Of a DNA stretch of 64,000 bases, positions 1 through 64,000 are shown one piece after another. Source of the DNA: Pelagibacteraceae bacterium AG-333-C14 (GTDB taxonomy: Bacteria; Pseudomonadota; Alphaproteobacteria; Pelagibacterales; AG-422-B15); NCBI GenBank assembly GCA_003282485.1, contig QBZD01000002.1, positions 90,852 to 154,851 on the forward strand, read 5' to 3'. The position numbers and the translations under genes were made by a program. Position 1 is the stretch's first letter, and the number at the start of each line of letters is the position of its first letter. The notes beneath the pieces were generated by a model. That model saw only the letters and a list, made by a program, of their open reading frames with translations. It had not been told where the DNA came from and did no database searches.

Positions 1-994
1 CTGGCGAGAATTTAGCCAGTAATAAATTTTCTGCTGGAAGTATACTTGAATTAAAAGCAACAATCATGAGACTGATAACAATCAACCAATAATTTGATAG
101 ACTAACAATGAATAAAAGAAGTGTGCCTTGTCCGATGATGCCAATAGCATAAATTACTTTCTCAGAATATTTATCTGTTAAAATACCACCTATATAGTTC
201 ATTAAACCGCTTACAATATAAATAGCAGCTACAATATATCCAATCTCAGACGTTGAGAGGTTTAAGCTGTTTGACAGTCTGATATCAATTGCTTTAGGCA
301 AACTTGTTTGAAGAATTTGATATACAAAACTCAAACATGTAATACTTACAAGCATTATAATCGCAATTTTTAGCATTTGATTTTTTTCTGGATTATCTCG
401 AAATTGTTCTGATTTAATATTAGTCAATGAAATTTTTCCTGATTTCAAATGATATGAGAGACTTAAGCCTGTTAGAATAGAAATTATTCCAGGGAATATA
501 AACGCAGCTTGCCAATTAATTTGATCAATTAAAATACCAGCAAAAAAAGCACCCAATCCAATTCCTACACCTCCAAATATATTATTGAAACCAAGTGCAC
601 GTCCTGTTTCTTTTGATGTATTAACTATCCATGATATTCCAGCAGGGTGATATATTGAGCAAAATAAACCAAGCAAGGATAGACTAATAAAAAGAGATAA
701 TTTATTCCCACTCAGACCACAAAGAACCGAACTAATGCCTAGACCTAAAAACATTATTGCAATCATCCCTGAACGGCTCCATCGATCACTAATCCATCCA
801 GCTGGTAAAGATCCTATGCCAACAAGAAGAGACCCAAGAAACCATAGATTTAAAAGCTCGTCATATGAAAATTTCCACTCATCTTCAATCGCAAGAACAA
901 TTACAAAGTAAAATGCAGCAAACATGTGCATCAATAGATGGCCAAGCGCAGCATAAATAACAGTTAATTCTCTACTGTTTTCAGTGGTAATCAT
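1..994 (-). CDS. MFS-type transporter, partial (N-terminal ~331 codons; 3' end lies beyond the window start)
   Basis: I translated the minus strand from the ATG at 994-992: MITTENSRELTVIYAALGHLLMHMFAAFYFVIVLAIEDEWKFSYDELLNLWFLGSLLVGIGSLPAGWISDRWSRSG... The frame stays open to position 2. It has many hydrophobic helices and a D-R-x-x-R-type loop typical of the MFS TM2-TM3 loop. It is absent from the ORF track because there is no stop inside the window. Confidence 0.7.
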   Translation of the reverse strand, partial: MITTENSRELTVIYAALGHLLMHMFAAFYFVIVLAIEDEWKFSYDELLNLWFLGSLLVGIGSLPAGWISDRWSRSGMIAIMFLGLGISSVLCGLSGNKLSLFISLSLLGLFCSIYHPAGISWIVNTSKETGRALGFNNIFGGVGIGLGAFFAGILIDQINWQAAFIFPGIISILTGLSLSYHLKSGKISLTNIKSEQFRDNPEKNQMLKIAIIMLVSITCLSFVYQILQTSLPKAIDIRLSNSLNLSTSEIGYIVAAIYIVSGLMNYIGGILTDKYSEKVIYAIGIIGQGTLLLFIVSLSNYWLIVISLMIVAFNSSILPAENLLLAKFSP

Positions 995-1082
995 TTAATA
1001 AAAATAGAGTATTTCGGCTTCACTTAATAATAAAAATTATAAAAATTTGACTTTTTTGAATAAATAAGGCATTTCACTGTTC

Positions 1083-1118
1083 ATGATTGTTTATACACAT
1101 CATCATATTCATATCTAA
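1083..1118 (+). promoter_or_regulatory. Candidate histidine leader peptide ORF (MIVYTHHHIHI) upstream of hisS-hisZ-hisG
   Basis: atg att gtt tat aca cat cat cat att cat atc taa can be read directly. Four of the last six sense codons are His, and the ORF lies 90 nt upstream of hisS. A 9-bp hairpin (1119-1127 with 1138-1146) starts 1 nt after the stop. There is no clear SD and no canonical terminator. Confidence 0.4.
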
Positions 1119-1208
1119 GTTTGCTGAACAAAAAGCGTCAGCGAACAACAACCCCTTTTTATATTAAATAAACTAACTTTGTAGTATCGTACTAACGATT
1201 GGAATCGT

Positions 1209-2600
1209 ATGACTAAGAATAACAATAAACCCAAGGCTATTTTACCTAGAGGGTTTAAAGACAGTGAGAAACAACTCCTGACTCTCAGAAAAATAGTTAC
1301 TGAGGTAATAGAGGAAGAGTGTCAAAAATTTGGATTTATTGAATTAGAAACTTCATCCATTGAATACACTGATAGTCTGGGAAAGTTTTTGCCTGATATA
1401 GATCGACCAAGTGGAGGAGTTTTTTCGTTACAAGATGAAGATGGTCAATGGCTATCATTACGATATGACCTTACAGCTCCTTTAGCACGATATGTTGCTC
1501 AGAATTATCAAAATTTAGTGAAGCCATTTAAAAGATATCAATCCGGAATAGTATGGAGGAATGAAAAGCCAGGGCCTGGAAGATTTAGAGAGTTCTTACA
1601 ATTTGATGCAGATGTTATCGGAATTCAATCAAATCTAATCGATGCTGAGTTATGCGTCATGGTTGTAAATATTTTGAGAAGACTTGGTTTAAATGATTCT
1701 CAATTTAAAATTAAATATTCAAATAGAAAAATATGGACAAGCCTTTTTGAGAAAATAAAGGCTTCGAAAGAAGTTGAATCAAAAATTCTTAGAGCAGTAG
1801 ATAAAAAGGATCGTCTAGGTGATGAAGGTGTTAAAGAGTTATTATGTGAGGGTAGGAAAGATAAATCTGGTGATTTTATGGAAGGTGTAGGCCTTGATAA
1901 TGAACAAGCATCAATGATTTTAGACTTTATGAACGACCAGAAGCAAACGAGTGATGATATTGATGAGTTTAACTCTTATTTAGAGAATTTTGCAGATTAT
2001 CCGATTTCATTTGATCCATCCATTGTAAGAGGATTGGATTACTATACAGGCATGATTTTTGAAGCTGAACTATTAATCGATGTAAAAAATACAAAAGGTG
2101 AAACAATAGTTTTTGGATCAGTGGCTGGAGGAGGAAGATATGACAAACTGATATCAAGATTTGGGAAAGAGGACGTTCCCGCTACTGGCATTTCTGTTGG
2201 TGTTGACAGGCTTATTGTCGCTCTAGAGCAGTTGGATCTCATTAAAGCCAAATCGAGACCTTTAGTAATTGTAGCAAATTTAGGAGATAATAATTTGTCT
2301 GAGTATATTCGAATGGCATCTGAAATTAGAGATGCAGGCATGGCCTGCGAGATTTCTTTTGGCTCAAAAAATTTAGCTAAGCAACTTAAATATTGCGATC
2401 GCAAGCAAGCTGATGCAGTTGTAATTGCAGGTGATGATGAAATTAAAAATAATAAAATATCACTTAAAGATTTAAAAGAGGGAAGTGAGATTTCAAAAAA
2501 TATAACTGGACGTGAAGAATGGAAAGAAACTAAAGCAGGTCAAAAAGAAGTAATTAGAGAGGATTTAGTAAGCACTCTAAAGGAAATACTAAAAATTTGA
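1209..2600 (+). CDS. hisS: Histidyl-tRNA synthetase (class II)
   Basis: 463 aa. It has HisRS motifs: LPRGFKD near the N-terminus, LRYDLTAPLARY, FKRYQSGIVWRNEKPGPGRFREFLQFDADVIG, GGGRYD, and a C-terminal anticodon-binding domain. Confidence 0.95.
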   Translation: MTKNNNKPKAILPRGFKDSEKQLLTLRKIVTEVIEEECQKFGFIELETSSIEYTDSLGKFLPDIDRPSGGVFSLQDEDGQWLSLRYDLTAPLARYVAQNYQNLVKPFKRYQSGIVWRNEKPGPGRFREFLQFDADVIGIQSNLIDAELCVMVVNILRRLGLNDSQFKIKYSNRKIWTSLFEKIKASKEVESKILRAVDKKDRLGDEGVKELLCEGRKDKSGDFMEGVGLDNEQASMILDFMNDQKQTSDDIDEFNSYLENFADYPISFDPSIVRGLDYYTGMIFEAELLIDVKNTKGETIVFGSVAGGGRYDKLISRFGKEDVPATGISVGVDRLIVALEQLDLIKAKSRPLVIVANLGDNNLSEYIRMASEIRDAGMACEISFGSKNLAKQLKYCDRKQADAVVIAGDDEIKNNKISLKDLKEGSEISKNITGREEWKETKAGQKEVIREDLVSTLKEILKI

Positions 2601-2603
2601 GCT

Positions 2604-3731
2604 ATGTCACTACAGGAATTAAATATTAGATTAAAAGATTATTTTATTGAGTTAGGATTTCAATATGTAGAGCTTCCTTTAGTTCATGATTCTGACATTT
2701 TTTATGAAACATCGGGAGAAGAAATAAGAAGTCAGATGTATTCTTTTATAGATGGTTCAGGCAAGGAAAAATGTCTGAGACCAGATATGACGATCCCTAC
2801 GTGTCAAAGTTTTATTAAAAGTGATGATAAAATAAATGAAGCTAATTTATGCTATAGTGGACCAGTATTTAGGTCAACCAATGGAATAAATGATACATCA
2901 ATTGAATTAAACCAATCAGGTGTTGAAATTATTTTTACAGAAAAAAAGCTAAAAACTATTTATGAAAAAGATATATATACGCTTAAAACGGCAGTCAAAA
3001 TTCTAGAAAAATTAAATATTAATGAATACCAAATTAAAATAGGCAGTCTAAACCTCTTTAATAGTTTTATAAGTTATTTAGATTTACCGATCAGGTGGAA
3101 ACAAAGAATTGTCAGGCATTTTTTTAGAAGAACATATTTTGATAGTTTGTTAAATCGATTAGGGCAAGGTGTCGGTTATGACATTTTGAAAAAGGATGAA
3201 ATTATCAATGAAAAACTAGGTTTGAATGCCAATTCAAATGGAAATTTGGCTGATCTAATTAATTCTAATAGCAATTCTGGTTCAGGCTCAAGGACAGTTG
3301 AAGAAATCGTCAAACGATTTCAGGAGAAAAGTGAAAACATCGTCTCTGAAAGCAATGGAAAACAAATTGTAAATCTGATTAAAAATTTTTTAGGTTTAAA
3401 CGCTTCTCTTGATACTTTTCCGAATATTTTAAGAGAGTTTGTAAGTGATCAAAAGCTTGATTTTTTTAAAAAAGAGATTGATGGCATTGAAGAATTCAAG
3501 AACGCCGTCTCATCTGAAATGGATATATCTAAAATTAATTTTAACAATGACTTTGGACATTCAATTGAATTTTATGATGGTGTTATGTTCGAAATCTATG
3601 ATCAATCAGGCAATTTAAAGATAATAACTGGTGGAAGATACGATAAGTTACTTAATATTTTAGGGTCCAGAAACAATCTGTCAGCTATAGGCTTTGCAAC
3701 AAATAATAATAATTTAAGTAAAATTATATAG
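2604..3731 (+). CDS. hisZ: ATP phosphoribosyltransferase regulatory subunit (HisRS paralog)
   Basis: 375 aa HisRS-like protein without an anticodon-binding domain (CLRPDMTIPTCQSF, GGRYDKLL). It sits between hisS and a short-form hisG, with spacers of 3 and 2 nt. Confidence 0.85.
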   Translation: MSLQELNIRLKDYFIELGFQYVELPLVHDSDIFYETSGEEIRSQMYSFIDGSGKEKCLRPDMTIPTCQSFIKSDDKINEANLCYSGPVFRSTNGINDTSIELNQSGVEIIFTEKKLKTIYEKDIYTLKTAVKILEKLNINEYQIKIGSLNLFNSFISYLDLPIRWKQRIVRHFFRRTYFDSLLNRLGQGVGYDILKKDEIINEKLGLNANSNGNLADLINSNSNSGSGSRTVEEIVKRFQEKSENIVSESNGKQIVNLIKNFLGLNASLDTFPNILREFVSDQKLDFFKKEIDGIEEFKNAVSSEMDISKINFNNDFGHSIEFYDGVMFEIYDQSGNLKIITGGRYDKLLNILGSRNNLSAIGFATNNNNLSKII

Positions 3732-3733
3732 TC

Positions 3734-4435
3734 ATGAAATTTGAAAATAAATTAAGGATAGGATTACCTAGTAAAGGCAGATTAAGAAAAGACATGGAGA
3801 AACTATTTCTAGATAAAAATATTACTTTTGAAAATCTTGTAAATGATAGAGATTATATTGGTACAATAAAGGGACTAAGAGATACAGTTCTATATTTTTT
3901 AAGTGCTAAAGAAATTACCAATAGACTTGATGAGGGATCAATTCATGCAGGTTTAACTGGTGATGACCTCGTACAAGAAAAAATTTTCAATTTTAATTCA
4001 AAAATAACAAAGGATCTGGAGTTAACTTTTGGAAAAGCGGATCTGGTTGTTGCTGTACCGGATATCTGGATTGATGTGATGACGATGGCTGATTTGGAAG
4101 AAGTGAGCAATAATCACAGAGATAAATATTCAAAAAGATTGCGTGTAGCAACTAAATATAAGAATTTAACAAATAATTTCTTTTCTAAATGTGGAGTTGT
4201 TGACTATAGAACTGTTGAAAGTGATGGCTCTACTGAAAGTGCGCCTTTCAATGGTTTTTCAGAAATCATCACTGATATAACATCAACAGGTGAAACACTT
4301 AGGGCTAACAATTTAAGAGTTCTTGATGATGGCATAATCCTGAAATCATCAGCAAATATCTTTTCTTCAAAAGTTGCAGAGTGGGATAACGAAATAGAAA
4401 GTAATTATAAAAACTTTATTAATAAGTTTGAATAA
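3734..4435 (+). CDS. hisG: ATP phosphoribosyltransferase, short (HisZ-dependent) form
   Basis: 233 aa. It reads LRIGLPSKGRL at the N-terminus and ITDITSTGETLRANNL (PRPP-binding signature). It lacks the long-form C-terminal regulatory domain. Confidence 0.9.
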   Translation: MKFENKLRIGLPSKGRLRKDMEKLFLDKNITFENLVNDRDYIGTIKGLRDTVLYFLSAKEITNRLDEGSIHAGLTGDDLVQEKIFNFNSKITKDLELTFGKADLVVAVPDIWIDVMTMADLEEVSNNHRDKYSKRLRVATKYKNLTNNFFSKCGVVDYRTVESDGSTESAPFNGFSEIITDITSTGETLRANNLRVLDDGIILKSSANIFSSKVAEWDNEIESNYKNFINKFE

Positions 4436-4464
4436 AAAAAACCCGGCTAGGCCGGGTTTTTTTT
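4434..4464. terminator. Bidirectional intrinsic terminator between convergent hisG and groEL
   Basis: aaaaaaaa-cccggc-tag-gccggg-tttttttt. This is a 6-7 bp GC stem (4441/4442-4447 with 4451-4456/4457) and a 3-nt loop, flanked by an A-tract and a T-tract, so it works in both orientations. Confidence 0.8.
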
Positions 4465-4484
4465 GAGTTTATCGTGAACGATTA

Positions 4485-6137
<1,653 letters not shown>

Positions 6138-6158
6138 TTATTCTCCTTGATTTAAGAT

Positions 6159-6473
6159 TTATTTTTTCTTTTTTGATTTTGATTTTTTTTCAATGACACC
6201 CATGATGTCAGACTCTTTCATGATACATAGCTCTTCCCCATCAACTTTGACTTCAGTGCCAGACCATTTTCCAAATAGGACAATATCTCCCGCTTTTAAA
6301 TCTAATGGTGTAACTTTTCCATCTTCAGATTTTGTTCCTGACCCAACAGCAACAATTTGTCCTTCTTGAGGTTTTTCTTGAGCTGTATCAGGAATGATAA
6401 TTCCTCCAGCAGTTTTTTCTTCAGTGTCTAATCTCCTTACGAGAACACGATCATGTAAAGGTCGAAAATCCAT
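6159..6473 (-). CDS. groES: Co-chaperonin GroES (Cpn10) with a Lys/Ser-rich C-terminal tail
   Basis: 104 aa. It reads [44 protein letters not shown]. It lies 24 nt upstream of groEL and has an AGGAGA SD. The last 9 residues are KKSKSKKKK. Confidence 0.97.
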
Positions 6474-6519
6474 TTTTAATCTCCTAAATATTTAATATCT
6501 TTTGCTTAATTACCTAGGC

Positions 6520-6548
6520 ATATAGTGATCCAGTGCGTATGTGTCAAG
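6520..6548 (-). promoter_or_regulatory. Candidate groESL promoter (heat-shock/sigma-70-like)
   Basis: The minus strand reads CTTGAC-acatacgcactggatca-CTATAT (also readable as TTGACA-N17-TATATG) about 45-75 nt upstream of the groES ATG. It resembles the alphaproteobacterial RpoH-type CTTG...CYTATNT pattern, but the spacing is not an exact match. No CIRCE inverted repeat is present. Confidence 0.4.
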
Positions 6549-6611
6549 AGGGGCTTCAAAAACGAATAATTATAAAAGATGACAAAAAATGCCTATTTTA
6601 CAACACTTTGA

Positions 6612-7382
6612 CTACTGTTCAGACTCTCCACCGTCTATAACTATATTTTGTCCAGTCATAAACGAGCCTGCTTCAGACGCAAGGTAGACGGCGGCTCCTG
6701 CGATTTCATCTGGCATGCCAATTCTTTTGAGCGCTGATTTCGCTGTTGTTACCCTCAAAATGTCTTCGTTCTCCCAAAGTGCACGTGCAAAATCAGTCTT
6801 GATTAGCCCCGGAGATATACAATTTGCTCTAATATTATTTCTACCATACTCCACAGAAATATTCCTTGCTAACTGAGAATCAGCGGCCTTGCTAATAGCA
6901 TAAGCGCCTAACATGCTGCTTCCGTGTAGACCTGCTATTGACGAAATTATAATGATAGAACCACTTTTTATTTTTACCATATCGGGCAATATTTCGTTAC
7001 ATAGCCAAAAGTTACTCTGTACATTTGATTTCATTATTTTTTCAAATGCTTCATCTGGTATGTTGTTAGATGGCCCAAAATATGGATTTACAGCCGCGTT
7101 GCATACTAAAGTTGTTATACTCCCACAAAACTCCTTTGATTTAACATATAAGTTTTTTAACTGTTCTTTGTCAGAAATATTACATGATATTGCTGTAGCG
7201 GTATCCTTACCAAACGTACTATTAATTTCTTCTGCAACGTTCTCACATGCATCAATTTTGCGACTTGTTATTATTACTTTGGCGCCATGCTCAGCCATTC
7301 GATATGCAATAGCCTTACCTATGCCACGTGAAGATCCGGTAATAATTGCATTTTTATCTTTTAAATTAAAAAGTGATGTCAT
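6612..7382 (-). CDS. Short-chain dehydrogenase/reductase (classical SDR)
   Basis: 256 aa. It has TGSSRGIGKAIA (TGxxxGIG), NAA, S...YxxxK (YAISKAA) and PG motifs. Confidence 0.85.
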   Translation of the reverse strand: MTSLFNLKDKNAIITGSSRGIGKAIAYRMAEHGAKVIITSRKIDACENVAEEINSTFGKDTATAISCNISDKEQLKNLYVKSKEFCGSITTLVCNAAVNPYFGPSNNIPDEAFEKIMKSNVQSNFWLCNEILPDMVKIKSGSIIIISSIAGLHGSSMLGAYAISKAADSQLARNISVEYGRNNIRANCISPGLIKTDFARALWENEDILRVTTAKSALKRIGMPDEIAGAAVYLASEAGSFMTGQNIVIDGGESEQ

Positions 7383-7442
7383 TTAATTACGAACTGATTT
7401 AAAAAAAAGATTATAAGTTAATAAAATAATTTCAATAAAAAT

Positions 7443-8309
7443 ATGAATATTAATAAAGTTAAGAGTGTTGAGAGTTATTCACTATCCTATAAAGCAATTT
7501 TATGTGATCTCTGGGGAGTAATTCATAATGGTGTTGAAATTTATGCTAGCGCTCTCACTTATCTTGAACGCATGAAGGAGCATGGAATTGATGTTTATTT
7601 GATTTCTAATGCCCCGCGTCCTAATTATGTTGTTCAGGAGGGTTTGACAAATAAACTTGGACTTAACCCCGATCTTTATAAAGATATTTATACCTCTGGA
7701 GATATAGGAACGAAGTTTGTTAATAAAAAAATTCATGGTGAAAGTTATTTTCATCTAGGCCCAGCTAAGGACTACGATCTATTAGAAAATATAAATATTA
7801 GTAAGGTAGATAGTATTAATGAGGCAGATTTCATTTTAACAACAGGACTTTACGATGACAGTTTTGAAACCCCTAAAGATTATAATGATTTATTTAATGA
7901 CTTCATTGAGAAAGAAAAACCTATTGTATGTGTAAATCCTGATGAAATTGTTTATCGAGGATTAAACTCTATTTTTTGTGCTGGAGCTTTAGGCAAATAT
8001 TATGAAAAACTTGGTGGTAAAGTAGTATATTATGGAAAACCATACGTTGAAATTTATGACCAAGCTTTTCAAGATTTGAAAAATATGAATAATATTAAAA
8101 ATAAGTCAGATATCCTTGCAATCGGGGACAGTATCAAAACCGACTGTCTTGGTGCACAAAACTTTAATTTGGATTTTGTCTTTATTATGAATGGTATACA
8201 TAAGGATCAAATATCAGGTAAAAATAACATTGAAGATATTAGCAATCTTGTGGAAAATATTCTTTCAAGAGATACAAAAGAAATCACAGTTTCTGATTTT
8301 CTAAAGTGA
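7443..8309 (+). CDS. HAD-superfamily hydrolase, subfamily IIA-like
   Basis: 288 aa. Motif I-like CDLWGVIHNG, ISNAPR, and a late GDSIKTD motif. The size and cap are consistent with HAD-IIA hypothetical phosphatases. Confidence 0.65.
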   Translation: MNINKVKSVESYSLSYKAILCDLWGVIHNGVEIYASALTYLERMKEHGIDVYLISNAPRPNYVVQEGLTNKLGLNPDLYKDIYTSGDIGTKFVNKKIHGESYFHLGPAKDYDLLENINISKVDSINEADFILTTGLYDDSFETPKDYNDLFNDFIEKEKPIVCVNPDEIVYRGLNSIFCAGALGKYYEKLGGKVVYYGKPYVEIYDQAFQDLKNMNNIKNKSDILAIGDSIKTDCLGAQNFNLDFVFIMNGIHKDQISGKNNIEDISNLVENILSRDTKEITVSDFLK

Positions 8310-8315
8310 AATAAA

Positions 8316-9275
8316 GTGAAAATATTTAAAGATCTTAAAAAGACGTATAATTTTACGAAAGACTCTATCCTAATAATTGGTAACCTTGATGGTGTTCATA
8401 AAGGTCACCAATCAATAATATCGTTAGCCAAGAAACTTAGTAAAAAAAAAGATGCAAAAGTTGGAGTATTGCTTTTTGATCCTCATCCTAGGAGGTATTT
8501 TGAAAAAGATAATAAAGGTTTTTTATTAACACAGGTTGATACGCGTCTAGAAATTTTAAAATCCTATAAAATTGATTATGCGATTGTCTTAAAGTTCAAT
8601 AAGAGCATTGCAACAATGACGCCTAAATTGTTTTGTAAAAAAATTCTTTTTTCAGGCATAGCTATGAAGAATATTTTTGTTGGTAAAAATTTTAGGTTCG
8701 GCAATAAAAGATCTGGCGACTATCGGTTTCTATCAAATTTTGGAAAAGAACATTCATTTAATGTTACACCCATAAATTTAGTGGAAACAAATAAAATCCT
8801 TCACAAAAAAACAAAAATGAAAATTTACTCTTCATCAAACATAAGAGCTTTAATTCAAAAAGGAGAGGTGAAACTTGCCAACAAATTTCTTGGGGTGCCG
8901 TTTACAATTGTCTCTAGAGTAATGAAAGGTGATCAAAGGGGACGAACAATAGGAGTTCCAACAGCAAACCTTAAAATTGATGAATATATTCAGCCTAACC
9001 ATGGGGTTTATGCTGTTCGTGCACAAGTAATGAATAAGATTGCAAAGGGAAAGAATTATAAGGGAATTGCCAATTTTGGAGTCAGACCGACTTTTGATAA
9101 AAATAAGCCCTTATTAGAGGTTCACTTGTTTAATTTTAATTTGAATATTTATAATTCTTCATTAAAAGTAGAATTTATTGACTTCATTAGGAAAGAAAAA
9201 AAGTTTTCTGGAATAGACTCATTAAAAAATCAATTGAAAATAGATATATCCAAAGCTAAGAAAATCTTGAATTAA
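8316..9275 (+). CDS. ribF: Bifunctional riboflavin kinase / FMN adenylyltransferase
   Basis: 319 aa with a GTG start. It reads GNLDGVHKGHQ in the N-terminal FAD synthetase part and GDQRGRTIGVPTANL...HGVYA plus LEVHLFNF in the C-terminal kinase part. Confidence 0.9.
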   Translation: MKIFKDLKKTYNFTKDSILIIGNLDGVHKGHQSIISLAKKLSKKKDAKVGVLLFDPHPRRYFEKDNKGFLLTQVDTRLEILKSYKIDYAIVLKFNKSIATMTPKLFCKKILFSGIAMKNIFVGKNFRFGNKRSGDYRFLSNFGKEHSFNVTPINLVETNKILHKKTKMKIYSSSNIRALIQKGEVKLANKFLGVPFTIVSRVMKGDQRGRTIGVPTANLKIDEYIQPNHGVYAVRAQVMNKIAKGKNYKGIANFGVRPTFDKNKPLLEVHLFNFNLNIYNSSLKVEFIDFIRKEKKFSGIDSLKNQLKIDISKAKKILN

Positions 9276-9279
9276 TAAA

Positions 9280-12090
9280 ATGACCGCTAAAGATGATAAA
9301 ATAGATTTTAGTGAAACTTTGTTTTTGCCTAAAACTTCTTTTGCTATGCGTGCGGGGCTGCCTGAACAAGAGCCAAGCATATTAGAGGATTGGGATAAAA
9401 ATAACCTTTATCATAAATTAAGAAACAATTCGAAAGACCGAAAGAAATTTGTACTTCATGATGGCCCACCATACGCAAATGGCCATCTTCATATGGGTCA
9501 TGCTTTAAATAAAATTTTAAAAGATTTTGTTGTTCGGTCACAGCAAATGCTTGGCCACAATAGCTCATATATTCCTGGCTGGGACTGTCATGGCCTCCCA
9601 ATAGAGTGGAAGATTGAAGAACAATATCGAGAAAAAGGAAAAGATAAAGACGAAGTAGATATCATTCAGTTTAGAAAAGAATGCAGAGAATTTGCTAAAA
9701 AGTGGATTGATATCCAGAGAACAGAATTTATTAGGCTAGGAGTAACTGGAGATTGGTTCAATCCCTACACTACAATGTCTTACGAAGCTGAATCTACAAT
9801 TGTGAAGGAGTTTTTCAAATTTTTGGAAAATGAGAGTTTATATCGTGGCTCTAAACCAGTTATGTGGTCAACAGTTGAAAAGACCGCATTAGCTGAAGCT
9901 GAGATAGAATATAAAGAACATAAATCGATAACAATTTTTGTGAAATTTCCTATTATTTCTTCACTGGAAAATAATGAAGTAAATACATCCGTTATTATTT
10001 GGACTACAACTCCATGGACTATACCAGCAAATCGAGCCATAGCTTTCAGTAAAGATATAAGTTATTCAATTTATTCTGTTAATGGATTAGAAGAAAACAG
10101 TCTACTAAATGAAGGAGATCAAATTATTATCGCTGATGAATTGATAGACAATGTAAGAACCCAGTGCAAAGTAAAAGAGCTCACAAAAATTAGAGCAATC
10201 AAAGACTTAGATCAAATAATTTGTGGGCATCCTTTTAGAGATTCAGGGTATGATTTTGAAGTTAAATTATTTGATGCTGATTTTGTAACTTTAGAACAAG
10301 GAAGTGGATTTGTTCATATAGCCCCAGGTCACGGAGCAGATGATTATAATTTGGGCATTGCAAATAATGTGGAAGTTCCGGAAACAGTGGATGAGAATGG
10401 TCAATATTTTGACCATGTTCCCCTTTTTAAAGGCAAAAAAGTATTTAATGATGATGGCTCTGATGCAGATGCGAACGTAGCAGTGATCGTTGAGCTTAAA
10501 AATCATAATAACCTTGCAGGCAAAGGATCACTCAGGCACAGCTATCCTCATTCATGGAGATCTAAAGCTCCTGTCATATTCAGAAATACTCCTCAGTGGT
10601 TTATTAGTATGGAAAAGAATGGTTTAAGGTCAACGGCACTTAATGAAATAGACAAAGTTAATTGGTTCCCTAAACAAGGTAAGAATAGAATATATTCGAT
10701 GATTGAAGATAGACCTGATTGGGTTGTTTCAAGGCAAAGAGCTTGGGGTGTTCCTCTATCTATATTTTACAACATAGAAACTGGACAACCTCTAATTGAT
10801 AAAGAAATTAATCAAAAAATAATCGATCTGTATAAAGAAGAAGGATCAGACGCTTGGTTTAAATACTCTAAAGAAGAATTGTTGGGAGATAAGTACGATC
10901 CAAATGATTATAAAAAAGTTGATGATATTCTTGATGTTTGGTTTGATTCTGGCTGTACCCATTCCTTTGTTTTAGATGAAAAGGAAGATCAAATGTGGCC
11001 TGCATCTCTTTATTTAGAAGGCACTGATCAACATAGAGGATGGTTTCACTCCTCACTTTTGGAGTCATGTGGAACCAGAGGGATTGCCCCTTATGAGTCG
11101 GTCTTGACGCATGGTTTTGTTCTTCACGAAGATGGACTAAAAATGAGTAAGTCTTCATCTAATATAGTTTCACCTGATGAAATTATAAATAAATCTGGAG
11201 CAGATATTTTAAGACTATGGGTTGCAAGCAGCGATTATTCAGAGGATTTAAAGATAGGGCCTGAAATCATGAAGAGCAATGTTGATAGCTACAGAAGGCT
11301 GAGGAATACATTACGTTTCATTCTTGGAAACTTATCTGAATTTAATGATAATGAAAAAATTTCATATGCAGAACTCAGTGAGCTTGATCAATATATTTTA
11401 TCTCAGTTAGAGGAGCTAAAAAAAGAAGTAATAGAAAACTATAAAATATTTGAATATCAAAAAGTTTTTTCTGCAATATTTAATTTTTGTACTAATGATT
11501 TATCATCTTTTTATTTTGATATTAAAAAGGATGTTCTTTACTGCGAATCTAAGGACAGCCATATCAGGATGTCTACTCGAACAGTATTAGATAAACTATT
11601 TTATAATTTGCTTACCTTACTAGCGCCTATTTTATGTTTTACATCTGAAGAGGCTTGGCAAAGCAGACTTGGAAAAGAATCAAGTGTCCATGAAGTTGAT
11701 TTTCCAGTTTTTGAAAGTGATGTTATTAATAAAGAGCTCACAAAAAAATGGGATTTATATAAGCAGTTGCGTAAAGTAATAAATGGTGCAATTGAGGTAA
11801 AGAGAAAAGAAAAAGTCATCGGCTCAAGTCTTGAAGCATCTGTAACACTCTTTTCAACAAAAAATATTAATGAAATTGATAGTGATACACTTGAAAATAT
11901 TTCAATAATAAGTGAATTAACAATATTAAATGAAAAGCCACCAGTAGGCTCATATATTTCTGAGTCAGAAAAAGATATAGGTATTGTAGTTAAGAAAGTT
12001 GATGGCAATAAGTGTGAGAGATGCTGGAAATATTATCCTAATCTAGAAAAAGATATTTGTTTACGTTGTGAGCAAGTTATGAATCAATAA
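9280..12090 (+). CDS. ileS: Isoleucyl-tRNA synthetase
   Basis: 936 aa. It has the HMGH (HIGH-type) motif, KMSKS, an editing-domain insertion, and a C-terminal Zn cluster CERCW...CLRC. Confidence 0.98.
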   Translation: MTAKDDKIDFSETLFLPKTSFAMRAGLPEQEPSILEDWDKNNLYHKLRNNSKDRKKFVLHDGPPYANGHLHMGHALNKILKDFVVRSQQMLGHNSSYIPGWDCHGLPIEWKIEEQYREKGKDKDEVDIIQFRKECREFAKKWIDIQRTEFIRLGVTGDWFNPYTTMSYEAESTIVKEFFKFLENESLYRGSKPVMWSTVEKTALAEAEIEYKEHKSITIFVKFPIISSLENNEVNTSVIIWTTTPWTIPANRAIAFSKDISYSIYSVNGLEENSLLNEGDQIIIADELIDNVRTQCKVKELTKIRAIKDLDQIICGHPFRDSGYDFEVKLFDADFVTLEQGSGFVHIAPGHGADDYNLGIANNVEVPETVDENGQYFDHVPLFKGKKVFNDDGSDADANVAVIVELKNHNNLAGKGSLRHSYPHSWRSKAPVIFRNTPQWFISMEKNGLRSTALNEIDKVNWFPKQGKNRIYSMIEDRPDWVVSRQRAWGVPLSIFYNIETGQPLIDKEINQKIIDLYKEEGSDAWFKYSKEELLGDKYDPNDYKKVDDILDVWFDSGCTHSFVLDEKEDQMWPASLYLEGTDQHRGWFHSSLLESCGTRGIAPYESVLTHGFVLHEDGLKMSKSSSNIVSPDEIINKSGADILRLWVASSDYSEDLKIGPEIMKSNVDSYRRLRNTLRFILGNLSEFNDNEKISYAELSELDQYILSQLEELKKEVIENYKIFEYQKVFSAIFNFCTNDLSSFYFDIKKDVLYCESKDSHIRMSTRTVLDKLFYNLLTLLAPILCFTSEEAWQSRLGKESSVHEVDFPVFESDVINKELTKKWDLYKQLRKVINGAIEVKRKEKVIGSSLEASVTLFSTKNINEIDSDTLENISIISELTILNEKPPVGSYISESEKDIGIVVKKVDGNKCERCWKYYPNLEKDICLRCEQVMNQ

Positions 12091-12594
12091 ATGATATATA
12101 GGCTTTCTAAATTTTTTTTACTAATATTATTTTTTTTCGCTTTAGATCAAATAAGTAAAAATATAATTATACAACTTTACAACATCGATGTTGAAAATTT
12201 AAGTTCCCAGTATTTAACCTCAATTAATGAATACATAAATTTATATTTAATTTGGAATAAAGGCTTTGCCTTTGGGTTATTTCAAAATGACATAAGGATT
12301 GTAAATAATATTTATATGATTTTAATGGCTGCAATTATTGTCGTGGTGTTCATTTACGCCTTAACCATTAATAGTAAAGTTTATTATTATGGATTTAGTT
12401 TAATAATTGGAGGTGCATTAGGCAATCTATTTGATCGTTATCAGTATGCGGCAGTATTAGATTTTATTGACGTGCATTATAATAATTTCCATTGGTATGT
12501 ATTTAATATTGCTGATATAAATATAACTCTTGGATGCACCCTAATAATAATTTTAGAATTGTTTTCAAATAGAAAGAAAAAAAATGAAATATAA
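12091..12594 (+). CDS. lspA: Lipoprotein signal peptidase (signal peptidase II)
   Basis: 167 aa, four hydrophobic segments, NKGFAFG and GGALGNLFDR motifs and FNIAD. It abuts the ileS stop (TAAATG). Confidence 0.9.
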   Translation: MIYRLSKFFLLILFFFALDQISKNIIIQLYNIDVENLSSQYLTSINEYINLYLIWNKGFAFGLFQNDIRIVNNIYMILMAAIIVVVFIYALTINSKVYYYGFSLIIGGALGNLFDRYQYAAVLDFIDVHYNNFHWYVFNIADINITLGCTLIIILELFSNRKKKNEI

Positions 12595-13246
12595 AATAAC
12601 CAGTCGATACTTTCTATTGATAGTTTTTTTTATATTTATTTCTTGTTCTAATAATACAGTAAGAGATTATATGTCACTTAAGCAAAAAGCACTGGAAATA
12701 CCCCCTGACTTTGAGTTATCACCCCCAGTTATAAATGACAACTCTGCAAGTGAAGAGTTGCCAAATGAAGAAGTGGTAGAAGATATTGAAGAAATACTAA
12801 CCAGTGATAATAGTGCAACAACTAGTGAAAATACTGAAAGTTCATCTTTAGAAGATTTCATTGATAGTAATTTTGTTAATGATGAAAAGGAAGAAGTATC
12901 AAACGAAGTAAATACAAATGACGATACTGAATCCCTGGATATTTTGGTAAATGACGACTTACCTGAACAGGTTAATGATGTTGAAAATACAAATGATGCA
13001 CAAGAGGTGATCGAAGATGATTCAACCCAAACTAAAGAATCTCAAGAAAACAATTTTACTGAAGAAAAATTGCTCGATGAGTTATCAAATGTAGATGATA
13101 TAACATCGCTTCCAGAAGAAGAGCAGTTGAAGCCTGAGATTATTGAAGAAGAAGTTTATGACGATCCTACAGTTTACAATGATGACCAAGATTTAAATGA
13201 TCTATTGAACAGAGTGGATGATTTACTCAATTCATATTCAAATTAA
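12584..13246 (+). CDS. Acidic lipoprotein, DUF3035/BamF-like N-terminus with a long D/E/N-rich tail
   Basis: 220 aa. The signal peptide has a lipobox-like FISC|S. The PPDFELSPP segment resembles the DUF3035 family that commonly follows lspA in alphaproteobacteria. The remaining ~170 aa are low-complexity and acidic. It overlaps lspA by 11 nt. Confidence 0.6.
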   Translation: MKYKITSRYFLLIVFFIFISCSNNTVRDYMSLKQKALEIPPDFELSPPVINDNSASEELPNEEVVEDIEEILTSDNSATTSENTESSSLEDFIDSNFVNDEKEEVSNEVNTNDDTESLDILVNDDLPEQVNDVENTNDAQEVIEDDSTQTKESQENNFTEEKLLDELSNVDDITSLPEEEQLKPEIIEEEVYDDPTVYNDDQDLNDLLNRVDDLLNSYSN

Positions 13247-13257
13247 ATATTCTGTAA

Positions 13258-14253
13258 ATGTTTAAGTTTTTTAAAGATCCAAAATGGTTTTACTGGGCAT
13301 ATATTGGTTCAGCAGTTATTTTATCATCATTATGGATACAGGTACAAATTGACGTAAAAATTAATGAATGGTTTGGTGAATTTTATGACATGATACAAGA
13401 GGCGTTGTCAGCTCCTAACGTAATTACTATAGAAGAATATTGGGCAAGTCTTTTATCATTTATAACTTTAGCTGGCATGTATGTGGCTGTAGCAGTTCTT
13501 GTAAGTTATTTTACTAATCATTTTCTATTCAGGTGGAGAACCGCAATGGTAGAATGGTATCATTCTGTTTATGACAAAGCCCGCAAAATTGAAGGGGCCT
13601 CACAGAGAGTCCAAGAAGATACAATTAAATTCTCAAGAATCATGGAGTCTCTTGGAACGAGTTTGATCGAAGCATTAATGATACTGGTTGAATTTATGCC
13701 AATTTTATTTGGCCTGAGCATTGGAATTCCAATATTTTTCTTTGGTGAATGGGAATATGGTTTAGTTGTTGGGGCGTTGGTGTGGTCAATTGGTGGTACA
13801 TTATTTTTAATTATTCTTGGTTTAATTTTAAGACTAGTTGGAATTGAATATGATCTTCAAAAACAGGAAGCTGCATATAGAAAAATGTTAGTAATTGCTG
13901 AGGATGATGAGACTGTAAGGCCAAAAACTCTTGAGGAATTGTTTAATGATGTAAGGCAGATACATTTTTTAAGTTATATAAGATACCTTTACTTTGACAT
14001 TGGCCGTGTTGCATTTTTGCAGGCTAACGTTTTATCAGCATATGTATTTTTAGCACCCGCAATCGTTGCAGGTGTTGTTACTCTTGGTGTTATGCAGCAG
14101 ATAATCAGGGCATTTGGTAGAGTAGAGGGATCAATGCAGTATCTTCTAAAAGCATGGCCTACAATAATTGAGCTCGCAAGTGTTTATAAGAGACTAAGAG
14201 AGTTTGAAAGACAAATTGATGAAGTTTTAATTGAAGAGGAAACTCCAATATAA
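13258..14253 (+). CDS. SbmA/BacA-like inner-membrane transporter (short form)
   Basis: 331 aa, colinear with remembered E. coli SbmA from about its third TM onward: NEWFGEFYDMIQ, FRWRTAMVEWY, IEGASQRVQEDTIKFS, EAAYRKMLV, SVYKRLREFE. Confidence 0.8.
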   Translation: MFKFFKDPKWFYWAYIGSAVILSSLWIQVQIDVKINEWFGEFYDMIQEALSAPNVITIEEYWASLLSFITLAGMYVAVAVLVSYFTNHFLFRWRTAMVEWYHSVYDKARKIEGASQRVQEDTIKFSRIMESLGTSLIEALMILVEFMPILFGLSIGIPIFFFGEWEYGLVVGALVWSIGGTLFLIILGLILRLVGIEYDLQKQEAAYRKMLVIAEDDETVRPKTLEELFNDVRQIHFLSYIRYLYFDIGRVAFLQANVLSAYVFLAPAIVAGVVTLGVMQQIIRAFGRVEGSMQYLLKAWPTIIELASVYKRLREFERQIDEVLIEEETPI

Positions 14254-14255
14254 AG

Positions 14256-15278
14256 ATGAATTATCCTTTCTTAGATTTTGAAAAACTTGAAAAAAAATTT
14301 CTTTTATCTCGTGAAATTATTTCTCAAAAATTTGAAAGTATTGTCGTTATTGGCTTTGGAGGATCAACACAAGGCTCAAAAGCTATTAATTCTTTTTTAA
14401 ATGAAACACGAGTATTTTATATTGATCATTTATACTCCGAAATTATCGATAAATTACTCGTAACTTTAAATTTAGAAAAAACAGGATTTATTTTCATTTC
14501 TAAATCTGGCAAAACTTCAGAAACATTATCTATTTTTGAGTACTTGATAGACAAATGCAAAAATAAAATAAATATTTCAAATCACTTTTTTTCTTTAACC
14601 GAAGATAAACAATCTCAACTTCACGACTTTTCGTTACAGCACTCAATGAAACTTATTGAGCATGATCCAGATATAGGAGGAAGATTTTCTATATTCAGTA
14701 ATACATCTCTTATTCCTGGGTTTCATTTTAATTCTGATTTGTGTAAAAATTTTCTTGAGGGTGGCAGAGAAGCTATGGAAGAAAAAGGTTTAGCCGAAGA
14801 TTTGGCTGATCAGTTAAATCAGTCTATGAAAAATAATAAAAATATCGCATCATATCTTATTTATGGACATGAATTACTAGAAGTAGGTAATTGGAAAAAG
14901 CAACTTTTTGCTGAGTCGCTAGGCAAAAATGGAAAAGGATTTATGCCAGTTGTTTCCGAGATGACAAAAGACCAGCATAGTATTCTTCAATTATTTCTAG
15001 ACGGGCCAAAGAATGTATTCTTTGAAATCATGAGTATGGAAAGTGATAAGGTGAATTTAATAAATATGACACTTTCTAACCATATGAGTGCAATGAACGA
15101 TACACTTATAAAACAAGGTCTTAAACCAAGAATTTCAATATTTAAGGAAAATGACGTTAAGGAGCTGGGTTTTTATTTTTGTATCGAAATATTAACAGTT
15201 ATTTTCTTAGCAAAGCTTCTTAATGTAGATCCTTTTATTCAGGAAGCCATCGAACTTCAAAAAATTAATTTAAATTAG
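14256..15278 (+). CDS. pgi: Glucose-6-phosphate isomerase family protein (compact, 340 aa)
   Basis: It has SIS/PGI motifs: GFGGSTQGSKA, SKSGKTSETL, DIGGRFSIFS, a catalytic-region AESLGKNGKG, and a C-terminal FIQEAIELQK resembling PGI signature 2. It is much shorter than classical PGI. Confidence 0.65.
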   Translation: MNYPFLDFEKLEKKFLLSREIISQKFESIVVIGFGGSTQGSKAINSFLNETRVFYIDHLYSEIIDKLLVTLNLEKTGFIFISKSGKTSETLSIFEYLIDKCKNKINISNHFFSLTEDKQSQLHDFSLQHSMKLIEHDPDIGGRFSIFSNTSLIPGFHFNSDLCKNFLEGGREAMEEKGLAEDLADQLNQSMKNNKNIASYLIYGHELLEVGNWKKQLFAESLGKNGKGFMPVVSEMTKDQHSILQLFLDGPKNVFFEIMSMESDKVNLINMTLSNHMSAMNDTLIKQGLKPRISIFKENDVKELGFYFCIEILTVIFLAKLLNVDPFIQEAIELQKINLN

Positions 15279-15839
15279 TTTATAGAAAGAAAATTTTGAT
15301 ATACCCAACTCTTTAACTCTTTCTATTTTTAGCTCTGGGATTAATATATCTTTTGATTTTCTTTCCTCTTCAATAACCAGTATAGAGTTTTTGTTTATAA
15401 GATTTTTCTTTAGGATATTTTTTATAGATCTGGCAACTAGGTTTTTATTATAGGGGGGATCTATATACACCAGGTTAAACTTTGGTTTATCTGAAATAGA
15501 TTCAAATGAGCATGCATTTTCGTTCAGAACAGATATTTGATCAGTCAAGCCTAATTTATTCGCACTCTTATAAATTAGATTAATTATTTGATCATTGTTT
15601 TCAACCATTGTTGCACTGTTGGCACCTCTTGATAAAGCTTCAAAACTAAATGAACCTGTTCCTGCAAATAAATCTAGAACATTTGATTCTTCAATTTGAA
15701 ATCCAGTATTAATTATTTCTTTACCATGCGTAAGAATATTAAATATTGTTTCTCTATTTTTATCAGACAATGGTCGAACATCTTTATCTTTATGACTAAA
15801 AATAGAATGTCCTTTTTTTGACCCGCTAATTATTCTCAT
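15270..15839 (-). CDS. rsmD: 16S rRNA (guanine966-N2)-methyltransferase RsmD family
   Basis: 189 aa. It reads MRIISGSKKG, VLDLFAGTGSFSFEALSRGA and VYIDPPY. Confidence 0.85.
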   Translation of the reverse strand: MRIISGSKKGHSIFSHKDKDVRPLSDKNRETIFNILTHGKEIINTGFQIEESNVLDLFAGTGSFSFEALSRGANSATMVENNDQIINLIYKSANKLGLTDQISVLNENACSFESISDKPKFNLVYIDPPYNKNLVARSIKNILKKNLINKNSILVIEEERKSKDILIPELKIERVKELGISKFSFYKLI

Positions 15840-16527
15840 ATATTTTGACTTTTTTTAATTTACTTCTCTCTAACGATCCTAATTTATAAGCTCCATAGGA
15901 TATTCGGATGAGCCGAGTAACAGTTATATTTAATGATTCGAAGATATTTCTTATTTCTCTGTTCTTTCCCTCGAGTAATGACATTTTAATCCAAGAGTAA
16001 GTCTTAGTTTTGCTAATGAGGCTTACTTTTATAGGCTTATACTTAATATGCTTTATTCTAAGTCCTTTTGATAATCTATCTACGAAATTTTTATCAATAA
16101 ATCCTTGTACTCTTACCTTGTACACTCTTTCAAAATTATTTTTGGGTAATTCCATTTTTCTTTTAAATTCTCCGTTATCTGTAAATAGTAATAAACCCTC
16201 TGTGTTATAATCTAATCTTCCAATTGATAATAAATTTTTTTGTTTAGGTCCTAAAAAATCATAAACCGTTTTTCTATTTTTATCATCAGATTTAGTAACT
16301 AAGCATCCTCTAGGTTTATGAAAAATATAAAGTGAATTTAGTTCAGTAATTTTCTTAATTTTAATTATAGTTTCATCAATGCTAATTTTATTACTTGGAG
16401 AAACTTTTATTCCTTGTGTAGTCAGTAATTTCCCATCTACTTTAATACGACCTTCCATAATGAATTTATCAATCTCTCTTCGAGAAAAATCAGTTGATCT
16501 TGCGAGAACTTTATTTATTCTTTCCAT
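15826..16527 (-). CDS. Pseudouridine synthase, RsuA/RluB family (S4 domain + catalytic domain)
   Basis: 233 aa. An N-terminal S4-like region (RINKVLARS...SRREIDKFI..GRIKVDG) is followed by GRLDYNTEGLLLFTDNG with the catalytic Asp. Confidence 0.85.
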   Translation of the reverse strand: MERINKVLARSTDFSRREIDKFIMEGRIKVDGKLLTTQGIKVSPSNKISIDETIIKIKKITELNSLYIFHKPRGCLVTKSDDKNRKTVYDFLGPKQKNLLSIGRLDYNTEGLLLFTDNGEFKRKMELPKNNFERVYKVRVQGFIDKNFVDRLSKGLRIKHIKYKPIKVSLISKTKTYSWIKMSLLEGKNREIRNIFESLNITVTRLIRISYGAYKLGSLERSKLKKVKIYENN

Positions 16528-16576
16528 TATTATTGTTTAGTTTTTTGAGCAATATTTAAGTTACAATTAAATATTT

Positions 16577-17029
16577 ATGACACAAAATACATTTATGGAA
16601 CAGGCAATAATAAATGCTTACAAAGGACTAGATTTGGGAGAGGTGCCAGTCGGTTGTGTGATTGTGAATCAAGATAATAAGATAATTTCCCAATCATATA
16701 ATAAAGTTATAGCGGATAACGATCCCACTGCTCATGCTGAGATTAACGCCATAAGACAAGCATGCGCTTCCTTAAAATCTGAGCGTTTAATCGATTGTAG
16801 TATTTATGTTACTTTAGAGCCTTGTATAATGTGTGCCGCTGCAATATCGAAATCTAAGTTAAAAAGACTATATTATGGAGCAGATGATATGAATTTTGGT
16901 TCTATCAACGGTGGATTTAATTTTTTTCAAACAAAAAATTGCAATCATGTGCCAGAGATTTATGATAGTATTTCAAAAATTCAATGTGAGAATTTAATAA
17001 ACGATTTTTTTAAAGGTAAAAGACCATGA
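16577..17029 (+). CDS. tadA: tRNA-specific adenosine deaminase
   Basis: 150 aa. The CDA zinc motifs HAEINAI and [12 protein letters not shown] are present. Confidence 0.9.
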
Positions 17030-18231
17030 CAATTTCAGCTAAGGCACAGCAAACAACAGATCGACTAAACACATTTATGGAAAAAAACGTGTATCCAAAT
17101 AATGATACATACCATAAGCAAATTGAAGACTTCGGAAATGATCGTTGGCAGGTTGTCCCTATAGTTGAAGATTTAAAAAAAGAAGCAAAAAAAGAGGATC
17201 TCTGGAATTTGTTTTTACCAGACAGCGATTTAGGGCATGGACTTTCAAATGCTGAATATGCTCCCATGTGCGAAATAATGGGAAGAGCTATGTGGTCTGC
17301 AGAAGTATTTAACTGCTCTGCGCCTGATACAGGTAATATGGAGGTTCTAGTTAGATACGGAACTGATGAACAGAAAGATAAATATCTTAAACCACTTCTT
17401 AATGGCGAAATTCGATCTGCATTTGCAATGACAGAACCAGCCGTTGCATCTTCAGATGCAACTAATATTGAAAGTGAGATAAAAAAAGAGGGTAATCAAT
17501 ATGTCTTAAATGGGACAAAATGGTGGACGTCGGGAGCAATGGATCCAAGATGCCAGTTTTACATTTTTATGGGCAAAACTGATCCTGAGAATGAAAATAT
17601 TCATAAACAACAGTCCATGATTTTAGTGGATAAGGATACACCAGGTATTAAAATAAAAAGACATTTGCCAGTTTTTGGATTTGACGATGCTCCACACGGG
17701 CATGCGGAGGTAGAGTTCAAGGACGTAAAGGTGCCACCTGAAAATATGCTGTTGGGAGAGGGTAGAGGATTTGAAATCGCTCAAGGCAGACTTGGTCCAG
17801 GACGAATTCATCATTGCATGAGAACAATTGGACTTGCGGAGGTTGCGCTGGAGGCCATGTGCAAACGATTGATGAGCCGTAAAGCTTTTGGAAAAGAGGT
17901 AGTTAGGCATTCTGTGTGGCAAGAGAGAATTGCTGATGCTCGAATTAATATAGAGATGACAAGACTTTTGACCCTAAAAGCAGCATCAATGATGGATGAG
18001 GTAGGCAATAAAGTTGCTAAAAATGAGATAGCTATGATTAAGGTTGCAGCACCGAATATGGCACTTAAGATAATAGATGATGCAATTCAAGCCTTTGGAG
18101 GCGCAGGAGTCACTACTGATCCAAGATTAGCCCAAGCTTATGCCGGCATGAGAACGCTACGTTTAGCAGATGGGCCAGATGAAGTTCATAGACTCTCAAT
18201 CGCTAGAAATGAATTAAAAAAATATTTCTAA
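17026..18231 (+). CDS. Acyl-CoA dehydrogenase family protein, ACAD10/ACAD11 C-terminal-domain type
   Basis: 401 aa. Long colinear matches to remembered human ACAD11: [105 protein letters not shown] (Asp where MCAD has the catalytic Glu). It overlaps tadA by 4 nt. Confidence 0.9.
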
Positions 18232-18390
18232 CATTGATAAAAAAAAAGAAGACATTCCAAAAAGACAAGTATGGACGTTACATAAAGTCTAAAGAGTTTG
18301 ATGTATACTGGGATGAATATCATGAGCTTGAGGATATCTCGATGAAAGAGTCAGTTAGACAAAGAATTGAAAGAACAAAAAAAATCGAAA

Positions 18391-19635
18391 CTAAAGAATA
18401 GTATCTAAAAAATCTATTAGTCTATTTACTTCCTCAATATTATTATAATGAACCATTGAAACTCTAACCACACCATCATTTGGTTCAATTCCTAATCCCT
18501 TCAAACACCTCCATGCATAAAACTCACCATTGCGAATTCCAATTTGGTTTTTACCTGCAGCTTTTGCAATTTCTAGTGAACTTTTGTCTTTCACAGTAAA
18601 TGAGACAGTAGGCATTCGTTCACTTCTAGAGTGAGAAGTTTTGCCAATTAATCGTACATTTTTTTTGAGCTTTAAAAATTCAATAAGTGTTTTGATTAGT
18701 GTTTCTTCGTGGTTATAAATTAGCTCAAAAACTTTTTTTCCTTTTTCATGAAGGTTCAATCCTTGTTCTGTAAAATGATGACTGTAAAGTGTTTCATAGT
18801 AGTCAGTGACTCCAGATAAGCATGCCAATTCCTCATGGTTTGGGCCGCCTGGGTTCATTGTGTACGGTATCTCTGATGCCAGAAATTCGTGATTCAAGTT
18901 TTTAGTTTGATCAAGAAGTTCTTTTTTTCCATATAAAAGGCCTAAATGTGGACCATAAGTTTTGTATAGACTGAACCCATAGAAATCTATGTCTAATTCT
19001 TTTAGATCAATAATATCATGTGCCATGTACGCTACTCCATCACCAACTACTTTTATGTCATGACTATGAGCTATTGAGATTATTTCTTTTAAGTTATTTA
19101 TTGAAGCCACAACATTTGATGTATGACAGACACAAATAAATTTAGTTCTTTTTGTTATTAAATTTTTTAAATCTTCAACTTCAAGTTCAGCACTTTTTGG
19201 ATTAAACTTCCATTCCTTAATATTAATTCCTTTTTCCGCAAGTTTCCTCCACGACCCAATATTTGCCTCATGGTCTTGATTGGTTACAATTATTTCATCA
19301 TCAGTTTTAAGCCAATCTTTAATTGCATTAGACAGCAAAAACATATTCATGGTCGTTGACGGACCTATAATAAATTCATTTTTTGAAATATTTAATAGTT
19401 CTGCAATTTTCTCTAAGCTGTTATCCATTTCATTTCCTGCTTCTATTGATGGACCAAAGTCACCATAAGGTTGAACTTTCTTAGTAATCATAAAATCATT
19501 AAGTTTTTCAATTACATGCTTAGGAACGTATGTACCCCCTGCATTCTCAAAGAATGCAAAATCAGCAGTTTTGGGATTTTGAAAAACAGGAAATTGTTTT
19601 CTCACAAATTCTATATCTAGTATATTTCTATTCAA
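18391..19635 (-). CDS. Class V aminotransferase-fold PLP enzyme (cysteine desulfurase/SufS-CsdA-like)
   Basis: 414 aa. It shows the class V fold pattern: HEANI, CHTSNVV, DGVAYMAH, and a PLP-Lys context FSLYKTYGPHLG. Confidence 0.75.
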   Translation of the reverse strand: MNRNILDIEFVRKQFPVFQNPKTADFAFFENAGGTYVPKHVIEKLNDFMITKKVQPYGDFGPSIEAGNEMDNSLEKIAELLNISKNEFIIGPSTTMNMFLLSNAIKDWLKTDDEIIVTNQDHEANIGSWRKLAEKGINIKEWKFNPKSAELEVEDLKNLITKRTKFICVCHTSNVVASINNLKEIISIAHSHDIKVVGDGVAYMAHDIIDLKELDIDFYGFSLYKTYGPHLGLLYGKKELLDQTKNLNHEFLASEIPYTMNPGGPNHEELACLSGVTDYYETLYSHHFTEQGLNLHEKGKKVFELIYNHEETLIKTLIEFLKLKKNVRLIGKTSHSRSERMPTVSFTVKDKSSLEIAKAAGKNQIGIRNGEFYAWRCLKGLGIEPNDGVVRVSMVHYNNIEEVNRLIDFLDTIL

Positions 19636-19636
19636 A

Positions 19637-20701
19637 TTATTTAATTCCTTCTACAATACTCCAACCGAGCTTACCTAATATTGGAACAAAAGCTTCATAA
19701 TTTTTAGCCTCTGAGCTTGAAGCAGTTCCATCTCTTACACGACCCACTATGCCTTGAGCTATTCCTGCAAGTCTAAATATATTATATGCCATATAGAAAT
19801 CCCAATTATCTATTTTTTCTCTTCCTGTTTTTTTGTAATAAAGTTCAGCATACTCATTTTCTGAGGGAATATTGAGTGATTTAAGATCCGATCCCATCAT
19901 TCCTAATCCCTTTGCGCCTGCTGGCAATCTCCATGACATCATATGATAAGTAAAATCTGCTATCGGATTTCCTAAAGTAGATAATTCCCAGTCTAATATT
20001 GCTTTTACTTCATGAGTTATAGGGTCGAATATCATATTGTCCAACCTGAAATCCCCATGAACGATCGTGGTCTCTTGATCAGAAGGTATATTTTTAGGTA
20101 ACCATTCTATCAATTCATTAATCTCAGGTATCATTTGTGTTTCAGAATCTTTGTACTGTTTTGTCCATCTATGAATTTGTCTGTCCATATAATTTTCATG
20201 TTTACCGTAATCAGCTAGATTAACTTTATCAAAATCAACGTTATGTAACTTCGCAATAGTATCATTCATGGATAAGTAAATTTCCCTTCTTTGATTTGGA
20301 TCGCATCCTGGAAGAAGAAGTTCCCAATAAATGTTACCGATGACATGATCCATAATAAAAAAAGATGTACCAATTACTGTTTCATCATCGCAATAACCAA
20401 ATGTTTTGGGAACAGGAACATCAGTATCATGAAGAGCTGTCATTACCCTGCATTCTCTATCAACTGCATGAGCGGATTTAAGAAGTTTACCTGGAGGCTT
20501 TCTTCTAAGTACAAAATTATTAATATTTGTTTCAACCAGATAAGTTGGATTTGACTGTCCACCCTTAAATTGTGTTATGTCGCTTATCTGAATATTATTA
20601 CCCATAAGTTTTTTTAGATAATCATTTAAAGATTCTTTATCTATTTTGAGTTTATCATCAACTTGTTTTGTGCCTGAAAATATTTCATTTCTATCAGTCA
20701 T
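19637..20701 (-). CDS. APH-family phosphotransferase, ACAD10/ACAD11 N-terminal kinase-domain type
   Basis: 354 aa. It reads QFKGGQSNPTYLV, VLRRKPPGKLLKSAHAVDRE, VIGTSFFIMDHV, RWTKQY, HGDFRLDNMIF, LDWELSTLG and FRLAGIAQGI. It is colinear with the kinase half of remembered human ACAD10/11. Confidence 0.85.
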   Translation of the reverse strand: MTDRNEIFSGTKQVDDKLKIDKESLNDYLKKLMGNNIQISDITQFKGGQSNPTYLVETNINNFVLRRKPPGKLLKSAHAVDRECRVMTALHDTDVPVPKTFGYCDDETVIGTSFFIMDHVIGNIYWELLLPGCDPNQRREIYLSMNDTIAKLHNVDFDKVNLADYGKHENYMDRQIHRWTKQYKDSETQMIPEINELIEWLPKNIPSDQETTIVHGDFRLDNMIFDPITHEVKAILDWELSTLGNPIADFTYHMMSWRLPAGAKGLGMMGSDLKSLNIPSENEYAELYYKKTGREKIDNWDFYMAYNIFRLAGIAQGIVGRVRDGTASSSEAKNYEAFVPILGKLGWSIVEGIK

Positions 20702-21960
20702 TTTAAAGCTTTCTTTCCAATATCTTTTCTATAGTACCCCTCAGGCCAGTCTATCGAGTGAATCGAATCATAGATTTTCTTCAAAGCCTCACTAAGTGAT
20801 GCATTTTTTGAAGTTACAGAGAGAACTCTTCCACCTGTAGCAATTATTTTTTTATCTTTAATAGCTGTTGCAGCGTGAAATACCTGAAAAGTATCAGTAT
20901 TTTCTAACTTATCTATTCCGTTAATTACAGTTTCTTTCTCAAATGATCCTGGGTATCCATTCGATGCCATTACAACTGTTGCGCAATGATCATCTTCCCA
21001 TTTTAATTCAAAGTCATGTAAATCTTGATCGATACAGCTCAGCATAAGTTGAACTATATCACTTTTCATTCTTAGCATTAAAACTTGGCATTCAGGATCT
21101 CCAAATCTAATATTATATTCAACAAGTTTTGCCTTCCCATTTTTAATCATTAGCCCTGCATACAAAATACCTTGATATGGATGACCTAACTCTCTCATGG
21201 CATTTAGTGTGGGATATATAATTTCATCATCGACTTGTTTTTTAATCTCATCTGTAAAGATAGGAGCAGGTGAGTAGGCTCCCATCCCACCTGTGTTAGG
21301 ACCAGTATCATTTTCTCCTATGCGTTTATGGTCTTGAGCACTTTCAAGAGAAATAAACTCAGTACCATCAGTGCATACAAAGTAACTCGCTTCTTCACCT
21401 TCCATAAATTCTTCAATGACTGCGGTCATATTTATTCCAAATTTATTTTCAAAAATTTCCTTCAGAGCTTTTTCAGCCATTTCAAAACTATCTGCGACTG
21501 TCACTCCTTTTCCGGCAGCTAATCCATTTGCTTTTACTACAATTGGCAAACTTTGTTTTTTTAAGTATTTGACTGCGTCTTCGTAGTTATCAAAAGTAGA
21601 ATAGGCAGCTGTTGGAATAGAATAATTTTTGCAAAGATCTTTCATAAAGCTCTTTGATCCTTCAAGTTGGGATGCGTATTTATTTGGACCAAATATTTTA
21701 ATATTTTTTGATACAAAATAATCCACTATTCCTGCAACTAATGGAACCTCAGGTCCAACTATAATTAAATCAATAGATTTTTCGACACAATATGAATGAA
21801 TAGAGTTAAAATCATCAAGATCTAAATCTTTACATTCTGCTAGTAGACTTATTCCATAATTCCCAGGAGCACAAAATAGTGATGTAGCCAAAGGACTTCT
21901 TGATATTGCATAGCATAGAGAATGCTCCCTAGCTCCATTTCCAAGTACAAGAATTTTCAT
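20698..21960 (-). CDS. purD: Phosphoribosylamine-glycine ligase
   Basis: 420 aa. It reads MKILVLGNGAREH, has an ATP-grasp core, and has GPNTGGMGAYSP and RFGDPE. Confidence 0.97.
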   Translation of the reverse strand: MKILVLGNGAREHSLCYAISRSPLATSLFCAPGNYGISLLAECKDLDLDDFNSIHSYCVEKSIDLIIVGPEVPLVAGIVDYFVSKNIKIFGPNKYASQLEGSKSFMKDLCKNYSIPTAAYSTFDNYEDAVKYLKKQSLPIVVKANGLAAGKGVTVADSFEMAEKALKEIFENKFGINMTAVIEEFMEGEEASYFVCTDGTEFISLESAQDHKRIGENDTGPNTGGMGAYSPAPIFTDEIKKQVDDEIIYPTLNAMRELGHPYQGILYAGLMIKNGKAKLVEYNIRFGDPECQVLMLRMKSDIVQLMLSCIDQDLHDFELKWEDDHCATVVMASNGYPGSFEKETVINGIDKLENTDTFQVFHAATAIKDKKIIATGGRVLSVTSKNASLSEALKKIYDSIHSIDWPEGYYRKDIGKKALK

Positions 21961-22011
21961 AAAGTAAAATTTAAATTAATTGATATATTAGCATATAAGG
22001 AATTAAATTAA

Positions 22012-23313
22012 ATGGTTAGAGAAAATATCCAAGAGTACTCAGTTTCAGAAATTTCAGACTCTATAAAGGGAACTCTTGAAAACAGTTTTGGCTACGTAAA
22101 AGTTAGAGGGGAAGTCTCGGGTTTAAGTAAGCCAGCGTCAGGCCACATATATTTAAATTTAAAAGATGATAAGGCCGTTATAAAAGCAATAATCTGGCGA
22201 AGTGCAGCAGCAAGAATTAGTTTTGTACCCGAAGATGGATTAGAAGTTATTTGTTCAGGTAAGCTCACAACGGGATATTCTGATCGATACCCGGGGAGGT
22301 CAGATTATTCAATTATAGTTGATTCAATAACTCCTGCAGGAGAGGGAGCTTTAATGGCTCTTTTAGAGCAACGTAAGAAAAAGCTTGCGGCTGAGGGTTT
22401 ATTTGAGGAGCAAAATAAGAAAAGTCTACCAAAGTATCCTGAAACGATTGGCATAGTCACATCTCCAACAGGTGCAGTTATAAAAGATATACTTCATAGA
22501 TTAAATGAGAGGTTTCCATGCAATGTCATTCTATGGCCTGTTCCAGTTCAGGGCCAAGATGCCGCTCAGTTAATTTCTGATGCAGTAGATGGATTTAATA
22601 ATTTATCGAGTAAAGACGAAGTAAATATACCAAACCTTATTATCATAGCACGTGGTGGGGGCAGTATAGAAGACCTTTGGCCTTTCAATGAAGAAATTGT
22701 AATCAGGTCTGTCTTCAAAAGTAATATTCCTATTGTATCTGCAATTGGTCATGAAACAGATACCACACTAATTGATTTTGTTTCTGACTTAAGAGCACCA
22801 ACGCCTACAGCTGCAGCAGAAATTTCTACCCCAGATAAAGAAGGACTTTTGAGGGACATCAGTGAAAAAAATAATCGTTTAAATTATTCAATAAATTTAT
22901 ACCTTGATAATCTTAAAGACAATTTCACATCAATAAAAGATAAATTGCCTGTTTCACTAAAACTTTTTCTAAATAATCTTACTTCTCATTTTCAAAATAT
23001 TTCTCAATCACTTAATTTTCGTGTTATCGGTGAGCAATTAAAGAGCAGTAAAGTAAAACTCATTTCTTTAGAGGAGTCTCTATTGAAAGCAAAAAATATT
23101 TTGGTAGAGAGGCTTCAAAAAGAATTAGATAATAAAAGCACACTCCTTGAAAGCTTGAGTTATAAATCTGTTTTAAAAAGAGGGTACTCAGTTACAAGGA
23201 GTTCAAATAAAATAATCAAATCAAAAAAAGATTTAAAAGATGAAAGTGAGTTGATCATAGAAACTAATTTTGCTACTTTAAAAGCCAAACTTAGAGAAAT
23301 TAATGACAAATAG
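22012..23313 (+). CDS. xseA: Exodeoxyribonuclease VII large subunit
   Basis: 433 aa. An N-terminal OB fold (VKVRGEVSG...SGHIYLNLKD) is followed by IGIVTSPTGAVIKDI, ARGGGSIEDLWPFNEE, GHETDTTLIDFVSDLRAPTPTAAAE and a coiled-coil tail. Confidence 0.9.
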   Translation: MVRENIQEYSVSEISDSIKGTLENSFGYVKVRGEVSGLSKPASGHIYLNLKDDKAVIKAIIWRSAAARISFVPEDGLEVICSGKLTTGYSDRYPGRSDYSIIVDSITPAGEGALMALLEQRKKKLAAEGLFEEQNKKSLPKYPETIGIVTSPTGAVIKDILHRLNERFPCNVILWPVPVQGQDAAQLISDAVDGFNNLSSKDEVNIPNLIIIARGGGSIEDLWPFNEEIVIRSVFKSNIPIVSAIGHETDTTLIDFVSDLRAPTPTAAAEISTPDKEGLLRDISEKNNRLNYSINLYLDNLKDNFTSIKDKLPVSLKLFLNNLTSHFQNISQSLNFRVIGEQLKSSKVKLISLEESLLKAKNILVERLQKELDNKSTLLESLSYKSVLKRGYSVTRSSNKIIKSKKDLKDESELIIETNFATLKAKLREINDK

Positions 23314-23515
23314 TTTTACTACGAAGGCAGAAATAAGATTGCATCATGGCCAGTTTCAAATAATAAAGTCTGGGGATTATGTAGAATGTTCAATCACAAA
23401 AGAGAAGATATCACTTGATAATTTGAAGTATTGGAATGTTGATTTTCAGGAAATTTATGCGAATCCAGAGGTTGCACTAAGGAGATATAAAGAGATAAAT
23501 GAAAATAAAGATTAA
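23303..23515 (+). CDS. Small conserved protein, DUF2093-like
   Basis: 70 aa. The pattern G.F.I..SGDYV.C.IT...I.LD.LKYW.V..QE.Y matches my memory of the alphaproteobacterial DUF2093 family. It overlaps xseA by 11 nt and the next gene by 17 nt. Confidence 0.55.
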   Translation: MTNSFTTKAEIRLHHGQFQIIKSGDYVECSITKEKISLDNLKYWNVDFQEIYANPEVALRRYKEINENKD

Positions 23516-24299
23516 AATAATAGCAATCTTTTTTTTTGTTTTTCAACCAGCTATAGCAACCGATTTACCAAAAGAAATACCTCAAGGAAGCCTTGTTGTT
23601 GGCCAGTCATTAGATGCAGATGAAGTTATAGTAGATAATAATTCTTTAAAAGTGAGCGAAAAAGGTCACTTTGTATTTGCAGTCGGTAGGGACCATGTGG
23701 AACCGATAAGTGTGACATATTTAAAAAATGGATCGTTAATAAGAATTCATCAAATAAATATAATTATACAAGACTACGACATACAAAGGATTGACGGTTT
23801 ACCAGAACAAATGGTTACACCACTTGATGATGAAATAATCGAAAGAATAATTTATGAGAACGAATTGATTAAAGAAAAGAAAAAAATAAATTTAGATCTA
23901 ACTTATTTTAAAGATAGTTTTATTCAACCTACAGAAGGAATTATCAGTGGTGTTTTTGGTAGTCAAAGAATATTAAATGGAAAAGCTAAAAGTCCTCATC
24001 GTGGTTTAGATATTGCGGCTGAAACTGGAACCCCAATTTATGCCTGCAATGAAGGACTTGTTATACATGCCGAAGATGATCTTTATTACACAGGTGGAAC
24101 TATAATTCTTGATCATGGGCATGGTGTAAAATCAATTTATGCCCATTTATCTGATGTGAAAGTAAACGTAAATCAAACAGTGTCAAAGGATGATATTATT
24201 GGCGAAGTAGGCTCTACAGGACGATCAACTGGCCCTCACCTTCACTGGGGAGTAATGGTCTTTAATACCTATGTAGACCCACAATTGCTTTTAGATTAA
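23499..24299 (+). CDS. M23 family metallopeptidase (secreted)
   Basis: 266 aa. It has a signal peptide, then HRGLDIAA...GTPI and DHGHGVKSIYAHL...GSTGRSTGPHLHW (LytM/M23 HxxxD and HxH motifs). Confidence 0.85.
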   Translation: MKIKIKIIAIFFFVFQPAIATDLPKEIPQGSLVVGQSLDADEVIVDNNSLKVSEKGHFVFAVGRDHVEPISVTYLKNGSLIRIHQINIIIQDYDIQRIDGLPEQMVTPLDDEIIERIIYENELIKEKKKINLDLTYFKDSFIQPTEGIISGVFGSQRILNGKAKSPHRGLDIAAETGTPIYACNEGLVIHAEDDLYYTGGTIILDHGHGVKSIYAHLSDVKVNVNQTVSKDDIIGEVGSTGRSTGPHLHWGVMVFNTYVDPQLLLD

Positions 24300-24320
24300 T
24301 TTTTTTAAAAAAAAATAGAC

Positions 24321-25196
24321 TCATATTTTCCATCTATTGTGGAACCAAAAATATTGTTCGGGGTACTTAGCAATCATTTTTTGATAAAATGAGGATATTT
24401 GAGATGAAATTTTATTAATGTTTTCTTCATTACTTTCTTTATCTTTTGTATCAATGCACTCAATAACCTCAAATTTAAAATTATTATCATTTGTTCGTAT
24501 TGGCCAGGCTAAAAATATTTTACATTTTGCTTTCAAAGCAATTTGAGCAGGAAGTGTCGAGATATTCATTTCCTTATTAAAAAATTTAACCTTTGTTCCC
24601 GAAGACAATTGTTGATCTGCTAAGAGGGCAATAGAATTTCCTATATTGAATTGGTTTAATAACTGTTTCGTCCCTGATCTGTTTTTACTATAACATTGAA
24701 CGCTATATTTACGTCTTAGTTGCTTTACAACAAAATTTATTAGAGGATTATTTGGCTCTCTTACTATCGCTGAGACCCTATTCATCTTACTTCGAAGAGC
24801 CATTCCAGGTATTTCCCAATTTGAACTATGGCCTGAAACAATTACGCTATGTTCATTTTCATTAAATGCATCATCTGAAAATTCATTATTAATAACTTCA
24901 ATCTTATTTTTGAGTATACTGTTCATATGGGCATATTCTGAGACTGTATAGCCTAGATTCTTCCAAACTTTATTAGCTGTATCATTAATCCACTCTTTAT
25001 CTTTTTCATGAAATGCAATAGATAAATTTTTTATTAAAAGATTATGTATTGGAAGAAATGGTCCAACAGAAGTAGTAATTAATATTCCAAGAGCACGCGA
25101 CATTCTCAGAGGTAGAATTTTAAAGACACTAAAGAAGATAATAAAAAATAAAAACTCCATTGGGTATTTTACCAAGATCTTGAATAATGATTTCAT
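24321..25196 (-). CDS. Lipid A biosynthesis (Kdo)2-lipid IVA acyltransferase family (LpxL/HtrB-like)
   Basis: 291 aa. It has an N-terminal TM, an acyltransferase HX4E motif (GHSSNWEI), and the C-terminal YPEQYFWFHNRWK typical of LpxL/LpxM. It sits in the lpxK-waaA-msbA block. Confidence 0.8.
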   Translation of the reverse strand: MKSLFKILVKYPMEFLFFIIFFSVFKILPLRMSRALGILITTSVGPFLPIHNLLIKNLSIAFHEKDKEWINDTANKVWKNLGYTVSEYAHMNSILKNKIEVINNEFSDDAFNENEHSVIVSGHSSNWEIPGMALRSKMNRVSAIVREPNNPLINFVVKQLRRKYSVQCYSKNRSGTKQLLNQFNIGNSIALLADQQLSSGTKVKFFNKEMNISTLPAQIALKAKCKIFLAWPIRTNDNNFKFEVIECIDTKDKESNEENINKISSQISSFYQKMIAKYPEQYFWFHNRWKI

Positions 25197-25200
25197 TATT

Positions 25201-26175
25201 TTAATTAATCAAATTTCTTATTAGTTTTTCAATATTTGGTATTTCAAGCTTAATCTTGAAACAATCAATGTTCTTCCTATAATCTTCAGGAATTCGAACA
25301 TAGTCTTTTTCCGTCGTGATAAGTGATAAATTTTCTCTTCTCGCCTTATCTAATAAGTTTTCTAAATCTTTTATAGTGAACTGATAATGATCGGGAAAAC
25401 TTTTCTTTTTTATAACTTCGTACCCTTTGTTTTTAAGGGTATCAAAAAAGCCATCATTATTTCCAATACCACTAAATGCTAAATAATTTTTCTTATCAAA
25501 TACATCTAAAGCTTTAACGTTAGCATTGTAGAATTCTAAGTTATCATAATCATATTTTTTTGTAATATGATGTAGGTCATCTCCAATAATGACTACAAAT
25601 TGGGAAGATTTTAGAGCAGGTCTTATAAACTCCCTCAGTGGTCCTGCAGGTAAGCACAATTTATTTCCAAAACCTCTCTTACCATTAACTGTTAGTATGG
25701 TTTTATCTTTATGGAATGATCGATCTTGAAATCCATCATCCAACAATATGATGTCTGTTTGCTTCTCATTTATTATTTTCTCAATTGCAAATGCTCTATT
25801 TGTGGTGATGTAAGTTGGGACGCAATTTGCATATAGCAGGGCTTCATCTCCAACCTTGTTAAACGTGTCTGATTTTGCAACCTTATAGAAAATAGATCTA
25901 TTTGTAGATCCATAGCCTCTCAACAATACTGATACTTTCTTATCTTTCTTTTTTATTTCCTCAATTAATGTAAGTAATGTTGAAGTTTTCCCCGTACCTC
26001 CAATATTTATATTACCTATGCATACGATGGGGACATTGAACTTCTTATTTTTATAAAATAATCTTCTTATGTAAAAAAGGCATATGTATATACATGACAA
26101 TGGAATTAAACATAGTGATACGAGATTTGCGTAATATACATCTTGGTACCATATTTTCAGAAAAAATTTTTCCAT
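25201..26175 (-). CDS. lpxK: Tetraacyldisaccharide 4'-kinase
   Basis: 324 aa. P-loop GNINIGGTGKTS, then SRGYG-like LLRGYG, GDEALL and LLDDGFQ. Confidence 0.85.
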   Translation of the reverse strand: MEKFFLKIWYQDVYYANLVSLCLIPLSCIYICLFYIRRLFYKNKKFNVPIVCIGNINIGGTGKTSTLLTLIEEIKKKDKKVSVLLRGYGSTNRSIFYKVAKSDTFNKVGDEALLYANCVPTYITTNRAFAIEKIINEKQTDIILLDDGFQDRSFHKDKTILTVNGKRGFGNKLCLPAGPLREFIRPALKSSQFVVIIGDDLHHITKKYDYDNLEFYNANVKALDVFDKKNYLAFSGIGNNDGFFDTLKNKGYEVIKKKSFPDHYQFTIKDLENLLDKARRENLSLITTEKDYVRIPEDYRKNIDCFKIKLEIPNIEKLIRNLIN

Positions 26176-26181
26176 GATGAA

Positions 26182-27468
26182 TCAGAGGTATTGATATATT
26201 TCTTTCAATACTTTTTTTACAGCTTCTTCACCTTCCTTTTTTAAACTGCTGATATCCACTTTCCTAACTTCATTGTCTAATGATTTATACTCTTCATGAA
26301 TGAAATGTTCCAGCTGTCTCTCATTATTTACAACTTGTGATAATTTCATTTGATTCAAAGTCATATATACGTCAGAAAAATTTTCAACGTGTTTGCCATG
26401 GTATACTTTTTTTCCATGGTACGCCGCTTCAATTGGATTTTGCCCACCATGCATCACTAAACTGCCACCAATAAAAATAATATCAGCTAACTTATAAAAT
26501 ATATTTAATTCACCAATTGTATCAGCTAAGTAAATATGAGTATTTCTTCTAATTTTATTTCCCATTGATCTAATTGCAGTATTTTTAATGATATTCTTAT
26601 TGATGATGTTATTTCTTTTTGGATGCCTAGGAACAACAATTGTAAGAAGCTCTTTACAAGTTTTTTTTAATTTTAGAGTTACTCTGCTAATAATTTCTTC
26701 TTCTCCAGGGTGAGTACTAGCTGCAAGGAATATTTTCCTATTCCCAGTCAAAACTTTGAGCTCGTCATACTTTTTAGCATCAGTAAGATCAGGAGCAAGA
26801 GCAAACTTTAAATTGCCAGTATAATTAGTTTTTTTAATTCCAAGTTTTTCATAAAACAAAGTACTATCTGAATTTTGAGTACTACAAGAACTAAATTTAG
26901 AAAACAAATCTTTAGATGATGAATTAAATAAAGACCATCTTTTGAAACTTTTAATTGTCATTCTTCCGTTAATTATAATTTGAGGTATATTTTTGTTATT
27001 TAGGTTATGAATAAAGTTAGGCCAAATTTCAGACTCTACAAAAACTGCAAGGGATGGCTTCCAATAACTTAGAAACCTATTTGCAAATACTGGAACATCA
27101 AAAGGTATAAATTGATGCACAACTTTATTTTTAATTCTTTTATTCATTACTTGAGCTGATGTTACAGTTCCAGATGTTATTAATATTTGATCAATAGATT
27201 GATCTTTGTTCAATTTATCTACTATTGGTAGTATTGATTGACACTCACCAATGCTGGCAGCATGGATCCAGATCAGTTTGCCTTTTTTTCGATCATGTGT
27301 ATTTTTCCCATACCTTTCGCTAATTCTATCTGGCAACTCTTTCCCTTTTCTTTCCCGTATAAAGATAACAAAAGGAATAAAGATAAGAGCTAAATTTGAA
27401 AATATACGGTAGAGAAAGAATATCATTTTTTTAATTATATCCTTTATTAGCTCTTTTTGTGAGATCAT
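26182..27468 (-). CDS. waaA: 3-deoxy-D-manno-octulosonic acid (Kdo) transferase
   Basis: 428 aa. It reads WIHAASIGE, VESEIWPN, PRHP.R and GGSL..HGGQNPIEAA. Confidence 0.9.
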   Translation of the reverse strand: MISQKELIKDIIKKMIFFLYRIFSNLALIFIPFVIFIRERKGKELPDRISERYGKNTHDRKKGKLIWIHAASIGECQSILPIVDKLNKDQSIDQILITSGTVTSAQVMNKRIKNKVVHQFIPFDVPVFANRFLSYWKPSLAVFVESEIWPNFIHNLNNKNIPQIIINGRMTIKSFKRWSLFNSSSKDLFSKFSSCSTQNSDSTLFYEKLGIKKTNYTGNLKFALAPDLTDAKKYDELKVLTGNRKIFLAASTHPGEEEIISRVTLKLKKTCKELLTIVVPRHPKRNNIINKNIIKNTAIRSMGNKIRRNTHIYLADTIGELNIFYKLADIIFIGGSLVMHGGQNPIEAAYHGKKVYHGKHVENFSDVYMTLNQMKLSQVVNNERQLEHFIHEEYKSLDNEVRKVDISSLKKEGEEAVKKVLKEIYQYL

Positions 27469-28111
27469 TCATGAGATTCTCAAGCGCTTCTTTAGTTGAC
27501 TTAACGTTAGTATTTTTTTTGCCTACTTTAATTGGCGTACCCCAAATTACAGTTATTTCATTAAACGGCTTTGGAATAATGAATTGATCCCACGTATTTA
27601 ATTTCCATTTATTTTTAAATCCAATGCCTACAGGTACAATCACTGCATTGCTAAGCTTTGCAATGCTAATGATACCGTCACTTACTTTATGTCTTGGCCC
27701 CTTAGGCCCGTCCGGAGAAATGCCAATACAGACATCTCCTTGCAGTGATTTTATCATTTTTCTAGCTGATAAAAGCCCACCTTTATTTTTTATTTTATTA
27801 GATTTATGAGTTGATCCTCGAATTGCACTAAAACCTAAATGCGAAATGACTTTAGATATTATATCTCCGTCACGATGCTTTGATATGAGTACTCTTATAG
27901 GTTTTCTATTTTGCCATGTAAGAGGACACATTAAAAGCTGGTCGTGCCAAAAAGAGTAAATAAAAGATTCATCTTTTTTAAATAGACCGTTAATATTTTT
28001 TCGATCTTTAAATTTAATTTTTGAGGACTTATGCACAAATAAAATATAAAGAGATCCTAAATAAGATATTATATTTTGTGCAACCACTTTACTTGCAATA
28101 TATTTTATCAT
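27431..28111 (-). CDS. DUF374 / lysophospholipid acyltransferase-like protein
   Basis: It reads FWHDQLL, SKHRDGDIISKVI..LGF.AIRGS and ISPDGPKGPRHKV. The position between msbA and waaA is typical. The ORF track starts at 28189 and would overlap msbA by 74 nt. I prefer the ATG at 28111-28109 (MIKYIASK...), 4 nt after the msbA stop. Confidence 0.7.
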   Translation of the reverse strand: MIKYIASKVVAQNIISYLGSLYILFVHKSSKIKFKDRKNINGLFKKDESFIYSFWHDQLLMCPLTWQNRKPIRVLISKHRDGDIISKVISHLGFSAIRGSTHKSNKIKNKGGLLSARKMIKSLQGDVCIGISPDGPKGPRHKVSDGIISIAKLSNAVIVPVGIGFKNKWKLNTWDQFIIPKPFNEITVIWGTPIKVGKKNTNVKSTKEALENLMNDLTKRANKGYN

Positions 28112-28115
28112 TAAG

Positions 28116-29846
28116 TTAAAATTCGCGTTCGTATAATTTCTTATAGACGCCATTGTTTGATAGTAACTTTTCATGAGTGCCACTTTCAACTATTTTTCCA
28201 TCATCTAGAACTATAATTTGATCAGCATTTATTATAGTACTTAGCCTATGGGCAATTACCAAAGTTGTTCTATCTTTCATCAGTTTCTTTATTGCTTCCT
28301 GAACAAGACTTTCTGATTCTGTATCTAAACTTGAAGTTGCCTCATCCAATAATAGTATTGGTGCATTTTTTAAAAAAGCTCTTGCAATTGAAACTCTTTG
28401 TTTTTGGCCGCCTGACAGACTGTACCCGTTTTCTCCAATTACTGTATCGTATCCATTTGGCAGCTGAGCAATAAATGAGTCAGCAGCAGCAGATTTTGCA
28501 GCACTAATAATTTCTTCTTCAGTAGAGTTAGGTCGGCTGTAGAGAATATTTTCTTTAATGGACATATCAAATAGAATTGGTTCTTGACTAACTAAAGCAA
28601 TCACTGCCCTGACTGAAGAAATTGTTAAATCTTTTATATTTTGTCCGTCAATTTTTAGTTCACCTGAGTCGGGATCATAAAATCTTGGTATAAGATTTAA
28701 AATTGATGATTTACCTGATCCACTTGGTCCTACTAAAGCAGTAGTTTTTCCATGAGGAATATTGAGATTGATTTTTTTTAGTGCTGAATTTGTCTGTCCT
28801 TCATAAGAGAGAGTTACCTCATGCAAATCAATATTAGTTTTATTTAACGATAGATCTATTGCATCTTTTTTTTCGTTAATTAAGCTTTCTTGATCTAACA
28901 GACTGAATACTCTTATAGCTGCTGCAAAACCTTCTTGAAGAGTTGTATTTATTGAAGCAAGTCTTTTCAGAGGTTGAAATGCCAACATCATTGCTCCAAG
29001 AAATGATACAAATTCGTTTAATGGCAGTTCTCCTTGAAGTCCCCTTAAACCTGCATAGTATAATGTTCCTGCTATACCAAATCCTGCAAGAAACTCAGCA
29101 AATGGTGACGCGGCCCCACGAGCATTTGCCCCTTTAAGAATTTTTTGAACCCTTCTCCAAACTGAATTACTAAGTTTTGTAATTTCTTTTTCTTCTTGTT
29201 GATAAGCTTTAACAATTCTTGTTCCATCTAAGTTTTCAGAAAGTATGGATGCTAGTACTCCCGTTTCTTCTTGTGTTTCTGTCGAGGCTTTTTTTACTCT
29301 TTTGCCCAATCTTCTCGTCAATACTCCGACTAAAGGGAAAGCTATGATTGCTATAGTTGCTAGTTGCCAGTCTTGGTAATACATAACACCAAGAAGGCAA
29401 ATGAGTGTCAGTAAATCCTTAACTCCATTAGCAAGACTGCTACTAACTGCATCTTGAAGTAAAGTAACGTCATATAGAAAATTAGAAATTATTTTTGCTG
29501 AGTGTATCTTATGAAGCCAAGATAGATCAGCGTTAATTATTTTTTTGAATAATTTTATTTGTGTGTCTGCGATAATATTTTGGGATACACCGTTTAAAAG
29601 TACAATTTGGATATAAGTTGCAACACTTTTAATGAGCAGTGTAAGAATTATCGCAATTGGTATTAACAACAACATTGATTCATCTTTATCAAGAAAAATT
29701 TTGTCAATTGCAGGGTCAAGCAGCCATGCAGTCGCACCTGTTGAAAGGGCTATTATTATCATAAAGAATAATGAGCTAGCTAATCTTGATGCATAAGGTC
29801 TTATACTATCTCTGAATAACCTTGCTAATATCTGCGATCCAGTCAT
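28116..29846 (-). CDS. msbA: ABC transporter, fused permease/ATPase, lipid A exporter MsbA-like
   Basis: 576 aa. Six TM segments are followed by an NBD with Walker A GPSGSGKS, signature LSGGQKQR and Walker B LLLDEATS. It sits in a lipid A/Kdo gene context. Confidence 0.8.
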   Translation of the reverse strand: MTGSQILARLFRDSIRPYASRLASSLFFMIIIALSTGATAWLLDPAIDKIFLDKDESMLLLIPIAIILTLLIKSVATYIQIVLLNGVSQNIIADTQIKLFKKIINADLSWLHKIHSAKIISNFLYDVTLLQDAVSSSLANGVKDLLTLICLLGVMYYQDWQLATIAIIAFPLVGVLTRRLGKRVKKASTETQEETGVLASILSENLDGTRIVKAYQQEEKEITKLSNSVWRRVQKILKGANARGAASPFAEFLAGFGIAGTLYYAGLRGLQGELPLNEFVSFLGAMMLAFQPLKRLASINTTLQEGFAAAIRVFSLLDQESLINEKKDAIDLSLNKTNIDLHEVTLSYEGQTNSALKKINLNIPHGKTTALVGPSGSGKSSILNLIPRFYDPDSGELKIDGQNIKDLTISSVRAVIALVSQEPILFDMSIKENILYSRPNSTEEEIISAAKSAAADSFIAQLPNGYDTVIGENGYSLSGGQKQRVSIARAFLKNAPILLLDEATSSLDTESESLVQEAIKKLMKDRTTLVIAHRLSTIINADQIIVLDDGKIVESGTHEKLLSNNGVYKKLYEREF

Positions 29847-29911
29847 GAGAGGGTATTCATAATACTATTACAGAAAATTTAAATCTAAATATTGGTTTAT
29901 GGCTAAAAAGC

Positions 29912-31243
29912 TTATTTTCCTGCTAGTGTCATATTCTCAATTAAAACTGTAGGAGCGTTGGTTCGGTACTTGAACTCAAGATCATTAGCTGCGGATAAAT
30001 TTAAAAACATTTCTGTAAGATTTGAAGCTATAGTTACTTCACTTACAGCATGAGTAATTTCGCCATTTTCAATCAACATGCCACTAGCGCCCATACTATA
30101 ATCACCTGTAACTAAGTTAACACCCATTCCAATTAGTTCATTTGCATAAAAACCATATTTAATAGATTTGATCATATCGTCATAAGACAGTATTCCATTA
30201 GTCATAAAAAAATTTGATGTTGATACACCTGGAGGTGCTCCAACAGACCGTGATGCGTTTCCTGTTGTTTTAAAGTTAAGCTTCTTTGCTGTTGAGGTAT
30301 TTAAAATCCAAGTATTGAGTTTTCCATTGGACACAATTTCTTTTTTACTGACCTGAATTCCTTCTCCATCAAACGGTTTAGAGCCCAACCCTTTTAGAAT
30401 TCCTGGATCATCGATTATAGTTACATCTTTTTTGAAAATTTGTTTTCCAAGACTATCCTTTAGAAAACTTGTTCCTCTTGCGATAGATGGACCAGATATT
30501 GCTCCAGCAAGATATCCGATTAAGCCATTACTAATTCTTTTATCAAATATTACCGGAAGTTTTGTTGATTTTATTTTTTTTGGATTTAAACGTTTTAATG
30601 TTTTGTTAGCTGCTGATGTTCCAATTTCTTTAGCTGATCGCAAATCTGAAAAATGTCTTGATACAGAGTAATCATAATCTCTTTCCATACTTTGTCCTTC
30701 ACCAGCTAGAACAGAACAAGATATAGAATTGGTTGATGATTTGTATCCTCCCTGGAATCCATTACTAGTCGCTAAGTAGAATTCGCCCTGTGAAAAAGAT
30801 GCTCCAGCCCCTTCTGAATTACTTACCCCAGGCACTGAAAGAGCTGCTTCTTCACACTCCTTAACAGAGTCTATTAGAACTTCTGTGTTAGTCTCATCAC
30901 TTTGATGTAATTCTAAATTACCTATTTCGCTTTCGAATAATGAACTATCGCCCAAGACAGCAGAATCGTCAACGGGTGCTAATTTTGCCATGGATACACA
31001 CTTGTTCACAAGTGTTTCTATATTATCATCATCTACTTCAGATGAAGAAACAAAAGCTTGCTTCTGATCAACCAGCGCTCTTATTCCAATGGTGCTATCA
31101 TTTGACTCTTCAAGATCTTCTATATTCTGTTTTCTGCAGCTGATTGATTTTCCACTTGCCTTTGCAAGCACAACATCGCACTCAGTAGCTCCACTTTTGA
31201 GAGTCTTTTCAATAATTTTTTGAGCTGTAATTTCAAAATTCAT
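29912..31243 (-). CDS. pmbA: PmbA/TldE family metalloprotease modulator
   Basis: 443 aa. It shows the PmbA_TldD family pattern (GIRALV, ...GNASRS..APPGVSTSNF, DYSMGASG..IENGE). Confidence 0.8.
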   Translation of the reverse strand: MNFEITAQKIIEKTLKSGATECDVVLAKASGKSISCRKQNIEDLEESNDSTIGIRALVDQKQAFVSSSEVDDDNIETLVNKCVSMAKLAPVDDSAVLGDSSLFESEIGNLELHQSDETNTEVLIDSVKECEEAALSVPGVSNSEGAGASFSQGEFYLATSNGFQGGYKSSTNSISCSVLAGEGQSMERDYDYSVSRHFSDLRSAKEIGTSAANKTLKRLNPKKIKSTKLPVIFDKRISNGLIGYLAGAISGPSIARGTSFLKDSLGKQIFKKDVTIIDDPGILKGLGSKPFDGEGIQVSKKEIVSNGKLNTWILNTSTAKKLNFKTTGNASRSVGAPPGVSTSNFFMTNGILSYDDMIKSIKYGFYANELIGMGVNLVTGDYSMGASGMLIENGEITHAVSEVTIASNLTEMFLNLSAANDLEFKYRTNAPTVLIENMTLAGK

Positions 31244-31246
31244 ATA

Positions 31247-32113
31247 TTAAATCAGTGTTAGTAGTAAAGAGAACATAATTAATGCGCCAGTATACCGATT
31301 ACTTTTGAAAATTTCCAGACACACTTCACTATTATAAATATCTAGTTTGAATAATTGAAATAACAAATGAAATCCTACGAGAAGAAGAGAAGTATAATAT
31401 AAATATTTATAATCAGATAATTGGCCAAAGATTAATAGGCAGATAATCATTAACAAATAAAAAGAAGAAATCCATAATTTTGAATTGTTTCCAAACAAAA
31501 TAGCTGTTGATTTTATTCCAATTCTTAAGTCATCCTCCCGGTCCTGATGGGCATATATTGTATCGTATCCTAAAGTCCAAAAAATTCCTGCAAGATATAA
31601 GAAGAAGATAGATAAAGAAATATTCCCATTAATGGATACATATCCAATAATAACACCAATATTAAAAGTTAGACCAAGAAATAGCTGTGGCCAATATGTA
31701 ATCCTTTTCATAAGAGGGTATAATATAAAAAGAAAAAATGAAATAAATCCAATCATAATTGCCGTCCTGTTAAATGAAAGCAATATTGCAAGTCCGACTA
31801 GACATAAAAGACCAAATATTGTGATTGCTTCAATTGTGCTGATAGCTCCACTCGCCAAAGGTCTTTTTGATGTTCTGCTTACATACTTATCAAGATCTTT
31901 ATCAAATATATCATTTATTACACAACCTGCAGATCTCATCACGACTGAGCCAATGGCGAATAAGATAATGGTGAGAAGATTGTTATGTATATCTTTAAAC
32001 GAGCTAAAAGCTGCAAATATTCCCCAAAAACATGGTAACATTAGTAACATAAATCCATTGGGCTGATGGAGTCTTAATAAATGAATATACTTCTGCAACT
32101 TGTATTTCCTCAA
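31247..32113 (-). CDS. ubiA: 4-hydroxybenzoate polyprenyltransferase
   Basis: 288 aa polytopic membrane protein with NDIFDKDLD (NDxxDxxxD) and YAHQDREDD second Asp-rich motifs. Confidence 0.9.
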   Translation of the reverse strand: MRKYKLQKYIHLLRLHQPNGFMLLMLPCFWGIFAAFSSFKDIHNNLLTIILFAIGSVVMRSAGCVINDIFDKDLDKYVSRTSKRPLASGAISTIEAITIFGLLCLVGLAILLSFNRTAIMIGFISFFLFILYPLMKRITYWPQLFLGLTFNIGVIIGYVSINGNISLSIFFLYLAGIFWTLGYDTIYAHQDREDDLRIGIKSTAILFGNNSKLWISSFYLLMIICLLIFGQLSDYKYLYYTSLLLVGFHLLFQLFKLDIYNSEVCLEIFKSNRYTGALIMFSLLLTLI

Positions 32114-32142
32114 AACTAATATTATGAATTTAATATATATAA

Positions 32143-32862
32143 ATGACTAAGATAAAAAATAGAATTTTTATAACTTCAGCCTTAAAGTCAGGAGAGACTG
32201 TTTCTTTAGAAGATGATAAATCTCATTATGTAAACAATGTTATTAGGTGTAAAATTGGAGACCATATTTCACTTTTTAATGACAAATTTGAATGTATAGC
32301 TGAAGTTGTGAGCAATTCAAAAAAAATATGTAAGCTGAAATTAAAGGAATGTAAAGAAAATGAGATCGATAGACACAATATAACTCTATTTTTCTCACCT
32401 ATAAAGAGATCTCCTATGGAGTTTATGGTGCAGAAATGCACAGAGATTGGAATAACCTCTTTCCAGCCAGTATTAATGGAGAGAACAAATAATAAAAAAA
32501 TTAATCTTGAGAGATTAAGACTAATCTCTATTGAGGCATGCGAGCAGTCTAGTAGAGTAAATTTGCCTTCATTTAATTATTTAATCTCTTTTAGTGAAAT
32601 GATTAAAACAATGAGTTATGATAAACTTATTTTCTGCTCACTTGAAAAAAATACTAGCGCAATTAATAAAATAAATTTATCACTTAATGAAAGTATAGGA
32701 ATTGTAATCGGTCCAGAAGGTGATTTTTCTCCAAACGAAATGACAGACTTAGGAAGCATAAAGAATTCTGTACCAGTAACCCTTGGTAGTAATATTCTTA
32801 AATCTGAAACAGCTGGAGTTGTTGCTTCCTCGCTAGTAATGAACAGTATATATAATGATTAA
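32143..32862 (+). CDS. rsmE: 16S rRNA (uracil1498-N3)-methyltransferase
   Basis: 239 aa. RsmE/SPOUT pattern: HYVNNVIR, KCTEIG, EQS.R and IGPEGDFS.NE. Confidence 0.85.
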   Translation: MTKIKNRIFITSALKSGETVSLEDDKSHYVNNVIRCKIGDHISLFNDKFECIAEVVSNSKKICKLKLKECKENEIDRHNITLFFSPIKRSPMEFMVQKCTEIGITSFQPVLMERTNNKKINLERLRLISIEACEQSSRVNLPSFNYLISFSEMIKTMSYDKLIFCSLEKNTSAINKINLSLNESIGIVIGPEGDFSPNEMTDLGSIKNSVPVTLGSNILKSETAGVVASSLVMNSIYND

Positions 32863-34189
32863 TAAACAAGATTTAATAAATTACTTCAGTGAAGGAATAA
32901 AGAAAGATAACACTCTCAGGATAGGTACTGAGCATGAGAAATTTATTTTTAAGCAAAATGATTTATCTTTGATCCCCTATGATGGCGATGTGAGTATACA
33001 AGCTATCTTTCAAGATTTTGTGAAAGAAGGCTGGAAAGAAGTTAAAGAAGGTAACAATACAATTGCTCTCACAAAGAATAATGCAAGTATAACCCTTGAA
33101 CCTGGAGGTCAATTTGAGTTGTCCGGTGCTCCACTTAAATCAGTTCATGAAACATGTAGTGAAATCAACAGTCATCTGGATTTAACTAAAAAATTAGAAA
33201 AAAAATATAATATTGGATTTTTAGGAATTGGCTTCTTGCCCATAGGAACTCTTGAGGAAATACCAATGGTTCCCAAAAAAAGATATGCAGAAATTATGAC
33301 TCCCTATATGAGGTCGCTTGGTGGATTGGGTTTAGAGATGATGTATCAATCTGCAACAGTGCAAGCTAATTTTGATTTTACTTCAGAAGAAGATATGGGA
33401 AAAAAAATCAATGTTTCATCTGTACTTCAACCATTAGTGACAGGCTTATTTGCTAACTCACCATTTAAAAATAACCAACCATCAGGATTTGAAAGTTATA
33501 GGGGACATGTTTGGACAAGAACAGATGCAGATCGGACGGGTATACCTAAATTTCTTACTGAGCCAAACATGAGTTTTGAAAAGTATGTAGATTTTGCTCT
33601 AGATATTCCTGTTTATGCTCTTATAAGAGATGGTAATTATATAAGATGCACAGATTATTCATTCACTGACTTAATTGAGGGTAAGCATAACGAATTTTCC
33701 AAAGATCAAATTACAATTAAAGATTGGGCTGATCATATTTCTACCATATTCACTGAAGTAAGATTAAAAACATTTATTGAAATGAGAGGAGCTGACGCAG
33801 GTGGGTACAACACACTATGTGCATTGCCTGCTTTTTGGACAGGCATACTTTATGACGAGACTGCTCTTGAGGAGGCTTTGAGCATCACAAGACAGCTCCA
33901 TTACACTGATTTAATGAATTTTAGAGCAGACGTTTTAAAGAATGGTCTCAACTCAACTATTAATAATATAGAAGGATGGGATTTAGCGGAACAAATAGTA
34001 AAAATTTCCTCAGAGGGCTTAAACAGACGTGGAAAATTAAATTTATATGGTGATAGTGAAGCAGTTCATTTAGATTTTCTAAAAGATATTATTAAGAAAA
34101 AAGAGTCTAATTCAATGCGAATGATTAAAAACTACTATGCACAAGATACACTTAATCAAAAAGAACTTTTTAAAAAGGAGTCTTTTTAG
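32855..34189 (+). CDS. gshA: Glutamate-cysteine ligase, plant/alphaproteobacterial type (GCS2 family)
   Basis: 444 aa. It reads IGTEHEKF, LEPGGQFELSGAP, MMYQSATVQANFDF, GHVWTRTDADRTG and FTEVRLKTFIEMRGAD. Confidence 0.85.
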   Translation: MINKQDLINYFSEGIKKDNTLRIGTEHEKFIFKQNDLSLIPYDGDVSIQAIFQDFVKEGWKEVKEGNNTIALTKNNASITLEPGGQFELSGAPLKSVHETCSEINSHLDLTKKLEKKYNIGFLGIGFLPIGTLEEIPMVPKKRYAEIMTPYMRSLGGLGLEMMYQSATVQANFDFTSEEDMGKKINVSSVLQPLVTGLFANSPFKNNQPSGFESYRGHVWTRTDADRTGIPKFLTEPNMSFEKYVDFALDIPVYALIRDGNYIRCTDYSFTDLIEGKHNEFSKDQITIKDWADHISTIFTEVRLKTFIEMRGADAGGYNTLCALPAFWTGILYDETALEEALSITRQLHYTDLMNFRADVLKNGLNSTINNIEGWDLAEQIVKISSEGLNRRGKLNLYGDSEAVHLDFLKDIIKKKESNSMRMIKNYYAQDTLNQKELFKKESF

Positions 34190-35274
34190 GTTGATCCTTT
34201 TTCTATATATATAGATTGAGAAGGGAAAGCAAAGCCAGCATCATTCTTCTCAACAATACCTTTTATTTCGAATGCTAAGTTTTCTTTAATCTCTAACCAT
34301 TCTCCCCAATTTGTAGTGGTAGCAAAACAATAAACCAATAAATCAATAGAGCTGTCAGAGAATTTTTCTATCCTAACAAACAATGGTTGTTCGGTTGATT
34401 TAACAAAGTTTCCATTATCCGTTAAATATTTTTCAATCTCGTCTCTTATTTTTCTTAACTGATCATGTGTTGTTCGATATTCTAAACCAATAGTCCAATA
34501 AATTCTGCGACTTTTCATATTACTAAAGTTTGTTACGGCATTTTCAGCAAAATTAAAGTTTGGGACCATTACCGGCGAGGAGTCAAATCTTCTTACTAGC
34601 GTTGAGCGAAATCCAATATTTTCTACAGTGCCTTCAACTATATTTTCAACTTTTATCCAATCACCGTTTTGAAATCTTTTTTCAAGAAGTATCAGTATAC
34701 CTGAAATTAAGTTTTTAAATAAATCTTGAGCACCTAAAGCAACAGCAACACTTAATAATCCAAGACCAGCCAATATGGGTCCAACCTTAATACCCCATAT
34801 TTCAAGCACTGCCGCACCTCCAATAATAAAGATAAAGAATTTAAGTATCCTTACACCCCAATCAATTAAATCATACGTTAACAGTTCACCAAATTTATGA
34901 ATAAAAAAAGAAAAAGGATCAATTACTTTATAAAGGAACCAGAATATTTGAATTGTTATGAGTGATGTATTTAGATTTGCAGCAATTATTTCAAGTGTGC
35001 TGTTTAAATTTAAATATTGAGTGCTGATGTATACCCCGATAACGATTGGAAAAAATCTCAATGGACCATCAAAGGCCTCTAAAACTTCATCATCAATTTG
35101 AGTTGAAGATTTTTTTACAATAGCTTTCAATCTACCAACAACAATCTTTGAAAATAAAGATCTGAATAAGACAAAAAGTATAAGAATTAGAATACCGATT
35201 AGTACATTATTGAAATCTATTCCAAACACTCCTTGTGACCAAACTGATGAAACTAAGTCTAAAAAATTATCCAT
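34186..35274 (-). CDS. Mechanosensitive ion channel, MscS family
   Basis: 362 aa. N-terminal TM helices are followed by the conserved pore/beta domain: GLGLLSVAVALGAQDLFKNLISGILILLEKRFQNGDWIKV...GTVENIGFRST. Confidence 0.85.
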   Translation of the reverse strand: MDNFLDLVSSVWSQGVFGIDFNNVLIGILILILFVLFRSLFSKIVVGRLKAIVKKSSTQIDDEVLEAFDGPLRFFPIVIGVYISTQYLNLNSTLEIIAANLNTSLITIQIFWFLYKVIDPFSFFIHKFGELLTYDLIDWGVRILKFFIFIIGGAAVLEIWGIKVGPILAGLGLLSVAVALGAQDLFKNLISGILILLEKRFQNGDWIKVENIVEGTVENIGFRSTLVRRFDSSPVMVPNFNFAENAVTNFSNMKSRRIYWTIGLEYRTTHDQLRKIRDEIEKYLTDNGNFVKSTEQPLFVRIEKFSDSSIDLLVYCFATTTNWGEWLEIKENLAFEIKGIVEKNDAGFAFPSQSIYIEKGST

Positions 35275-35321
35275 TCTATTATTTTAACTGATTTGGCATT
35301 CAGATAATAGATATAGTTAAT

Positions 35322-36182
35322 TTACAGAAAATTATTGATTTCTCTTGATACTTCAGTTGTTTTCTCCAAAGGAAGCATGTGACTTGTGTCTTTAATAAAG
35401 CATATTTCCGTTTGAGGGTTATATTTCTTAATTCTCTTCTGACTCAGCTTATTGCAGACCACACTATTAGGAGTGAGAATTATTTTTAAAGGTATGTTTA
35501 TTCTTTTTAGATCAAACCAAACTTCATGTGATGTCAACTTGAAGCAAGCTGACTCCCAGCTCGGTTCGCATTTAAGTTTGAGCTCATTGTTTTGGTCAGT
35601 ATAGGTACAATATTCAACATAATCTCTGATAATTTGTTCATCAATATGTTTAAACAAATTTTTTTTTGAGAAATATTGAAAAGCATCATCTTTACTTGAC
35701 CATCCATTTCTTCTTATAGAAGCATTTTTTGCTAGTGGATTTACTAAATGAGAAAGCCCAGTAAATTGTAAAAACTTATAAGTTAAAATGTATCTCAAAG
35801 GCAACATTACTGGATCAACAAGTATTAACTTACTAACAAGATCAGGATTAGATAAAGCCACAAGCAAACTTGCGGTTCCACCCATTGAATGACCTGAAAG
35901 CACAACAGGTTTATTTTCCATTTTGATAAGTTCTATTAGGTCATTTTTAAAGGTGTACCAAGATTTTAATTTGCTTGGATCAGCTTTTAGGGTTGTATTT
36001 CCATGACCCCGCATATCATAAGTTATTACCTCGTAACTATCACTAATGTTTGATAATAGTTTACTATAGACTTTGCCACTAAATCCATTTGCATGAGAAA
36101 AGTAAAATTTATCTGCACCAGGATTTTCTTTCCTATATGTAACTATCTTTTTAGATTCTACTTCAAATTCTTTTTCTAACAT
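35322..36182 (-). CDS. Alpha/beta-fold hydrolase
   Basis: 286 aa. Oxyanion-region FSHANGF, nucleophile elbow GHSMGG, and a late DTSHM (His) region. Confidence 0.75.
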   Translation of the reverse strand: MLEKEFEVESKKIVTYRKENPGADKFYFSHANGFSGKVYSKLLSNISDSYEVITYDMRGHGNTTLKADPSKLKSWYTFKNDLIELIKMENKPVVLSGHSMGGTASLLVALSNPDLVSKLILVDPVMLPLRYILTYKFLQFTGLSHLVNPLAKNASIRRNGWSSKDDAFQYFSKKNLFKHIDEQIIRDYVEYCTYTDQNNELKLKCEPSWESACFKLTSHEVWFDLKRINIPLKIILTPNSVVCNKLSQKRIKKYNPQTEICFIKDTSHMLPLEKTTEVSREINNFL

Positions 36183-36186
36183 TTAC

Positions 36187-36612
36187 TCAGTGACATGATT
36201 CATTATATTTTTTAAGCCTATAGTAATTATAGGGCAGCGGGGTGACAAACCCTGCTAAAAGCATGAAAGGTATAATAGTAATGGTTAATACACCTCCTGC
36301 AAAAATAAGATCTGTTAAATTCATTGAAATCTCCATTGCTACCATGCTAATGAAGCTCATTTTGAATGCGATATTCAAAGCTTCTGAAAAAGGAAAACTT
36401 TTCATTAAAATAAAAGTTTCTAACAAAATACTTGTTACAAGTCCGTTGAATATGGCAATTAGCATCACAAGATAAATTGACAAGGAATGATCTATCAATT
36501 GAAAGTAAAATATTGTACCAAAGTCTCCAATACTGCATCCAAGAAGACACCACAAAGTATTGTAGCTTGAAGTCTTCCATGTTGCTTTACAAGTCCAACT
36601 AATACTAAGCAT
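36187..36612 (-). CDS. Small polytopic membrane protein with CxxGC motif (DUF4396-like)
   Basis: About 141 aa from the ATG at 36612 (the track start at 36642 would overlap the upstream gene by 38 nt). TLWCLLGCSIGDFG resembles the DUF4396 HC..GC..GE motif. It has four hydrophobic helices. Confidence 0.5.
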   Translation of the reverse strand: MLSISWTCKATWKTSSYNTLWCLLGCSIGDFGTIFYFQLIDHSLSIYLVMLIAIFNGLVTSILLETFILMKSFPFSEALNIAFKMSFISMVAMEISMNLTDLIFAGGVLTITIIPFMLLAGFVTPLPYNYYRLKKYNESCH

Positions 36613-36811
36613 CAAATTTTTTAAATTCCTCTCGTCTTTCATTACCGTCTTTTAGTGCTAAGGCTTTTTCTTCATCGGACATTCTTAGCCAATTAGTGAT
36701 TTCAAGTTGCTCTCTAAAGCACCCAATACAGACCTTGCCGTCCATAAAAGCCTCATTATACTTACATATTTTGACGCATGGACTATCTACACGTGTATCT
36801 TTTTTAATCAT
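36605..36811 (-). CDS. DUF1289 (YdhL-like) cysteine-motif protein
   Basis: 68 aa. SPCVKICKYNE...GKVCIGCFREQLEITNWLRMSDEEK matches the DUF1289 pattern SPC..C...C.GC.R...E...W. Confidence 0.7.
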   Translation of the reverse strand: MIKKDTRVDSPCVKICKYNEAFMDGKVCIGCFREQLEITNWLRMSDEEKALALKDGNERREEFKKFDA

Positions 36812-36870
36812 ATAAAGCTTGATTTATTTATATATTACAATAAAAAGCAACTTCAATTTCAAATAATTAT

Positions 36871-37566
36871 ATGGCACGTATTACTGTTGAGGATTGCATA
36901 AAACTTATCAATAATCAGTATGATTTGGTTATTCTCGCAAAAGAAAGAGCAGTTCAATTGGGTAGAGGAGCTACCCCAGCTGTTGACCCTGAAAATGATA
37001 AGAAGCCTGTAATAGCGCTCAGAGAAATCAGTGAATCTAAGATTACAGCTGAAGAGTTAAAAGAAAGTATCGTTTCTAAGCTAAGACAAATTCCAGATTA
37101 TGAAGAAGAAGAGGAATTAGAGGAAGTAGATAATGATACGTTCAGGCAAATGTATCAAGGCGGATTGTCCAAATCAGAAATGGAAAAGTCTGCAACACGT
37201 AAATTTACTGCAAGATCCCCTAGAGTTGAAACGAGAGCTAAACCAATTGAAGATACAGCAAGTGATTTAGAAGTCCCTCCTATGAGTTCAGAAGATATAA
37301 ATGAATCTCCTGATCTTAATGACACTCAGGATGTATTAGATACATCAGAAGTTGAGTCTCCAATTACGGAAAGCATTGAAACAGCTCACGAGGAAATAAC
37401 TGATCAAACTACAGTTGATCCAATTGAGGAAAACCAACCTTCTGAAGAAGAAAGTTTTGTTGCGAGTGATCAGCTAGAAGATAACAATGAAAATGAAGTT
37501 ATTAATGTCGAAGAGTTGCCTGAGGTTACATCTGACATTGAAGAAGACAATACTCCTAAAGAATAA
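36871..37566 (+). CDS. rpoZ: DNA-directed RNA polymerase omega subunit with ~150-aa acidic C-terminal extension
   Basis: It starts MARITVEDCIKLINNQYDLVILAKERAVQLGRGA (canonical RpoZ start). The total is 231 aa, and residues ~75-231 are D/E/S/T-rich and low-complexity. Confidence 0.9.
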   Translation: MARITVEDCIKLINNQYDLVILAKERAVQLGRGATPAVDPENDKKPVIALREISESKITAEELKESIVSKLRQIPDYEEEEELEEVDNDTFRQMYQGGLSKSEMEKSATRKFTARSPRVETRAKPIEDTASDLEVPPMSSEDINESPDLNDTQDVLDTSEVESPITESIETAHEEITDQTTVDPIEENQPSEEESFVASDQLEDNNENEVINVEELPEVTSDIEEDNTPKE

Positions 37567-37571
37567 TTACC

Positions 37572-38702
37572 ATGAACTTTGACTTTTCAGATGATCAAAA
37601 GCTTTTGCGCGATCAAGCTAGAAAGTTTTTACAAGATAAATGCGACCGTAAGTCTGTAAGAAGTATCCTAGAAGATAATCAGAAAAACTATAATGCTGAT
37701 CTTTGGTCTCAAATTTCTGAATTAGGTTGGACTGGTACTGCAATACCTGAAGAATATGGAGGACTTGGTCTAGGTATGTTGGAATTGTGTGTAATAGCTG
37801 AAGAGCTAGGCAGAGCTCTTGCGCCCACACCATTTTCTTCTTCGATATATATCTTTGCTGAATTTTTAAAATCGTATGGTACGGATGAACAAAAGAAAAA
37901 ATATTTACCACACATTGCATCTGGTGAAAAAATTGGGACATTTGCTTTATCAGAAACTAATGGGAAACCAAAACCCAATAATATAAAGACACAGCATGCT
38001 TCAGGTAAATTAAATGGATCTAAAAATCCTGTTTCTGATGGAGAGTCAGCAGACTATATCATTGTTGCAGCAAATTCTGACAGTAACTCAAATTATAATT
38101 CTCTCTCTCTTTTTATTATTGATAGAAATGACACAGGCGTAAATATTTCAAGCTTAGATACTATCGATCCCACGAGACCAGCTTGCACAGTGGATTTGAA
38201 AAATGTTGCAAGTGAAAGGCTCGGCGATGAAGGAAGTGGATGGGAGATGATTGATAATATTTTTAATAGAGCAGCTGTTTTATTTTCTTTCGAGCAAGTG
38301 GGTGGGGCACAAGTCTCACTTGATGAGGCAAAAAAATATTCACTTGAGCGATTCGCTTTTGGTAAGCAGATAGGTGCGTTTCAAGCTTTAAAGCATAAGA
38401 TGGCGGATATGTATGTCAAAATTGAATTAGCAAGATCTAATGCTTATTATGGTGCCTGGGCACTAAGCACAGATTCAAATGAATTGCCTATTGCAGCTGC
38501 TGGCGCAAGGGTTAGTGCCTCGGAAGCTTACAATTACGCGTCGCAGGAAAATATTCAAATACATGGAGGTGTTGGTTTTACATGGGAATATGACTGTCAC
38601 TTGTTTTATCGAAGATCGAAACTACTTTCTTTAAATATTGGTAGTATCCGTCAGTGGAAAGAAAATTTAATTTCAAATCTTGAAAAAAGGAATATAGTTT
38701 AG
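37572..38702 (+). CDS. Acyl-CoA dehydrogenase family protein, degenerate (beta-like) member of an adjacent pair
   Basis: 376 aa with the ACAD fold (QIHGGVGFTWEYDCHLFYRRSK). Signature 1 is degenerate (ALSETNGKPKPN). There is no Glu at either the MCAD-type (C-terminal) or IVD-type (FNRAAV) catalytic position. Confidence 0.8.
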   Translation: MNFDFSDDQKLLRDQARKFLQDKCDRKSVRSILEDNQKNYNADLWSQISELGWTGTAIPEEYGGLGLGMLELCVIAEELGRALAPTPFSSSIYIFAEFLKSYGTDEQKKKYLPHIASGEKIGTFALSETNGKPKPNNIKTQHASGKLNGSKNPVSDGESADYIIVAANSDSNSNYNSLSLFIIDRNDTGVNISSLDTIDPTRPACTVDLKNVASERLGDEGSGWEMIDNIFNRAAVLFSFEQVGGAQVSLDEAKKYSLERFAFGKQIGAFQALKHKMADMYVKIELARSNAYYGAWALSTDSNELPIAAAGARVSASEAYNYASQENIQIHGGVGFTWEYDCHLFYRRSKLLSLNIGSIRQWKENLISNLEKRNIV

Positions 38703-38704
38703 TA

Positions 38705-39988
38705 ATGGATTTTAACGACACACCTCAAGAAGCTGAATTTAGAAAAAAAGTAAGATCTTTTCTAGAAGCAAATGCAGAAAAAAGATCTACTCTAGCTGCA
38801 AAGCCAAAGGGTGACTCAGGATCTTCTATTTCAAGCGCTGGAGCACCAGAAACAGTAAAAGGCGAAGATGCTGCAAAAGTAGCGCTTGACAATGCTAAAG
38901 AATGGCAAAGAAAAAAAGCTGATGCTGGATTTGCTGCTATTCTATGGCCAAAGGAATTCGGAGGTTACGGAGGAACGCCTATAGAGCAAGTTATATACGC
39001 TCAAGAAGAACACGACTATTTTGTTCACTCAGGATATTTTGAAATTGGAATAGGCATGCTCGGACCAACCATGATGGCCTGGGGTAAGGATGAGGACAAA
39101 AAAAGATTCCTTCCAAAAATGATTACAGGTGAAGAAATTTGGTGCCAATTATTTTCTGAACCCTCAGCAGGATCAGATTTAGCTGGTATAAGAATGAAGG
39201 CAGAAAAAGATGGTGATGAATGGGTATTAAATGGTCAAAAGGTTTGGACTTCAGGAGCTCATTTTGCCGATTACGGAATGATTGTAGCACGATCTGACCC
39301 CACTGCCTTAAAACATAAGGGACTTACTTATTTTTACGTTGATATGAAAACACCAGGAATTGAAGCTAAGCCTATTAAACAAATTTCTGGTTCAGCTAAT
39401 TTTAATGAAGTTTTCTTTAATGATGTTCGTATACCTGACAGTCAAAGAATTGGCGCAGAGGGTGACGGGTGGAAAGTATCACTTACTACTTTAATGAATG
39501 AAAGATTAGCGGTAGGGGATCCTCCAGGCTTAGACTTTGATCAAATTTTTGAAGCCTCTAAAGAAATTGAAGTTGAGGATGGCCTTGCAGTAAAAAATAG
39601 TGAAGTAAGACAAAAAATGGCAGACTGGTATATCCAATCGCGCGGTTTGCAATATACTAAATACAGAAGCATGACTGCTTTATCAAAAGGCCAAACGCCA
39701 GGACCAGAGCTCTCAATAAGTAAACTGGTCACAGCGTCGAAAATGCAAGATGTATCATCTTACGCACTGGATTTAATGGACATGTCAGGCATGGTTCACC
39801 AAGATCAAAATCCAATTCTTAAAAACTTATTCCAAAACGGTTATTTTTTCTCTGCTGCCATGAGAATTGCTGGTGGTACTGACGAAGTTTTAAGAAATAT
39901 TATTGCGGAGCGAGTCCTAGGGCTACCACAAGATGAAAGGTCAGATAAAAAACTGCCTTTCAATGAGTTACCGTCTGGTAAAAACTAA
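38705..39988 (+). CDS. Acyl-CoA dehydrogenase family protein, alpha-like member of the pair
   Basis: 427 aa. Signature 1 is intact (FSEPSAGSDLAG). There is a Glu at the IVD/LCAD-type position (LMNERLAVG), and IAGGTDEV stands where MCAD has YEGT. It starts 2 nt after the previous ACAD. Confidence 0.85.
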   Translation: MDFNDTPQEAEFRKKVRSFLEANAEKRSTLAAKPKGDSGSSISSAGAPETVKGEDAAKVALDNAKEWQRKKADAGFAAILWPKEFGGYGGTPIEQVIYAQEEHDYFVHSGYFEIGIGMLGPTMMAWGKDEDKKRFLPKMITGEEIWCQLFSEPSAGSDLAGIRMKAEKDGDEWVLNGQKVWTSGAHFADYGMIVARSDPTALKHKGLTYFYVDMKTPGIEAKPIKQISGSANFNEVFFNDVRIPDSQRIGAEGDGWKVSLTTLMNERLAVGDPPGLDFDQIFEASKEIEVEDGLAVKNSEVRQKMADWYIQSRGLQYTKYRSMTALSKGQTPGPELSISKLVTASKMQDVSSYALDLMDMSGMVHQDQNPILKNLFQNGYFFSAAMRIAGGTDEVLRNIIAERVLGLPQDERSDKKLPFNELPSGKN

Positions 39989-39998
39989 TATTAGTTAA

Positions 39999-40850
39999 GT
40001 GTTCAGTACAATCTTTAGCAATGTCGCATCAGGCGACTTGTTCTTTTCTATTTCTTTATTGATTGGTACAGGCATTTTTGCTGGTTTTATAGCAGGTCTT
40101 TTTGGTATTGGAGGAGGCGTCGTTGTAGTGCCCGCGCTATATTATATTTTTACTCTGGCTGAGGTAGATGAAAGTATAAGAATGCACTTAGCAGTTGGAA
40201 CATCACTTGCAAATATCGTCCCAATATCAATTATTTCTGCAGTAAGCCATGCTAGGAAGAATTCCGTAAATATAGATTTCTTAAAGTTTATATTTGTTTC
40301 AATAATTGTGGGTGTTACTTGTGGCTCTATTGCAGTGTCTTATCTAGAGGGAAGCACACTAATTTTGATTTACTCAATTATATTACTGTTTGTCGCTGCG
40401 CAGTTTTTTTTCTGGCAAGATAAATGGAGATTATCGTCTTCTTTTCCTAAGAACATGACTGGTCATGGATTCGGTTCAGTTATTGGATTTCTTTCAGTGA
40501 TCATTGGAGTAGGTGGCGGGTCAATAAGTATCCCTATACTTAAACTATATAATTTTGAAATTCACAAAGCGATTGGAACAGCAGCTGGAATTGGGACCAT
40601 AGTTGCTGTACCTGGAACAATTGGATTTATGATTGCTGGCATACAAAACAATGTCGATTTGCCCTTATCCTTTGGCTATGTAAGTCTTGTAGGTCTTGTA
40701 TTAATTACACCTATTACGATAATTGGTGCGCCGATTGGAGTTAAGTTTGCTCACTATTTATCAAAAAGTAAGTTAAATCTTCTCTTTGGAATATTTATCT
40801 TATTTATGTCGATCAGATTCTATTTAGAATGGCTATCATTAACCAGTTAA
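39999..40850 (+). CDS. TauE/SafE family sulfite/anion exporter-like membrane protein
   Basis: 283 aa with a GTG start. It has eight hydrophobic helices and the duplicated GIGGG(x)VxVP motif (GLFGIGGGVVVVPAL; IGVGGGSISIPIL). Confidence 0.8.
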   Translation: MFSTIFSNVASGDLFFSISLLIGTGIFAGFIAGLFGIGGGVVVVPALYYIFTLAEVDESIRMHLAVGTSLANIVPISIISAVSHARKNSVNIDFLKFIFVSIIVGVTCGSIAVSYLEGSTLILIYSIILLFVAAQFFFWQDKWRLSSSFPKNMTGHGFGSVIGFLSVIIGVGGGSISIPILKLYNFEIHKAIGTAAGIGTIVAVPGTIGFMIAGIQNNVDLPLSFGYVSLVGLVLITPITIIGAPIGVKFAHYLSKSKLNLLFGIFILFMSIRFYLEWLSLTS

Positions 40851-42353
40851 TGTTTGATCGTATTTGCCGACCTTACCTGTTTGGTCGAGAAGTTCATTTA
40901 TATAATTAAAGATTAGCTCAACTTCATTATTGGACTCGTAGCTTTCAATAACAATGACCAAAGACGGTTTATTGGAAGAGGCCCTCACCAGTCCCCATGA
41001 ACCATTTGTAAGTTCAAACCGAATACCATTTATTGTTGTAATTTTTTCAATATTTTGATTGCCAACTGTTTCCCCTTTTTCTTTTACTTCAGTAATTTTT
41101 TTAATAATTGATTCCACGACTTGATATTTTTCACCATCTTCACAGAAAGGAGCCATCGTTGGTGACTGAAAAGTTTTTTTAATTTCTAATTTCTTATCTG
41201 ATAGTTTTTTAGTTATGCCATTAGTTAAATATTGAAGCATTAGACAGGCAGATTTTAATCCATCATCAAAACCCAGTCCCAATGGCTTGTTAATAAAAAA
41301 ATGACCACTTTTTTCAAAACCACATAGTGCCCCAATTTCTTTCACTCTTCTTTTCATATGAGAATGTCCCGTTTTCCACATATCGATTGTACAATTATTT
41401 TCCTTTAGAATGGAACTTTCAAAATAAAGTCCAGTGGACTTCACATCGATTACAAATTTTGATTCTGGATAATCATTTGATAAGAACTCAGATAGTAATA
41501 AGCCTATTTTATCAGAAAATACCTCTTCCCCTTTATCATCGACTACACCAAGTCGGTCACCATCGCCATCAAAAGCAAAGCCTATATCAGCATTATGCTT
41601 AATGACATTTTCTGATAAGTCCTTGAGCATTACTAGGTCTTCAGGGTTTGGATTATAGTGTGGAAATCCAAAATCTAAATCACAGTGTAACTCAATAACT
41701 TCACAGCCCAATAGTTTCAATAATTCTGGCGCAAACGCTCCGGCAGTTCCATTACCACATGCAATAACAACTTTGATACCTTTTTTAATTTTTACATCTG
41801 TAGAGAGGTATTCAATGTATTCATCTTTCACCCCAGGAATAAATTGATAAACACCATTACTTTCAATCTTGGCGTTATGATTGTTATCAACAATTTTTTT
41901 AATTGAGCTTACTTCTTCAGGTCCAAAGGTGAGTGATTTTTCAATGCCACATTTAATTCCAGTCCAGCCATTTTCATTGTGACTGGCAGTTATCATGGCT
42001 AAACTATCAGAATTTAAATGGTGTTGAGCAAAATAAACCATTGGAGACACTGAAAGTCCGACGTCCATCACTTTTAAACCTGAGGATAATAAACCTTTAA
42101 CGACATGATATTTTACCTCTTCGCTGTATGATCTATAATCATGACCAACTACAATTGAAGATCCGGATCCTTTTACATCAGATATATATTGGCCTAAGCC
42201 ATAACCAAAAACCTCAAGGCCTTGTTTATTTATCTGATCTGGATAGAGCCACCTGGCATCATATTCTCTAAATCCATAAGGAGAAATACTTGCAGCTTCA
42301 TGTTCTTCATCAAAGTCAAAACTGAGGCCAGATTGTGATTTGAATATTTCCAT
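40839..42353 (-). CDS. Phosphomannomutase/phosphoglucomutase (alpha-D-phosphohexomutase)
   Basis: 504 aa. Active-site ITASHNENGWTGIK (phospho-Ser), the metal site FAFDGDGDRLGVVD, and GFEKSGH. Its 3' end overlaps the convergent TauE gene by 12 nt. Confidence 0.9.
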   Translation of the reverse strand: MEIFKSQSGLSFDFDEEHEAASISPYGFREYDARWLYPDQINKQGLEVFGYGLGQYISDVKGSGSSIVVGHDYRSYSEEVKYHVVKGLLSSGLKVMDVGLSVSPMVYFAQHHLNSDSLAMITASHNENGWTGIKCGIEKSLTFGPEEVSSIKKIVDNNHNAKIESNGVYQFIPGVKDEYIEYLSTDVKIKKGIKVVIACGNGTAGAFAPELLKLLGCEVIELHCDLDFGFPHYNPNPEDLVMLKDLSENVIKHNADIGFAFDGDGDRLGVVDDKGEEVFSDKIGLLLSEFLSNDYPESKFVIDVKSTGLYFESSILKENNCTIDMWKTGHSHMKRRVKEIGALCGFEKSGHFFINKPLGLGFDDGLKSACLMLQYLTNGITKKLSDKKLEIKKTFQSPTMAPFCEDGEKYQVVESIIKKITEVKEKGETVGNQNIEKITTINGIRFELTNGSWGLVRASSNKPSLVIVIESYESNNEVELIFNYINELLDQTGKVGKYDQTLTG

Positions 42354-42394
42354 TTTAAGTGTTGCGTATTTTTAAAGAATATAACATATTTATC

Positions 42395-42548
42395 GCGTTG
42401 GTTCACGTAAAGTGAATAACAGGGAATAAGGTTTAAATCCTTAGCTGTACCCGCAACTGTAACTCATGAGTTTGAATGCAGATGCCACTGATTTTATTGG
42501 GAAGGCGTGTTCAAGTTTAGACGGAGAAGTCAGGAGACCTACCAACAA
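42395..42548 (+). promoter_or_regulatory. Cobalamin (B12) riboswitch aptamer
   Basis: gttggttcac...AGGGAAtaaGGTttaAATCCttaGCtGtaCCCGCAACTGTAA...GCCACTG...GGGAAGGC...AGTCAGGAGACCTACCaac. All conserved cobalamin-riboswitch core blocks are present, including the B12 box. P1 closes by gttggt (42397-42402) pairing with accaac (42541-42546). It lies immediately upstream of a TonB-dependent receptor. Confidence 0.9.
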
Positions 42549-42676
42549 AGACGCTGTCATCCTCAGGTAATCGGGATAATTATTTGGACTTACAACTTTA
42601 GAGTAGTGGTGACTTAAATTAAACCGCTACGATTCATTATTATCGTTGCAAATTTTGATTGAAAGGATGACTTCGC

Positions 42677-44917
42677 ATGTCTAAATTTTTTTTAATACTA
42701 TTTTTTTATTCTTTAACTTTATCACATTCATTTGCCGATGAGCAAACAATCTGGATTACTCCCTCCGAAACTGACTATTCAAGATTATCAACTGGTTTAG
42801 CAGGGTCGAATATTACTATTATAAGTGAAGACGAAATAAAAAATGACAAAAATTCAAGTTTGCCCGAGATAATTGCTACTCATTCAGGAGTTCAATTAAG
42901 AAATCTATTTTCAAACGTGCAGTCTACAGGATCAACTTTAGATCTTAGAGGATTTGGTGAGTCTGCAAAAAATAATTCAGTTATTTTACTAAATGGACGT
43001 CGATTGAATGATATTGACATGGGAGGAGTGAACTTTTCAATGGTACCAGTTAACTCTATCAAAAGGATTGAAATTATTCGTGGTGGTTCAGCATCAACTC
43101 TATATGGAGATGGAGCTGTTGGCGGAGCAGTCAATATTGTAACTAAAAATGTTACGGACACACCAGGATTATTAAATGTAAGTACCCGATCTCATAATAC
43201 TTACAAAGAAGACCTTACCGTACCCATAAACATAAATAATAAATCAGGTTTTTTATTATCGGCCTCGCTGAACGAAAGTGACACTTATCGAGAACGTTCA
43301 GATTTTAGAGGTGAGGCTTATTTGATTAGATATAATTATAATGATGAAAATTATAATTTTTATATAGACGTAAATGATAATTCATACCGACAATTTTTAC
43401 CTGGTAGCAGATATGCGCCAAGTTTAAATGTTGCAGATACTTCGGACACTGTTAATTGCAATCTTTTATCAGATAGTAGAACTGCGTATCAAAAGGGCAC
43501 ATACTATTTACTTCCAGGTGAATGTTTAATCAGGGAACCCGACTCATCAAAGTTTGATACAATAGCAATTTCTTCAGGTATTGATCTAAAAATTGATAGT
43601 TCAACAAATCTTTATTTGAACTTCTCTAATAGAGATAAAGAACAAAAGGCTTTTACGGCAGGAGGAGCATCTACGATAGGAAACCCTACTTCAGCTGATA
43701 CCTTCAATTTTTATGAATTAGAGACTGATTATGTATCTCTTAGAACAGATCATAGGACATTTTTGGGAAATAATCTTACAACGTTGAGTGTGGGCGTTGA
43801 CCTACAAGAAACAGATTATTCAAAAAAATCAAGTCAAAGTAGATCTGATCAATACGGCGGTTTCGTTTACGCTTCGCAAGAAAGTAGGGCAATATATTCA
43901 CAAAATTCTATAAATTTAATTGATGGAAAATCAGTCTTATCTTTTGGTGCTCGTTTGGAAAATGCAGATTATAAAGTTCAAGAGTCATTTGACACAACTG
44001 TAAGTAAGTTTGCATTTAGTACGGCTCGTGATCCATATCAAACTAAAATGAATAACAGTGCTGTGAATATTGGACTTGAAAATATTTTAGATAAACAAAA
44101 AACGATATTTATTAAATATGCTGAAGCTTTTCGAACACCTGATCTCGATGCACGTAACAGTACCTGTGCGAATGCTTACTCAGCATGTTCCAATACCGGA
44201 ACTCACTTTTTTCTTAGAGATCAAACTTCAGATGAAATTGAGTTAGGATTAAGATTTAATAATGGAAAATTTAGTGCTGTTTCGAGTATCTATGAAATGA
44301 ATACATTGAATGAAATAAGATATGTTCCTTACGCAAATAATACAAATCTCGATCCAATCAAACGAAAAGGACTTAATATTGATTTTAAGTATGATCTTAA
44401 TGAGAAAATGAAAATGAATGGATCTTTTTCATATATAGATGCTCATTTCACCTCTGGGTCTTTGTCAAGAGGTATGTTTTCAGGAACATACGCATCAAAT
44501 ACAGCCACTGCAACGGAGAGAATGGATAGTAACAGAAATAACAGCGATGGAACTTATAATATTGCCGGTTTAAAAGTTCCATTAGTTGCAGAATATACTT
44601 ATGATATTGAATTAAATTATTTAATAGCAGATAAAACCAATTTTAAACTGAATATGTCTTTTGTAGATGATATGTTCGTATCTAATGATCAGGAAAATAT
44701 TGAACCTACAATTCCTAATTACTATCTTTTCGATGTGAGCTTAAATTCTGAAAATGAATTTGGTAAATGGTCAATTGGAGTAGATAATATGTTTAATACA
44801 AGTTATTATACTTTTGCTGTTGCAAGTAGTACTCATGCCGACACTTCTTATGGAAGACAAAATATGTATCCGTTGGAGAGAAGGAGTATTTTCTTTGATT
44901 ATGCATATGAATTTTAA
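42677..44917 (+). CDS. btuB: TonB-dependent outer-membrane receptor, BtuB-like (cobalamin riboswitch-controlled)
   Basis: 746 aa. Signal peptide ...SHSFA|DEQ, TonB-box-like TIWITPSE, plug domain (DLRGFG...ILLNGRRLND...IEIIRGGSASTLYGDGAVGGAVNIVTK), a long beta-barrel and a C-terminal aromatic ...YAYEF. The B12 assignment rests on the riboswitch. Confidence 0.8.
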   Translation: MSKFFLILFFYSLTLSHSFADEQTIWITPSETDYSRLSTGLAGSNITIISEDEIKNDKNSSLPEIIATHSGVQLRNLFSNVQSTGSTLDLRGFGESAKNNSVILLNGRRLNDIDMGGVNFSMVPVNSIKRIEIIRGGSASTLYGDGAVGGAVNIVTKNVTDTPGLLNVSTRSHNTYKEDLTVPININNKSGFLLSASLNESDTYRERSDFRGEAYLIRYNYNDENYNFYIDVNDNSYRQFLPGSRYAPSLNVADTSDTVNCNLLSDSRTAYQKGTYYLLPGECLIREPDSSKFDTIAISSGIDLKIDSSTNLYLNFSNRDKEQKAFTAGGASTIGNPTSADTFNFYELETDYVSLRTDHRTFLGNNLTTLSVGVDLQETDYSKKSSQSRSDQYGGFVYASQESRAIYSQNSINLIDGKSVLSFGARLENADYKVQESFDTTVSKFAFSTARDPYQTKMNNSAVNIGLENILDKQKTIFIKYAEAFRTPDLDARNSTCANAYSACSNTGTHFFLRDQTSDEIELGLRFNNGKFSAVSSIYEMNTLNEIRYVPYANNTNLDPIKRKGLNIDFKYDLNEKMKMNGSFSYIDAHFTSGSLSRGMFSGTYASNTATATERMDSNRNNSDGTYNIAGLKVPLVAEYTYDIELNYLIADKTNFKLNMSFVDDMFVSNDQENIEPTIPNYYLFDVSLNSENEFGKWSIGVDNMFNTSYYTFAVASSTHADTSYGRQNMYPLERRSIFFDYAYEF

Positions 44918-44974
44918 AATTTTTTTTAATAAAATTATATTGATATTAGTAAGTTGATAGGTATCTTTGGTAAT

Positions 44975-45493
44975 ATGGAGTCTAGAAAAAGTCATTATTT
45001 AAGTATTTTAGGATTAATTGTCCTTCTAGCTTCTGCTAGACTATTGCCTCATCCACCCAACTTTACTCCAATTCTTGGTATGGCTGTGTTTTCAGGGGCA
45101 ATTATTAACCAAAGATTATTAGCTTATTTAACTCCTTTAGCTGCTATGTTGTTAAGTGATTTATATTTAGGTTTTCATGCTAGTATGCCCATTATTTATT
45201 TCACTTTAGCAATCTGCGTTTTGATTGGCACGTTCATTTCTAAAAGAGTGTCTATTTTGAATTCTTTTTTAAGCATTAATTTAGGAGTATTAGTATTTTT
45301 TTTAATTACAAACTTCGCAGTTTGGTATGGATCAGGAATGTATGAATTTAATATATCAGGTTTAATGACTTGCTATTTTATGGCAATACCCTTTGTACAA
45401 AATACACTTATTTCAGGTCTTATATATGGAATGGGTGCATTTTTAATTTACGACATTATTAATAAACGTATAATTTTTGGCAATAATGCTTAA
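44975..45493 (+). CDS. Small 5-6 TM membrane protein, DUF6580 / ECF-S-component-like putative transporter
   Basis: 172 aa from the ATG at 44975 (the track uses a TTG at 44954). The RLLPHPPNFTPILGMAVFSGA motif matches my memory of the DUF6580 'putative transport protein' family. It lies 36-57 nt downstream of btuB on the same strand. Confidence 0.6.
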   Translation: MESRKSHYLSILGLIVLLASARLLPHPPNFTPILGMAVFSGAIINQRLLAYLTPLAAMLLSDLYLGFHASMPIIYFTLAICVLIGTFISKRVSILNSFLSINLGVLVFFLITNFAVWYGSGMYEFNISGLMTCYFMAIPFVQNTLISGLIYGMGAFLIYDIINKRIIFGNNA

Positions 45494-45560
45494 AAAATAG
45501 AGTTGAAATCAGTATTTTAAGGCATTATATATTTTCTAAATTTAAATATTAGGTGATTCC

Positions 45561-46763
45561 ATGGATACAGCATTTTCAAGTGAAGATTTAAAATTTCAAT
45601 CAGACGTCAGAGAATTTATTTCAAACAATTATCCAAAAGAGCTTAAAGACTCAATTGGTTCAAAAAGAAAAACAGGAAAAGAGTTATCTCGCGATGACCT
45701 AATGTCTTGGCATAAAATTTTAGGTAAACACAATGGCTGGTCAGCTCCTGGGTGGCCTAAACAGTATGGGGGAGCAGAATTTTCTCCAACACAAAAATAT
45801 ATATTTGAGCAAGAGTGTGCTCGAGCTGAATGTCAATACATAATGCCTTTTGGTGTTAATATGGTAGGCCCTGTGATCTATACATTTGGCAATGATGAAC
45901 AAAAAGCAAAACATCTTCCTGGAATTTTAAGTGGCGATGTATTTTGGTGCCAGGGATATTCAGAGCCAGGGTCGGGTTCTGATTTAGCTTCTCTTAAAAC
46001 AAGTGCAGTCAAAGAGGGTGATCATTATATTGTTAATGGACAAAAAACTTGGACTACTCTTGCTCAGTATGCAGATTGGATTTTTTGCCTAGTTAGAACA
46101 AACCCAGAAGCAGCAAAACCTCAGCAAGGAATTTCATTTCTTTTGATTGATATGAAAACTCCAGGCATTACTGTTCGCCCAATAAAGCTTATGGACGGAT
46201 CTCACGAAGTTAACGAAACTTGGTTTGATAATGTAAAGGTACCAGTTGAGAATCTCATTGGACAAGAAAATATGGGCTGGACTTATGCAAAATTTTTATT
46301 AGCTCATGAAAGATCTGGTATTGCTGGTGTCGCTAGGTCTAAAAAAGCTTTAGAAAGAATCAAGCAAATTGCTAGTGCTGAGATGTCTTATGGTGAGCCA
46401 TTAATACAAGATCCAGCATTTAAATCTAAAATAGCAAATGCTGAACTTGAATTAAATTCCCTAGAATATACTGAACTTAGAACATTGGCTAAGGACTCAG
46501 CAGGAAAAGGTCCTGGTCCAGAGTCTTCGCTTTTGAAAATTAAGGGCACTGATATTCAACAGATGGTCACCGAACTTGCGATGGAAGCCGTTGGATATTA
46601 TGCAAACCCGCATTTGGGCACTACATTAAGTAATGAATATGTAGGACCAGATTATGCAACTAATTTATCAGGGTCATACTTTAATTTCAGAAAAGCATCT
46701 ATTTATGGTGGCTCAAACGAAATTCAGAGAAACATAATCGCTAAGATGGTCCTAGGATTATAA
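45561..46763 (+). CDS. Acyl-CoA dehydrogenase family protein, alpha-like member of second pair
   Basis: 400 aa. Signature 1 is intact (GYSEPGSGSDLAS). There is an IVD-type Glu (LLAHERSGIAG), and IYGGSNEIQRNIIA stands where MCAD has YEGT. Confidence 0.85.
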   Translation: MDTAFSSEDLKFQSDVREFISNNYPKELKDSIGSKRKTGKELSRDDLMSWHKILGKHNGWSAPGWPKQYGGAEFSPTQKYIFEQECARAECQYIMPFGVNMVGPVIYTFGNDEQKAKHLPGILSGDVFWCQGYSEPGSGSDLASLKTSAVKEGDHYIVNGQKTWTTLAQYADWIFCLVRTNPEAAKPQQGISFLLIDMKTPGITVRPIKLMDGSHEVNETWFDNVKVPVENLIGQENMGWTYAKFLLAHERSGIAGVARSKKALERIKQIASAEMSYGEPLIQDPAFKSKIANAELELNSLEYTELRTLAKDSAGKGPGPESSLLKIKGTDIQQMVTELAMEAVGYYANPHLGTTLSNEYVGPDYATNLSGSYFNFRKASIYGGSNEIQRNIIAKMVLGL

Positions 46764-46804
46764 AATTTTTGACATTTTAGTCTGCAATATATAGGACTAC
46801 TCAC

Positions 46805-47983
46805 ATGAATTTTGATTACACAGAAGAACAAACTCTTCTTGAAAACATGGTTACTTCATTTGTAAGAGATGACTATGACTGGGATACAAGGTGCTCAATT
46901 GTTAAAACTGAGGAGGGATGGAAAGAAGAGAACTGGAAAAAGTTCGCTGAACTTGGTCTTTTAGGAGTTCCTTTCGATGAGGATCATGGTGGACTAGGTG
47001 GTGAAGCGACTGACATAATGATTGTGATGGAGCAATTTGGAAAAGGCCTTGTTGTAGAGCCATACATGCCATCAATAATTCTAGCTGGAGGTCTCATCTC
47101 TAAACTGGGATCAGCAGATCAGAAAAATTCAATTATTCCAGAAATTATTTCAGGTGATAGACGTTATGTTTTTGCATACGCAGAACCTCAAAGTAGGTTT
47201 GATTTATTTGATGTAAAATGTTCGGCAACTCTTGATGGAGACAACTATACTATTAATGGATTTAAGTCAGTAGTCTTTGGTGCTGGTATGGCAACTCACT
47301 TAATTATTTCAGCGAGGACTGAAGGAGATCAAAGATCAAAGTCAGGAATTACGCTATTTCTGGTTGATATAAAATCTGATGGTATCACTTTACAGAATTA
47401 TCCGACAATTGATGAGTATAGAGCATCAGAAGTTGTTATTGAAAATTTAACTGTGTCAAAAGAAAATATTTTAGGCGAGTTACACAACTCTTATGAAGCA
47501 ATTGAAGAACAAGTAGATTTATCTACAATTGCAATATGTTCAGAAGCTGTTGGCATTTTGCAAGTACTTAAAGACTCAACTAACGATTATTGTAAAAATA
47601 GAAAACAATTTGGGCAACCCATCAGCGCTAATCAAGCTATACAGCACCGCCTTGTTGACATGATGATTGAATATGAGCAAGCAAAATCTATACTTTATAT
47701 GGCTATAACGGCTGACCTTAGCAATCCAGATGAAAGAAGAAAGGCCGCATCAGCTGCAAAGGCTCGTATTGGAAAAGCTATTAAATTTGTAGGTGAAAAT
47801 GCTATTCAACTACACGGTGGCATGGGTGTTGTTGACGAGTATATGATCAGTCACTTTTTTAAAAGAGCAACAATGATTGGTATTCTTTTCGGCAATGTTG
47901 ATTTTCATATGAAGAGATACACTGATTTGACCCAATCTAATATTCAGTCAATAAACGAAGAAGACGGGATTAATCTTTCTTAG
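46805..47983 (+). CDS. Acyl-CoA dehydrogenase family protein, degenerate (beta-like) member of second pair
   Basis: 392 aa with the ACAD fold (QLHGGMGVVDEYMISHFFKRA). Signature 1 is degenerate (AYAEPQSRFDLFD). The C-terminal ILFGNVDFH replaces YEGTxEIQ, and no ER-type Glu is present. Confidence 0.8.
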   Translation: MNFDYTEEQTLLENMVTSFVRDDYDWDTRCSIVKTEEGWKEENWKKFAELGLLGVPFDEDHGGLGGEATDIMIVMEQFGKGLVVEPYMPSIILAGGLISKLGSADQKNSIIPEIISGDRRYVFAYAEPQSRFDLFDVKCSATLDGDNYTINGFKSVVFGAGMATHLIISARTEGDQRSKSGITLFLVDIKSDGITLQNYPTIDEYRASEVVIENLTVSKENILGELHNSYEAIEEQVDLSTIAICSEAVGILQVLKDSTNDYCKNRKQFGQPISANQAIQHRLVDMMIEYEQAKSILYMAITADLSNPDERRKAASAAKARIGKAIKFVGENAIQLHGGMGVVDEYMISHFFKRATMIGILFGNVDFHMKRYTDLTQSNIQSINEEDGINLS

Positions 47984-47995
47984 ATAAATAGTTAT

Positions 47996-48898
47996 CTATT
48001 CAGATAGCTTTTTAAATATATGAGCAGTGTGTTCCGCTCCACTTCTAAGAGCTTTGCCGTTTGTCATATCTGAAGCCTCTGACCATTTTTCAGCAAGCAT
48101 ATCAGCATTTAGATCATCTCCTTTAAGAGCAATTCCCTCAGAATGAACTATTTCAGCCATTGCAAACACACCTGCTCCGGCAGAAATCATTACGCCATCT
48201 GGCGCATTTTCAGATGCCATGAATATTACAGCAGGAGAAACAGACTCTGGCTTGAGGCTATCAAATACTGCGTCAGGCATTCCAAGATTTTCTGTCATTC
48301 TTGTAGCTGCGACAGGTACGAGTGAATTTACTTTGATATTATTCTTTTGTCCTTCAATTCTCAGAGTATTCATTAATCCAACAACCCCCATTTTAGCTGA
48401 TCCGTAATTAGACTGTCCAAAATTACCAAATATTCCTGACGAAGAAGATGTCATAACTATTCGGCCATATTTCTGTTCAACCATAATAGGCCATACAGCT
48501 TTAGTACAATAGACAGATCCCATCATATGTACATCAACTACAAATTCAAAATCATCTAAGGTTACTTTTGCAAAAGATTTATCTCTCAAGACACCAGCAT
48601 TATTTACAAGAATATCAATCCTTCCATATGCTGCCATTGCGTCATCTACCAGTTTTTTTACACCAGCTTTATCAGTTACACTTGATCCATTTGAAATTGC
48701 ATCGCCACCCATAGCTTTAATTTCTTCAACAACCTTATCAGCTGCTTCACTTGATCCACCTGATCCATCCACAGAGCCACCTAGATCATTAACAATAACT
48801 TTAGCACCTCTCTCAGCAAATTGAAGCGCATGGCATCTTCCTAATCCACCCCCAGCACCTGTTACTATTGCTACTTTATCTTTAAAACTTATTGTCAT
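47996..48898 (-). CDS. SDR, MFE-2/HSD17B4 N-terminal-domain-like (R)-3-hydroxyacyl-CoA dehydrogenase
   Basis: 300 aa. FKDKVAIVTGAGGGLGRCHALQFAERGAKVIVNDLGGSVDGSGGSS..AADKVVEEI closely follows the remembered MFE-2 dehydrogenase domain. The YGSAK catalytic motif is present. Confidence 0.8.
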   Translation of the reverse strand: MTISFKDKVAIVTGAGGGLGRCHALQFAERGAKVIVNDLGGSVDGSGGSSEAADKVVEEIKAMGGDAISNGSSVTDKAGVKKLVDDAMAAYGRIDILVNNAGVLRDKSFAKVTLDDFEFVVDVHMMGSVYCTKAVWPIMVEQKYGRIVMTSSSSGIFGNFGQSNYGSAKMGVVGLMNTLRIEGQKNNIKVNSLVPVAATRMTENLGMPDAVFDSLKPESVSPAVIFMASENAPDGVMISAGAGVFAMAEIVHSEGIALKGDDLNADMLAEKWSEASDMTNGKALRSGAEHTAHIFKKLSE

Positions 48899-48907
48899 TT
48901 TTAACTC

Positions 48908-49567
48908 CTATGTGATCAAATCTTTTAATTGAGAGAAATTATTTATCACCATATCAGCCTCTTTGTAAATATTTTTATTATCTGTATATCCATACTCAAC
49001 TAAAACAACTGGCATATTTGCATTATGACCTGCATTTAAATCTGTAGCACTGTCTCCAATCATAATTGAATCAGATTGACTAATTTTGAGGTAGTTACAG
49101 ATTTCAATTAAAGGGAGAGGATCTGGTTTACTTTTAATATACGTATCTCCTCCAACAAGAAAATCAAAGTACTTTAATACATCTAACTTCTCTAAAAGCA
49201 TGACACTTAATTTTTCCATTTTATTAGTGCACACTGCTAATTTAATTTCTCTAGATTTAAGAAACTCTAAAACTTCTCTTACATTATTAAAAAGTATGCT
49301 GTCATCATCAATATTGTGCGTATAATGTAGTAAAAATATTTTTAACATCTCATTCAATTTTGCATCATCGTGTTCAATATTTTTTGTAACAGCAGTTCGT
49401 CGTATTAATTCACGCGCACCATAGCCGACCAGATTTCTTATTTCCTCTAGCGAGACTAATGGATAGTCGAGTTCAGAAAGCATATAGTTCAGAGAATTTT
49501 TAAAGTCTGGAGCTGTATCTACCAGCGTGCCATCGAGGTCAAAAATAAACAATTTTTTGTTTTTCAT
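48908..49567 (-). CDS. gph: HAD-IA hydrolase, phosphoglycolate phosphatase-like
   Basis: 219 aa. It reads FIFDLDGTLVDT, CTNK and GDSATDLNAGHNANM. Confidence 0.7.
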   Translation of the reverse strand: MKNKKLFIFDLDGTLVDTAPDFKNSLNYMLSELDYPLVSLEEIRNLVGYGARELIRRTAVTKNIEHDDAKLNEMLKIFLLHYTHNIDDDSILFNNVREVLEFLKSREIKLAVCTNKMEKLSVMLLEKLDVLKYFDFLVGGDTYIKSKPDPLPLIEICNYLKISQSDSIMIGDSATDLNAGHNANMPVVLVEYGYTDNKNIYKEADMVINNFSQLKDLIT

Positions 49568-49647
49568 AGTTAAATTAAAGTAAGCCTCTGAAATAAATTT
49601 TTACGATACAATTAATAACATATTGTTTATTTTTCATTCAAAATCCA

Positions 49648-50952
49648 ATGAATAATTTTGAAATTGTAATACTTGCAGCTGGGAAGGGAACTAGAATGAA
49701 TTCTAGTATCCCAAAAGTATTGCATCCTTTGGGTGGGAAACCCATAATTGAACATGTTTTAGATACCGCACGATCTTTAAAGCCAAAGAAAATTCATTTA
49801 GTACTTAATAAAGAAATAAAAAATGAATTTGTTCACTTAAAAAATAAAATCAATTTAATAATACAAAAAAAACAATTAGGAACTGGTGACGCCATCAACG
49901 TGGCCATAAAAAGTTTAAAAAAAAATTCTAATATTCTTGTCCTTTATGGAGATGTTCCACTCACGCATTCATCCACTTTAAAGAAAATAATTAAGTTCAA
50001 AAAAAATGAAATCCATATTCTTTGTTTCAATAAAGAAGAGCAAAATAATTATGGGAAAGTTGTATTGGGAACTAATGGTTTGGTTAATGAGATAATTGAA
50101 CAAAAAGAGCTTAAAAGAAAAGAGAACTTCTACCTATGTAATTCTGGTATTTTTTCAATACACTCATCACTTCTTCAAAAATTAATGCCAAAAATAAATA
50201 ATAAAAATATGAAGAAAGAATATTATTTAACAGATATCTTCAAAATGGCATCAAATAGTGATATCAAAATTAAGTCAGTAATTACATCTGAGAAAGAAGT
50301 TCAGGGTATCAATGATAAAAAGGATTTAGCCATGGCAGAAAATGAATTTCAGGAAAATTTAAGAGCTAAACATCTTAAAGCTGGAGTAACAATGCATGAC
50401 CCCAGTACTGTATATTTATCAGAAGACACGAAAATAGGAAAAGATGTAACTATTTACCCTTTTGTTGTGATTGGTAAAAATGTAAAAATCTTAAATGGAG
50501 CTGAGATTTATTCTTTTTCACATTTAGAAGACTGTAAGATTGGAAAGAGGGCTAGCATAGGACCTTACGCCCGTATAAGACCTGGTACACAGATTAATGA
50601 TCAGACAAAAGTTGGAAATTTCGTTGAAGTTAAGAATTCAATAATTGACACAAATTCAAAAATTAATCACCTATCTTATGTTGGAGACTCAATAATTGGA
50701 AAAAATGTTAATGTTGGAGCAGGAACAATAACATGTAATTACGATGGAAAAGCAAAATATAAAACAGTCATTAAAGACAATGCCTTTATAGGATCAAACT
50801 CTTCACTTGTTGCGCCATTAGAGGTTGGTAAAAATGCATACATTGGCTCTGGCTCAACGATAACAAAGAAAGTTAAACAAGATAGTCTGGCAGTTGAAAG
50901 ATCAGTTCAAATGGAAGTAAAAAATTGGGCCAAGAGGAAAAATAAAAAATAA
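49648..50952 (+). CDS. glmU: Bifunctional UDP-N-acetylglucosamine pyrophosphorylase / GlcN-1-P acetyltransferase
   Basis: 434 aa. LAAGKGTRM near the N-terminus, YGDVPL, and C-terminal left-handed beta-helix hexapeptide repeats. Confidence 0.9.
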   Translation: MNNFEIVILAAGKGTRMNSSIPKVLHPLGGKPIIEHVLDTARSLKPKKIHLVLNKEIKNEFVHLKNKINLIIQKKQLGTGDAINVAIKSLKKNSNILVLYGDVPLTHSSTLKKIIKFKKNEIHILCFNKEEQNNYGKVVLGTNGLVNEIIEQKELKRKENFYLCNSGIFSIHSSLLQKLMPKINNKNMKKEYYLTDIFKMASNSDIKIKSVITSEKEVQGINDKKDLAMAENEFQENLRAKHLKAGVTMHDPSTVYLSEDTKIGKDVTIYPFVVIGKNVKILNGAEIYSFSHLEDCKIGKRASIGPYARIRPGTQINDQTKVGNFVEVKNSIIDTNSKINHLSYVGDSIIGKNVNVGAGTITCNYDGKAKYKTVIKDNAFIGSNSSLVAPLEVGKNAYIGSGSTITKKVKQDSLAVERSVQMEVKNWAKRKNKK

Positions 50953-50956
50953 TTTT

Positions 50957-52780
50957 ATGTGTGGAATAGTAGGTATCACAGCAAATGAATCTGTTTCTTC
51001 AAACATTATTGGTGCCTTGAAGAAACTTGAGTACCGAGGTTACGACTCAGCTGGCATAGCTATTAATACTGAAAGTCAAATTCACCAAAAAAAAGCGAAA
51101 GGTAAGCTTGATAACTTAATACTGTCCCTTCAAAAAGATGGTTTTGATGGAAAGGTTGGAATTGGCCACACGAGGTGGGCTACACATGGCGAGCCATCAG
51201 AAAGAAATGCCCATCCTCACTCGTCACGAAAAGTTTCGCTCGTTCACAATGGAATTATTGAAAATGCATCAGAGCTTAAAATTAGAACAGAATTAAAAAA
51301 CTATAACTTTGAGTCTGATACTGACTCTGAAGTTATAACAGCGCTGATTACTCATTATCTCAATGAAGGCTATGATCATATGGAGTCGGTTAAACAAACA
51401 ATATCACTTTTAGAGGGTTCTTATGCGCTAGCTATCATCTTTAGTGACCTTAAGGATCAAATAATAGGTGCAAGGAATGGAAGTCCTTTGGTAGCGGGAA
51501 CTGATGGCAACTCCAGCTCATTAGGATCTGATTCAATAGCATTAAGCTCAATCGCAAAAAAAGTATGCTACTTAGAAGATGGTGATATTGTTGTGCTAAG
51601 TAGAGAAAATGTTGAGATCTATAATTCATCGGGAGATAAAGCCAATAGAGAATTTGTTGATATTGGTATTGTGGATACAGAAGTCAGTAAGGGATCATAC
51701 AATCATTTTATGGAAAAAGAGATTCATGAACATCCTAAGGCTGTTGGTGAAACATTTAGGCAATTCATTGATCATGATCAGGGGATAATTTCAGTTGATG
51801 ATATAGGACTAAACTTCAATTATATTTCAAAGATACATTTAATTGCCTGTGGCACAGCATACTACTCCTGCTTGGTTGCAAAATATTATTTTGAACAATA
51901 TGCAAGACTGCCCGTAGAGTGTGATATGGCATCTGAGTTTAGATACCGAGATCCTGTTCTTGATAATAAGGCATTATATATATTTGTTTCTCAATCAGGT
52001 GAAACAGCTGACACAAAAGCGGCATTAGATTATTGCAAAGATGCTAAGGTTAGAACTCTCAGTATTGTAAATGTTATGAACAGCTCAATTGCACGCGAAA
52101 GTGATTATTGTTTATATACTAAAGCGGGAGCAGAAATTGGCGTAGCTTCCACAAAAGCATTTACGGCACAATTATCAGTTCTGTTATCAATGGCACTGCA
52201 TTGTGGCACTAAGAATAACAATGTTACAATTGAGCAGAATAGAGAGATTTGCAAAGAAATTATGCAGGCTCCTCAAATTCTAGAGAAGGCAATAAAAAGA
52301 TCTTACGAATTAAAAGAGACTGCAAAAGCTATAATAGACTCTAAAGGTGTAATGTATTTGGGAAGAGGCACTGCTTTTCCCCTAGCACTAGAAGGCGCAC
52401 TCAAATTTAAAGAAATCTCCTATATACATGCGGAAGGTTATCCAGCTGGAGAGATGAAACATGGTCCACTTGCCTTGATTGAGAAAGATTTGCCAGTAGT
52501 ATGTATTGTTCCACCAGGCCCTCTATTCCATAAAACAGTGTCAAATATTCAAGAGGTTATTGCTCGAGGTGGTAGAATATTAATGATTACAGATGATGAA
52601 AGCCTTGAATCCAGTTCAGAAAATATATGGAAGATTTTTAGATTGCCAAAAACACCAAAATCTATTGAAGCTATTGTGTATTCTGTCCCCATACACATGC
52701 TGGCATATTACACAGCTGTTGAACTAGGCAATGATGTAGATCAACCACGTAATCTTGCTAAATCAGTTACAGTAGAGTAG
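50957..52780 (+). CDS. glmS: Glutamine-fructose-6-phosphate aminotransferase (isomerizing)
   Basis: 607 aa. It starts MCGIVG (catalytic Cys), then HTRWATHG, two SIS domains (SQSGETADT), and the C-terminal AKSVTVE. Confidence 0.97.
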   Translation: MCGIVGITANESVSSNIIGALKKLEYRGYDSAGIAINTESQIHQKKAKGKLDNLILSLQKDGFDGKVGIGHTRWATHGEPSERNAHPHSSRKVSLVHNGIIENASELKIRTELKNYNFESDTDSEVITALITHYLNEGYDHMESVKQTISLLEGSYALAIIFSDLKDQIIGARNGSPLVAGTDGNSSSLGSDSIALSSIAKKVCYLEDGDIVVLSRENVEIYNSSGDKANREFVDIGIVDTEVSKGSYNHFMEKEIHEHPKAVGETFRQFIDHDQGIISVDDIGLNFNYISKIHLIACGTAYYSCLVAKYYFEQYARLPVECDMASEFRYRDPVLDNKALYIFVSQSGETADTKAALDYCKDAKVRTLSIVNVMNSSIARESDYCLYTKAGAEIGVASTKAFTAQLSVLLSMALHCGTKNNNVTIEQNREICKEIMQAPQILEKAIKRSYELKETAKAIIDSKGVMYLGRGTAFPLALEGALKFKEISYIHAEGYPAGEMKHGPLALIEKDLPVVCIVPPGPLFHKTVSNIQEVIARGGRILMITDDESLESSSENIWKIFRLPKTPKSIEAIVYSVPIHMLAYYTAVELGNDVDQPRNLAKSVTVE

Positions 52781-52815
52781 GATTTTTTAATAAATAATAA
52801 TTTTGGGGGAAAATT

Positions 52816-53037
52816 ATGAGTGAAATTAAATGGGAATATAAAATTGTTAATCATCATAACTCAACATCGATGGGATACTCTAATCCAGAAACAGAAGAAT
52901 TTAAGGAAAAGTATAAAGATAAAGATTGGAAGCTTGAGATGAGGAATATTGCTATGAATCAACTTGGTCAAGAAGGTTGGGAAATGACAGGTATAAATGG
53001 TAATAATGAAATTTATTTAAAGCGAAGACTTGCTTAA
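52816..53037 (+). CDS. Small protein, DUF4177-like
   Basis: 73 aa. WEYKIV...LNQLGQEGWEMTGI...YLKR resembles the DUF4177 pattern. A GGGGGA SD is present. Confidence 0.45.
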   Translation: MSEIKWEYKIVNHHNSTSMGYSNPETEEFKEKYKDKDWKLEMRNIAMNQLGQEGWEMTGINGNNEIYLKRRLA

Positions 53038-53554
53038 ATATCAAAATCTAATTGTCTTAGGTCCACTAATTTATGCTATTCACCATTTTGAGGAGCATGT
53101 TCTCTTTAATTTTAGAGAATGGAGATTAAAATATTTTTCTGATAACAATTCAATTTCTACTGAGACTATTTTAATCATACTGAGCTCTTTACTTTTAGTA
53201 TTTATATTTTTTCATTTGGTAAAAAAAAATAGAGCAAGTGCACATCTTGTATTATTTTTTTTAATGACCACTCAAGTTGTTAATGCCTTTTTTCATGTAT
53301 TTTTTAGTCTTTATTATAACGATTTTAGTCCAGGAACAATTACGGGTATAATTCTTTATCTTCCAATAAATATTTTAATTATTTCAGCCGCATTCAAAGA
53401 GAGTTTTCTTAAAAGTTATATTGAATTAGCAATGATTGGACTATTCGGAATTGCAACCTTTTCTTTATTTGAATTATTTGGCCCAATTGTCATTGGCCTA
53501 TCAATAATAGTCTCTTTTTTATACTATACGTTTTTTAAAAATAAATTAGTATAG
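53030..53554 (+). CDS. HXXEE-domain membrane protein
   Basis: 174 aa with four hydrophobic helices and the motif AIHHFEEHV (HxxEE) in the first helix. It overlaps the upstream small gene by 8 nt. Confidence 0.6.
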   Translation: MLKYQNLIVLGPLIYAIHHFEEHVLFNFREWRLKYFSDNNSISTETILIILSSLLLVFIFFHLVKKNRASAHLVLFFLMTTQVVNAFFHVFFSLYYNDFSPGTITGIILYLPINILIISAAFKESFLKSYIELAMIGLFGIATFSLFELFGPIVIGLSIIVSFLYYTFFKNKLV

Positions 53555-53559
53555 GTTCC

Positions 53560-54243
53560 ATGACAGTAACTCTAAAAACAGAAGGTGATGTATCAATCAT
53601 TAATATGGATGATGGTAAGGTGAATGTTTTTTCACCAGAGATGATTCAGAATTTTGAAAAAATCATGGACCAAATTCCAACTAATAAGGGTTCAGTTTTA
53701 ATTACAGGAAGACCTGGTATGTTTTCAGCTGGATTTGATTTAAAGGTTATGATGTCGAGTCCTGAAAATGCCGCAGCTATGGTTAAGTCTGGTTTCTTAA
53801 TGCTGAAAAGAGTTTTCTCATTTCCTCGTCCCGTAGTTGCTGCATGTAGTGGACACGCCATTGCTCTTGGGGCTTTTCTTTTATGCAGCAGTGATTACCG
53901 TGTTGGCTGTGAAGGTGACTTTAAGGTTGGGGCAAATGAATTAAGAAACAATATGATTGTACCAACACCTATTTTAGAAATTGCAAAATTTAAATTAACA
54001 AAATCACACAAGCAAAGGGCACTTCTCAACGCTGAAATGTATTCAATAAAAGATTCTATCGAACCAGGATATATTGATGAAGTAGTAAGTCCCGAAAGTT
54101 TTTATGATGTCGCACTAACAAAAGCAAAAGATCTAGCGACTTTGGCACACCCTCAATATGATCAAACCAAGAAACTCGATCAGGAAGATGTGTTGCCTAA
54201 AATTAGCAAGGGCATAGAACAAATCACCTCACCCGTTGGGTAA
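53560..54243 (+). CDS. Enoyl-CoA hydratase/isomerase (crotonase) family protein
   Basis: 227 aa. It reads GKVNVFS, FSAGFDLK and PVVAACSGHAIALGAFLL (oxyanion-hole helices). Confidence 0.8.
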   Translation: MTVTLKTEGDVSIINMDDGKVNVFSPEMIQNFEKIMDQIPTNKGSVLITGRPGMFSAGFDLKVMMSSPENAAAMVKSGFLMLKRVFSFPRPVVAACSGHAIALGAFLLCSSDYRVGCEGDFKVGANELRNNMIVPTPILEIAKFKLTKSHKQRALLNAEMYSIKDSIEPGYIDEVVSPESFYDVALTKAKDLATLAHPQYDQTKKLDQEDVLPKISKGIEQITSPVG

Positions 54244-54339
54244 ATCAAATTTATCTAATAAAATCAGTATATTTAGCTAAGACTCTAGTAATTTAGATTA
54301 TTTGGTACTATAAGGCTGAAAAATATAGAGTTTTTAAAA

Positions 54340-55719
54340 ATGAGTAAATGGAGCGTAAATAGTTGGAGAGGATTCAAGGCAAAGCATATTCCTGAATATC
54401 CAGATAAATCAGAGTTAGAAAAAACTGAAAGCCAACTAAAAACATATCCACCATTAGTTTTCGCAGGTGAAGCAAGAGATTTAAAAAGACATCTTGCTAA
54501 AGTCTCAGAAGGAAAAGCGTTTCTATTACAAGGTGGAGATTGTGCAGAAAGTTTTGACGACTTTAATGCTGATTACATAAGAGATACTTTCAAAGTTCTT
54601 TTACAAATGTCTGTGACACTTACAGCAGCAGGCAATTGCCCCGTCGTTAAAGTTGGAAGAATGGCAGGACAATTTGCTAAACCAAGAAGTTCACCCAAAG
54701 AAGAAATTGATGGAGTTGAGTTGGATAGCTATAAAGGCGATATCATTAATGATATGGAGTTTACAGAGTCTTCAAGAGTACCTGATCCTCAACGAATGAT
54801 TAGAGCATACACGCAATCAGCAGCAACTCTCAATTTATTACGCGCTTTTGCAAAGGGTGGTTTTTCTGACCTTAATAAAGTTCACCAATGGAATATGGGT
54901 TTTGTTGATGAGAGTCCTCAAGGAAAAAAATTCAGAGATCTAGCAGACAAAATATCAGATACATTATCTTTTATGGATGCCATAGGTATTTCATCTGGCA
55001 ATACAAAAAGATTAAGAAATGTTGATTTTTTTACAAGTCATGAAGCACTACTCTTGCCATATGAGGAATGTTTAACACGTACAGATAGTACAACTGGCGA
55101 AGTCTACGATACATCAGCTCACATGGTGTGGATTGGCGATAGAACAAGACAACTTGATGGAGCTCACGTAGAATTTTGCAGAGGCATTAAAAACCCTATT
55201 GGAATTAAGTGTGGTCCAACTTTAGATCCCGATGAATTAAAGAAGTTGATCGATGTATTAAATCCCGAAAATGAAGCTGGTAAAATAACCCTCATTTGTA
55301 GATTTGGGGTTGATAACGTTGAAGAGAAGTTACCCAAACTAATTGGACCTTTTGCTAACTCAGATTACAACCTCGTTTGGTCATGTGACCCCATGCACGG
55401 TAATACTATGAAAGCTAATTCTGGCTTTAAGACCAGACCTTTTGAGAGGGTTATTCAAGAAGTTGAGTCATTTTTTGATATTCACCACTCTCTAGGAACA
55501 TATCCTGGTGGAGTGCATTTGGAGATGACAGGGCAAAACGTGACTGAGTGCATTGGCGGTGCCCAAGCGATAAAAGATGAAGATTTATCTGCCAGATACC
55601 ATACTCATTGTGACCCTAGACTTAACGCAAACCAGGCATTAGAACTTGCCTTCTTAATATCTGACAAGCTCAGAGAATCTCAAGAACCTCACAAGTCAAA
55701 AATTATAATTGCCAAGTAA
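54340..55719 (+). CDS. 3-deoxy-7-phosphoheptulonate (DAHP) synthase, class II
   Basis: 459 aa. It reads [44 protein letters not shown] and HLEMTG. These are plant/Mycobacterium-type class II hallmarks. Confidence 0.93.
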
Positions 55720-55754
55720 TTGCGACTAAATTAATTAGTTGTAATATCAGTCAA

Positions 55755-57401
55755 ATGACAGAAAAAATTTCATTATTAGTAGTTCAATCAAACCCAGTTG
55801 TTGGGAACATTGCATTCAACAAACAGATCGTTATTGACCACTTACAAAATAATAATTCTGATCTAATTTTATTTTCAGAGCTTATGTTAACTGGTTACCC
55901 GCCAGAGGATTTAATTTTAAAGCCTGCTTTTATGAAAAAAGTTCATGAAGCGGTTGATGAAATTGTTAATCTATCAAAAGGGAAGCACCCAACTGTTGTA
56001 CTAGGTACACCTTGGTTAGATGAAGGTAATTTATTTAATGCTGCAGTAGTTATTCATGACGGAAAGATCTTGCATAAACATTACAAGATGGCACTTCCAA
56101 ACTATGGAGTATTTGATGAAAAGAGAATATTTTCAAATGGTGAAAAAGTAAGTGTTATAGATTTTAAAGGTATTAATCTGGGGATATTTATTTGTGAAGA
56201 TATTTGGGTAAATCAAACCATCACTGAAATTGGTGAACAACAGATCGATCTTGCTGTTTCTCTCAATGCGTCTCCTTTTGATATCAATAAAATTAATGAA
56301 CGAGAAAAGAAAGCTATCGAATTTTCAAAATCTATCGCTGCACCTCTCATCTATGTTAATCAAGTAGGAGGTCAGGATGAAATAGTCTTTGATGGAAGCT
56401 CATTCCTAAATGATCAAGAAAAAGTTATCTACAAACTTAAGCACTGTCAGTCAGAGTCTAAGGAATTTTTATTTGATGAAGACCATAAATTTTTAATAGA
56501 AGATACGTTCTCTGATCATACAGATATGAATGATGTCATTTACTCCAGTTTAATCTTGGGTCTAAGAGATTATGTTGAAAAGAATAATTTTCCAGGCGTT
56601 GTATTAGGCATATCAGGAGGAATTGATAGCGCTTTTAGTGCAGCTGTTGCCACTGATGCACTTGGTCCTTCAAGAGTAAAAGGTATCTTAATGCCCTCAA
56701 AATATACGAGTTTTGAGAGCAATACAGATGCATCAGAACTTGGCAACAATTTAGGCATTGAACTTATGAACATATCTATCAATGATATTGTCAATTCCTA
56801 CGATAACACACTTAATGATCTTTTTTCTGGAACAGATAAAGACATCACTGAGGAGAACATTCAATCGCGAACAAGAGGAGCGATTTTGATGGCCTATTCA
56901 AACAAATTTGGTCACATGGTTATCACAAACGGCAATAAATCAGAGGTATCTGTTGGTTATTCGACACTCTATGGAGATATGTGTGGAGGGTTTTCTGTTG
57001 TTAAAGACATTTATAAAACTGACCTATTTAAATTGTCGGAATGGAGAAACAAAAATAAGCCCTCTTTATCGTTGCTCGATAAAAATGAGATTATACCAAA
57101 TAATATTATAACCAAAGAACCTACAGCTGAATTAAAAGAAGATCAGAAAGACAGTGATTCACTACCACCCTATGATGTATTGGATAAAGTATTGTACCAT
57201 CTTGTTGAAAAAGAAAGTTCAGTAAAAGAGATTGTAGATCAAGGATTTGATAAAGAATTAGTTAAAAGAATTCAAAATCTACTCTACAATTCAGAATATA
57301 AAAGAAGACAAGCAGCGCCAGGCGTGAAGATTTCTGAAAGAAATTTTGGCTATGATAGAAGATATCCGATCACAAATGCATTTAGAGATATGGAAAATTA
57401 A
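55755..57401 (+). CDS. nadE: Glutamine-dependent NAD+ synthetase (nitrilase domain + synthetase domain)
   Basis: 548 aa. An N-terminal CN-hydrolase domain (FSELMLTGYPPED, ICEDIW) is followed by the ATP-PPase SGGIDS motif. Confidence 0.93.
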   Translation: MTEKISLLVVQSNPVVGNIAFNKQIVIDHLQNNNSDLILFSELMLTGYPPEDLILKPAFMKKVHEAVDEIVNLSKGKHPTVVLGTPWLDEGNLFNAAVVIHDGKILHKHYKMALPNYGVFDEKRIFSNGEKVSVIDFKGINLGIFICEDIWVNQTITEIGEQQIDLAVSLNASPFDINKINEREKKAIEFSKSIAAPLIYVNQVGGQDEIVFDGSSFLNDQEKVIYKLKHCQSESKEFLFDEDHKFLIEDTFSDHTDMNDVIYSSLILGLRDYVEKNNFPGVVLGISGGIDSAFSAAVATDALGPSRVKGILMPSKYTSFESNTDASELGNNLGIELMNISINDIVNSYDNTLNDLFSGTDKDITEENIQSRTRGAILMAYSNKFGHMVITNGNKSEVSVGYSTLYGDMCGGFSVVKDIYKTDLFKLSEWRNKNKPSLSLLDKNEIIPNNIITKEPTAELKEDQKDSDSLPPYDVLDKVLYHLVEKESSVKEIVDQGFDKELVKRIQNLLYNSEYKRRQAAPGVKISERNFGYDRRYPITNAFRDMEN

Positions 57402-58730
57402 ATGACAACAGTAACAAGGTTTGCACCAAGTCCAACAGGTTTATTGCATCTTGGAAACATTAGAACAGCATTAATTAATTGGCTGTATGCACGTACCAAC
57501 AATGGGAAATTCATTTTAAGAATTGATGATACTGATTTAGAACGATCAAAAGATGAATATATTTCTCAGATCAAATATGATCTTGATTGGCTGGGCATTG
57601 ATTTTGACGAAACGTTCAATCAATCGTCTCGTTTCGACAGATACAGGGAGCAATTCGATAAATTAAAAGCTGATGGCAGAATTTACCCTTGCTATGAAAC
57701 ACCCGAAGAACTTGAAAGAAAAAGAAAATTGCTCATCGCAGCAGGTGGCAAGCAAGTGTACGACCGGTCTGCAATGGAATTAACAGATCAACAAAAGAAA
57801 GACTACGAAGCAGAAGGAAGAAAACCCCATTGGAGATTCTTATTAAAAACTGAACGTATGAAATGGGATGATTTACTTAAAGGTGAAATAGACATAGACC
57901 TCACTAGTTTGTCTGACCCTGTTTTGTTTAGAGAGGACGGCGTTCCTTTATATACTTTTAGTTCAGCTGTGGATGATATTGACTACGGTATAACCAACGT
58001 AATTAGAGGAGATGATCATACGAGCAATACGGCTGTTCAAGTAGAAATTATTAATGCGTTGGATCAAAATAAAATAACCTTTGCTCATCACGCCTTACTA
58101 AAAGCATCAAGTGGAGATAAATTATCAAAACGAGACAATGTCATATCTATTAGTAGTTTCAGGGAGGCGAACATGGAGCCCATATCAATACTAAGTTTAT
58201 TGGCGACCATCGGCACGTCTAATTCTATCGAATTAAAAGATAATATAGATCAAATAAAAAGTGAATTTAAATTGAGTACAATTTCAACGTCACCTGGTCG
58301 AATTGAAATTGATGTATTGAATGCTCTCAATAAAAAAAAGGTTCAAAAATACAATTTTAGCGAGATCGAAGAGAGATTAAAAAAGATTGATGAAAAAATT
58401 GATCAAAAGTTTTGGGAAACAATCAGAGGCAATCTGAATGTAGTTGAAGATATAAAACAATGGACGGACATTGTATTTAATAGTGAGACCATTAAGCCTT
58501 CTGATAAAGATTATATTAAGATTGCAATGGAATTGATCCCTGATGATCCATGGAATGATGAAACATGGGGACTATGGACTTCGGCCATAAAAGAGAAAAC
58601 TGGCAGAAAAGGAAAAGAGTTATTCTTGCCTCTTAGAGAAGCCTTTACAGGACTTAATCATGGTCCAGAAATGAAACTACTTATTCAATTACTGGGCAGA
58701 GAAAAAATTATAGAAAGAGTTGAGTTATAA
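57402..58730 (+). CDS. gltX: Glutamyl-tRNA synthetase
   Basis: 442 aa. It reads RFAPSPTGLLHLGNIRTAL (HIGH-type) and KLSKR. The start abuts the nadE stop (TAAATG). Confidence 0.93.
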   Translation: MTTVTRFAPSPTGLLHLGNIRTALINWLYARTNNGKFILRIDDTDLERSKDEYISQIKYDLDWLGIDFDETFNQSSRFDRYREQFDKLKADGRIYPCYETPEELERKRKLLIAAGGKQVYDRSAMELTDQQKKDYEAEGRKPHWRFLLKTERMKWDDLLKGEIDIDLTSLSDPVLFREDGVPLYTFSSAVDDIDYGITNVIRGDDHTSNTAVQVEIINALDQNKITFAHHALLKASSGDKLSKRDNVISISSFREANMEPISILSLLATIGTSNSIELKDNIDQIKSEFKLSTISTSPGRIEIDVLNALNKKKVQKYNFSEIEERLKKIDEKIDQKFWETIRGNLNVVEDIKQWTDIVFNSETIKPSDKDYIKIAMELIPDDPWNDETWGLWTSAIKEKTGRKGKELFLPLREAFTGLNHGPEMKLLIQLLGREKIIERVEL

Positions 58731-60095
58731 ATGTCACTAAATTTATACGACACATTCTCAAACTCAAAAAAAAAGTTTGAACCAATTGATCTGAAAAATA
58801 TCAGAATGTATGTTTGTGGTCCCACAGTATACGACTATCCACACGTAGGAAACGCAAGACCTGTTATAGTTTTTGATATTTTATTTCGAATTCTTCAAAA
58901 CATATACGGTACTGAGCATGTAACATATGTGAGAAATATAACTGACGTTGACGATAAGATTATAAATGCCTCTCAAGAAAATAATGAAGACATCAATGAA
59001 TTAACTTCAAGAACTATTAATTATTTTCACGCTGATGCGAAATATATAGGAGCAATGGAACCCACCTTTGAGCCCAGAGCAACGGATCACATAGCTGAAA
59101 TGATCAATATTATTGAGACGTTAATTAAAAAAAATTATGCCTATGTTGCAGAGAATAACGTTCTTTTCTCATCTACTAAATTTTCTAAATACGGATCATT
59201 ATCAGGAAAAAACCTTGAAGAAATGATCGCTGGATCAAGAGTTGATATTGAAAGCTATAAGCAAGAAGCTTCAGATTTTATACTATGGAAGCCATCTAAA
59301 GATAACGAGCCTGGATGGGACAGTCCATGGGGCAAGGGAAGGCCTGGATGGCATATAGAGTGTTCAGCAATGAGTGAAAAATTATTAGGTAAAACATTTG
59401 ATATTCATGGTGGTGGGCAAGATTTAATTTTCCCACATCACGAAAATGAAATCGCTCAAAGTGAGTGTGCGAACGGAGAAAAATTTGCAAATTATTGGGT
59501 TCATAATGGCTTTGTCACAGTCGAAGGAAATAAAATGGCAAAATCTGATGGAAATTTTGTAACGGTGAATGAACTTAAAGAAAAATATCAAGGAGAGGTC
59601 ATTAGATTTACCATGATACTTACTCATTATCGTCAGCCATTGAATTGGACAAATGATAATCTGCAAGAAAGTAAAAAAACACTAGATAAGTGGTACCAAT
59701 ATTTTTCTGAAGTTGATTTTAAGCCTGACTTAAGCGTGAAGATTGATGAAAATGTAATGAACGCACTAAATGATGATATGAATACACCTCAGGCAATAGC
59801 TGAATTGCATAAATTATTCAAAAATTGTAAAAGTAATGATCACGATTCATTAAATAAATTTTTAATTTCGGCTCAATTTCTTGGATTGATGAATGATGAA
59901 CCTTCTCAATGGTTATCATGGGGTAAAGATAATATAAGCGTAGATCAAAATAAAATTGAGTCATTAATTGCTCAAAGAAACATTGCAAGAGCAAATAAAG
60001 ATTTTGCTGAAGCTGATAGAATTAGAGATGAGTTGGAAAATTTAGGAATAGTACTAGAAGATAAAGGCGCAGAAACCACATGGAAAACTAAATAA
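58731..60095 (+). CDS. cysS: Cysteinyl-tRNA synthetase
   Basis: 454 aa. It reads MYVCGPTVYDYPHVGNAR, WHIECS, GGGQDLIFPHHENE and KMAKS. Confidence 0.97.
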   Translation: MSLNLYDTFSNSKKKFEPIDLKNIRMYVCGPTVYDYPHVGNARPVIVFDILFRILQNIYGTEHVTYVRNITDVDDKIINASQENNEDINELTSRTINYFHADAKYIGAMEPTFEPRATDHIAEMINIIETLIKKNYAYVAENNVLFSSTKFSKYGSLSGKNLEEMIAGSRVDIESYKQEASDFILWKPSKDNEPGWDSPWGKGRPGWHIECSAMSEKLLGKTFDIHGGGQDLIFPHHENEIAQSECANGEKFANYWVHNGFVTVEGNKMAKSDGNFVTVNELKEKYQGEVIRFTMILTHYRQPLNWTNDNLQESKKTLDKWYQYFSEVDFKPDLSVKIDENVMNALNDDMNTPQAIAELHKLFKNCKSNDHDSLNKFLISAQFLGLMNDEPSQWLSWGKDNISVDQNKIESLIAQRNIARANKDFAEADRIRDELENLGIVLEDKGAETTWKTK

Positions 60096-61694
60096 ATGAA
60101 AGAAAAATTATTTATATTTGATACGACACTGAGAGACGGAGCGCAAACTTACGGCGTTGATTTTAACGTAGATGAGAAAAAAATTCTCGCATCAAAGCTT
60201 GATGCCTTAGGCGTTGATTATATTGAGGGTGGATGGCCTGGTGCAAATGAAACTGATACACAATTTTTCTCTAAAAAAATGGAATTTAAAAATTCTACGT
60301 TTACGGCTTTCGGCATGACCAAAAAGACAGGAAGGAGTGCTGAAAATGATCCTGGTTTAGCTGCCATGATTAACGTAAGTGCCCCGTCAGCCTGCGTAGT
60401 TGGTAAGTCTTGGGATTTTCATGTAGATTTAGCGTTAGGAATTTCCAATGATGAAAACTTAATAAATATTGCGGAGTCTGTTAACTTTTTATCAAGCAGC
60501 AAGAAGGAAGTTCATTTTGATGCTGAACATTTCTTTGATGGCTACAAAGCTAATCCTCAATATGCGATAAAGTGTTTAAAAGCAGCACAAGACAATGGAG
60601 CAAGGTGGATGGTTCTTTGTGATACCAACGGAGGCACATTACCCCATGAAGTAGAACAGATTGTTTCAGAAGTTGTAAAGGATATTCCAGGCGATCAACT
60701 TGGTATTCACGCACATAATGATACTGGAAATGCTGTAGCAAATTCATTAGCCGCAGTTCATGCTGGGGTCAGACAAGTACAAGGTACGATTAATGGACTT
60801 GGTGAACGATGCGGAAATGCTAATTTAATTACTCTTCTTCCTACTTTTGCTTTGAAGGATGAATATATCGATAAATTTGATTTATCCATTGATACTAAAA
60901 ATCTTGGTCAGTTAACGGAACTTTCAAGACTTTTAGATGAAATATTAAATCGTGTACCCAACAGAACAGCACCTTATGTAGGTTCGGCAGCATTTGCGCA
61001 TAAAGGAGGATTGCACGTTTCAGCAGTAAACAAAGATCCTAAAACTTATGAACATATCGATCCTGAGTTAGTGGGCAATCATCGTCAAATCATCATTTCA
61101 GAACAATCAGGAAAATCAAATATTCTTGCGCGATTAAAGTCTACCGGAATTCAGATCAATGAGGATGATGAAACTATACAAAAAATTCTTGATCGAGTGA
61201 AAGAACGTGAATTTATTGGATATTCTTACGATGGTGCAGATGCTTCATTTGAAATATTAGTGAAAAAGGTAATTTCTGAAATGCCCACTTATTTTGAAGT
61301 AGTTAATTTTAATGTGAACGTAAAAAATTCAGGTGGTGAAGGCAAAACAATATCAGATGCCGAAGTTAAATTAAAATTCGGCAAAGAAGAACTTATAGGT
61401 ACGGGACAAGGTGTAGGACCGGTTAATGCATTGGACAATGCTTTAAGGAATAACTTTCAATCAAGCGGTTATGCTGAATTGATCAAGGATTTATCTCTTA
61501 TCGACTATAAAGTGAGAATTTTAAACACAGGAACTGATGCGATTACCAGAGTATCAATTGAGAGTTCTGACAAAGATAAAAAGAGTTGGTACACAATAGG
61601 TGTTTCAGAAAACATCATAGAAGCTTCCTTTAGAGCATTGATTGATAGTGTTGAGTACAAATTGATGAAAGAAAAGGCTACGGTTCTTAGTTAG
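60096..61694 (+). CDS. cimA: (R)-citramalate synthase / 2-isopropylmalate synthase-related (LeuA_rel type)
   Basis: 532 aa. It reads DTTLRDGAQ, HAHNDTGNAVANSLAAV and GERCGNA, with a C-terminal LeuA dimerisation/regulatory-like domain. The length and N-terminus fit the CimA-type clade. Confidence 0.8.
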   Translation: MKEKLFIFDTTLRDGAQTYGVDFNVDEKKILASKLDALGVDYIEGGWPGANETDTQFFSKKMEFKNSTFTAFGMTKKTGRSAENDPGLAAMINVSAPSACVVGKSWDFHVDLALGISNDENLINIAESVNFLSSSKKEVHFDAEHFFDGYKANPQYAIKCLKAAQDNGARWMVLCDTNGGTLPHEVEQIVSEVVKDIPGDQLGIHAHNDTGNAVANSLAAVHAGVRQVQGTINGLGERCGNANLITLLPTFALKDEYIDKFDLSIDTKNLGQLTELSRLLDEILNRVPNRTAPYVGSAAFAHKGGLHVSAVNKDPKTYEHIDPELVGNHRQIIISEQSGKSNILARLKSTGIQINEDDETIQKILDRVKEREFIGYSYDGADASFEILVKKVISEMPTYFEVVNFNVNVKNSGGEGKTISDAEVKLKFGKEELIGTGQGVGPVNALDNALRNNFQSSGYAELIKDLSLIDYKVRILNTGTDAITRVSIESSDKDKKSWYTIGVSENIIEASFRALIDSVEYKLMKEKATVLS

Positions 61695-61697
61695 TAC

Positions 61698-62435
61698 ATG
61701 TCTTTAAATAATATTTCAATTATCCTGGTTGATACTCAACTTCCTGAAAATATAGGTTTGGTTGCGCGTTCCATGTATAATTTTGGTTTTTCTGACTTGA
61801 GGTTGGTCAAACCTAAATTAGATTGGCCATCAGAAAAGGCACATGCTGTATCGGTCGATGCCAAATCAATTATAGAAAGCGCAAAAGTTTACTCTACCTT
61901 AAGAGAGGCAATCAGTGATTCTACACTCTCCATTGCTTATACAGCTCGAAAACGTGATATGAGTAAACAGTTCACTGACAATAAATCTATCATTAAGGAA
62001 ATACATGATGAACGCAGCAATGATAAGTTAGCTGTTGTTTTTGGGGGCGAAGCATCTGGCTTGACCAATGACCATCTTTCTTTAGTGACAAGGTGTGTGA
62101 CGATTGATACGCATGAGAACTTTTCATCTTTGAATCTCTCACATGCCGTCAATGTATTTTGTTATTCGATATTTTCATTAATGTATGATGATGAAAAAGT
62201 AGTTGATGAGAATTCACTAACGCGCGGCAATCAAAATGAACTGATGCATTTTTTTGATCATATTGAAAAAGAGTTGGAAAACAGAGGTTTCTTTCAACCC
62301 GAAGAAAAAATGCCAAAAATGAAGCAAAATCTCAGGAATATCTTTCACCGGGCTGATCTCAGCGATAGGGAAATTGCAACACTGAGAGGAGTAGTCACGG
62401 TTCTGTCAGATTATAGGAAAACTGAGGAAATTTAG
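61698..62435 (+). CDS. SpoU/TrmH-family RNA 2'-O-methyltransferase (TrmJ/LasT-like)
   Basis: 245 aa. It reads [32 protein letters not shown] and LNLSHAV (SPOUT knot motifs). Confidence 0.8.
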
Positions 62436-62444
62436 TATTCTGGT

Positions 62445-62472
62445 TTGACAATATTCAGGAAAACAGTATAAA
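62445..62472 (+). promoter_or_regulatory. Candidate sigma-70-type promoter of rpsD
   Basis: TTGACA (62445-62450), a 16-nt spacer, then TATAAA (62467-62472), ending 16 nt upstream of the rpsD ATG. This implies a very short leader. Confidence 0.45.
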
Positions 62473-62488
62473 CCACGGATCACAATAT

Positions 62489-63106
62489 ATGACAAAACGA
62501 ATAGCACAAAAACACAAAATCGATAGACGTCTAAGTGTTAACCTATGGGGAAGACCCAAAAGCCCGTTTAATTTAAGAAAATACAGACCTGGCCAACATG
62601 GACAGAAGCATACTGGAAAACTATCTGACTATGGTGTTCAGTTGCACGCTAAGCAAAAATTAAAAGGCTATTATGGTAACCTAAATGAAAGACAATTCCG
62701 TAATTGTTATAAAGAGGCCATCAGACAAAAGGGTGACTCAGGAGAAAATTTAATTGCTCTTCTAGAAAGAAGATTAGACACGATTGTTTATCGTTCAAAG
62801 TTTGTCCCAACTGTTTTTGCAGCACGACAATTCATCAACCATGGTCATGTCAAAGTAAATGGTAAAAGAGTAAATATTTCAAGCTATCGTGTTACCGAAG
62901 GTGATGTCATTGAAGTTAAAGATAAGTCTAAAGAAATGGCGATTGTTGTTGAAGCAATGAAAAGTCAAGAGCGTGATATTCCAGGCTATATTACTGTTGA
63001 TGAAAAGAAATGTTCTTCAACATTTATTCGTACACCTCAGTTTGCTGAAGTTCCATATGCAACGCAGATGGATCCAAAACTAGTTATCGAGTATTATTCT
63101 CGATAA
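62489..63106 (+). CDS. rpsD: 30S ribosomal protein S4
   Basis: 205 aa. It reads [31 protein letters not shown] and an S4 RNA-binding domain ([24 protein letters not shown]). Confidence 0.98.
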
Positions 63107-63113
63107 ATCTCAA

Positions 63114-64000
63114 ATGAGTGCATCGCACTTTTTTTCAAAAGATTACTTTCAAGCACGAGATAGATTCATTAAGTCCATTAATGAACTGAAGGGTCAAGGT
63201 CACCAAGTTAGTCATGATGTACTTACTTTAGATTGCAAAGGACCTAATCAAGAAAATCTTTGCATCGATATTGCAACTATTGGGTCAATCGATAGCGATA
63301 ATCTATTACTATACAGTTCCGGCATTCATGGCGTTGAGGGATTTGCAGGTTCAGCTATTCAATTATCAGTTTTAGATCAACTCAAAAACGCCAATCCAAT
63401 TACTGATTATTGCATAGTTTTTGTTCATATCATTAATCCTTATGGCATGGCATGGCACAGAAGGGTAAATGAAAATAATGTTGATATGAACAGAAACTTT
63501 ATAAAGGATCATCAAGGCGAACCTGAAGGATATAAGAAAATTGATACTTTTTTAAATCCCAAAAGTGTTCCACCCAAATTAGATCTTATGTTTTTACCCC
63601 GGGGTATTAGTTTATTGTTGAAGTATGGGTTCACCAATGTGAAGCAATGGTTTGCACAGGGGCAATATACGAGACCACAGAGTTTACAATATGGCGGTGA
63701 TATACTTCAACAGGGACCTAAGATGATTTTGGATTGGCTGAAAAAAAATCTTAATAATGCAAAAAAGGTTTTTGGTATAGATTTACATACTGGATTAGGC
63801 AAATCAGGATATGACACCATACTTGTGCCTGATGATATCAAAGAAGATAAATATAATATACTGGTTTCACTTTTTGGTGACCATGTATCTCCACTTGATC
63901 CAACTCAAGGAGTGGGTTACCGAATAACAGGAGATATTCATTCTGGTATAGTAAAAGAATTTTCATCAATTGAGTGGTTAACAATCACCCAAGAGTTTGG
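63114..64000 (+). CDS. DUF2817 / M14 carboxypeptidase-like protein, partial (3' end beyond window)
   Basis: I translated from the ATG at 63114: MSASHFFSKDYFQARDRFI...LLLYSSGIHGVEGFAGSAIQ...NPYGMAWHRRVNENNVDMNRNF. These are the HxxE and NPYG...R..N.N..DLNRNF-type motifs of the DUF2817 zinc carboxypeptidase-like family. The frame is open to the window end. Confidence 0.7.
   Translation, partial: MSASHFFSKDYFQARDRFIKSINELKGQGHQVSHDVLTLDCKGPNQENLCIDIATIGSIDSDNLLLYSSGIHGVEGFAGSAIQLSVLDQLKNANPITDYCIVFVHIINPYGMAWHRRVNENNVDMNRNFIKDHQGEPEGYKKIDTFLNPKSVPPKLDLMFLPRGISLLLKYGFTNVKQWFAQGQYTRPQSLQYGGDILQQGPKMILDWLKKNLNNAKKVFGIDLHTGLGKSGYDTILVPDDIKEDKYNILVSLFGDHVSPLDPTQGVGYRITGDIHSGIVKEFSSIEWLTITQEF

Follow-up and report, generated by a model that had tools for sequence, protein, structure and literature searches.

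RESULTS

The hisS-hisZ-hisG locus and its leader

The window analyzed here is a 64-kb stretch of DNA whose host is a member of SAR11 (Pelagibacteraceae). Near its start lie three histidine genes, hisS, hisZ, and hisG, preceded by a leader region that contains a short open reading frame (ORF) rich in His codons. The features of the locus are as follows.

1047-1052, plus strand: TTGACT, a -35-like box that marks the 5' limit of the conserved block; all 25 sequences have TTGAC
1070-1075, plus strand: CATTTC at the expected -10 position, with a 17-nt spacer; a poor match to TATAAT
1083-1118, plus strand: leader ORF MIVYTHHHIHI*, 11 codons plus TAA, without a Shine-Dalgarno sequence (SD); possibly leaderless
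1098-1106 and 1110-1112, plus strand: candidate sensor codons His6-His7-His8 and His10, four His codons
1119-1146, plus strand: hairpin P1, with arms at 1119-1127 (GTTTGCTGA) and 1138-1146 (TCAGCGAAC) and an A-rich loop at 1128-1137
1147-1155, plus strand: spacer AACAA (5 nt), then CCCC; invariant ACCCC at 1151-1155
1156-1160, plus strand: T5 run, lineage specific and outside the conserved element
1182-1208, plus strand: (T)AGTAT(C) block, with invariant AGTA, and tentative hairpin P2, just 5' of the hisS start
1209-2600, plus strand: hisS, ATG at 1209; TIGR00442, 374 bits, above the curated cut-off of 287
2604-3731, plus strand: hisZ; hisZ models are the sole best matches, at 264 bits, which is under the equivalog cut-off of 384
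3734-4435, plus strand: hisG, short form; TIGR00070, 156 bits, above the curated cut-off of 76
4433-4465, no strand assigned: canonical bidirectional intrinsic terminator that closes hisS-hisZ-hisG (AAAAAAAACCCGGCTAGGCCGGGTTTTTTTT)

The leader ORF reads ATG ATT GTT TAT ACA CAT CAT CAT ATT CAT ATC TAA, and 90 nt separate its stop codon from the hisS ATG. The three genes are separated by spacers of 3 and 2 nt, and the same gene order is present in related loci. We presume that this unit (1209 to 4435) is under the control of the leader. A divergent gene for an MFS transporter starts at about 993 on the minus strand. A sequence-only reading of the window had described an ORF from ATG 1083 to TAA 1118 that encodes MIVYTHHHIHI 90 nt 5' of hisS, the tight packing of hisS-hisZ-hisG, a 9-bp hairpin with one G-U pair formed by 1119 to 1127 with 1138 to 1146, and the lack of an SD. 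The ORF and the hairpin arms can be read directly from the sequence, the gene identities and spacers hold, and we likewise found no SD upstream of the ORF.

Conservation of the leader ORF

The His-rich leader ORF is more than a chance occurrence. Among ATG-initiated ORFs of 6 to 30 codons on both strands, it is the only one in the 64 kb with at least four His codons in six or with HHH, and first-order Markov simulations gave an expectation of 0.07 such ORFs per whole window. In AT-rich related loci totaling 475 kb, almost every ORF with three or more His codons in five was a hisS leader. A scan of the intergenic parts of the window for other leader ORFs with amino-acid runs found none.

For comparison we used 37 related loci (type A), comprising 25 distinct sequences from about 11 lineages, with HisS 60 to 100% identical. 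The leader ORF had exactly 11 codons in all 25 distinct spacers, and its pattern was M-x4-H-H-(H)-x-H-I-stop. The ATG was invariant and the frame was kept with zero indels, whereas the flanks do show indels; the stop codon was TAA or TGA. Codon 6 was CAT in every sequence, and codon 7 was CAT in 20 and CAC in 5, so that its only change was synonymous. Codon 8 encoded His (CAT or CAC) in 21 of the 25 and Asn, Cys, or Thr in the other 4, and codon 10 was CAT in 24 and CGT in 1. Codons 2 to 5 and 9 varied freely. The type-A lineage met most often in metagenomes is the one that encodes MITLLHHHYHI. The losses of His8 (four sequences) and of His10 (one sequence) suggest that a pair of neighboring His codons and a single third one are enough. 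The substitution pattern of the leader ORF is of the coding type, and that of P1 (see below) is of the RNA-helix type.

The conservation of the C-terminal H-I-stop and of the HH motif might suggest that the peptide itself is functional, for example in binding metal, or that a chance ORF happens to lie in a conserved promoter or untranslated region (UTR). We give these readings very little credence because the N-terminal half shows no conservation at the peptide level, the ORF is always found immediately 5' of the cognate synthetase and biosynthesis genes, distant relatives have a different His-rich ORF in the same place, and only 0.07 such ORFs are expected per 64 kb.

One further coding possibility was rejected. 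Hungry-codon frameshifting from the leader into an ORF that runs through P1 and ACCCC would find an open alternative frame in each lineage, but that frame is +1 in some lineages and +2 in others.

A sister architecture with a tRNA-His gene

More distant AT-rich relatives (40 loci, with HisS only 45 to 53% identical) have an arrangement that we call type B, in which a His-codon ORF is followed by a hairpin, a tRNA-His gene, and hisS. The type-B ORF has 3 to 5 His codons in 20 to 27 codons and abuts a conserved hairpin of 6 to 7 bp. Its last His codon is 0 nt from that hairpin; in type A, the distance to P1 is 6 nt. Since hisS starts 4 to 8 nt after the tRNA-His gene in type B, any leader effect on hisS must be cotranscriptional. 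A His-codon ORF before a tRNA-His gene that is nearly fused to hisS is unusual in its own right, and, as a sequence comparison, the type-B architecture counts as independent support for a His-sensing leader. It is quite probable, in our judgment, that the SAR11 leader is a functional His-sensing ORF.

Hairpin P1 and the invariant ACCCC

The first base of P1 directly follows the leader stop codon. The stem, which has 9 bp and one G-U pair in the window, was 9 to 11 bp long in all 25 sequences; 100% of the P1 cells of the alignment were paired, and 4 of the 9 pairs showed compensatory changes, compared to 27 to 51% paired cells in slid controls. When the 25 or the 11 sequences were folded with RNAalifold, P1 was the sole consensus helix. 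The sequence-only reading had proposed to look among orthologous hisS spacers for an ORF with at least three clustered His codons, the hairpin, and covariation, and these are what the comparison gave: the ORF in 25 of 25 spacers, P1 paired in all of them, and four compensatory pairs. It had also suggested folding the region around 1060 to 1210. Here the support for the hairpin comes from covariation and not from energy, as the single-sequence fold of 1060 to 1215 was unexceptional (z = -0.6).

P1 has an energy of -7.4 to -13 kcal/mol and is 2 to 6 kcal/mol weaker on the reverse strand; it is strand specific because of its G-U pairs. This bears on what the CAT codons look like from the other strand. 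The complement of CAT CAT CAT is ATG ATG ATG, a Met-rich ORF (MNMMMCINNHEQ, 1112 to 1074) does exist on the minus strand, and the MFS gene starts on that strand at about 993. The probability that the conserved element is this minus-strand ORF and that it controls the MFS gene is, in our view, negligible. Not only is P1, which needs its G-U pairs, weaker on the minus strand, but the most frequent substitution (CAT to CAC) leaves the plus-strand residue unchanged and turns Met into Val on the minus strand, and type-B His ORFs are kept where there is no MFS gene.

The leading edge of a ribosome lies about 12 to 13 nt 3' of the first base of the A site. By this usual footprint geometry, a ribosome with His10 in its A site reaches just the first 3 to 4 nt of the 5' arm of P1, a ribosome stalled on His6 to His8 leaves P1 intact, and P1 would be fully opened solely by a ribosome at the stop codon. 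The earlier statement that a ribosome on the last His codons covers the 5' arm is corrected accordingly. Because stalling on His6 to His8 spares P1, simple occlusion does not explain the role of the hairpin. A 5' hairpin (P0) involving the AUG and the first His codon was also considered. It was found in six lineages, was weak (-3 to -3.7 kcal/mol), and was absent in the L014/L015 lineage; P0 is not general.

P1 is followed by CCCC at a fixed distance of 5 nt. In the 25 sequences, A105 and C106 to C109 are invariant, and there are no gaps from P1 to CCCC. The stretch from 1147 to 1155 may serve as a Rho loading site or as the hybrid of a pause site. The T5 run that follows is replaced by TTATACC in L118 and by TATATAAA in L014, L015, and L119. 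The C-rich stretch and T5 run noted earlier (the stretch, CAACAACAACCCC, ends at 1155) are both present in the window, but T5 is unconserved among the relatives, and the conserved element is ACCCC at 1151 to 1155. The leader ORF contains 6 C's and 2 G's, and the 35-nt tract from 1147 to 1181 contains 7 C's and 1 G. With a C/G ratio of 2.25, the leader stands at the 95th percentile among 78-nt windows, and longer G-free runs occur elsewhere in the window; this rut-like signal is compatible with Rho loading but modest. As a repeated genomic signal, ACCCCTTT was rejected, with 1 copy in the window versus 1.9 expected.

No partner is assigned to P1 or to ACCCC, which are conserved at the level of RNA or sequence, as would be the case if the leader were a noncoding element of the hisS 5' UTR. 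Such an element might be bound by a protein (for example by HisRS in an autoregulation like that of thrS) or by tRNA-His in the manner of a T-box, with the ORF incidental. However, the conserved start, the TAA or TGA stop, the 11-codon length, and the synonymous-only changes at His6 and His7 indicate translation, and a GUG anticodon mimic is absent from the loops of P1 and P2. Searches of 900 to 1400 against Rfam, including His_leader (RF00514) and T-box, gave no match at E values up to 10, and no Rfam leader match was found in six related loci at E values up to 1. Given these results, a noncoding element seems very improbable.

Absence of a terminator in the leader

A scan of 900 to 1400, which includes the interval from the leader to hisS, detected no intrinsic terminator-like site, in keeping with a continuous transcript from the leader into hisS. 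RNAalifold with 25 and with 11 sequences found no terminator/antiterminator pair and no mutually exclusive antiterminator beyond P1, nor any alternative RNA pairing that could transmit the position of the ribosome. That there is no canonical terminator/antiterminator pair had been given as a caveat in the earlier reading, and it is borne out by the empty scan and by P1 being the only consensus helix. The textbook terminator at 4433 to 4465 shows that the organism uses such terminators, so their absence from the leader is meaningful. A long-range helix, including one between ACCCC and the GGG of the hisS PRGF codons, was rejected; RNAalifold returned P1 only, with or without 70 nt of the hisS coding sequence.

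Classical intrinsic attenuation might nevertheless operate if P1 and the U-rich stretch formed a weak, degenerate terminator and a ribosome at His10 or at the stop codon kept P1 from forming. The stability of P1 (-7 to -13 kcal/mol), the T5 run after it in the window, and the closeness of the last His codon to the hairpin (6 nt from P1, 0 nt from the type-B hairpin) all fit such a scheme. But the U run lies 9 nt past the stem and is unconserved, and the invariant C-rich ACCCC would occupy the hybrid. The scan was empty although the end of the operon has a textbook terminator, no antiterminator was found, and the timing would be such that transcription terminates in both conditions. We therefore consider a degenerate terminator quite unlikely. 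Judged from its sequence and conservation, this is a real conserved His-codon leader, which appears to be a variant of ribosome-mediated attenuation without a terminator.

Promoter geometry and the region before hisS

A TTGnnn hexamer starts 35 to 36 nt 5' of the leader ATG in all 11 type-A lineages and lies 34 to 36 nt 5' of the ATG in 15 of 24 type-B leaders. In type A the sequence upstream of TTGACT is not conserved. The fixed distance of the TTGAC box puts the ATG at the predicted start of transcription, so that the ORF may be leaderless, and the missing SD would then be explained. At the CATTTC site C24 and A25 are invariant, and its geometry would make CATTTC a promoter element. Given the poor -10 position and a consensus promoter scan of 900 to 1400 that found nothing, it is geometry only that points to a leaderless start, and we put the chances that the ORF is leaderless at about even. 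Two promoter patterns that were tried, TTGAC-N-GGCATTT as a recurrent promoter type and TTGACW-N17-TANNNT promoters, were both uninformative.

The conserved TAGTAT, 20 to 25 nt 5' of hisS, could be a second, leader-independent promoter. The same region also holds the tentative hairpin P2, in which AUCGU (1186 to 1190) pairs with ACGAU (1195 to 1199); alternatively, ACGAU can pair with AUCGU at 1204 to 1208, and GGA is then in the loop. In other lineages the 3' partner changes when the 5' arm does (GUAUC/GAUAC, AGUACU/AGUACU, and AGUAU/AUACU). The P2 energies are weak and individually not significant.

These features raise the possibility that the same His sensor acts after transcription, either because a parked ribosome blocks 5'-end-dependent decay or because the P2/SD region alters initiation at hisS. 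The ORF is probably at the extreme 5' end of the transcript, P2 and its alternative with GGA in the loop adjoin the hisS start, and the leaderless poly-Cys ORFs of mycobacteria work at translation. However, sequestration of the ribosome-binding site (RBS) by the His-codon region, as in the mycobacterial model, was rejected: duplex energies with the hisS start were no better than those for 55 other gene starts (the fraction of controls at least as good ranged from 0.11 to 0.95 in 11 lineages), and the pairing is unconserved. A conserved long-range helix was not found. In addition, excision of the type-B tRNA separates the leader from hisS, so an effect on stability or translation could not pass on to hisS. 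A posttranscriptional output is thus unlikely.

DISCUSSION

Proposed mechanism

The explanation that we prefer as a whole, and that we think is probably correct, is that 1047 to 1208 acts in cis as a conserved regulatory leader of the hisS-hisZ-hisG transcript whose translated ORF would sense His-tRNA. Transcription would start at or beside the ATG, and the ORF would be translated without an SD. The four His codons (6 to 8 and 10) would convert the level of charged tRNA-His into the speed of the ribosome. With ample His-tRNA, the ribosome would finish quickly, open P1 at the stop codon, and depart, leaving naked the C-containing, G-poor 5' RNA (CAUCAUCAU...), P1, and ACCCC. The naked leader would lead to a premature end of transcription, most likely by Rho loading, and P1 may be a pause hairpin 10 to 11 nt before the CCCC/U junction. 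With His-tRNA in short supply, a ribosome parked on the His codons just 5' of P1 would mask the entry region, and RNA polymerase would read into hisS-hisZ-hisG, so that the level of the charging enzyme would go up and, with it, that of the first step of histidine synthesis.

Rho is nearly universal in the Proteobacteria. Transcriptional control of a Rho type or an occlusion type is favored, and Rho-dependent termination is a tentative choice for the output step, one that may well be wrong. A broader reading is that the type-A and type-B leaders make up an undescribed family of terminator-less, probably leaderless His-codon sensor ORFs in the Pelagibacterales, in which a parked ribosome masks the entry of a termination factor, or acts in some other way, without alternative RNA folding. 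We regard that reading as doubtful in this full form.

Relation to known systems

Runs of His codons in a leader peptide are the classic sensor of the enterobacterial his attenuator. Like the enterobacterial hisL (RF00514), trp, leu, thr, and phe leaders, the SAR11 leader is a short ORF with clustered cognate codons before genes of the same pathway, and the presumed signal, the speed of the ribosome on those codons, is shared with the hisL type. In contrast to hisL, the SAR11 leader has neither a terminator hairpin with a U tract nor an antiterminator, and a single hairpin abuts its stop codon. It has 4 His codons and not 7 in a row, it lacks an SD and an Rfam match, and it precedes hisS-hisZ-hisG and not hisGDCBHAFI.

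In E. coli, pheM is the leader of pheST. In the Rhodobacterales, the uORFC-8-2 motif, a Cys-codon upstream ORF (uORF), precedes cysS (PMC8632094). In both cases, as proposed here, a synthetase gene is attenuated via the codons of its own amino acid, and the cysS case is alphaproteobacterial; both differ from the SAR11 leader in having an intrinsic terminator whose stem is in competition with structures that overlap the uORF.

The sequence-only reading knew of no described equivalent that controls these genes in a Pelagibacterales-like alphaproteobacterium. Outside that group there is a precedent: in the Bacillus cereus group, His leader peptides have been predicted 5' of hisZ and of a paralogue of hisS (Naville and Gautheret 2010, PMC2965389; PMC9413887). 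There too, a His-codon ORF precedes a gene of the HisRS family and the HisZ/HisG first-step enzyme. However, those leaders were found via their intrinsic terminators and have terminator and antiterminator hairpins, which the SAR11 leader does not, and they belong to Firmicutes and have no sequence similarity to it. The claim stands for the literature on SAR11 and the Alphaproteobacteria, in which we found none described; our searches on SAR11 or Pelagibacter leader peptides, attenuation, leaderless starts, and Rho found nothing relevant to the locus.

The leaderless poly-Cys sensory small ORFs of mycobacteria (Canestrari et al., 10.1101/834739) are likewise very short ORFs at the 5' end of the transcript, probably without a 5' UTR, with two to four consecutive cognate codons. 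In the mycobacterial case that was studied, the RBS of the downstream gene is tied up in a duplex until a stalled ribosome breaks it, whereas no such duplex is detectable in the SAR11 leader. The Rho-dependent leaders tnaC (E. coli) and mgtL, corL, and speFL (Salmonella, E. coli; PMC6386406) also consist of an ORF followed by a C-containing, G-poor stretch without an intrinsic terminator. In these leaders a stalled ribosome is thought to deny access to Rho, as proposed here. They sense free Trp, ornithine, Mg2+, or proline, partly via nascent-peptide arrest or riboswitches. Unlike theirs, the signal of the SAR11 leader would be the supply of His-tRNA at hungry codons, and its role for Rho is putative.

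Significance

No bacterial group in the ocean is more abundant than SAR11, which has very few transcription factors. To our knowledge, little is known of how these bacteria control amino-acid supply beyond a handful of riboswitches. If our reading is true, no leader-peptide control element of SAR11 would have been described before this one, judging from the literature that could be searched. In type B, a single signal read by the ribosome would govern a tRNA, the synthetase that charges it, and the enzyme of the first biosynthetic step. The leader is also a compact test case of 126 nt, with one ORF, one hairpin, and one invariant pentamer, and is suited to the study of amino-acid attenuation that does without the textbook terminator/antiterminator switch. 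Because types A and B can be traced in metatranscriptomes, they could become in situ reporters of histidine limitation.

The leader ORF and its gene neighborhood

The sequence-only reading described a leader ORF rich in His codons, a hairpin abutting its stop codon (here P1), and a downstream tract in front of hisS-hisZ-hisG; the sequence agrees with each of these and with their spacings.

Features of the hisS-hisZ-hisG region
Start at about 993, minus strand: MFS transporter gene, upstream neighbor divergent from hisS
1083-1118, plus strand: leader ORF, M-I-V-Y-T-H-H-H-I-H-I-stop; CAT at codons 6, 7, 8, and 10
1119-1127 and 1138-1146, plus strand: P1 arms (GUUUGCUGA and UCAGCGAAC), 9 bp with one G-U, starting on the base after the stop
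Ending at 1155, plus strand: CAACAACAACCCC, then T5 at 1156-1160
1209-2600, plus strand: hisS, passed the curated NCBIfam cutoff
2604-3731, plus strand: hisZ, best match to hisZ models yet under the equivalog cutoff
3734-4435, plus strand: hisG, passed the curated NCBIfam cutoff
4433-4465: bidirectional intrinsic terminator of textbook type (AAAAAAAACCCGGCTAGGCCGGGTTTTTTTT), between hisG and groEL
4485-6134, minus strand: groEL, convergent with hisG

The spacers are 3 nt between hisS and hisZ and 2 nt between hisZ and hisG. Because the MFS gene is divergently transcribed, P1 cannot terminate an upstream gene. We considered that the ORF might have arisen by chance. No other ATG ORF of 6 to 30 codons in the 64 kb, both strands included, has at least 4 His codons in 6; composition-matched simulations gave 0.07 such ORFs per whole window, and a chance origin is unlikely. 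The fold of 1060-1215 from this one sequence was unremarkable (z = -0.6), promoter and terminator scans of 900-1400 gave no match, and no Rfam family matched 900-1400 at E values up to 10. A Met-rich ORF on the minus strand facing the MFS gene (MNMMMCINNHEQ; the complement of the CAT run, 1074-1112) was examined as a rival and rejected.

Conservation of the ORF

The HisS protein was scanned against one genome per species; it is 100% identical to that of the Pelagibacteraceae single-cell genome AG-894-A11, which assigns the window to SAR11. Further loci were taken from a metagenome scan and from contigs whose HisS homologues are 60-72% identical. The same element, called type A, was present wherever HisS shares at least 60% identity with that of the window (37 loci, 25 distinct spacers, ~11 lineages): an 11-codon ORF, its stop, the hairpin, ACCCC, and hisS. 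The high-GC alphaproteobacterial hisS loci examined had no His-rich ORF. Some of these, Hyphomicrobiales-like (L018-L021 and L030), have CTTGCC-N17-CTACCA, probably an alphaproteobacterial-type promoter, ~60-100 nt 5' of hisS; it overlaps the inverted repeat GGCTGC-TACCAC-GCAGCC, whose loop happens to hold CCAC, complementary to the tRNA-His anticodon loop.

Codons of the type-A ORF in the 25 distinct sequences
Codon 1: ATG, invariant
Codons 2-5: free variation (I/F/L; V/N/K/I/T; Y/F/I/L/M; T/K/L)
Codon 6: CAT in 25/25
Codon 7: CAT in 20, CAC in 5
Codon 8: CAT/CAC in 21; Asn, Cys, or Thr in 4
Codon 9: free variation (I/Y/L/S/A)
Codon 10: CAT in 24, CGT in 1
Codon 11: Ile in 23/25
Stop: TAA in 20, TGA in 5

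The ORF is exactly 11 codons long in all 25 sequences, and their alignment has several indels in the flanking spacer and none in the ORF. A translated sensor ORF would be predicted to keep its start, length, and frame, to change its His codons only synonymously, and to vary freely at its other codons, as is observed. Two other readings were considered, that the ORF makes a functional micropeptide and that the region is an untranslated element binding a protein or a tRNA; judged from the alignment, the substitution pattern is not the one predicted for a functional peptide or a protein-binding RNA motif.

The hairpin and other conserved elements

In 25/25 sequences, P1 follows the stop codon with no intervening base and has a stem of 9-11 bp. 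In the lineage-level alignment 96/96 cells are standard pairs, and compensatory double changes occur at 4 of the 9 pairs (C-G to U-A, G-C to A-U, A-U to G-C, and U-A to C-G); when the 3' partner was slid by 1-3 columns, pairing fell to 27-51%. RNAalifold predicted P1 as the only helix, both from the 25 sequences and from 11 sequences reaching 70 nt into hisS. P1 has an energy of -7.4 to -13 kcal/mol; the opposite strand is 2-6 kcal/mol weaker because of the G-U pairs, and this difference fixes the strand. With the ORF, His codons 6 and 7, and P1 kept in 25/25 distinct type-A spacers, and with covariation, the reading of the region as a His-codon leader is supported.

Of the downstream signal first proposed, the C-rich part held and the T run did not. 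ACCCC (1151-1155) does not vary and stands exactly 5 nt past P1 in every sequence. A degenerate intrinsic terminator was considered, P1 being followed in the window by T5; that run is not conserved, other lineages having CCCCUUAUACC or CCCCCUAUAUAAA.

A (T)AGTAT(C) block (1182-1188) is also conserved. In most lineages it can be the 5' arm of a small hairpin near the hisS start (P2), the 3' arm of which covaries; because the energies are weak, we treat P2 as tentative. In L014 (2970-2994), L015, L120, L123, and L118 (~225-244), a second tiny ORF (ATGAATGTAAATTATGAATAA, MNVNYE-stop; ATGAATGTATGA, MNV-stop) overlaps the hisS start codon and may provide translational coupling; the window has no such ORF.

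A second architecture containing tRNA-His

A tRNA-His(GUG) gene precedes hisS, its CCA end 4-8 nt before the hisS ATG, in 40/40 metagenome loci that are AT-rich (25-32% GC), extend far enough upstream, and have a HisS only 45-53% identical. In this type-B layout, shared by two single-cell genomes labelled Pelagibacteraceae (L017 and L026), an ORF of 20-27 codons, including 3-5 His codons, lies ~50 nt 5' of the tRNA (e.g., MIENLKIITVLNAKHHFAHARLLLS, MINKNRIFRSTHRHHFHAGCMLAI, and MIKKYISTHRHHPHAEHALS). A conserved 6-7 bp hairpin (-9 to -10.6 kcal/mol) adjoins the last His codon, and the ORF continues through this hairpin to a stop just past it. All of these AT-rich lineages thus have, in one of two arrangements, a His-codon ORF abutting a hairpin before hisS, which is strong independent support for function.

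The type-B loci are L017, L026, and L037-L100 (e.g., L096:678-900, L085:106-320, and L044:2088-2290). The spacer between hairpin and tRNA is AT-rich, with an invariant ATAAA ~12 nt before tRNA-His(GUG). In a subfamily (L066, L077, L091, L098, and L100) the His codons fold an extra hairpin just 5' of the main one, CAYUC(U)-CAC-(A)GARUG; its loop includes a His codon, and a compensatory U-to-C/A-to-G change occurs between loci.

In type-A genomes, the divergent MFS gene stands between the leader and a tRNA-Phe(GAA) and tRNA-His(GUG) pair separated by 5 nt (L001:1445-1602, L013:1390-1547, and L016:1449-1606; beyond the window's left edge). The order in freshwater-like type-B loci is tRNA-Phe, leader, tRNA-His, hisS. 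Gene order thus suggests that the tRNA became separated from hisS through a rearrangement and the MFS gene.

Geometry of a possible promoter

The hexamer TTGAC(T/A) (1047-1052) is the abrupt 5' edge of the conserved block; further upstream, sequences from different lineages cannot be aligned. It starts 35-36 nt 5' of the leader ATG in 11/11 type-A lineages, and a TTGnnn box starts 34-36 nt before the ATG in 15/24 type-B sequences. Given a -35 box, a 17-bp spacer, a -10 box, and 6-7 bp to +1, the distance from hexamer to ATG is that expected for a transcription start at the A of the ATG; the weak point of this prediction is the -10 position, which reads CATTTC. No type-A lineage has a Shine-Dalgarno (SD) sequence before the ORF, and a leaderless start would explain this in every lineage; we regard the case for it as evenly balanced.

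In L016, L117, L111, L116, L115, and L118, pairing is possible between the start codon and the first His codons (AUGUUUA-N4-UAAACAU), as in the window (1083-1105, AUGAUUGU...ACA(C)AUCAU); in a leaderless RNA it would form a hairpin at the very 5' end. As a general feature of the leaders, such an AUG-CAU hairpin was rejected, the pairing being weak (-3 to -3.7 kcal/mol) and missing from the L014/L015 lineage.

Possible mechanism

The leader ORF is probably a functional His sensor, in which, as in established attenuators, ribosome speed on the His codons would report charged tRNA-His. There is no classical switch: the terminator scan of 900-1400 and RNAalifold found no terminator and no antiterminator in the leader, though the operon end has a textbook terminator. 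The absence of a canonical terminator/antiterminator pair and of an SD, noted from the start, thus agrees with scans, RNAalifold, and lineage comparison. Sequestration of the ribosome-binding site (RBS), as in mycobacterial poly-Cys leaders, is unsupported, since the pairing of the His region with the hisS start did not stand out from its pairing with 55 control gene starts. Hungry-codon frameshifting through P1 was examined and rejected. Post-transcriptional control, by 5'-end protection or through P2 and the SD, was considered; the type-B tRNA must be excised between leader and hisS, and therefore in type B the leader signal can reach hisS only during transcription.

The sequence-only reading had a stalled ribosome covering the 5' arm of P1, which a His-stalled ribosome reaches only marginally. 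In both types, a ribosome under starvation would stay parked on ~25 nt directly 5' of the hairpin. With sufficient His-tRNA, it would reach the stop, melt the hairpin transiently, and leave the RNA naked. This naked 5' RNA would be the entry site for a negative factor, for which Rho is the likeliest candidate, and the parked ribosome would mask it. The proposed entry RNA comprises the CAUCAUCAU tract, which has a UC dinucleotide at every codon junction and 6 C versus 2 G, together with P1 and the invariant ACCCC in its G-poor tract. We infer a Rho-dependent output step tentatively, as a possibility somewhat short of even. With CCCC at its fixed distance from P1 (5 nt between them), the CCCC/U junction falls 10-11 nt past the stem. 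This is also the geometry of pauses that depend on a hairpin, the his pause among them, and P1 may hold polymerase during the decision. This spacing and the leader's C/G ratio (95th percentile of the window) are compatible with Rho and masking, not diagnostic of them.

Relation to known leaders

The working principle would be that of classical leader-peptide attenuators, but the SAR11 leader lacks two of their defining structural features and has no Rfam match. Among the closest precedents are pheM before pheST and Rho-dependent leader ORFs such as tnaC. Others are the predicted His leaders of the Bacillus cereus group, which precede hisZ and a hisS paralogue (PMC2965389; PMC9413887), a uORF with Cys codons upstream of the Rhodobacterales cysS gene (PMC8632094), and the leaderless poly-Cys sensor ORFs of mycobacteria, for which RBS sequestration has been shown (10.1101/834739). 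The sequence-only reading needs a correction here, in that predicted precedents exist in Firmicutes (PMC2965389). For SAR11 or other Alphaproteobacteria we found no description of a His leader in the literature searched, including a Pelagibacter structured-RNA survey (PMC2704228). The finding is real and its original interpretation is supported; its interest lies in a design without a terminator, in the organism that has it, and in the sister architecture that contains tRNA-His.

Follow-up and report, generated by a model that had tools for sequence, protein, structure and literature searches.

For most prokaryotes that require vitamin B12, the transporter that carries it across the inner membrane is still unidentified, and many Gram-negative auxotrophs have the outer-membrane receptor BtuB but no BtuCDF (PMC6072759). 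BtuCDF, which takes over after the receptor, is an ATP-driven type II ABC importer made up of a 20-helix BtuC dimer, an ATPase and a periplasmic binding protein. CbrT is an S-component specific for cobalamin and cobinamide, encoded in L. delbrueckii in the cluster nrdJ-cbrS-cbrT-pduO, and it needs the EcfAA'T module and ATP (PMC5997447). BtuM of Thiobacillus denitrificans (PDB 6FFV) is a small, six-helix protein of S-component fold that occurs in Gram-negatives, mostly Beta- and Gammaproteobacteria, with no ECF module, beside the gene for a B12 receptor of the outer membrane and in many cases one for an adenosyltransferase. Its invariant loop-3 Cys80 is the cobalt ligand, and the assays that characterize it are rescue of B12-dependent growth in a btuC btuF metE mutant of E. 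coli and the binding and decyanation of cobalamin (PMC6072759). Solitary BioY proteins, which are exceptions in their family, belong to another Pfam family and carry another substrate, are a precedent for an S-component fold mediating uptake alone (PMC6072759).

Here we describe a locus that may fill the same slot as BtuCDF with a protein of unrelated architecture. The window (the whole 64-kb stretch of DNA analyzed) is collinear with Pelagibacteraceae (SAR11) single-cell genomes, and it contains a cobalamin riboswitch, a gene for a TonB-dependent receptor and a gene for a DUF6580 protein, all on one strand and in that order. Together they probably form a two-gene cassette for uptake of B12 (corrinoid), with the DUF6580 protein as a candidate ECF-independent permease.

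Layout of the locus and predicted riboswitch control

The sole Rfam match in the 64 kb is a cobalamin riboswitch aptamer on the forward strand (42382 to 42560; RF00174, 103.8 bits versus a gathering score of 31.5, E value of 6.8e-25, model positions 1 to 189), which ends 117 nt from the start codon of the receptor gene. The same riboswitch is found at the same position in 27 of 28 Pelagibacteraceae loci. Within the expression platform (42552 to 42676, forward strand), folding predicts that an anti-Shine-Dalgarno stretch, GUCAUCCU (about 42555 to 42562), pairs with the Shine-Dalgarno region AGGAUGAC (about 42664 to 42671) directly 5' of the receptor ATG at 42677. This pairing was found in both the MFE and the centroid folds, with a fold z-score of only -1.41, and no intrinsic terminator was detected in this leader. 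The riboswitch appears to be translational, sequestering the Shine-Dalgarno sequence of the receptor gene.

The receptor gene (42677 to 44917, forward strand) encodes 746 amino acids, including a signal peptide. A spacer of 57 nt (44918 to 44974) separates it from the DUF6580 gene (44975 to 45493, forward strand), which encodes 172 amino acids from the ATG; with the TTG at 44954 as start codon, the spacer shrinks to 36 nt and the protein grows to 179 amino acids. The coordinates bear out what the preliminary description had given as an open reading frame of 172 to 179 codons, 36 to 57 nt behind the receptor on the same strand. It had also claimed that the gap holds neither a terminator nor a promoter-like sequence: there is no terminator-like hairpin between the two genes, and promoter-like matches in the region are at chance level (16 versus 17.6 expected from shuffles). 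The two genes would be co-transcribed. Since the riboswitch seems to act on translation, at the ribosome-binding site of the receptor, control of the DUF6580 gene would need coupling or polarity; of the earlier view that this gene lies under the same B12 riboswitch, the riboswitch itself was confirmed, and its control of the second gene is inferred.

The window shows a single ABC ATPase signature, in an exporter-type ABC_membrane+ABC_tran protein 15 kb away (28116 to 29846, reverse strand), so that no btuD or ECF ATPase lies near the DUF6580 gene. The lack of btuC, btuD and btuF nearby had been noted at the outset, and the open reading frames scanned in the 64 kb include no btuCDF component, TonB, ExbB, ExbD or B12-dependent enzyme.

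The outer-membrane receptor

The upstream gene had been named btuB. Its product matches the Pfam families Plug (72.9 bits) and TonB_dep_Rec_b-barrel (69.2 bits), and plug and barrel domains under a cobalamin riboswitch agree with the plug plus 22-strand barrel expected of BtuB. As a BtuB orthologue, however, it had to be rejected, as it fails every curated HMM cut-off: the match to TonB-B12 (TIGR01779) is restricted to residues 23 to 205 (76.2 bits; cut-off of 599.7), and PRK10641 gives 50.1 bits (cut-off of 836). The best NCBIfam match is TonB-hemin, at 84.9 bits and also below its cut-off, and the PDB sequence matches are Cir and FepA, over the plug domain only, with E. coli BtuB absent among them. 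The original name thus stands as far as a TonB-dependent receptor under a riboswitch and fails by the BtuB cut-offs. We presume that the protein is a corrinoid receptor, BtuB-like only in its context. For five of six receptors tested that accompany DUF6580 elsewhere in the bacteria, TonB-B12 was the best NCBIfam match.

Sequence, conservation, and predicted fold of the DUF6580 protein

The ATG form of the protein agrees in length with most homologues (171 to 173 amino acids), and the peptides RLLPHPPNFTPILGMAVFSGA, LAICVLIG and MTCYFMA are all present in the open reading frame. The assignment to DUF6580 made beforehand is confirmed by PF20221, with 151.2 bits versus a cut-off of 27 (E value of 3.8e-44, profile positions 5 to 158 of 162), and no other Pfam family matches, even at an E value of ≤1. 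Among SAR11 relatives the gene is under purifying selection (dN/dS of 0.12 to 0.20 in the closer pairs). The family comprises 4,462 cluster representatives (clusters at 50% identity) and has at least 582 matches among GTDB species genomes. Public databases give the family no label other than "hypothetical protein" or the incorrect "fumarate reductase subunit D." A literature search on DUF6580, PF20221 and SAR11 plus btuB returned no functional study and no mention of DUF6580 or PF20221, in line with the initial statement that the function of the family is not experimentally established.

An AlphaFold2 model (pLDDT of 95.6, pTM of 0.89) has six helices (residues 2 to 21, 33 to 43, 47 to 65, 71 to 88, 94 to 120 and 127 to 171). 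When this model was compared to the PDB with Foldseek, the 11 best matches were all ECF S-components (probability up to 0.99, TM of 0.45 to 0.61), among them FolT 4z7f (probability of 0.99, TM of 0.57/0.59), PanT 6zg3, ThiT 3rlb and 4tkr (TM up to 0.61) and RibU 5kc4; the E values are weak (0.15 and above) but the ranking is clean, matches below the top 11 being noise. By this model the protein is of a six-helix, S-component-like fold, as the five or six transmembrane segments and S-component-like topology proposed earlier had anticipated. The charged residues obey the positive-inside rule for an N-in/C-in topology, which would make the conserved polar residues face the periplasm. Nine positions are identical in every alignable homologue of 80 genome loci (R22, H26, N29, D62, G66, Y75, N113, W117 and Y123).

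Comparison with CbrT and BtuM

A profile of 133 diverse homologues run against PDB chain sequences matched only 6fnp_A, with an E value of 0.13, and we identify this chain, presumptively, as the CbrT subunit of the ECF transporter for B12. A fragment of it matches PF12822 and PF07155. Alignment with hhalign to CbrT homologues gave a probability of 86.4% (E value of 4.6e-6, 111 columns), a figure that stays short of 95%, covers the N-terminal two thirds, derives on the CbrT side from 23 mostly truncated or frameshifted sequences collected with an 89-residue fragment, and belongs to a class of proteins, those of membranes, that inflate such scores. Motifs R..P.PN[FV][TQ]P (loop 1) and S[DN]..LGF (helix 3) are common to both, the L. 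delbrueckii cluster is mirrored by a CPR locus (L068: nrdJ-like, DUF6580, pduO), and the presumed substrate, cobalamin or cobinamide, is the same. By sequence, the nearest solved relative of DUF6580 is CbrT and not BtuM, and at the profile level the two may be weakly linked as remote relatives. They differ in that CbrT belongs to Pfam ECF_trnsprt (PF12822) while the window protein matches only PF20221, and in that DUF6580 loci are mostly Gram-negative, downstream of a TonB receptor, with no EcfAA'T module recurring among the neighbors.

This kinship bears on whether DUF6580 works alone. Group II S-components are normally encoded apart from their module, so a missing ECF module nearby is not proof that there is none, and the protein could be an S-component energized by a partner encoded elsewhere (an ECF module, another ATPase or a periplasmic binding protein). 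Such dependence would suit a relative of CbrT, which works only with an ECF module (PMC5997447), as well as two loci from Planctomycetota and Verrucomicrobiota (L035 and L078), where a BtuF-like periplasmic binding protein is encoded in the same operon as DUF6580 without BtuC or BtuD; CPR bacteria, too, could have ECF modules elsewhere. Against it, neither ABC_tran nor CbiQ/EcfT recurs as a family among the 138 neighbor genes within two positions of DUF6580 at 44 diverse loci, and the single ABC ATPase of the window is of the exporter type and distant. ECF modules are moreover predominantly Gram-positive, and solitary transport by an S-component fold has precedents in BtuM and some BioY proteins (PMC6072759). 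We consider it unlikely that DUF6580 depends on such a partner; unlike BioY, it seems to be solitary as a rule.

With BtuM the protein shares small size, six helices, S-component fold and occurrence in Gram-negatives. It may also resemble BtuM in lying next to a B12 receptor gene, often with an adenosyltransferase gene, and in lacking an ECF module, and the mode proposed for it is the same: it would topple as a solitary protein, with uptake by facilitated diffusion and trapping in the cytoplasm. However, 6FFV was matched neither by phmmer nor by hmmsearch with the 133-sequence profile among all PDB chain sequences (E value of ≤10), and it was absent from the top 50 Foldseek matches of the DUF6580 model. 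The cobalt-binding cysteine of BtuM has no counterpart, since loop 3 of the model (residues 66 to 70, GFHAS) lacks Cys and holds His, Tyr or Phe instead (His in 73% and Tyr in 20% at position 68). The preliminary description had pointed to cysteines in LAICVLIG and MTCYFMA as possible BtuM-type thiolate ligands. Both are present, but Cys81 in the former is not conserved among the 133 homologues, and Cys133 in the latter (helix 6), the only semiconserved one, is kept in 84% of them and replaced by Ala in L064 and L074 and by Ser in L068, three loci with very clear B12 context; the thiolate proposal was therefore abandoned. On the PDB sequence searches and the cysteine position, we do not place DUF6580 in the BtuM family, which is also narrower in range, DUF6580 occurring in many phyla, including SAR11 and CPR. 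One might speculate, by analogy, that the BtuM pocket residues H28, D67, C80 and Y85 parallel H26, D62, H68 and Y75 of DUF6580.

An S-component fold is capable of altering B12 chemically, as BtuM demonstrates (PMC6072759), and with conserved His, Cys, Tyr and Trp predicted on the periplasmic side, DUF6580 might handle the corrinoid as a periplasm-facing chaperone, a decyanase/reductase or a relay from the receptor, leaving translocation to another protein. Gene context cannot separate transport from processing. Still, the cysteine is dispensable in homologues with clear B12 context, neither the SAR11 cassette nor most other loci contain another candidate inner-membrane transporter, and every characterized protein with this fold is a transporter component, so that a purely handling role seems very unlikely to us.

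Genomic context of the homologues

A survey of homologue neighborhoods, the check suggested in advance for the link with B12, came out in its favor, with riboswitches, TonB receptors and B12-handling genes adjoining DUF6580. Among 80 GTDB species loci, collected with a profile of 34 sequences sharing PHPPNFTP and thereby biased to members with this motif, 51 have the DUF6580 gene no more than 6 kb from a riboswitch of a cobalamin class (RF00174 or RF01689) (27/28 SAR11 loci and 24/52 others). Riboswitches were called by a fuzzy two-box regular expression followed by an Rfam check; all 19 regular-expression matches that were retested were confirmed, and Rfam added seven that had been missed. 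The linked loci span about ten phyla or classes, including Alpha- and Gammaproteobacteria, Bacteroidota, Ignavibacteria, Acidobacteriota, Planctomycetota, Verrucomicrobiota and two CPR lineages. Gene order varies with lineage: the riboswitch is followed by receptor and DUF6580, by DUF6580 and receptor, or by DUF6580, a BtuF-like gene and DUF71, while in about 12 loci from Sphingomonadales and related alphaproteobacteria the DUF6580 gene is divergent from the riboswitch-receptor unit, an arrangement that speaks against shared control. At the Bacteroidota locus L072, DUF6580 is the gene immediately after the riboswitch.

The remaining 29 loci, with no riboswitch within 6 kb, could mean that DUF6580 has a general or a different membrane function and that its position behind the receptor in SAR11 is uninformative about its substrate. 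Eight Leptospira loci, which have a conserved neighborhood unrelated to B12 (MazG, ATP-grasp, 7TM-transglutaminase and CLC), would agree with this, as would the acyl-CoA dehydrogenases and GNAT acetyltransferases that are also frequent neighbors. But genomes contain only a handful of cobalamin riboswitches, so one would be expected by chance within a 12-kb span in roughly 1 to 2% of cases, versus the 64% seen. The association recurs, besides, across about ten distant lineages with differing gene orders and two riboswitch classes, and members with and without a linked riboswitch do not differ in the residues of the proposed pocket, a sign that they share a single class of substrate. A general function, or one unconnected with B12, is in our judgment very unlikely; because of the 29 unlinked loci and the Leptospira neighborhood, the family may nevertheless not be monofunctional, or its regulation may differ by lineage.

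The neighbors also speak to the size of the substrate. A TonB receptor adjoins DUF6580 in 27 of the 28 SAR11 loci and lies within two genes of it in 20 of the 52 others. Other recurrent neighbors are the PduO adenosyltransferase (adjoining in L047, L064, L068 and L074), DUF71, the BtuF-like Peripla_BP_2, NrdJ, B12-binding domain proteins and methylmalonyl-CoA mutase; at the CPR locus L068 the full order is RNR (class II-like), riboswitch, DUF4430, DUF6580 and PduO. DUF71 is predicted to act in B12 salvage (PMC3541065), and its recurrence as a predicted salvage or remodeling enzyme would be in keeping with a transporter of something smaller than B12, such as the lower ligand DMB or its riboside alpha-ribazole, which the S-component CblT has been proposed to carry, or cobalt, the substrate of CbiM-type S-components. 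B12 riboswitches are known to control cobalt and precursor transporters as well (metagenome survey, PMC2211319), and the fold is common to S-components for many small substrates. The commonest partner of DUF6580, though, is a TonB-dependent receptor, needed for molecules too big for porins, which DMB, alpha-ribazole and Co2+ are not, and the PduO, NrdJ-like and BtuF-like partners act on or need complete cobamides. SAR11 is also reported to be auxotrophic for B12 and to lack the pathway for its biosynthesis (PMC9296465), so that importing cobalt or a lower ligand under B12 control would be purposeless, and the sole solved sequence relative, CbrT, is specific for cobalamin and cobinamide. All this makes a smaller substrate quite unlikely.

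Proposed uptake route

The core reading of the preliminary description passed every computational test that had been proposed for it, and its interpretation as a whole is partly supported. DUF6580 is a strong candidate for the missing inner-membrane B12 route, as a solitary, S-component-like corrinoid permease whose substrate, judged from gene context, would be B12 or a corrinoid.

In the route that we propose, the riboswitch would keep the ribosome-binding site before the receptor gene accessible as long as intracellular adenosylcobalamin is low, and one mRNA would then yield both the receptor and the DUF6580 protein encoded after it. The TonB-dependent receptor would bring the corrinoid into the periplasm, where DUF6580 would bind it in a periplasm-facing pocket. 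This pocket, whose location we deduce from the topology of the model, may be formed by the conserved loop 1 (R22, H26 and N29), the end of helix 3 and loop 3 (D62 and H68) and the outer ends of helices 4 to 6 (Y75, N113, W117, Y123 and C133). DUF6580 would then carry the corrinoid across the inner membrane by itself, without an ECF ATPase module, the likely motion being toppling, a rigid-body rotation as proposed for S-components and BtuM. Net uptake might be driven by the concentration gradient together with trapping in the cytoplasm, by adenosylation or enzyme binding.

Implications

There is about an even chance that this reading extends to the whole family. DUF6580 would then be a large, unrecognized family of ECF-independent corrinoid permeases, derived from CbrT-like S-components and binding B12 without the Cys of BtuM, perhaps via the invariant loop-1 His, and it would supply the missing inner-membrane transporter of many Gram-negatives with a B12 receptor and without BtuCDF; in SAR11, it would provide a minimal two-gene route together with a divergent, riboswitch-controlled TonB receptor. 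The S-component fold would also have been put to use for B12 a third time independently, here with neither an ATPase nor a cysteine as ligand.

If true, the assignment would close a real gap in the metabolic models reconstructed for B12 auxotrophy and cross-feeding in the oceans, in soils and among candidate-phyla bacteria. A field study called the B12 regulation of btuB in SAR11 unknown (PMC9296465), and at the level of sequence this question is answered by the riboswitch conserved at 27 of the 28 loci from SAR11 species. On the family-wide reading, the abundant SAR11 lineages that carry the cassette would both take up and sense B12.

Genomic context of the DUF6580 gene

The open reading frame proposed in the preliminary description is present, and every peptide quoted there was found in its translation, which is 172 aa long from an ATG start (44975-45493, +) or 179 aa from an alternative TTG (44954-45493, +). 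Homologs are mostly 171 to 173 aa long, in agreement with the ATG form. The ATG lies 57 nt beyond a gene (42677-44917, +) coding for a 746-aa protein with a Plug domain and a TonB-dependent beta-barrel. The earlier claim that no terminator- or promoter-like sequence separates the two genes agrees with our scan: we looked for a terminator-like hairpin in the spacer and found none, and promoter-like matches between them did not exceed their frequency in shuffled sequence. The DUF6580 gene is functional; its dN/dS was 0.12 to 0.20 for the closer pairs among SAR11 relatives. Over the ca. 12.5 kb around the locus, gene order is preserved in 28 species-level Pelagibacteraceae/Pelagibacterales genomes (71 to 93% nucleotide identity), which have in common the series TauE, phosphomannomutase (-), riboswitch, receptor, DUF6580 and two acyl-CoA dehydrogenases. 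By this collinearity, the window comes from a SAR11 bacterium.

Antisense to the junction of the two genes is a 74-aa ORF (44771-44995, -), which overlaps the last part of the receptor gene and the first part of the DUF6580 gene; in DNA this AT-rich it has most likely arisen by chance. Four acyl-CoA dehydrogenase paralogs, two on either side of the B12 cassette (37572-39988 and 45561-47983), are accompanied by a short-chain dehydrogenase and an enoyl-CoA hydratase (also 47996-48898 and 53560-54243). In Sphingomonadales, too, acyl-CoA dehydrogenases often lay beside DUF6580 (6 of 138 neighbors), and these neighbors may be tied to propionate or branched-chain catabolism that depends on B12.

The window ORFs scanned included no B12-dependent enzyme, TonB-ExbBD, adenosyltransferase or btuCDF, the last as previously noted. 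The sole ABC ATPase signature in the window belongs to a fused ABC_membrane+ABC_tran half-transporter of the exporter type (28116-29846, -; 576 aa), which showed no likeness to SbmA/BacA by Pfam and is therefore no obvious alternative B12 importer.

The upstream gene had been called btuB, a name that its product does not sustain, falling below the curated BtuB thresholds. The window receptor is unusually divergent: TonB-hemin was its top NCBIfam match, TonB-B12 covered the plug region only, and a PDB search with it gave no BtuB match. Among DUF6580-paired receptors of other lineages, TonB-B12 was the top NCBIfam model in five of six, all under its cut-off. The SAR11 receptors seem to form a subfamily of their own.

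Riboswitch and mode of control

A full-length cobalamin riboswitch aptamer (42382-42560; Rfam, 103.8 bits, E value of 6.8e-25) heads the receptor gene and was the single such element in an Rfam search of the whole 64 kb. We found no terminator in its leader, which extends for 117 nt after the aptamer (expression platform, 42552-42676). A predicted helix pairs GUCAUCCU, just 3' of the aptamer, with AGGAUGAC in the Shine-Dalgarno region of the receptor gene, the leader fold having a z-score of only -1.41. Control therefore looks translational. The E. coli btuB riboswitch acts at translation initiation, and the window riboswitch most likely controls that of the receptor in the same manner. The earlier claim that both genes are under the same B12 riboswitch thus holds in part: the element heads the receptor gene, while, since the switch would act on receptor translation, we only infer regulation of the DUF6580 gene, which would depend on coupling, polarity or mRNA decay.

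A family within the S-component superfamily

Pfam placed the window protein unambiguously in DUF6580 (PF20221, 151 bits), as first proposed; it fails the Pfam S-component models, and no NCBIfam model was found for it. The family comprises 4,462 cluster representatives (50% identity, E ≤ 1e-3), with at least 582 matches in GTDB species genomes. Publicly, homologs are annotated as "hypothetical protein" or, wrongly, as "fumarate reductase subunit D," a JGI/IMG label (e.g., proteins P0122 and P0303) that, for so small and hydrophobic a protein, looks like an annotation error carried from record to record. Our literature search found no mention of "DUF6580" or "PF20221," and the titles and abstracts of articles on BtuM and cobalamin apparently contain nothing about DUF6580.

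The suspected likeness to S-components was borne out by structure prediction. An AlphaFold2 model built with 133 diverse homologs (pLDDT of 95.6, pTM of 0.89) has six helices, and the top eleven PDB chains in Foldseek were all ECF S-components (FolT, PanT, ThiT, RibU, 4huq_S, 5edl and 4rfs_S among them), with probabilities up to 0.99 and TM-scores of 0.45 to 0.61; all matches ranked below had TM-scores of ca. 0.2. R22 and D62 do not vary across the 133 aligned sequences, and P25, H26, N29, P32, G66, Y75, F108, F109, N113, W117, Y123, G129, L130, P139 and F140 each show a conservation of 90% or higher. Lysines and arginines occur at the N terminus, the H2-H3 and H4-H5 turns and the C terminus, a distribution that an N-in/C-in topology fits. 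This topology would place the conserved polar residues in loop 1, in loop 3 together with the end of helix 3, and at the outer ends of helices 4 to 6. In S-components, the same loop and outer-helix region binds the substrate.

The family profile had a single PDB match, 6fnp_A (E value of 0.13), a 182-residue chain labeled "Membrane protein" in the ECF-CbrT entry, which from its length we take to be CbrT, an already known B12-specific S-component. Its fragment falls in Pfam ECF_trnsprt. A profile-profile comparison with 6fnp_A homologs gave 86.4% probability (E value of 4.6e-6, 111 columns), and both sides have the motifs R..P.PN[FV][TQ]P and S[DN]..LGF. Our preferred description of DUF6580 is therefore a family of its own inside the S-component superfamily, the solved protein closest to it being the B12-specific one.

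BtuM is a known transporter of the same kind, a solitary S-component-like B12 protein beside a receptor gene. Its structure (6FFV) was not matched in the PDB at E ≤ 10 by the single sequence or the family profile. The hallmark of BtuM, a loop 3 Cys that never varies and ligates cobalt (PMC6072759), has no counterpart in DUF6580, where loop 3 reads GFHAS. The preliminary description had pointed to the cysteines in LAICVLIG and MTCYFMA after naming the thiolate ligand of BtuM-type transporters. Cys81 is not conserved, and Cys133 (helix 6), a Cys in 84% of homologs, is replaced in B12-linked loci, by Ala in L064 and L074 (both riboswitch-receptor-PduO-...-DUF6580) and by Ser in L068 (NrdJ-like-riboswitch-DUF4430-DUF6580-PduO). 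A BtuM-type thiolate mechanism is therefore unlikely. If any protein side chain ligates cobalt, H26 would be the better candidate, given that it does not change across the 80 loci. DUF6580 is neither BtuM nor CbrT: it lacks the ligand chemistry of the former, appears to use no ECF module, unlike CbrT-type S-components, and is distributed much more widely than either.

Association with B12 genes across lineages

The survey of homolog neighborhoods and riboswitches suggested earlier revealed an association in about ten lineages. We analyzed 80 homolog-encoding loci, picked through the PHPPNFTP motif from one-genome-per-species GTDB contigs, with 6-kb flanks; riboswitches were detected by Rfam and a two-box pattern, and all 19 pattern matches re-tested were confirmed by Rfam. 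A cobalamin-class riboswitch lay within 6 kb in 51 of 80 loci (64%) and in none of the other 29. It was upstream on the same strand in 38 (27 from SAR11, plus L035, L039, L050, L064, L068, L070, L072, L074, L076, L077 and L078), directly upstream and divergent, heading an opposite-strand receptor gene, in 12 from Sphingomonadales and other Alphaproteobacteria, and directly downstream in one (L041). In L018, the single SAR11 locus without one, upstream sequence amounts to no more than 147 nt. With only a few cobalamin riboswitches per genome, this rate, across some ten distant lineages, is far beyond chance or inherited synteny.

The order riboswitch-receptor-DUF6580 was found in SAR11, one gammaproteobacterium, one acidobacterium and the alphaproteobacterial single-cell genome AAA240-E13 (riboswitch of the AdoCbl-II class), riboswitch-DUF6580-receptor in Bacteroidota (L072), and riboswitch-DUF6580-BtuF-like-DUF71 in Gemmataceae (L035). 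A related TonB receptor lay no more than two genes away in 20 of 52 non-SAR11 loci. In L068 (Candidatus Levybacteria, CPR; 2663-7017), a ribonucleotide reductase (barrel plus TSCPD), an AdoCbl-II riboswitch, DUF4430, DUF6580 and a PduO adenosyltransferase reproduce the nrdJ-cbrS-cbrT-pduO layout of L. delbrueckii, with DUF6580 replacing cbrT. The riboswitch of L041 (Candidatus Roizmanbacteria; 5567-7425), at 6089-6253 (48.6 bits), directly follows DUF6580 and precedes a 379-aa protein without a Pfam match.

The 138 other genes within two positions of DUF6580 included five DUF71/Diphthami_syn_2, three PduO-type adenosyltransferases, two Peripla_BP_2, two B12-binding domains and one methylmalonyl-CoA mutase. 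One DUF71 subfamily has a predicted role in B12 salvage (PMC3541065). A role of DUF6580 in processing rather than transport, or a smaller B12-related molecule as its substrate, are less likely rival readings. Another is that DUF6580 needs a partner encoded out of view; neither an ABC ATPase nor an EcfT family recurred among the 138 neighbors. DUF6580 and DUF71 share one operon in L035 (2030-4608), L078 (Verrucomicrobia; 574-6200) and L055 (unclassified MAG; 74-1871). Those of L035 and L078 add a BtuF-like periplasmic binding protein and lack BtuC/BtuD; a binding protein would be an unusual partner for a permease that resembles S-components. L055 and L078 also have in common a Pfam-less protein of 157 to 327 aa (cluster 49). 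In two Sphingomicrobium loci (L056, 5763-6620; L066, 6001-6860), a shorter DUF6580-like ORF (ca. 106 aa) right after the full-length one may reflect a tandem duplication, a gene fragment or a frameshift.

That DUF6580 has no B12 role at all is a further, less likely alternative. Eight Leptospira loci (L036, L038, L045, L049, L051, L052, L054 and L069) have a conserved neighborhood without B12 signal (MazG pyrophosphohydrolase, DUF6580, ATP-grasp, 7TM-transglutaminase, Zn-protease, CLC channel) and no riboswitch within 6 kb, but their pocket residues do not differ from those in riboswitch-linked members.

Proposed corrinoid uptake route

On balance we lean toward a two-gene corrinoid uptake system with DUF6580 as an ATPase-free carrier. 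At low AdoCbl, the receptor would be translated, with DUF6580 made from the same transcript. The receptor would hand the corrinoid to the periplasm, where the outward-facing pocket of DUF6580 may bind it and move it over the inner membrane without an ATPase by toppling, a motion proposed for S-components and BtuM (PMC6072759); cytoplasmic trapping would sustain the flux.

Whether B12 regulates btuB in SAR11 was left as an open question by a field study (PMC9296465), and the riboswitch conserved in SAR11 answers it at the sequence level. The practical value of the finding lies in its testability and in what the DUF6580 cassette says about SAR11.
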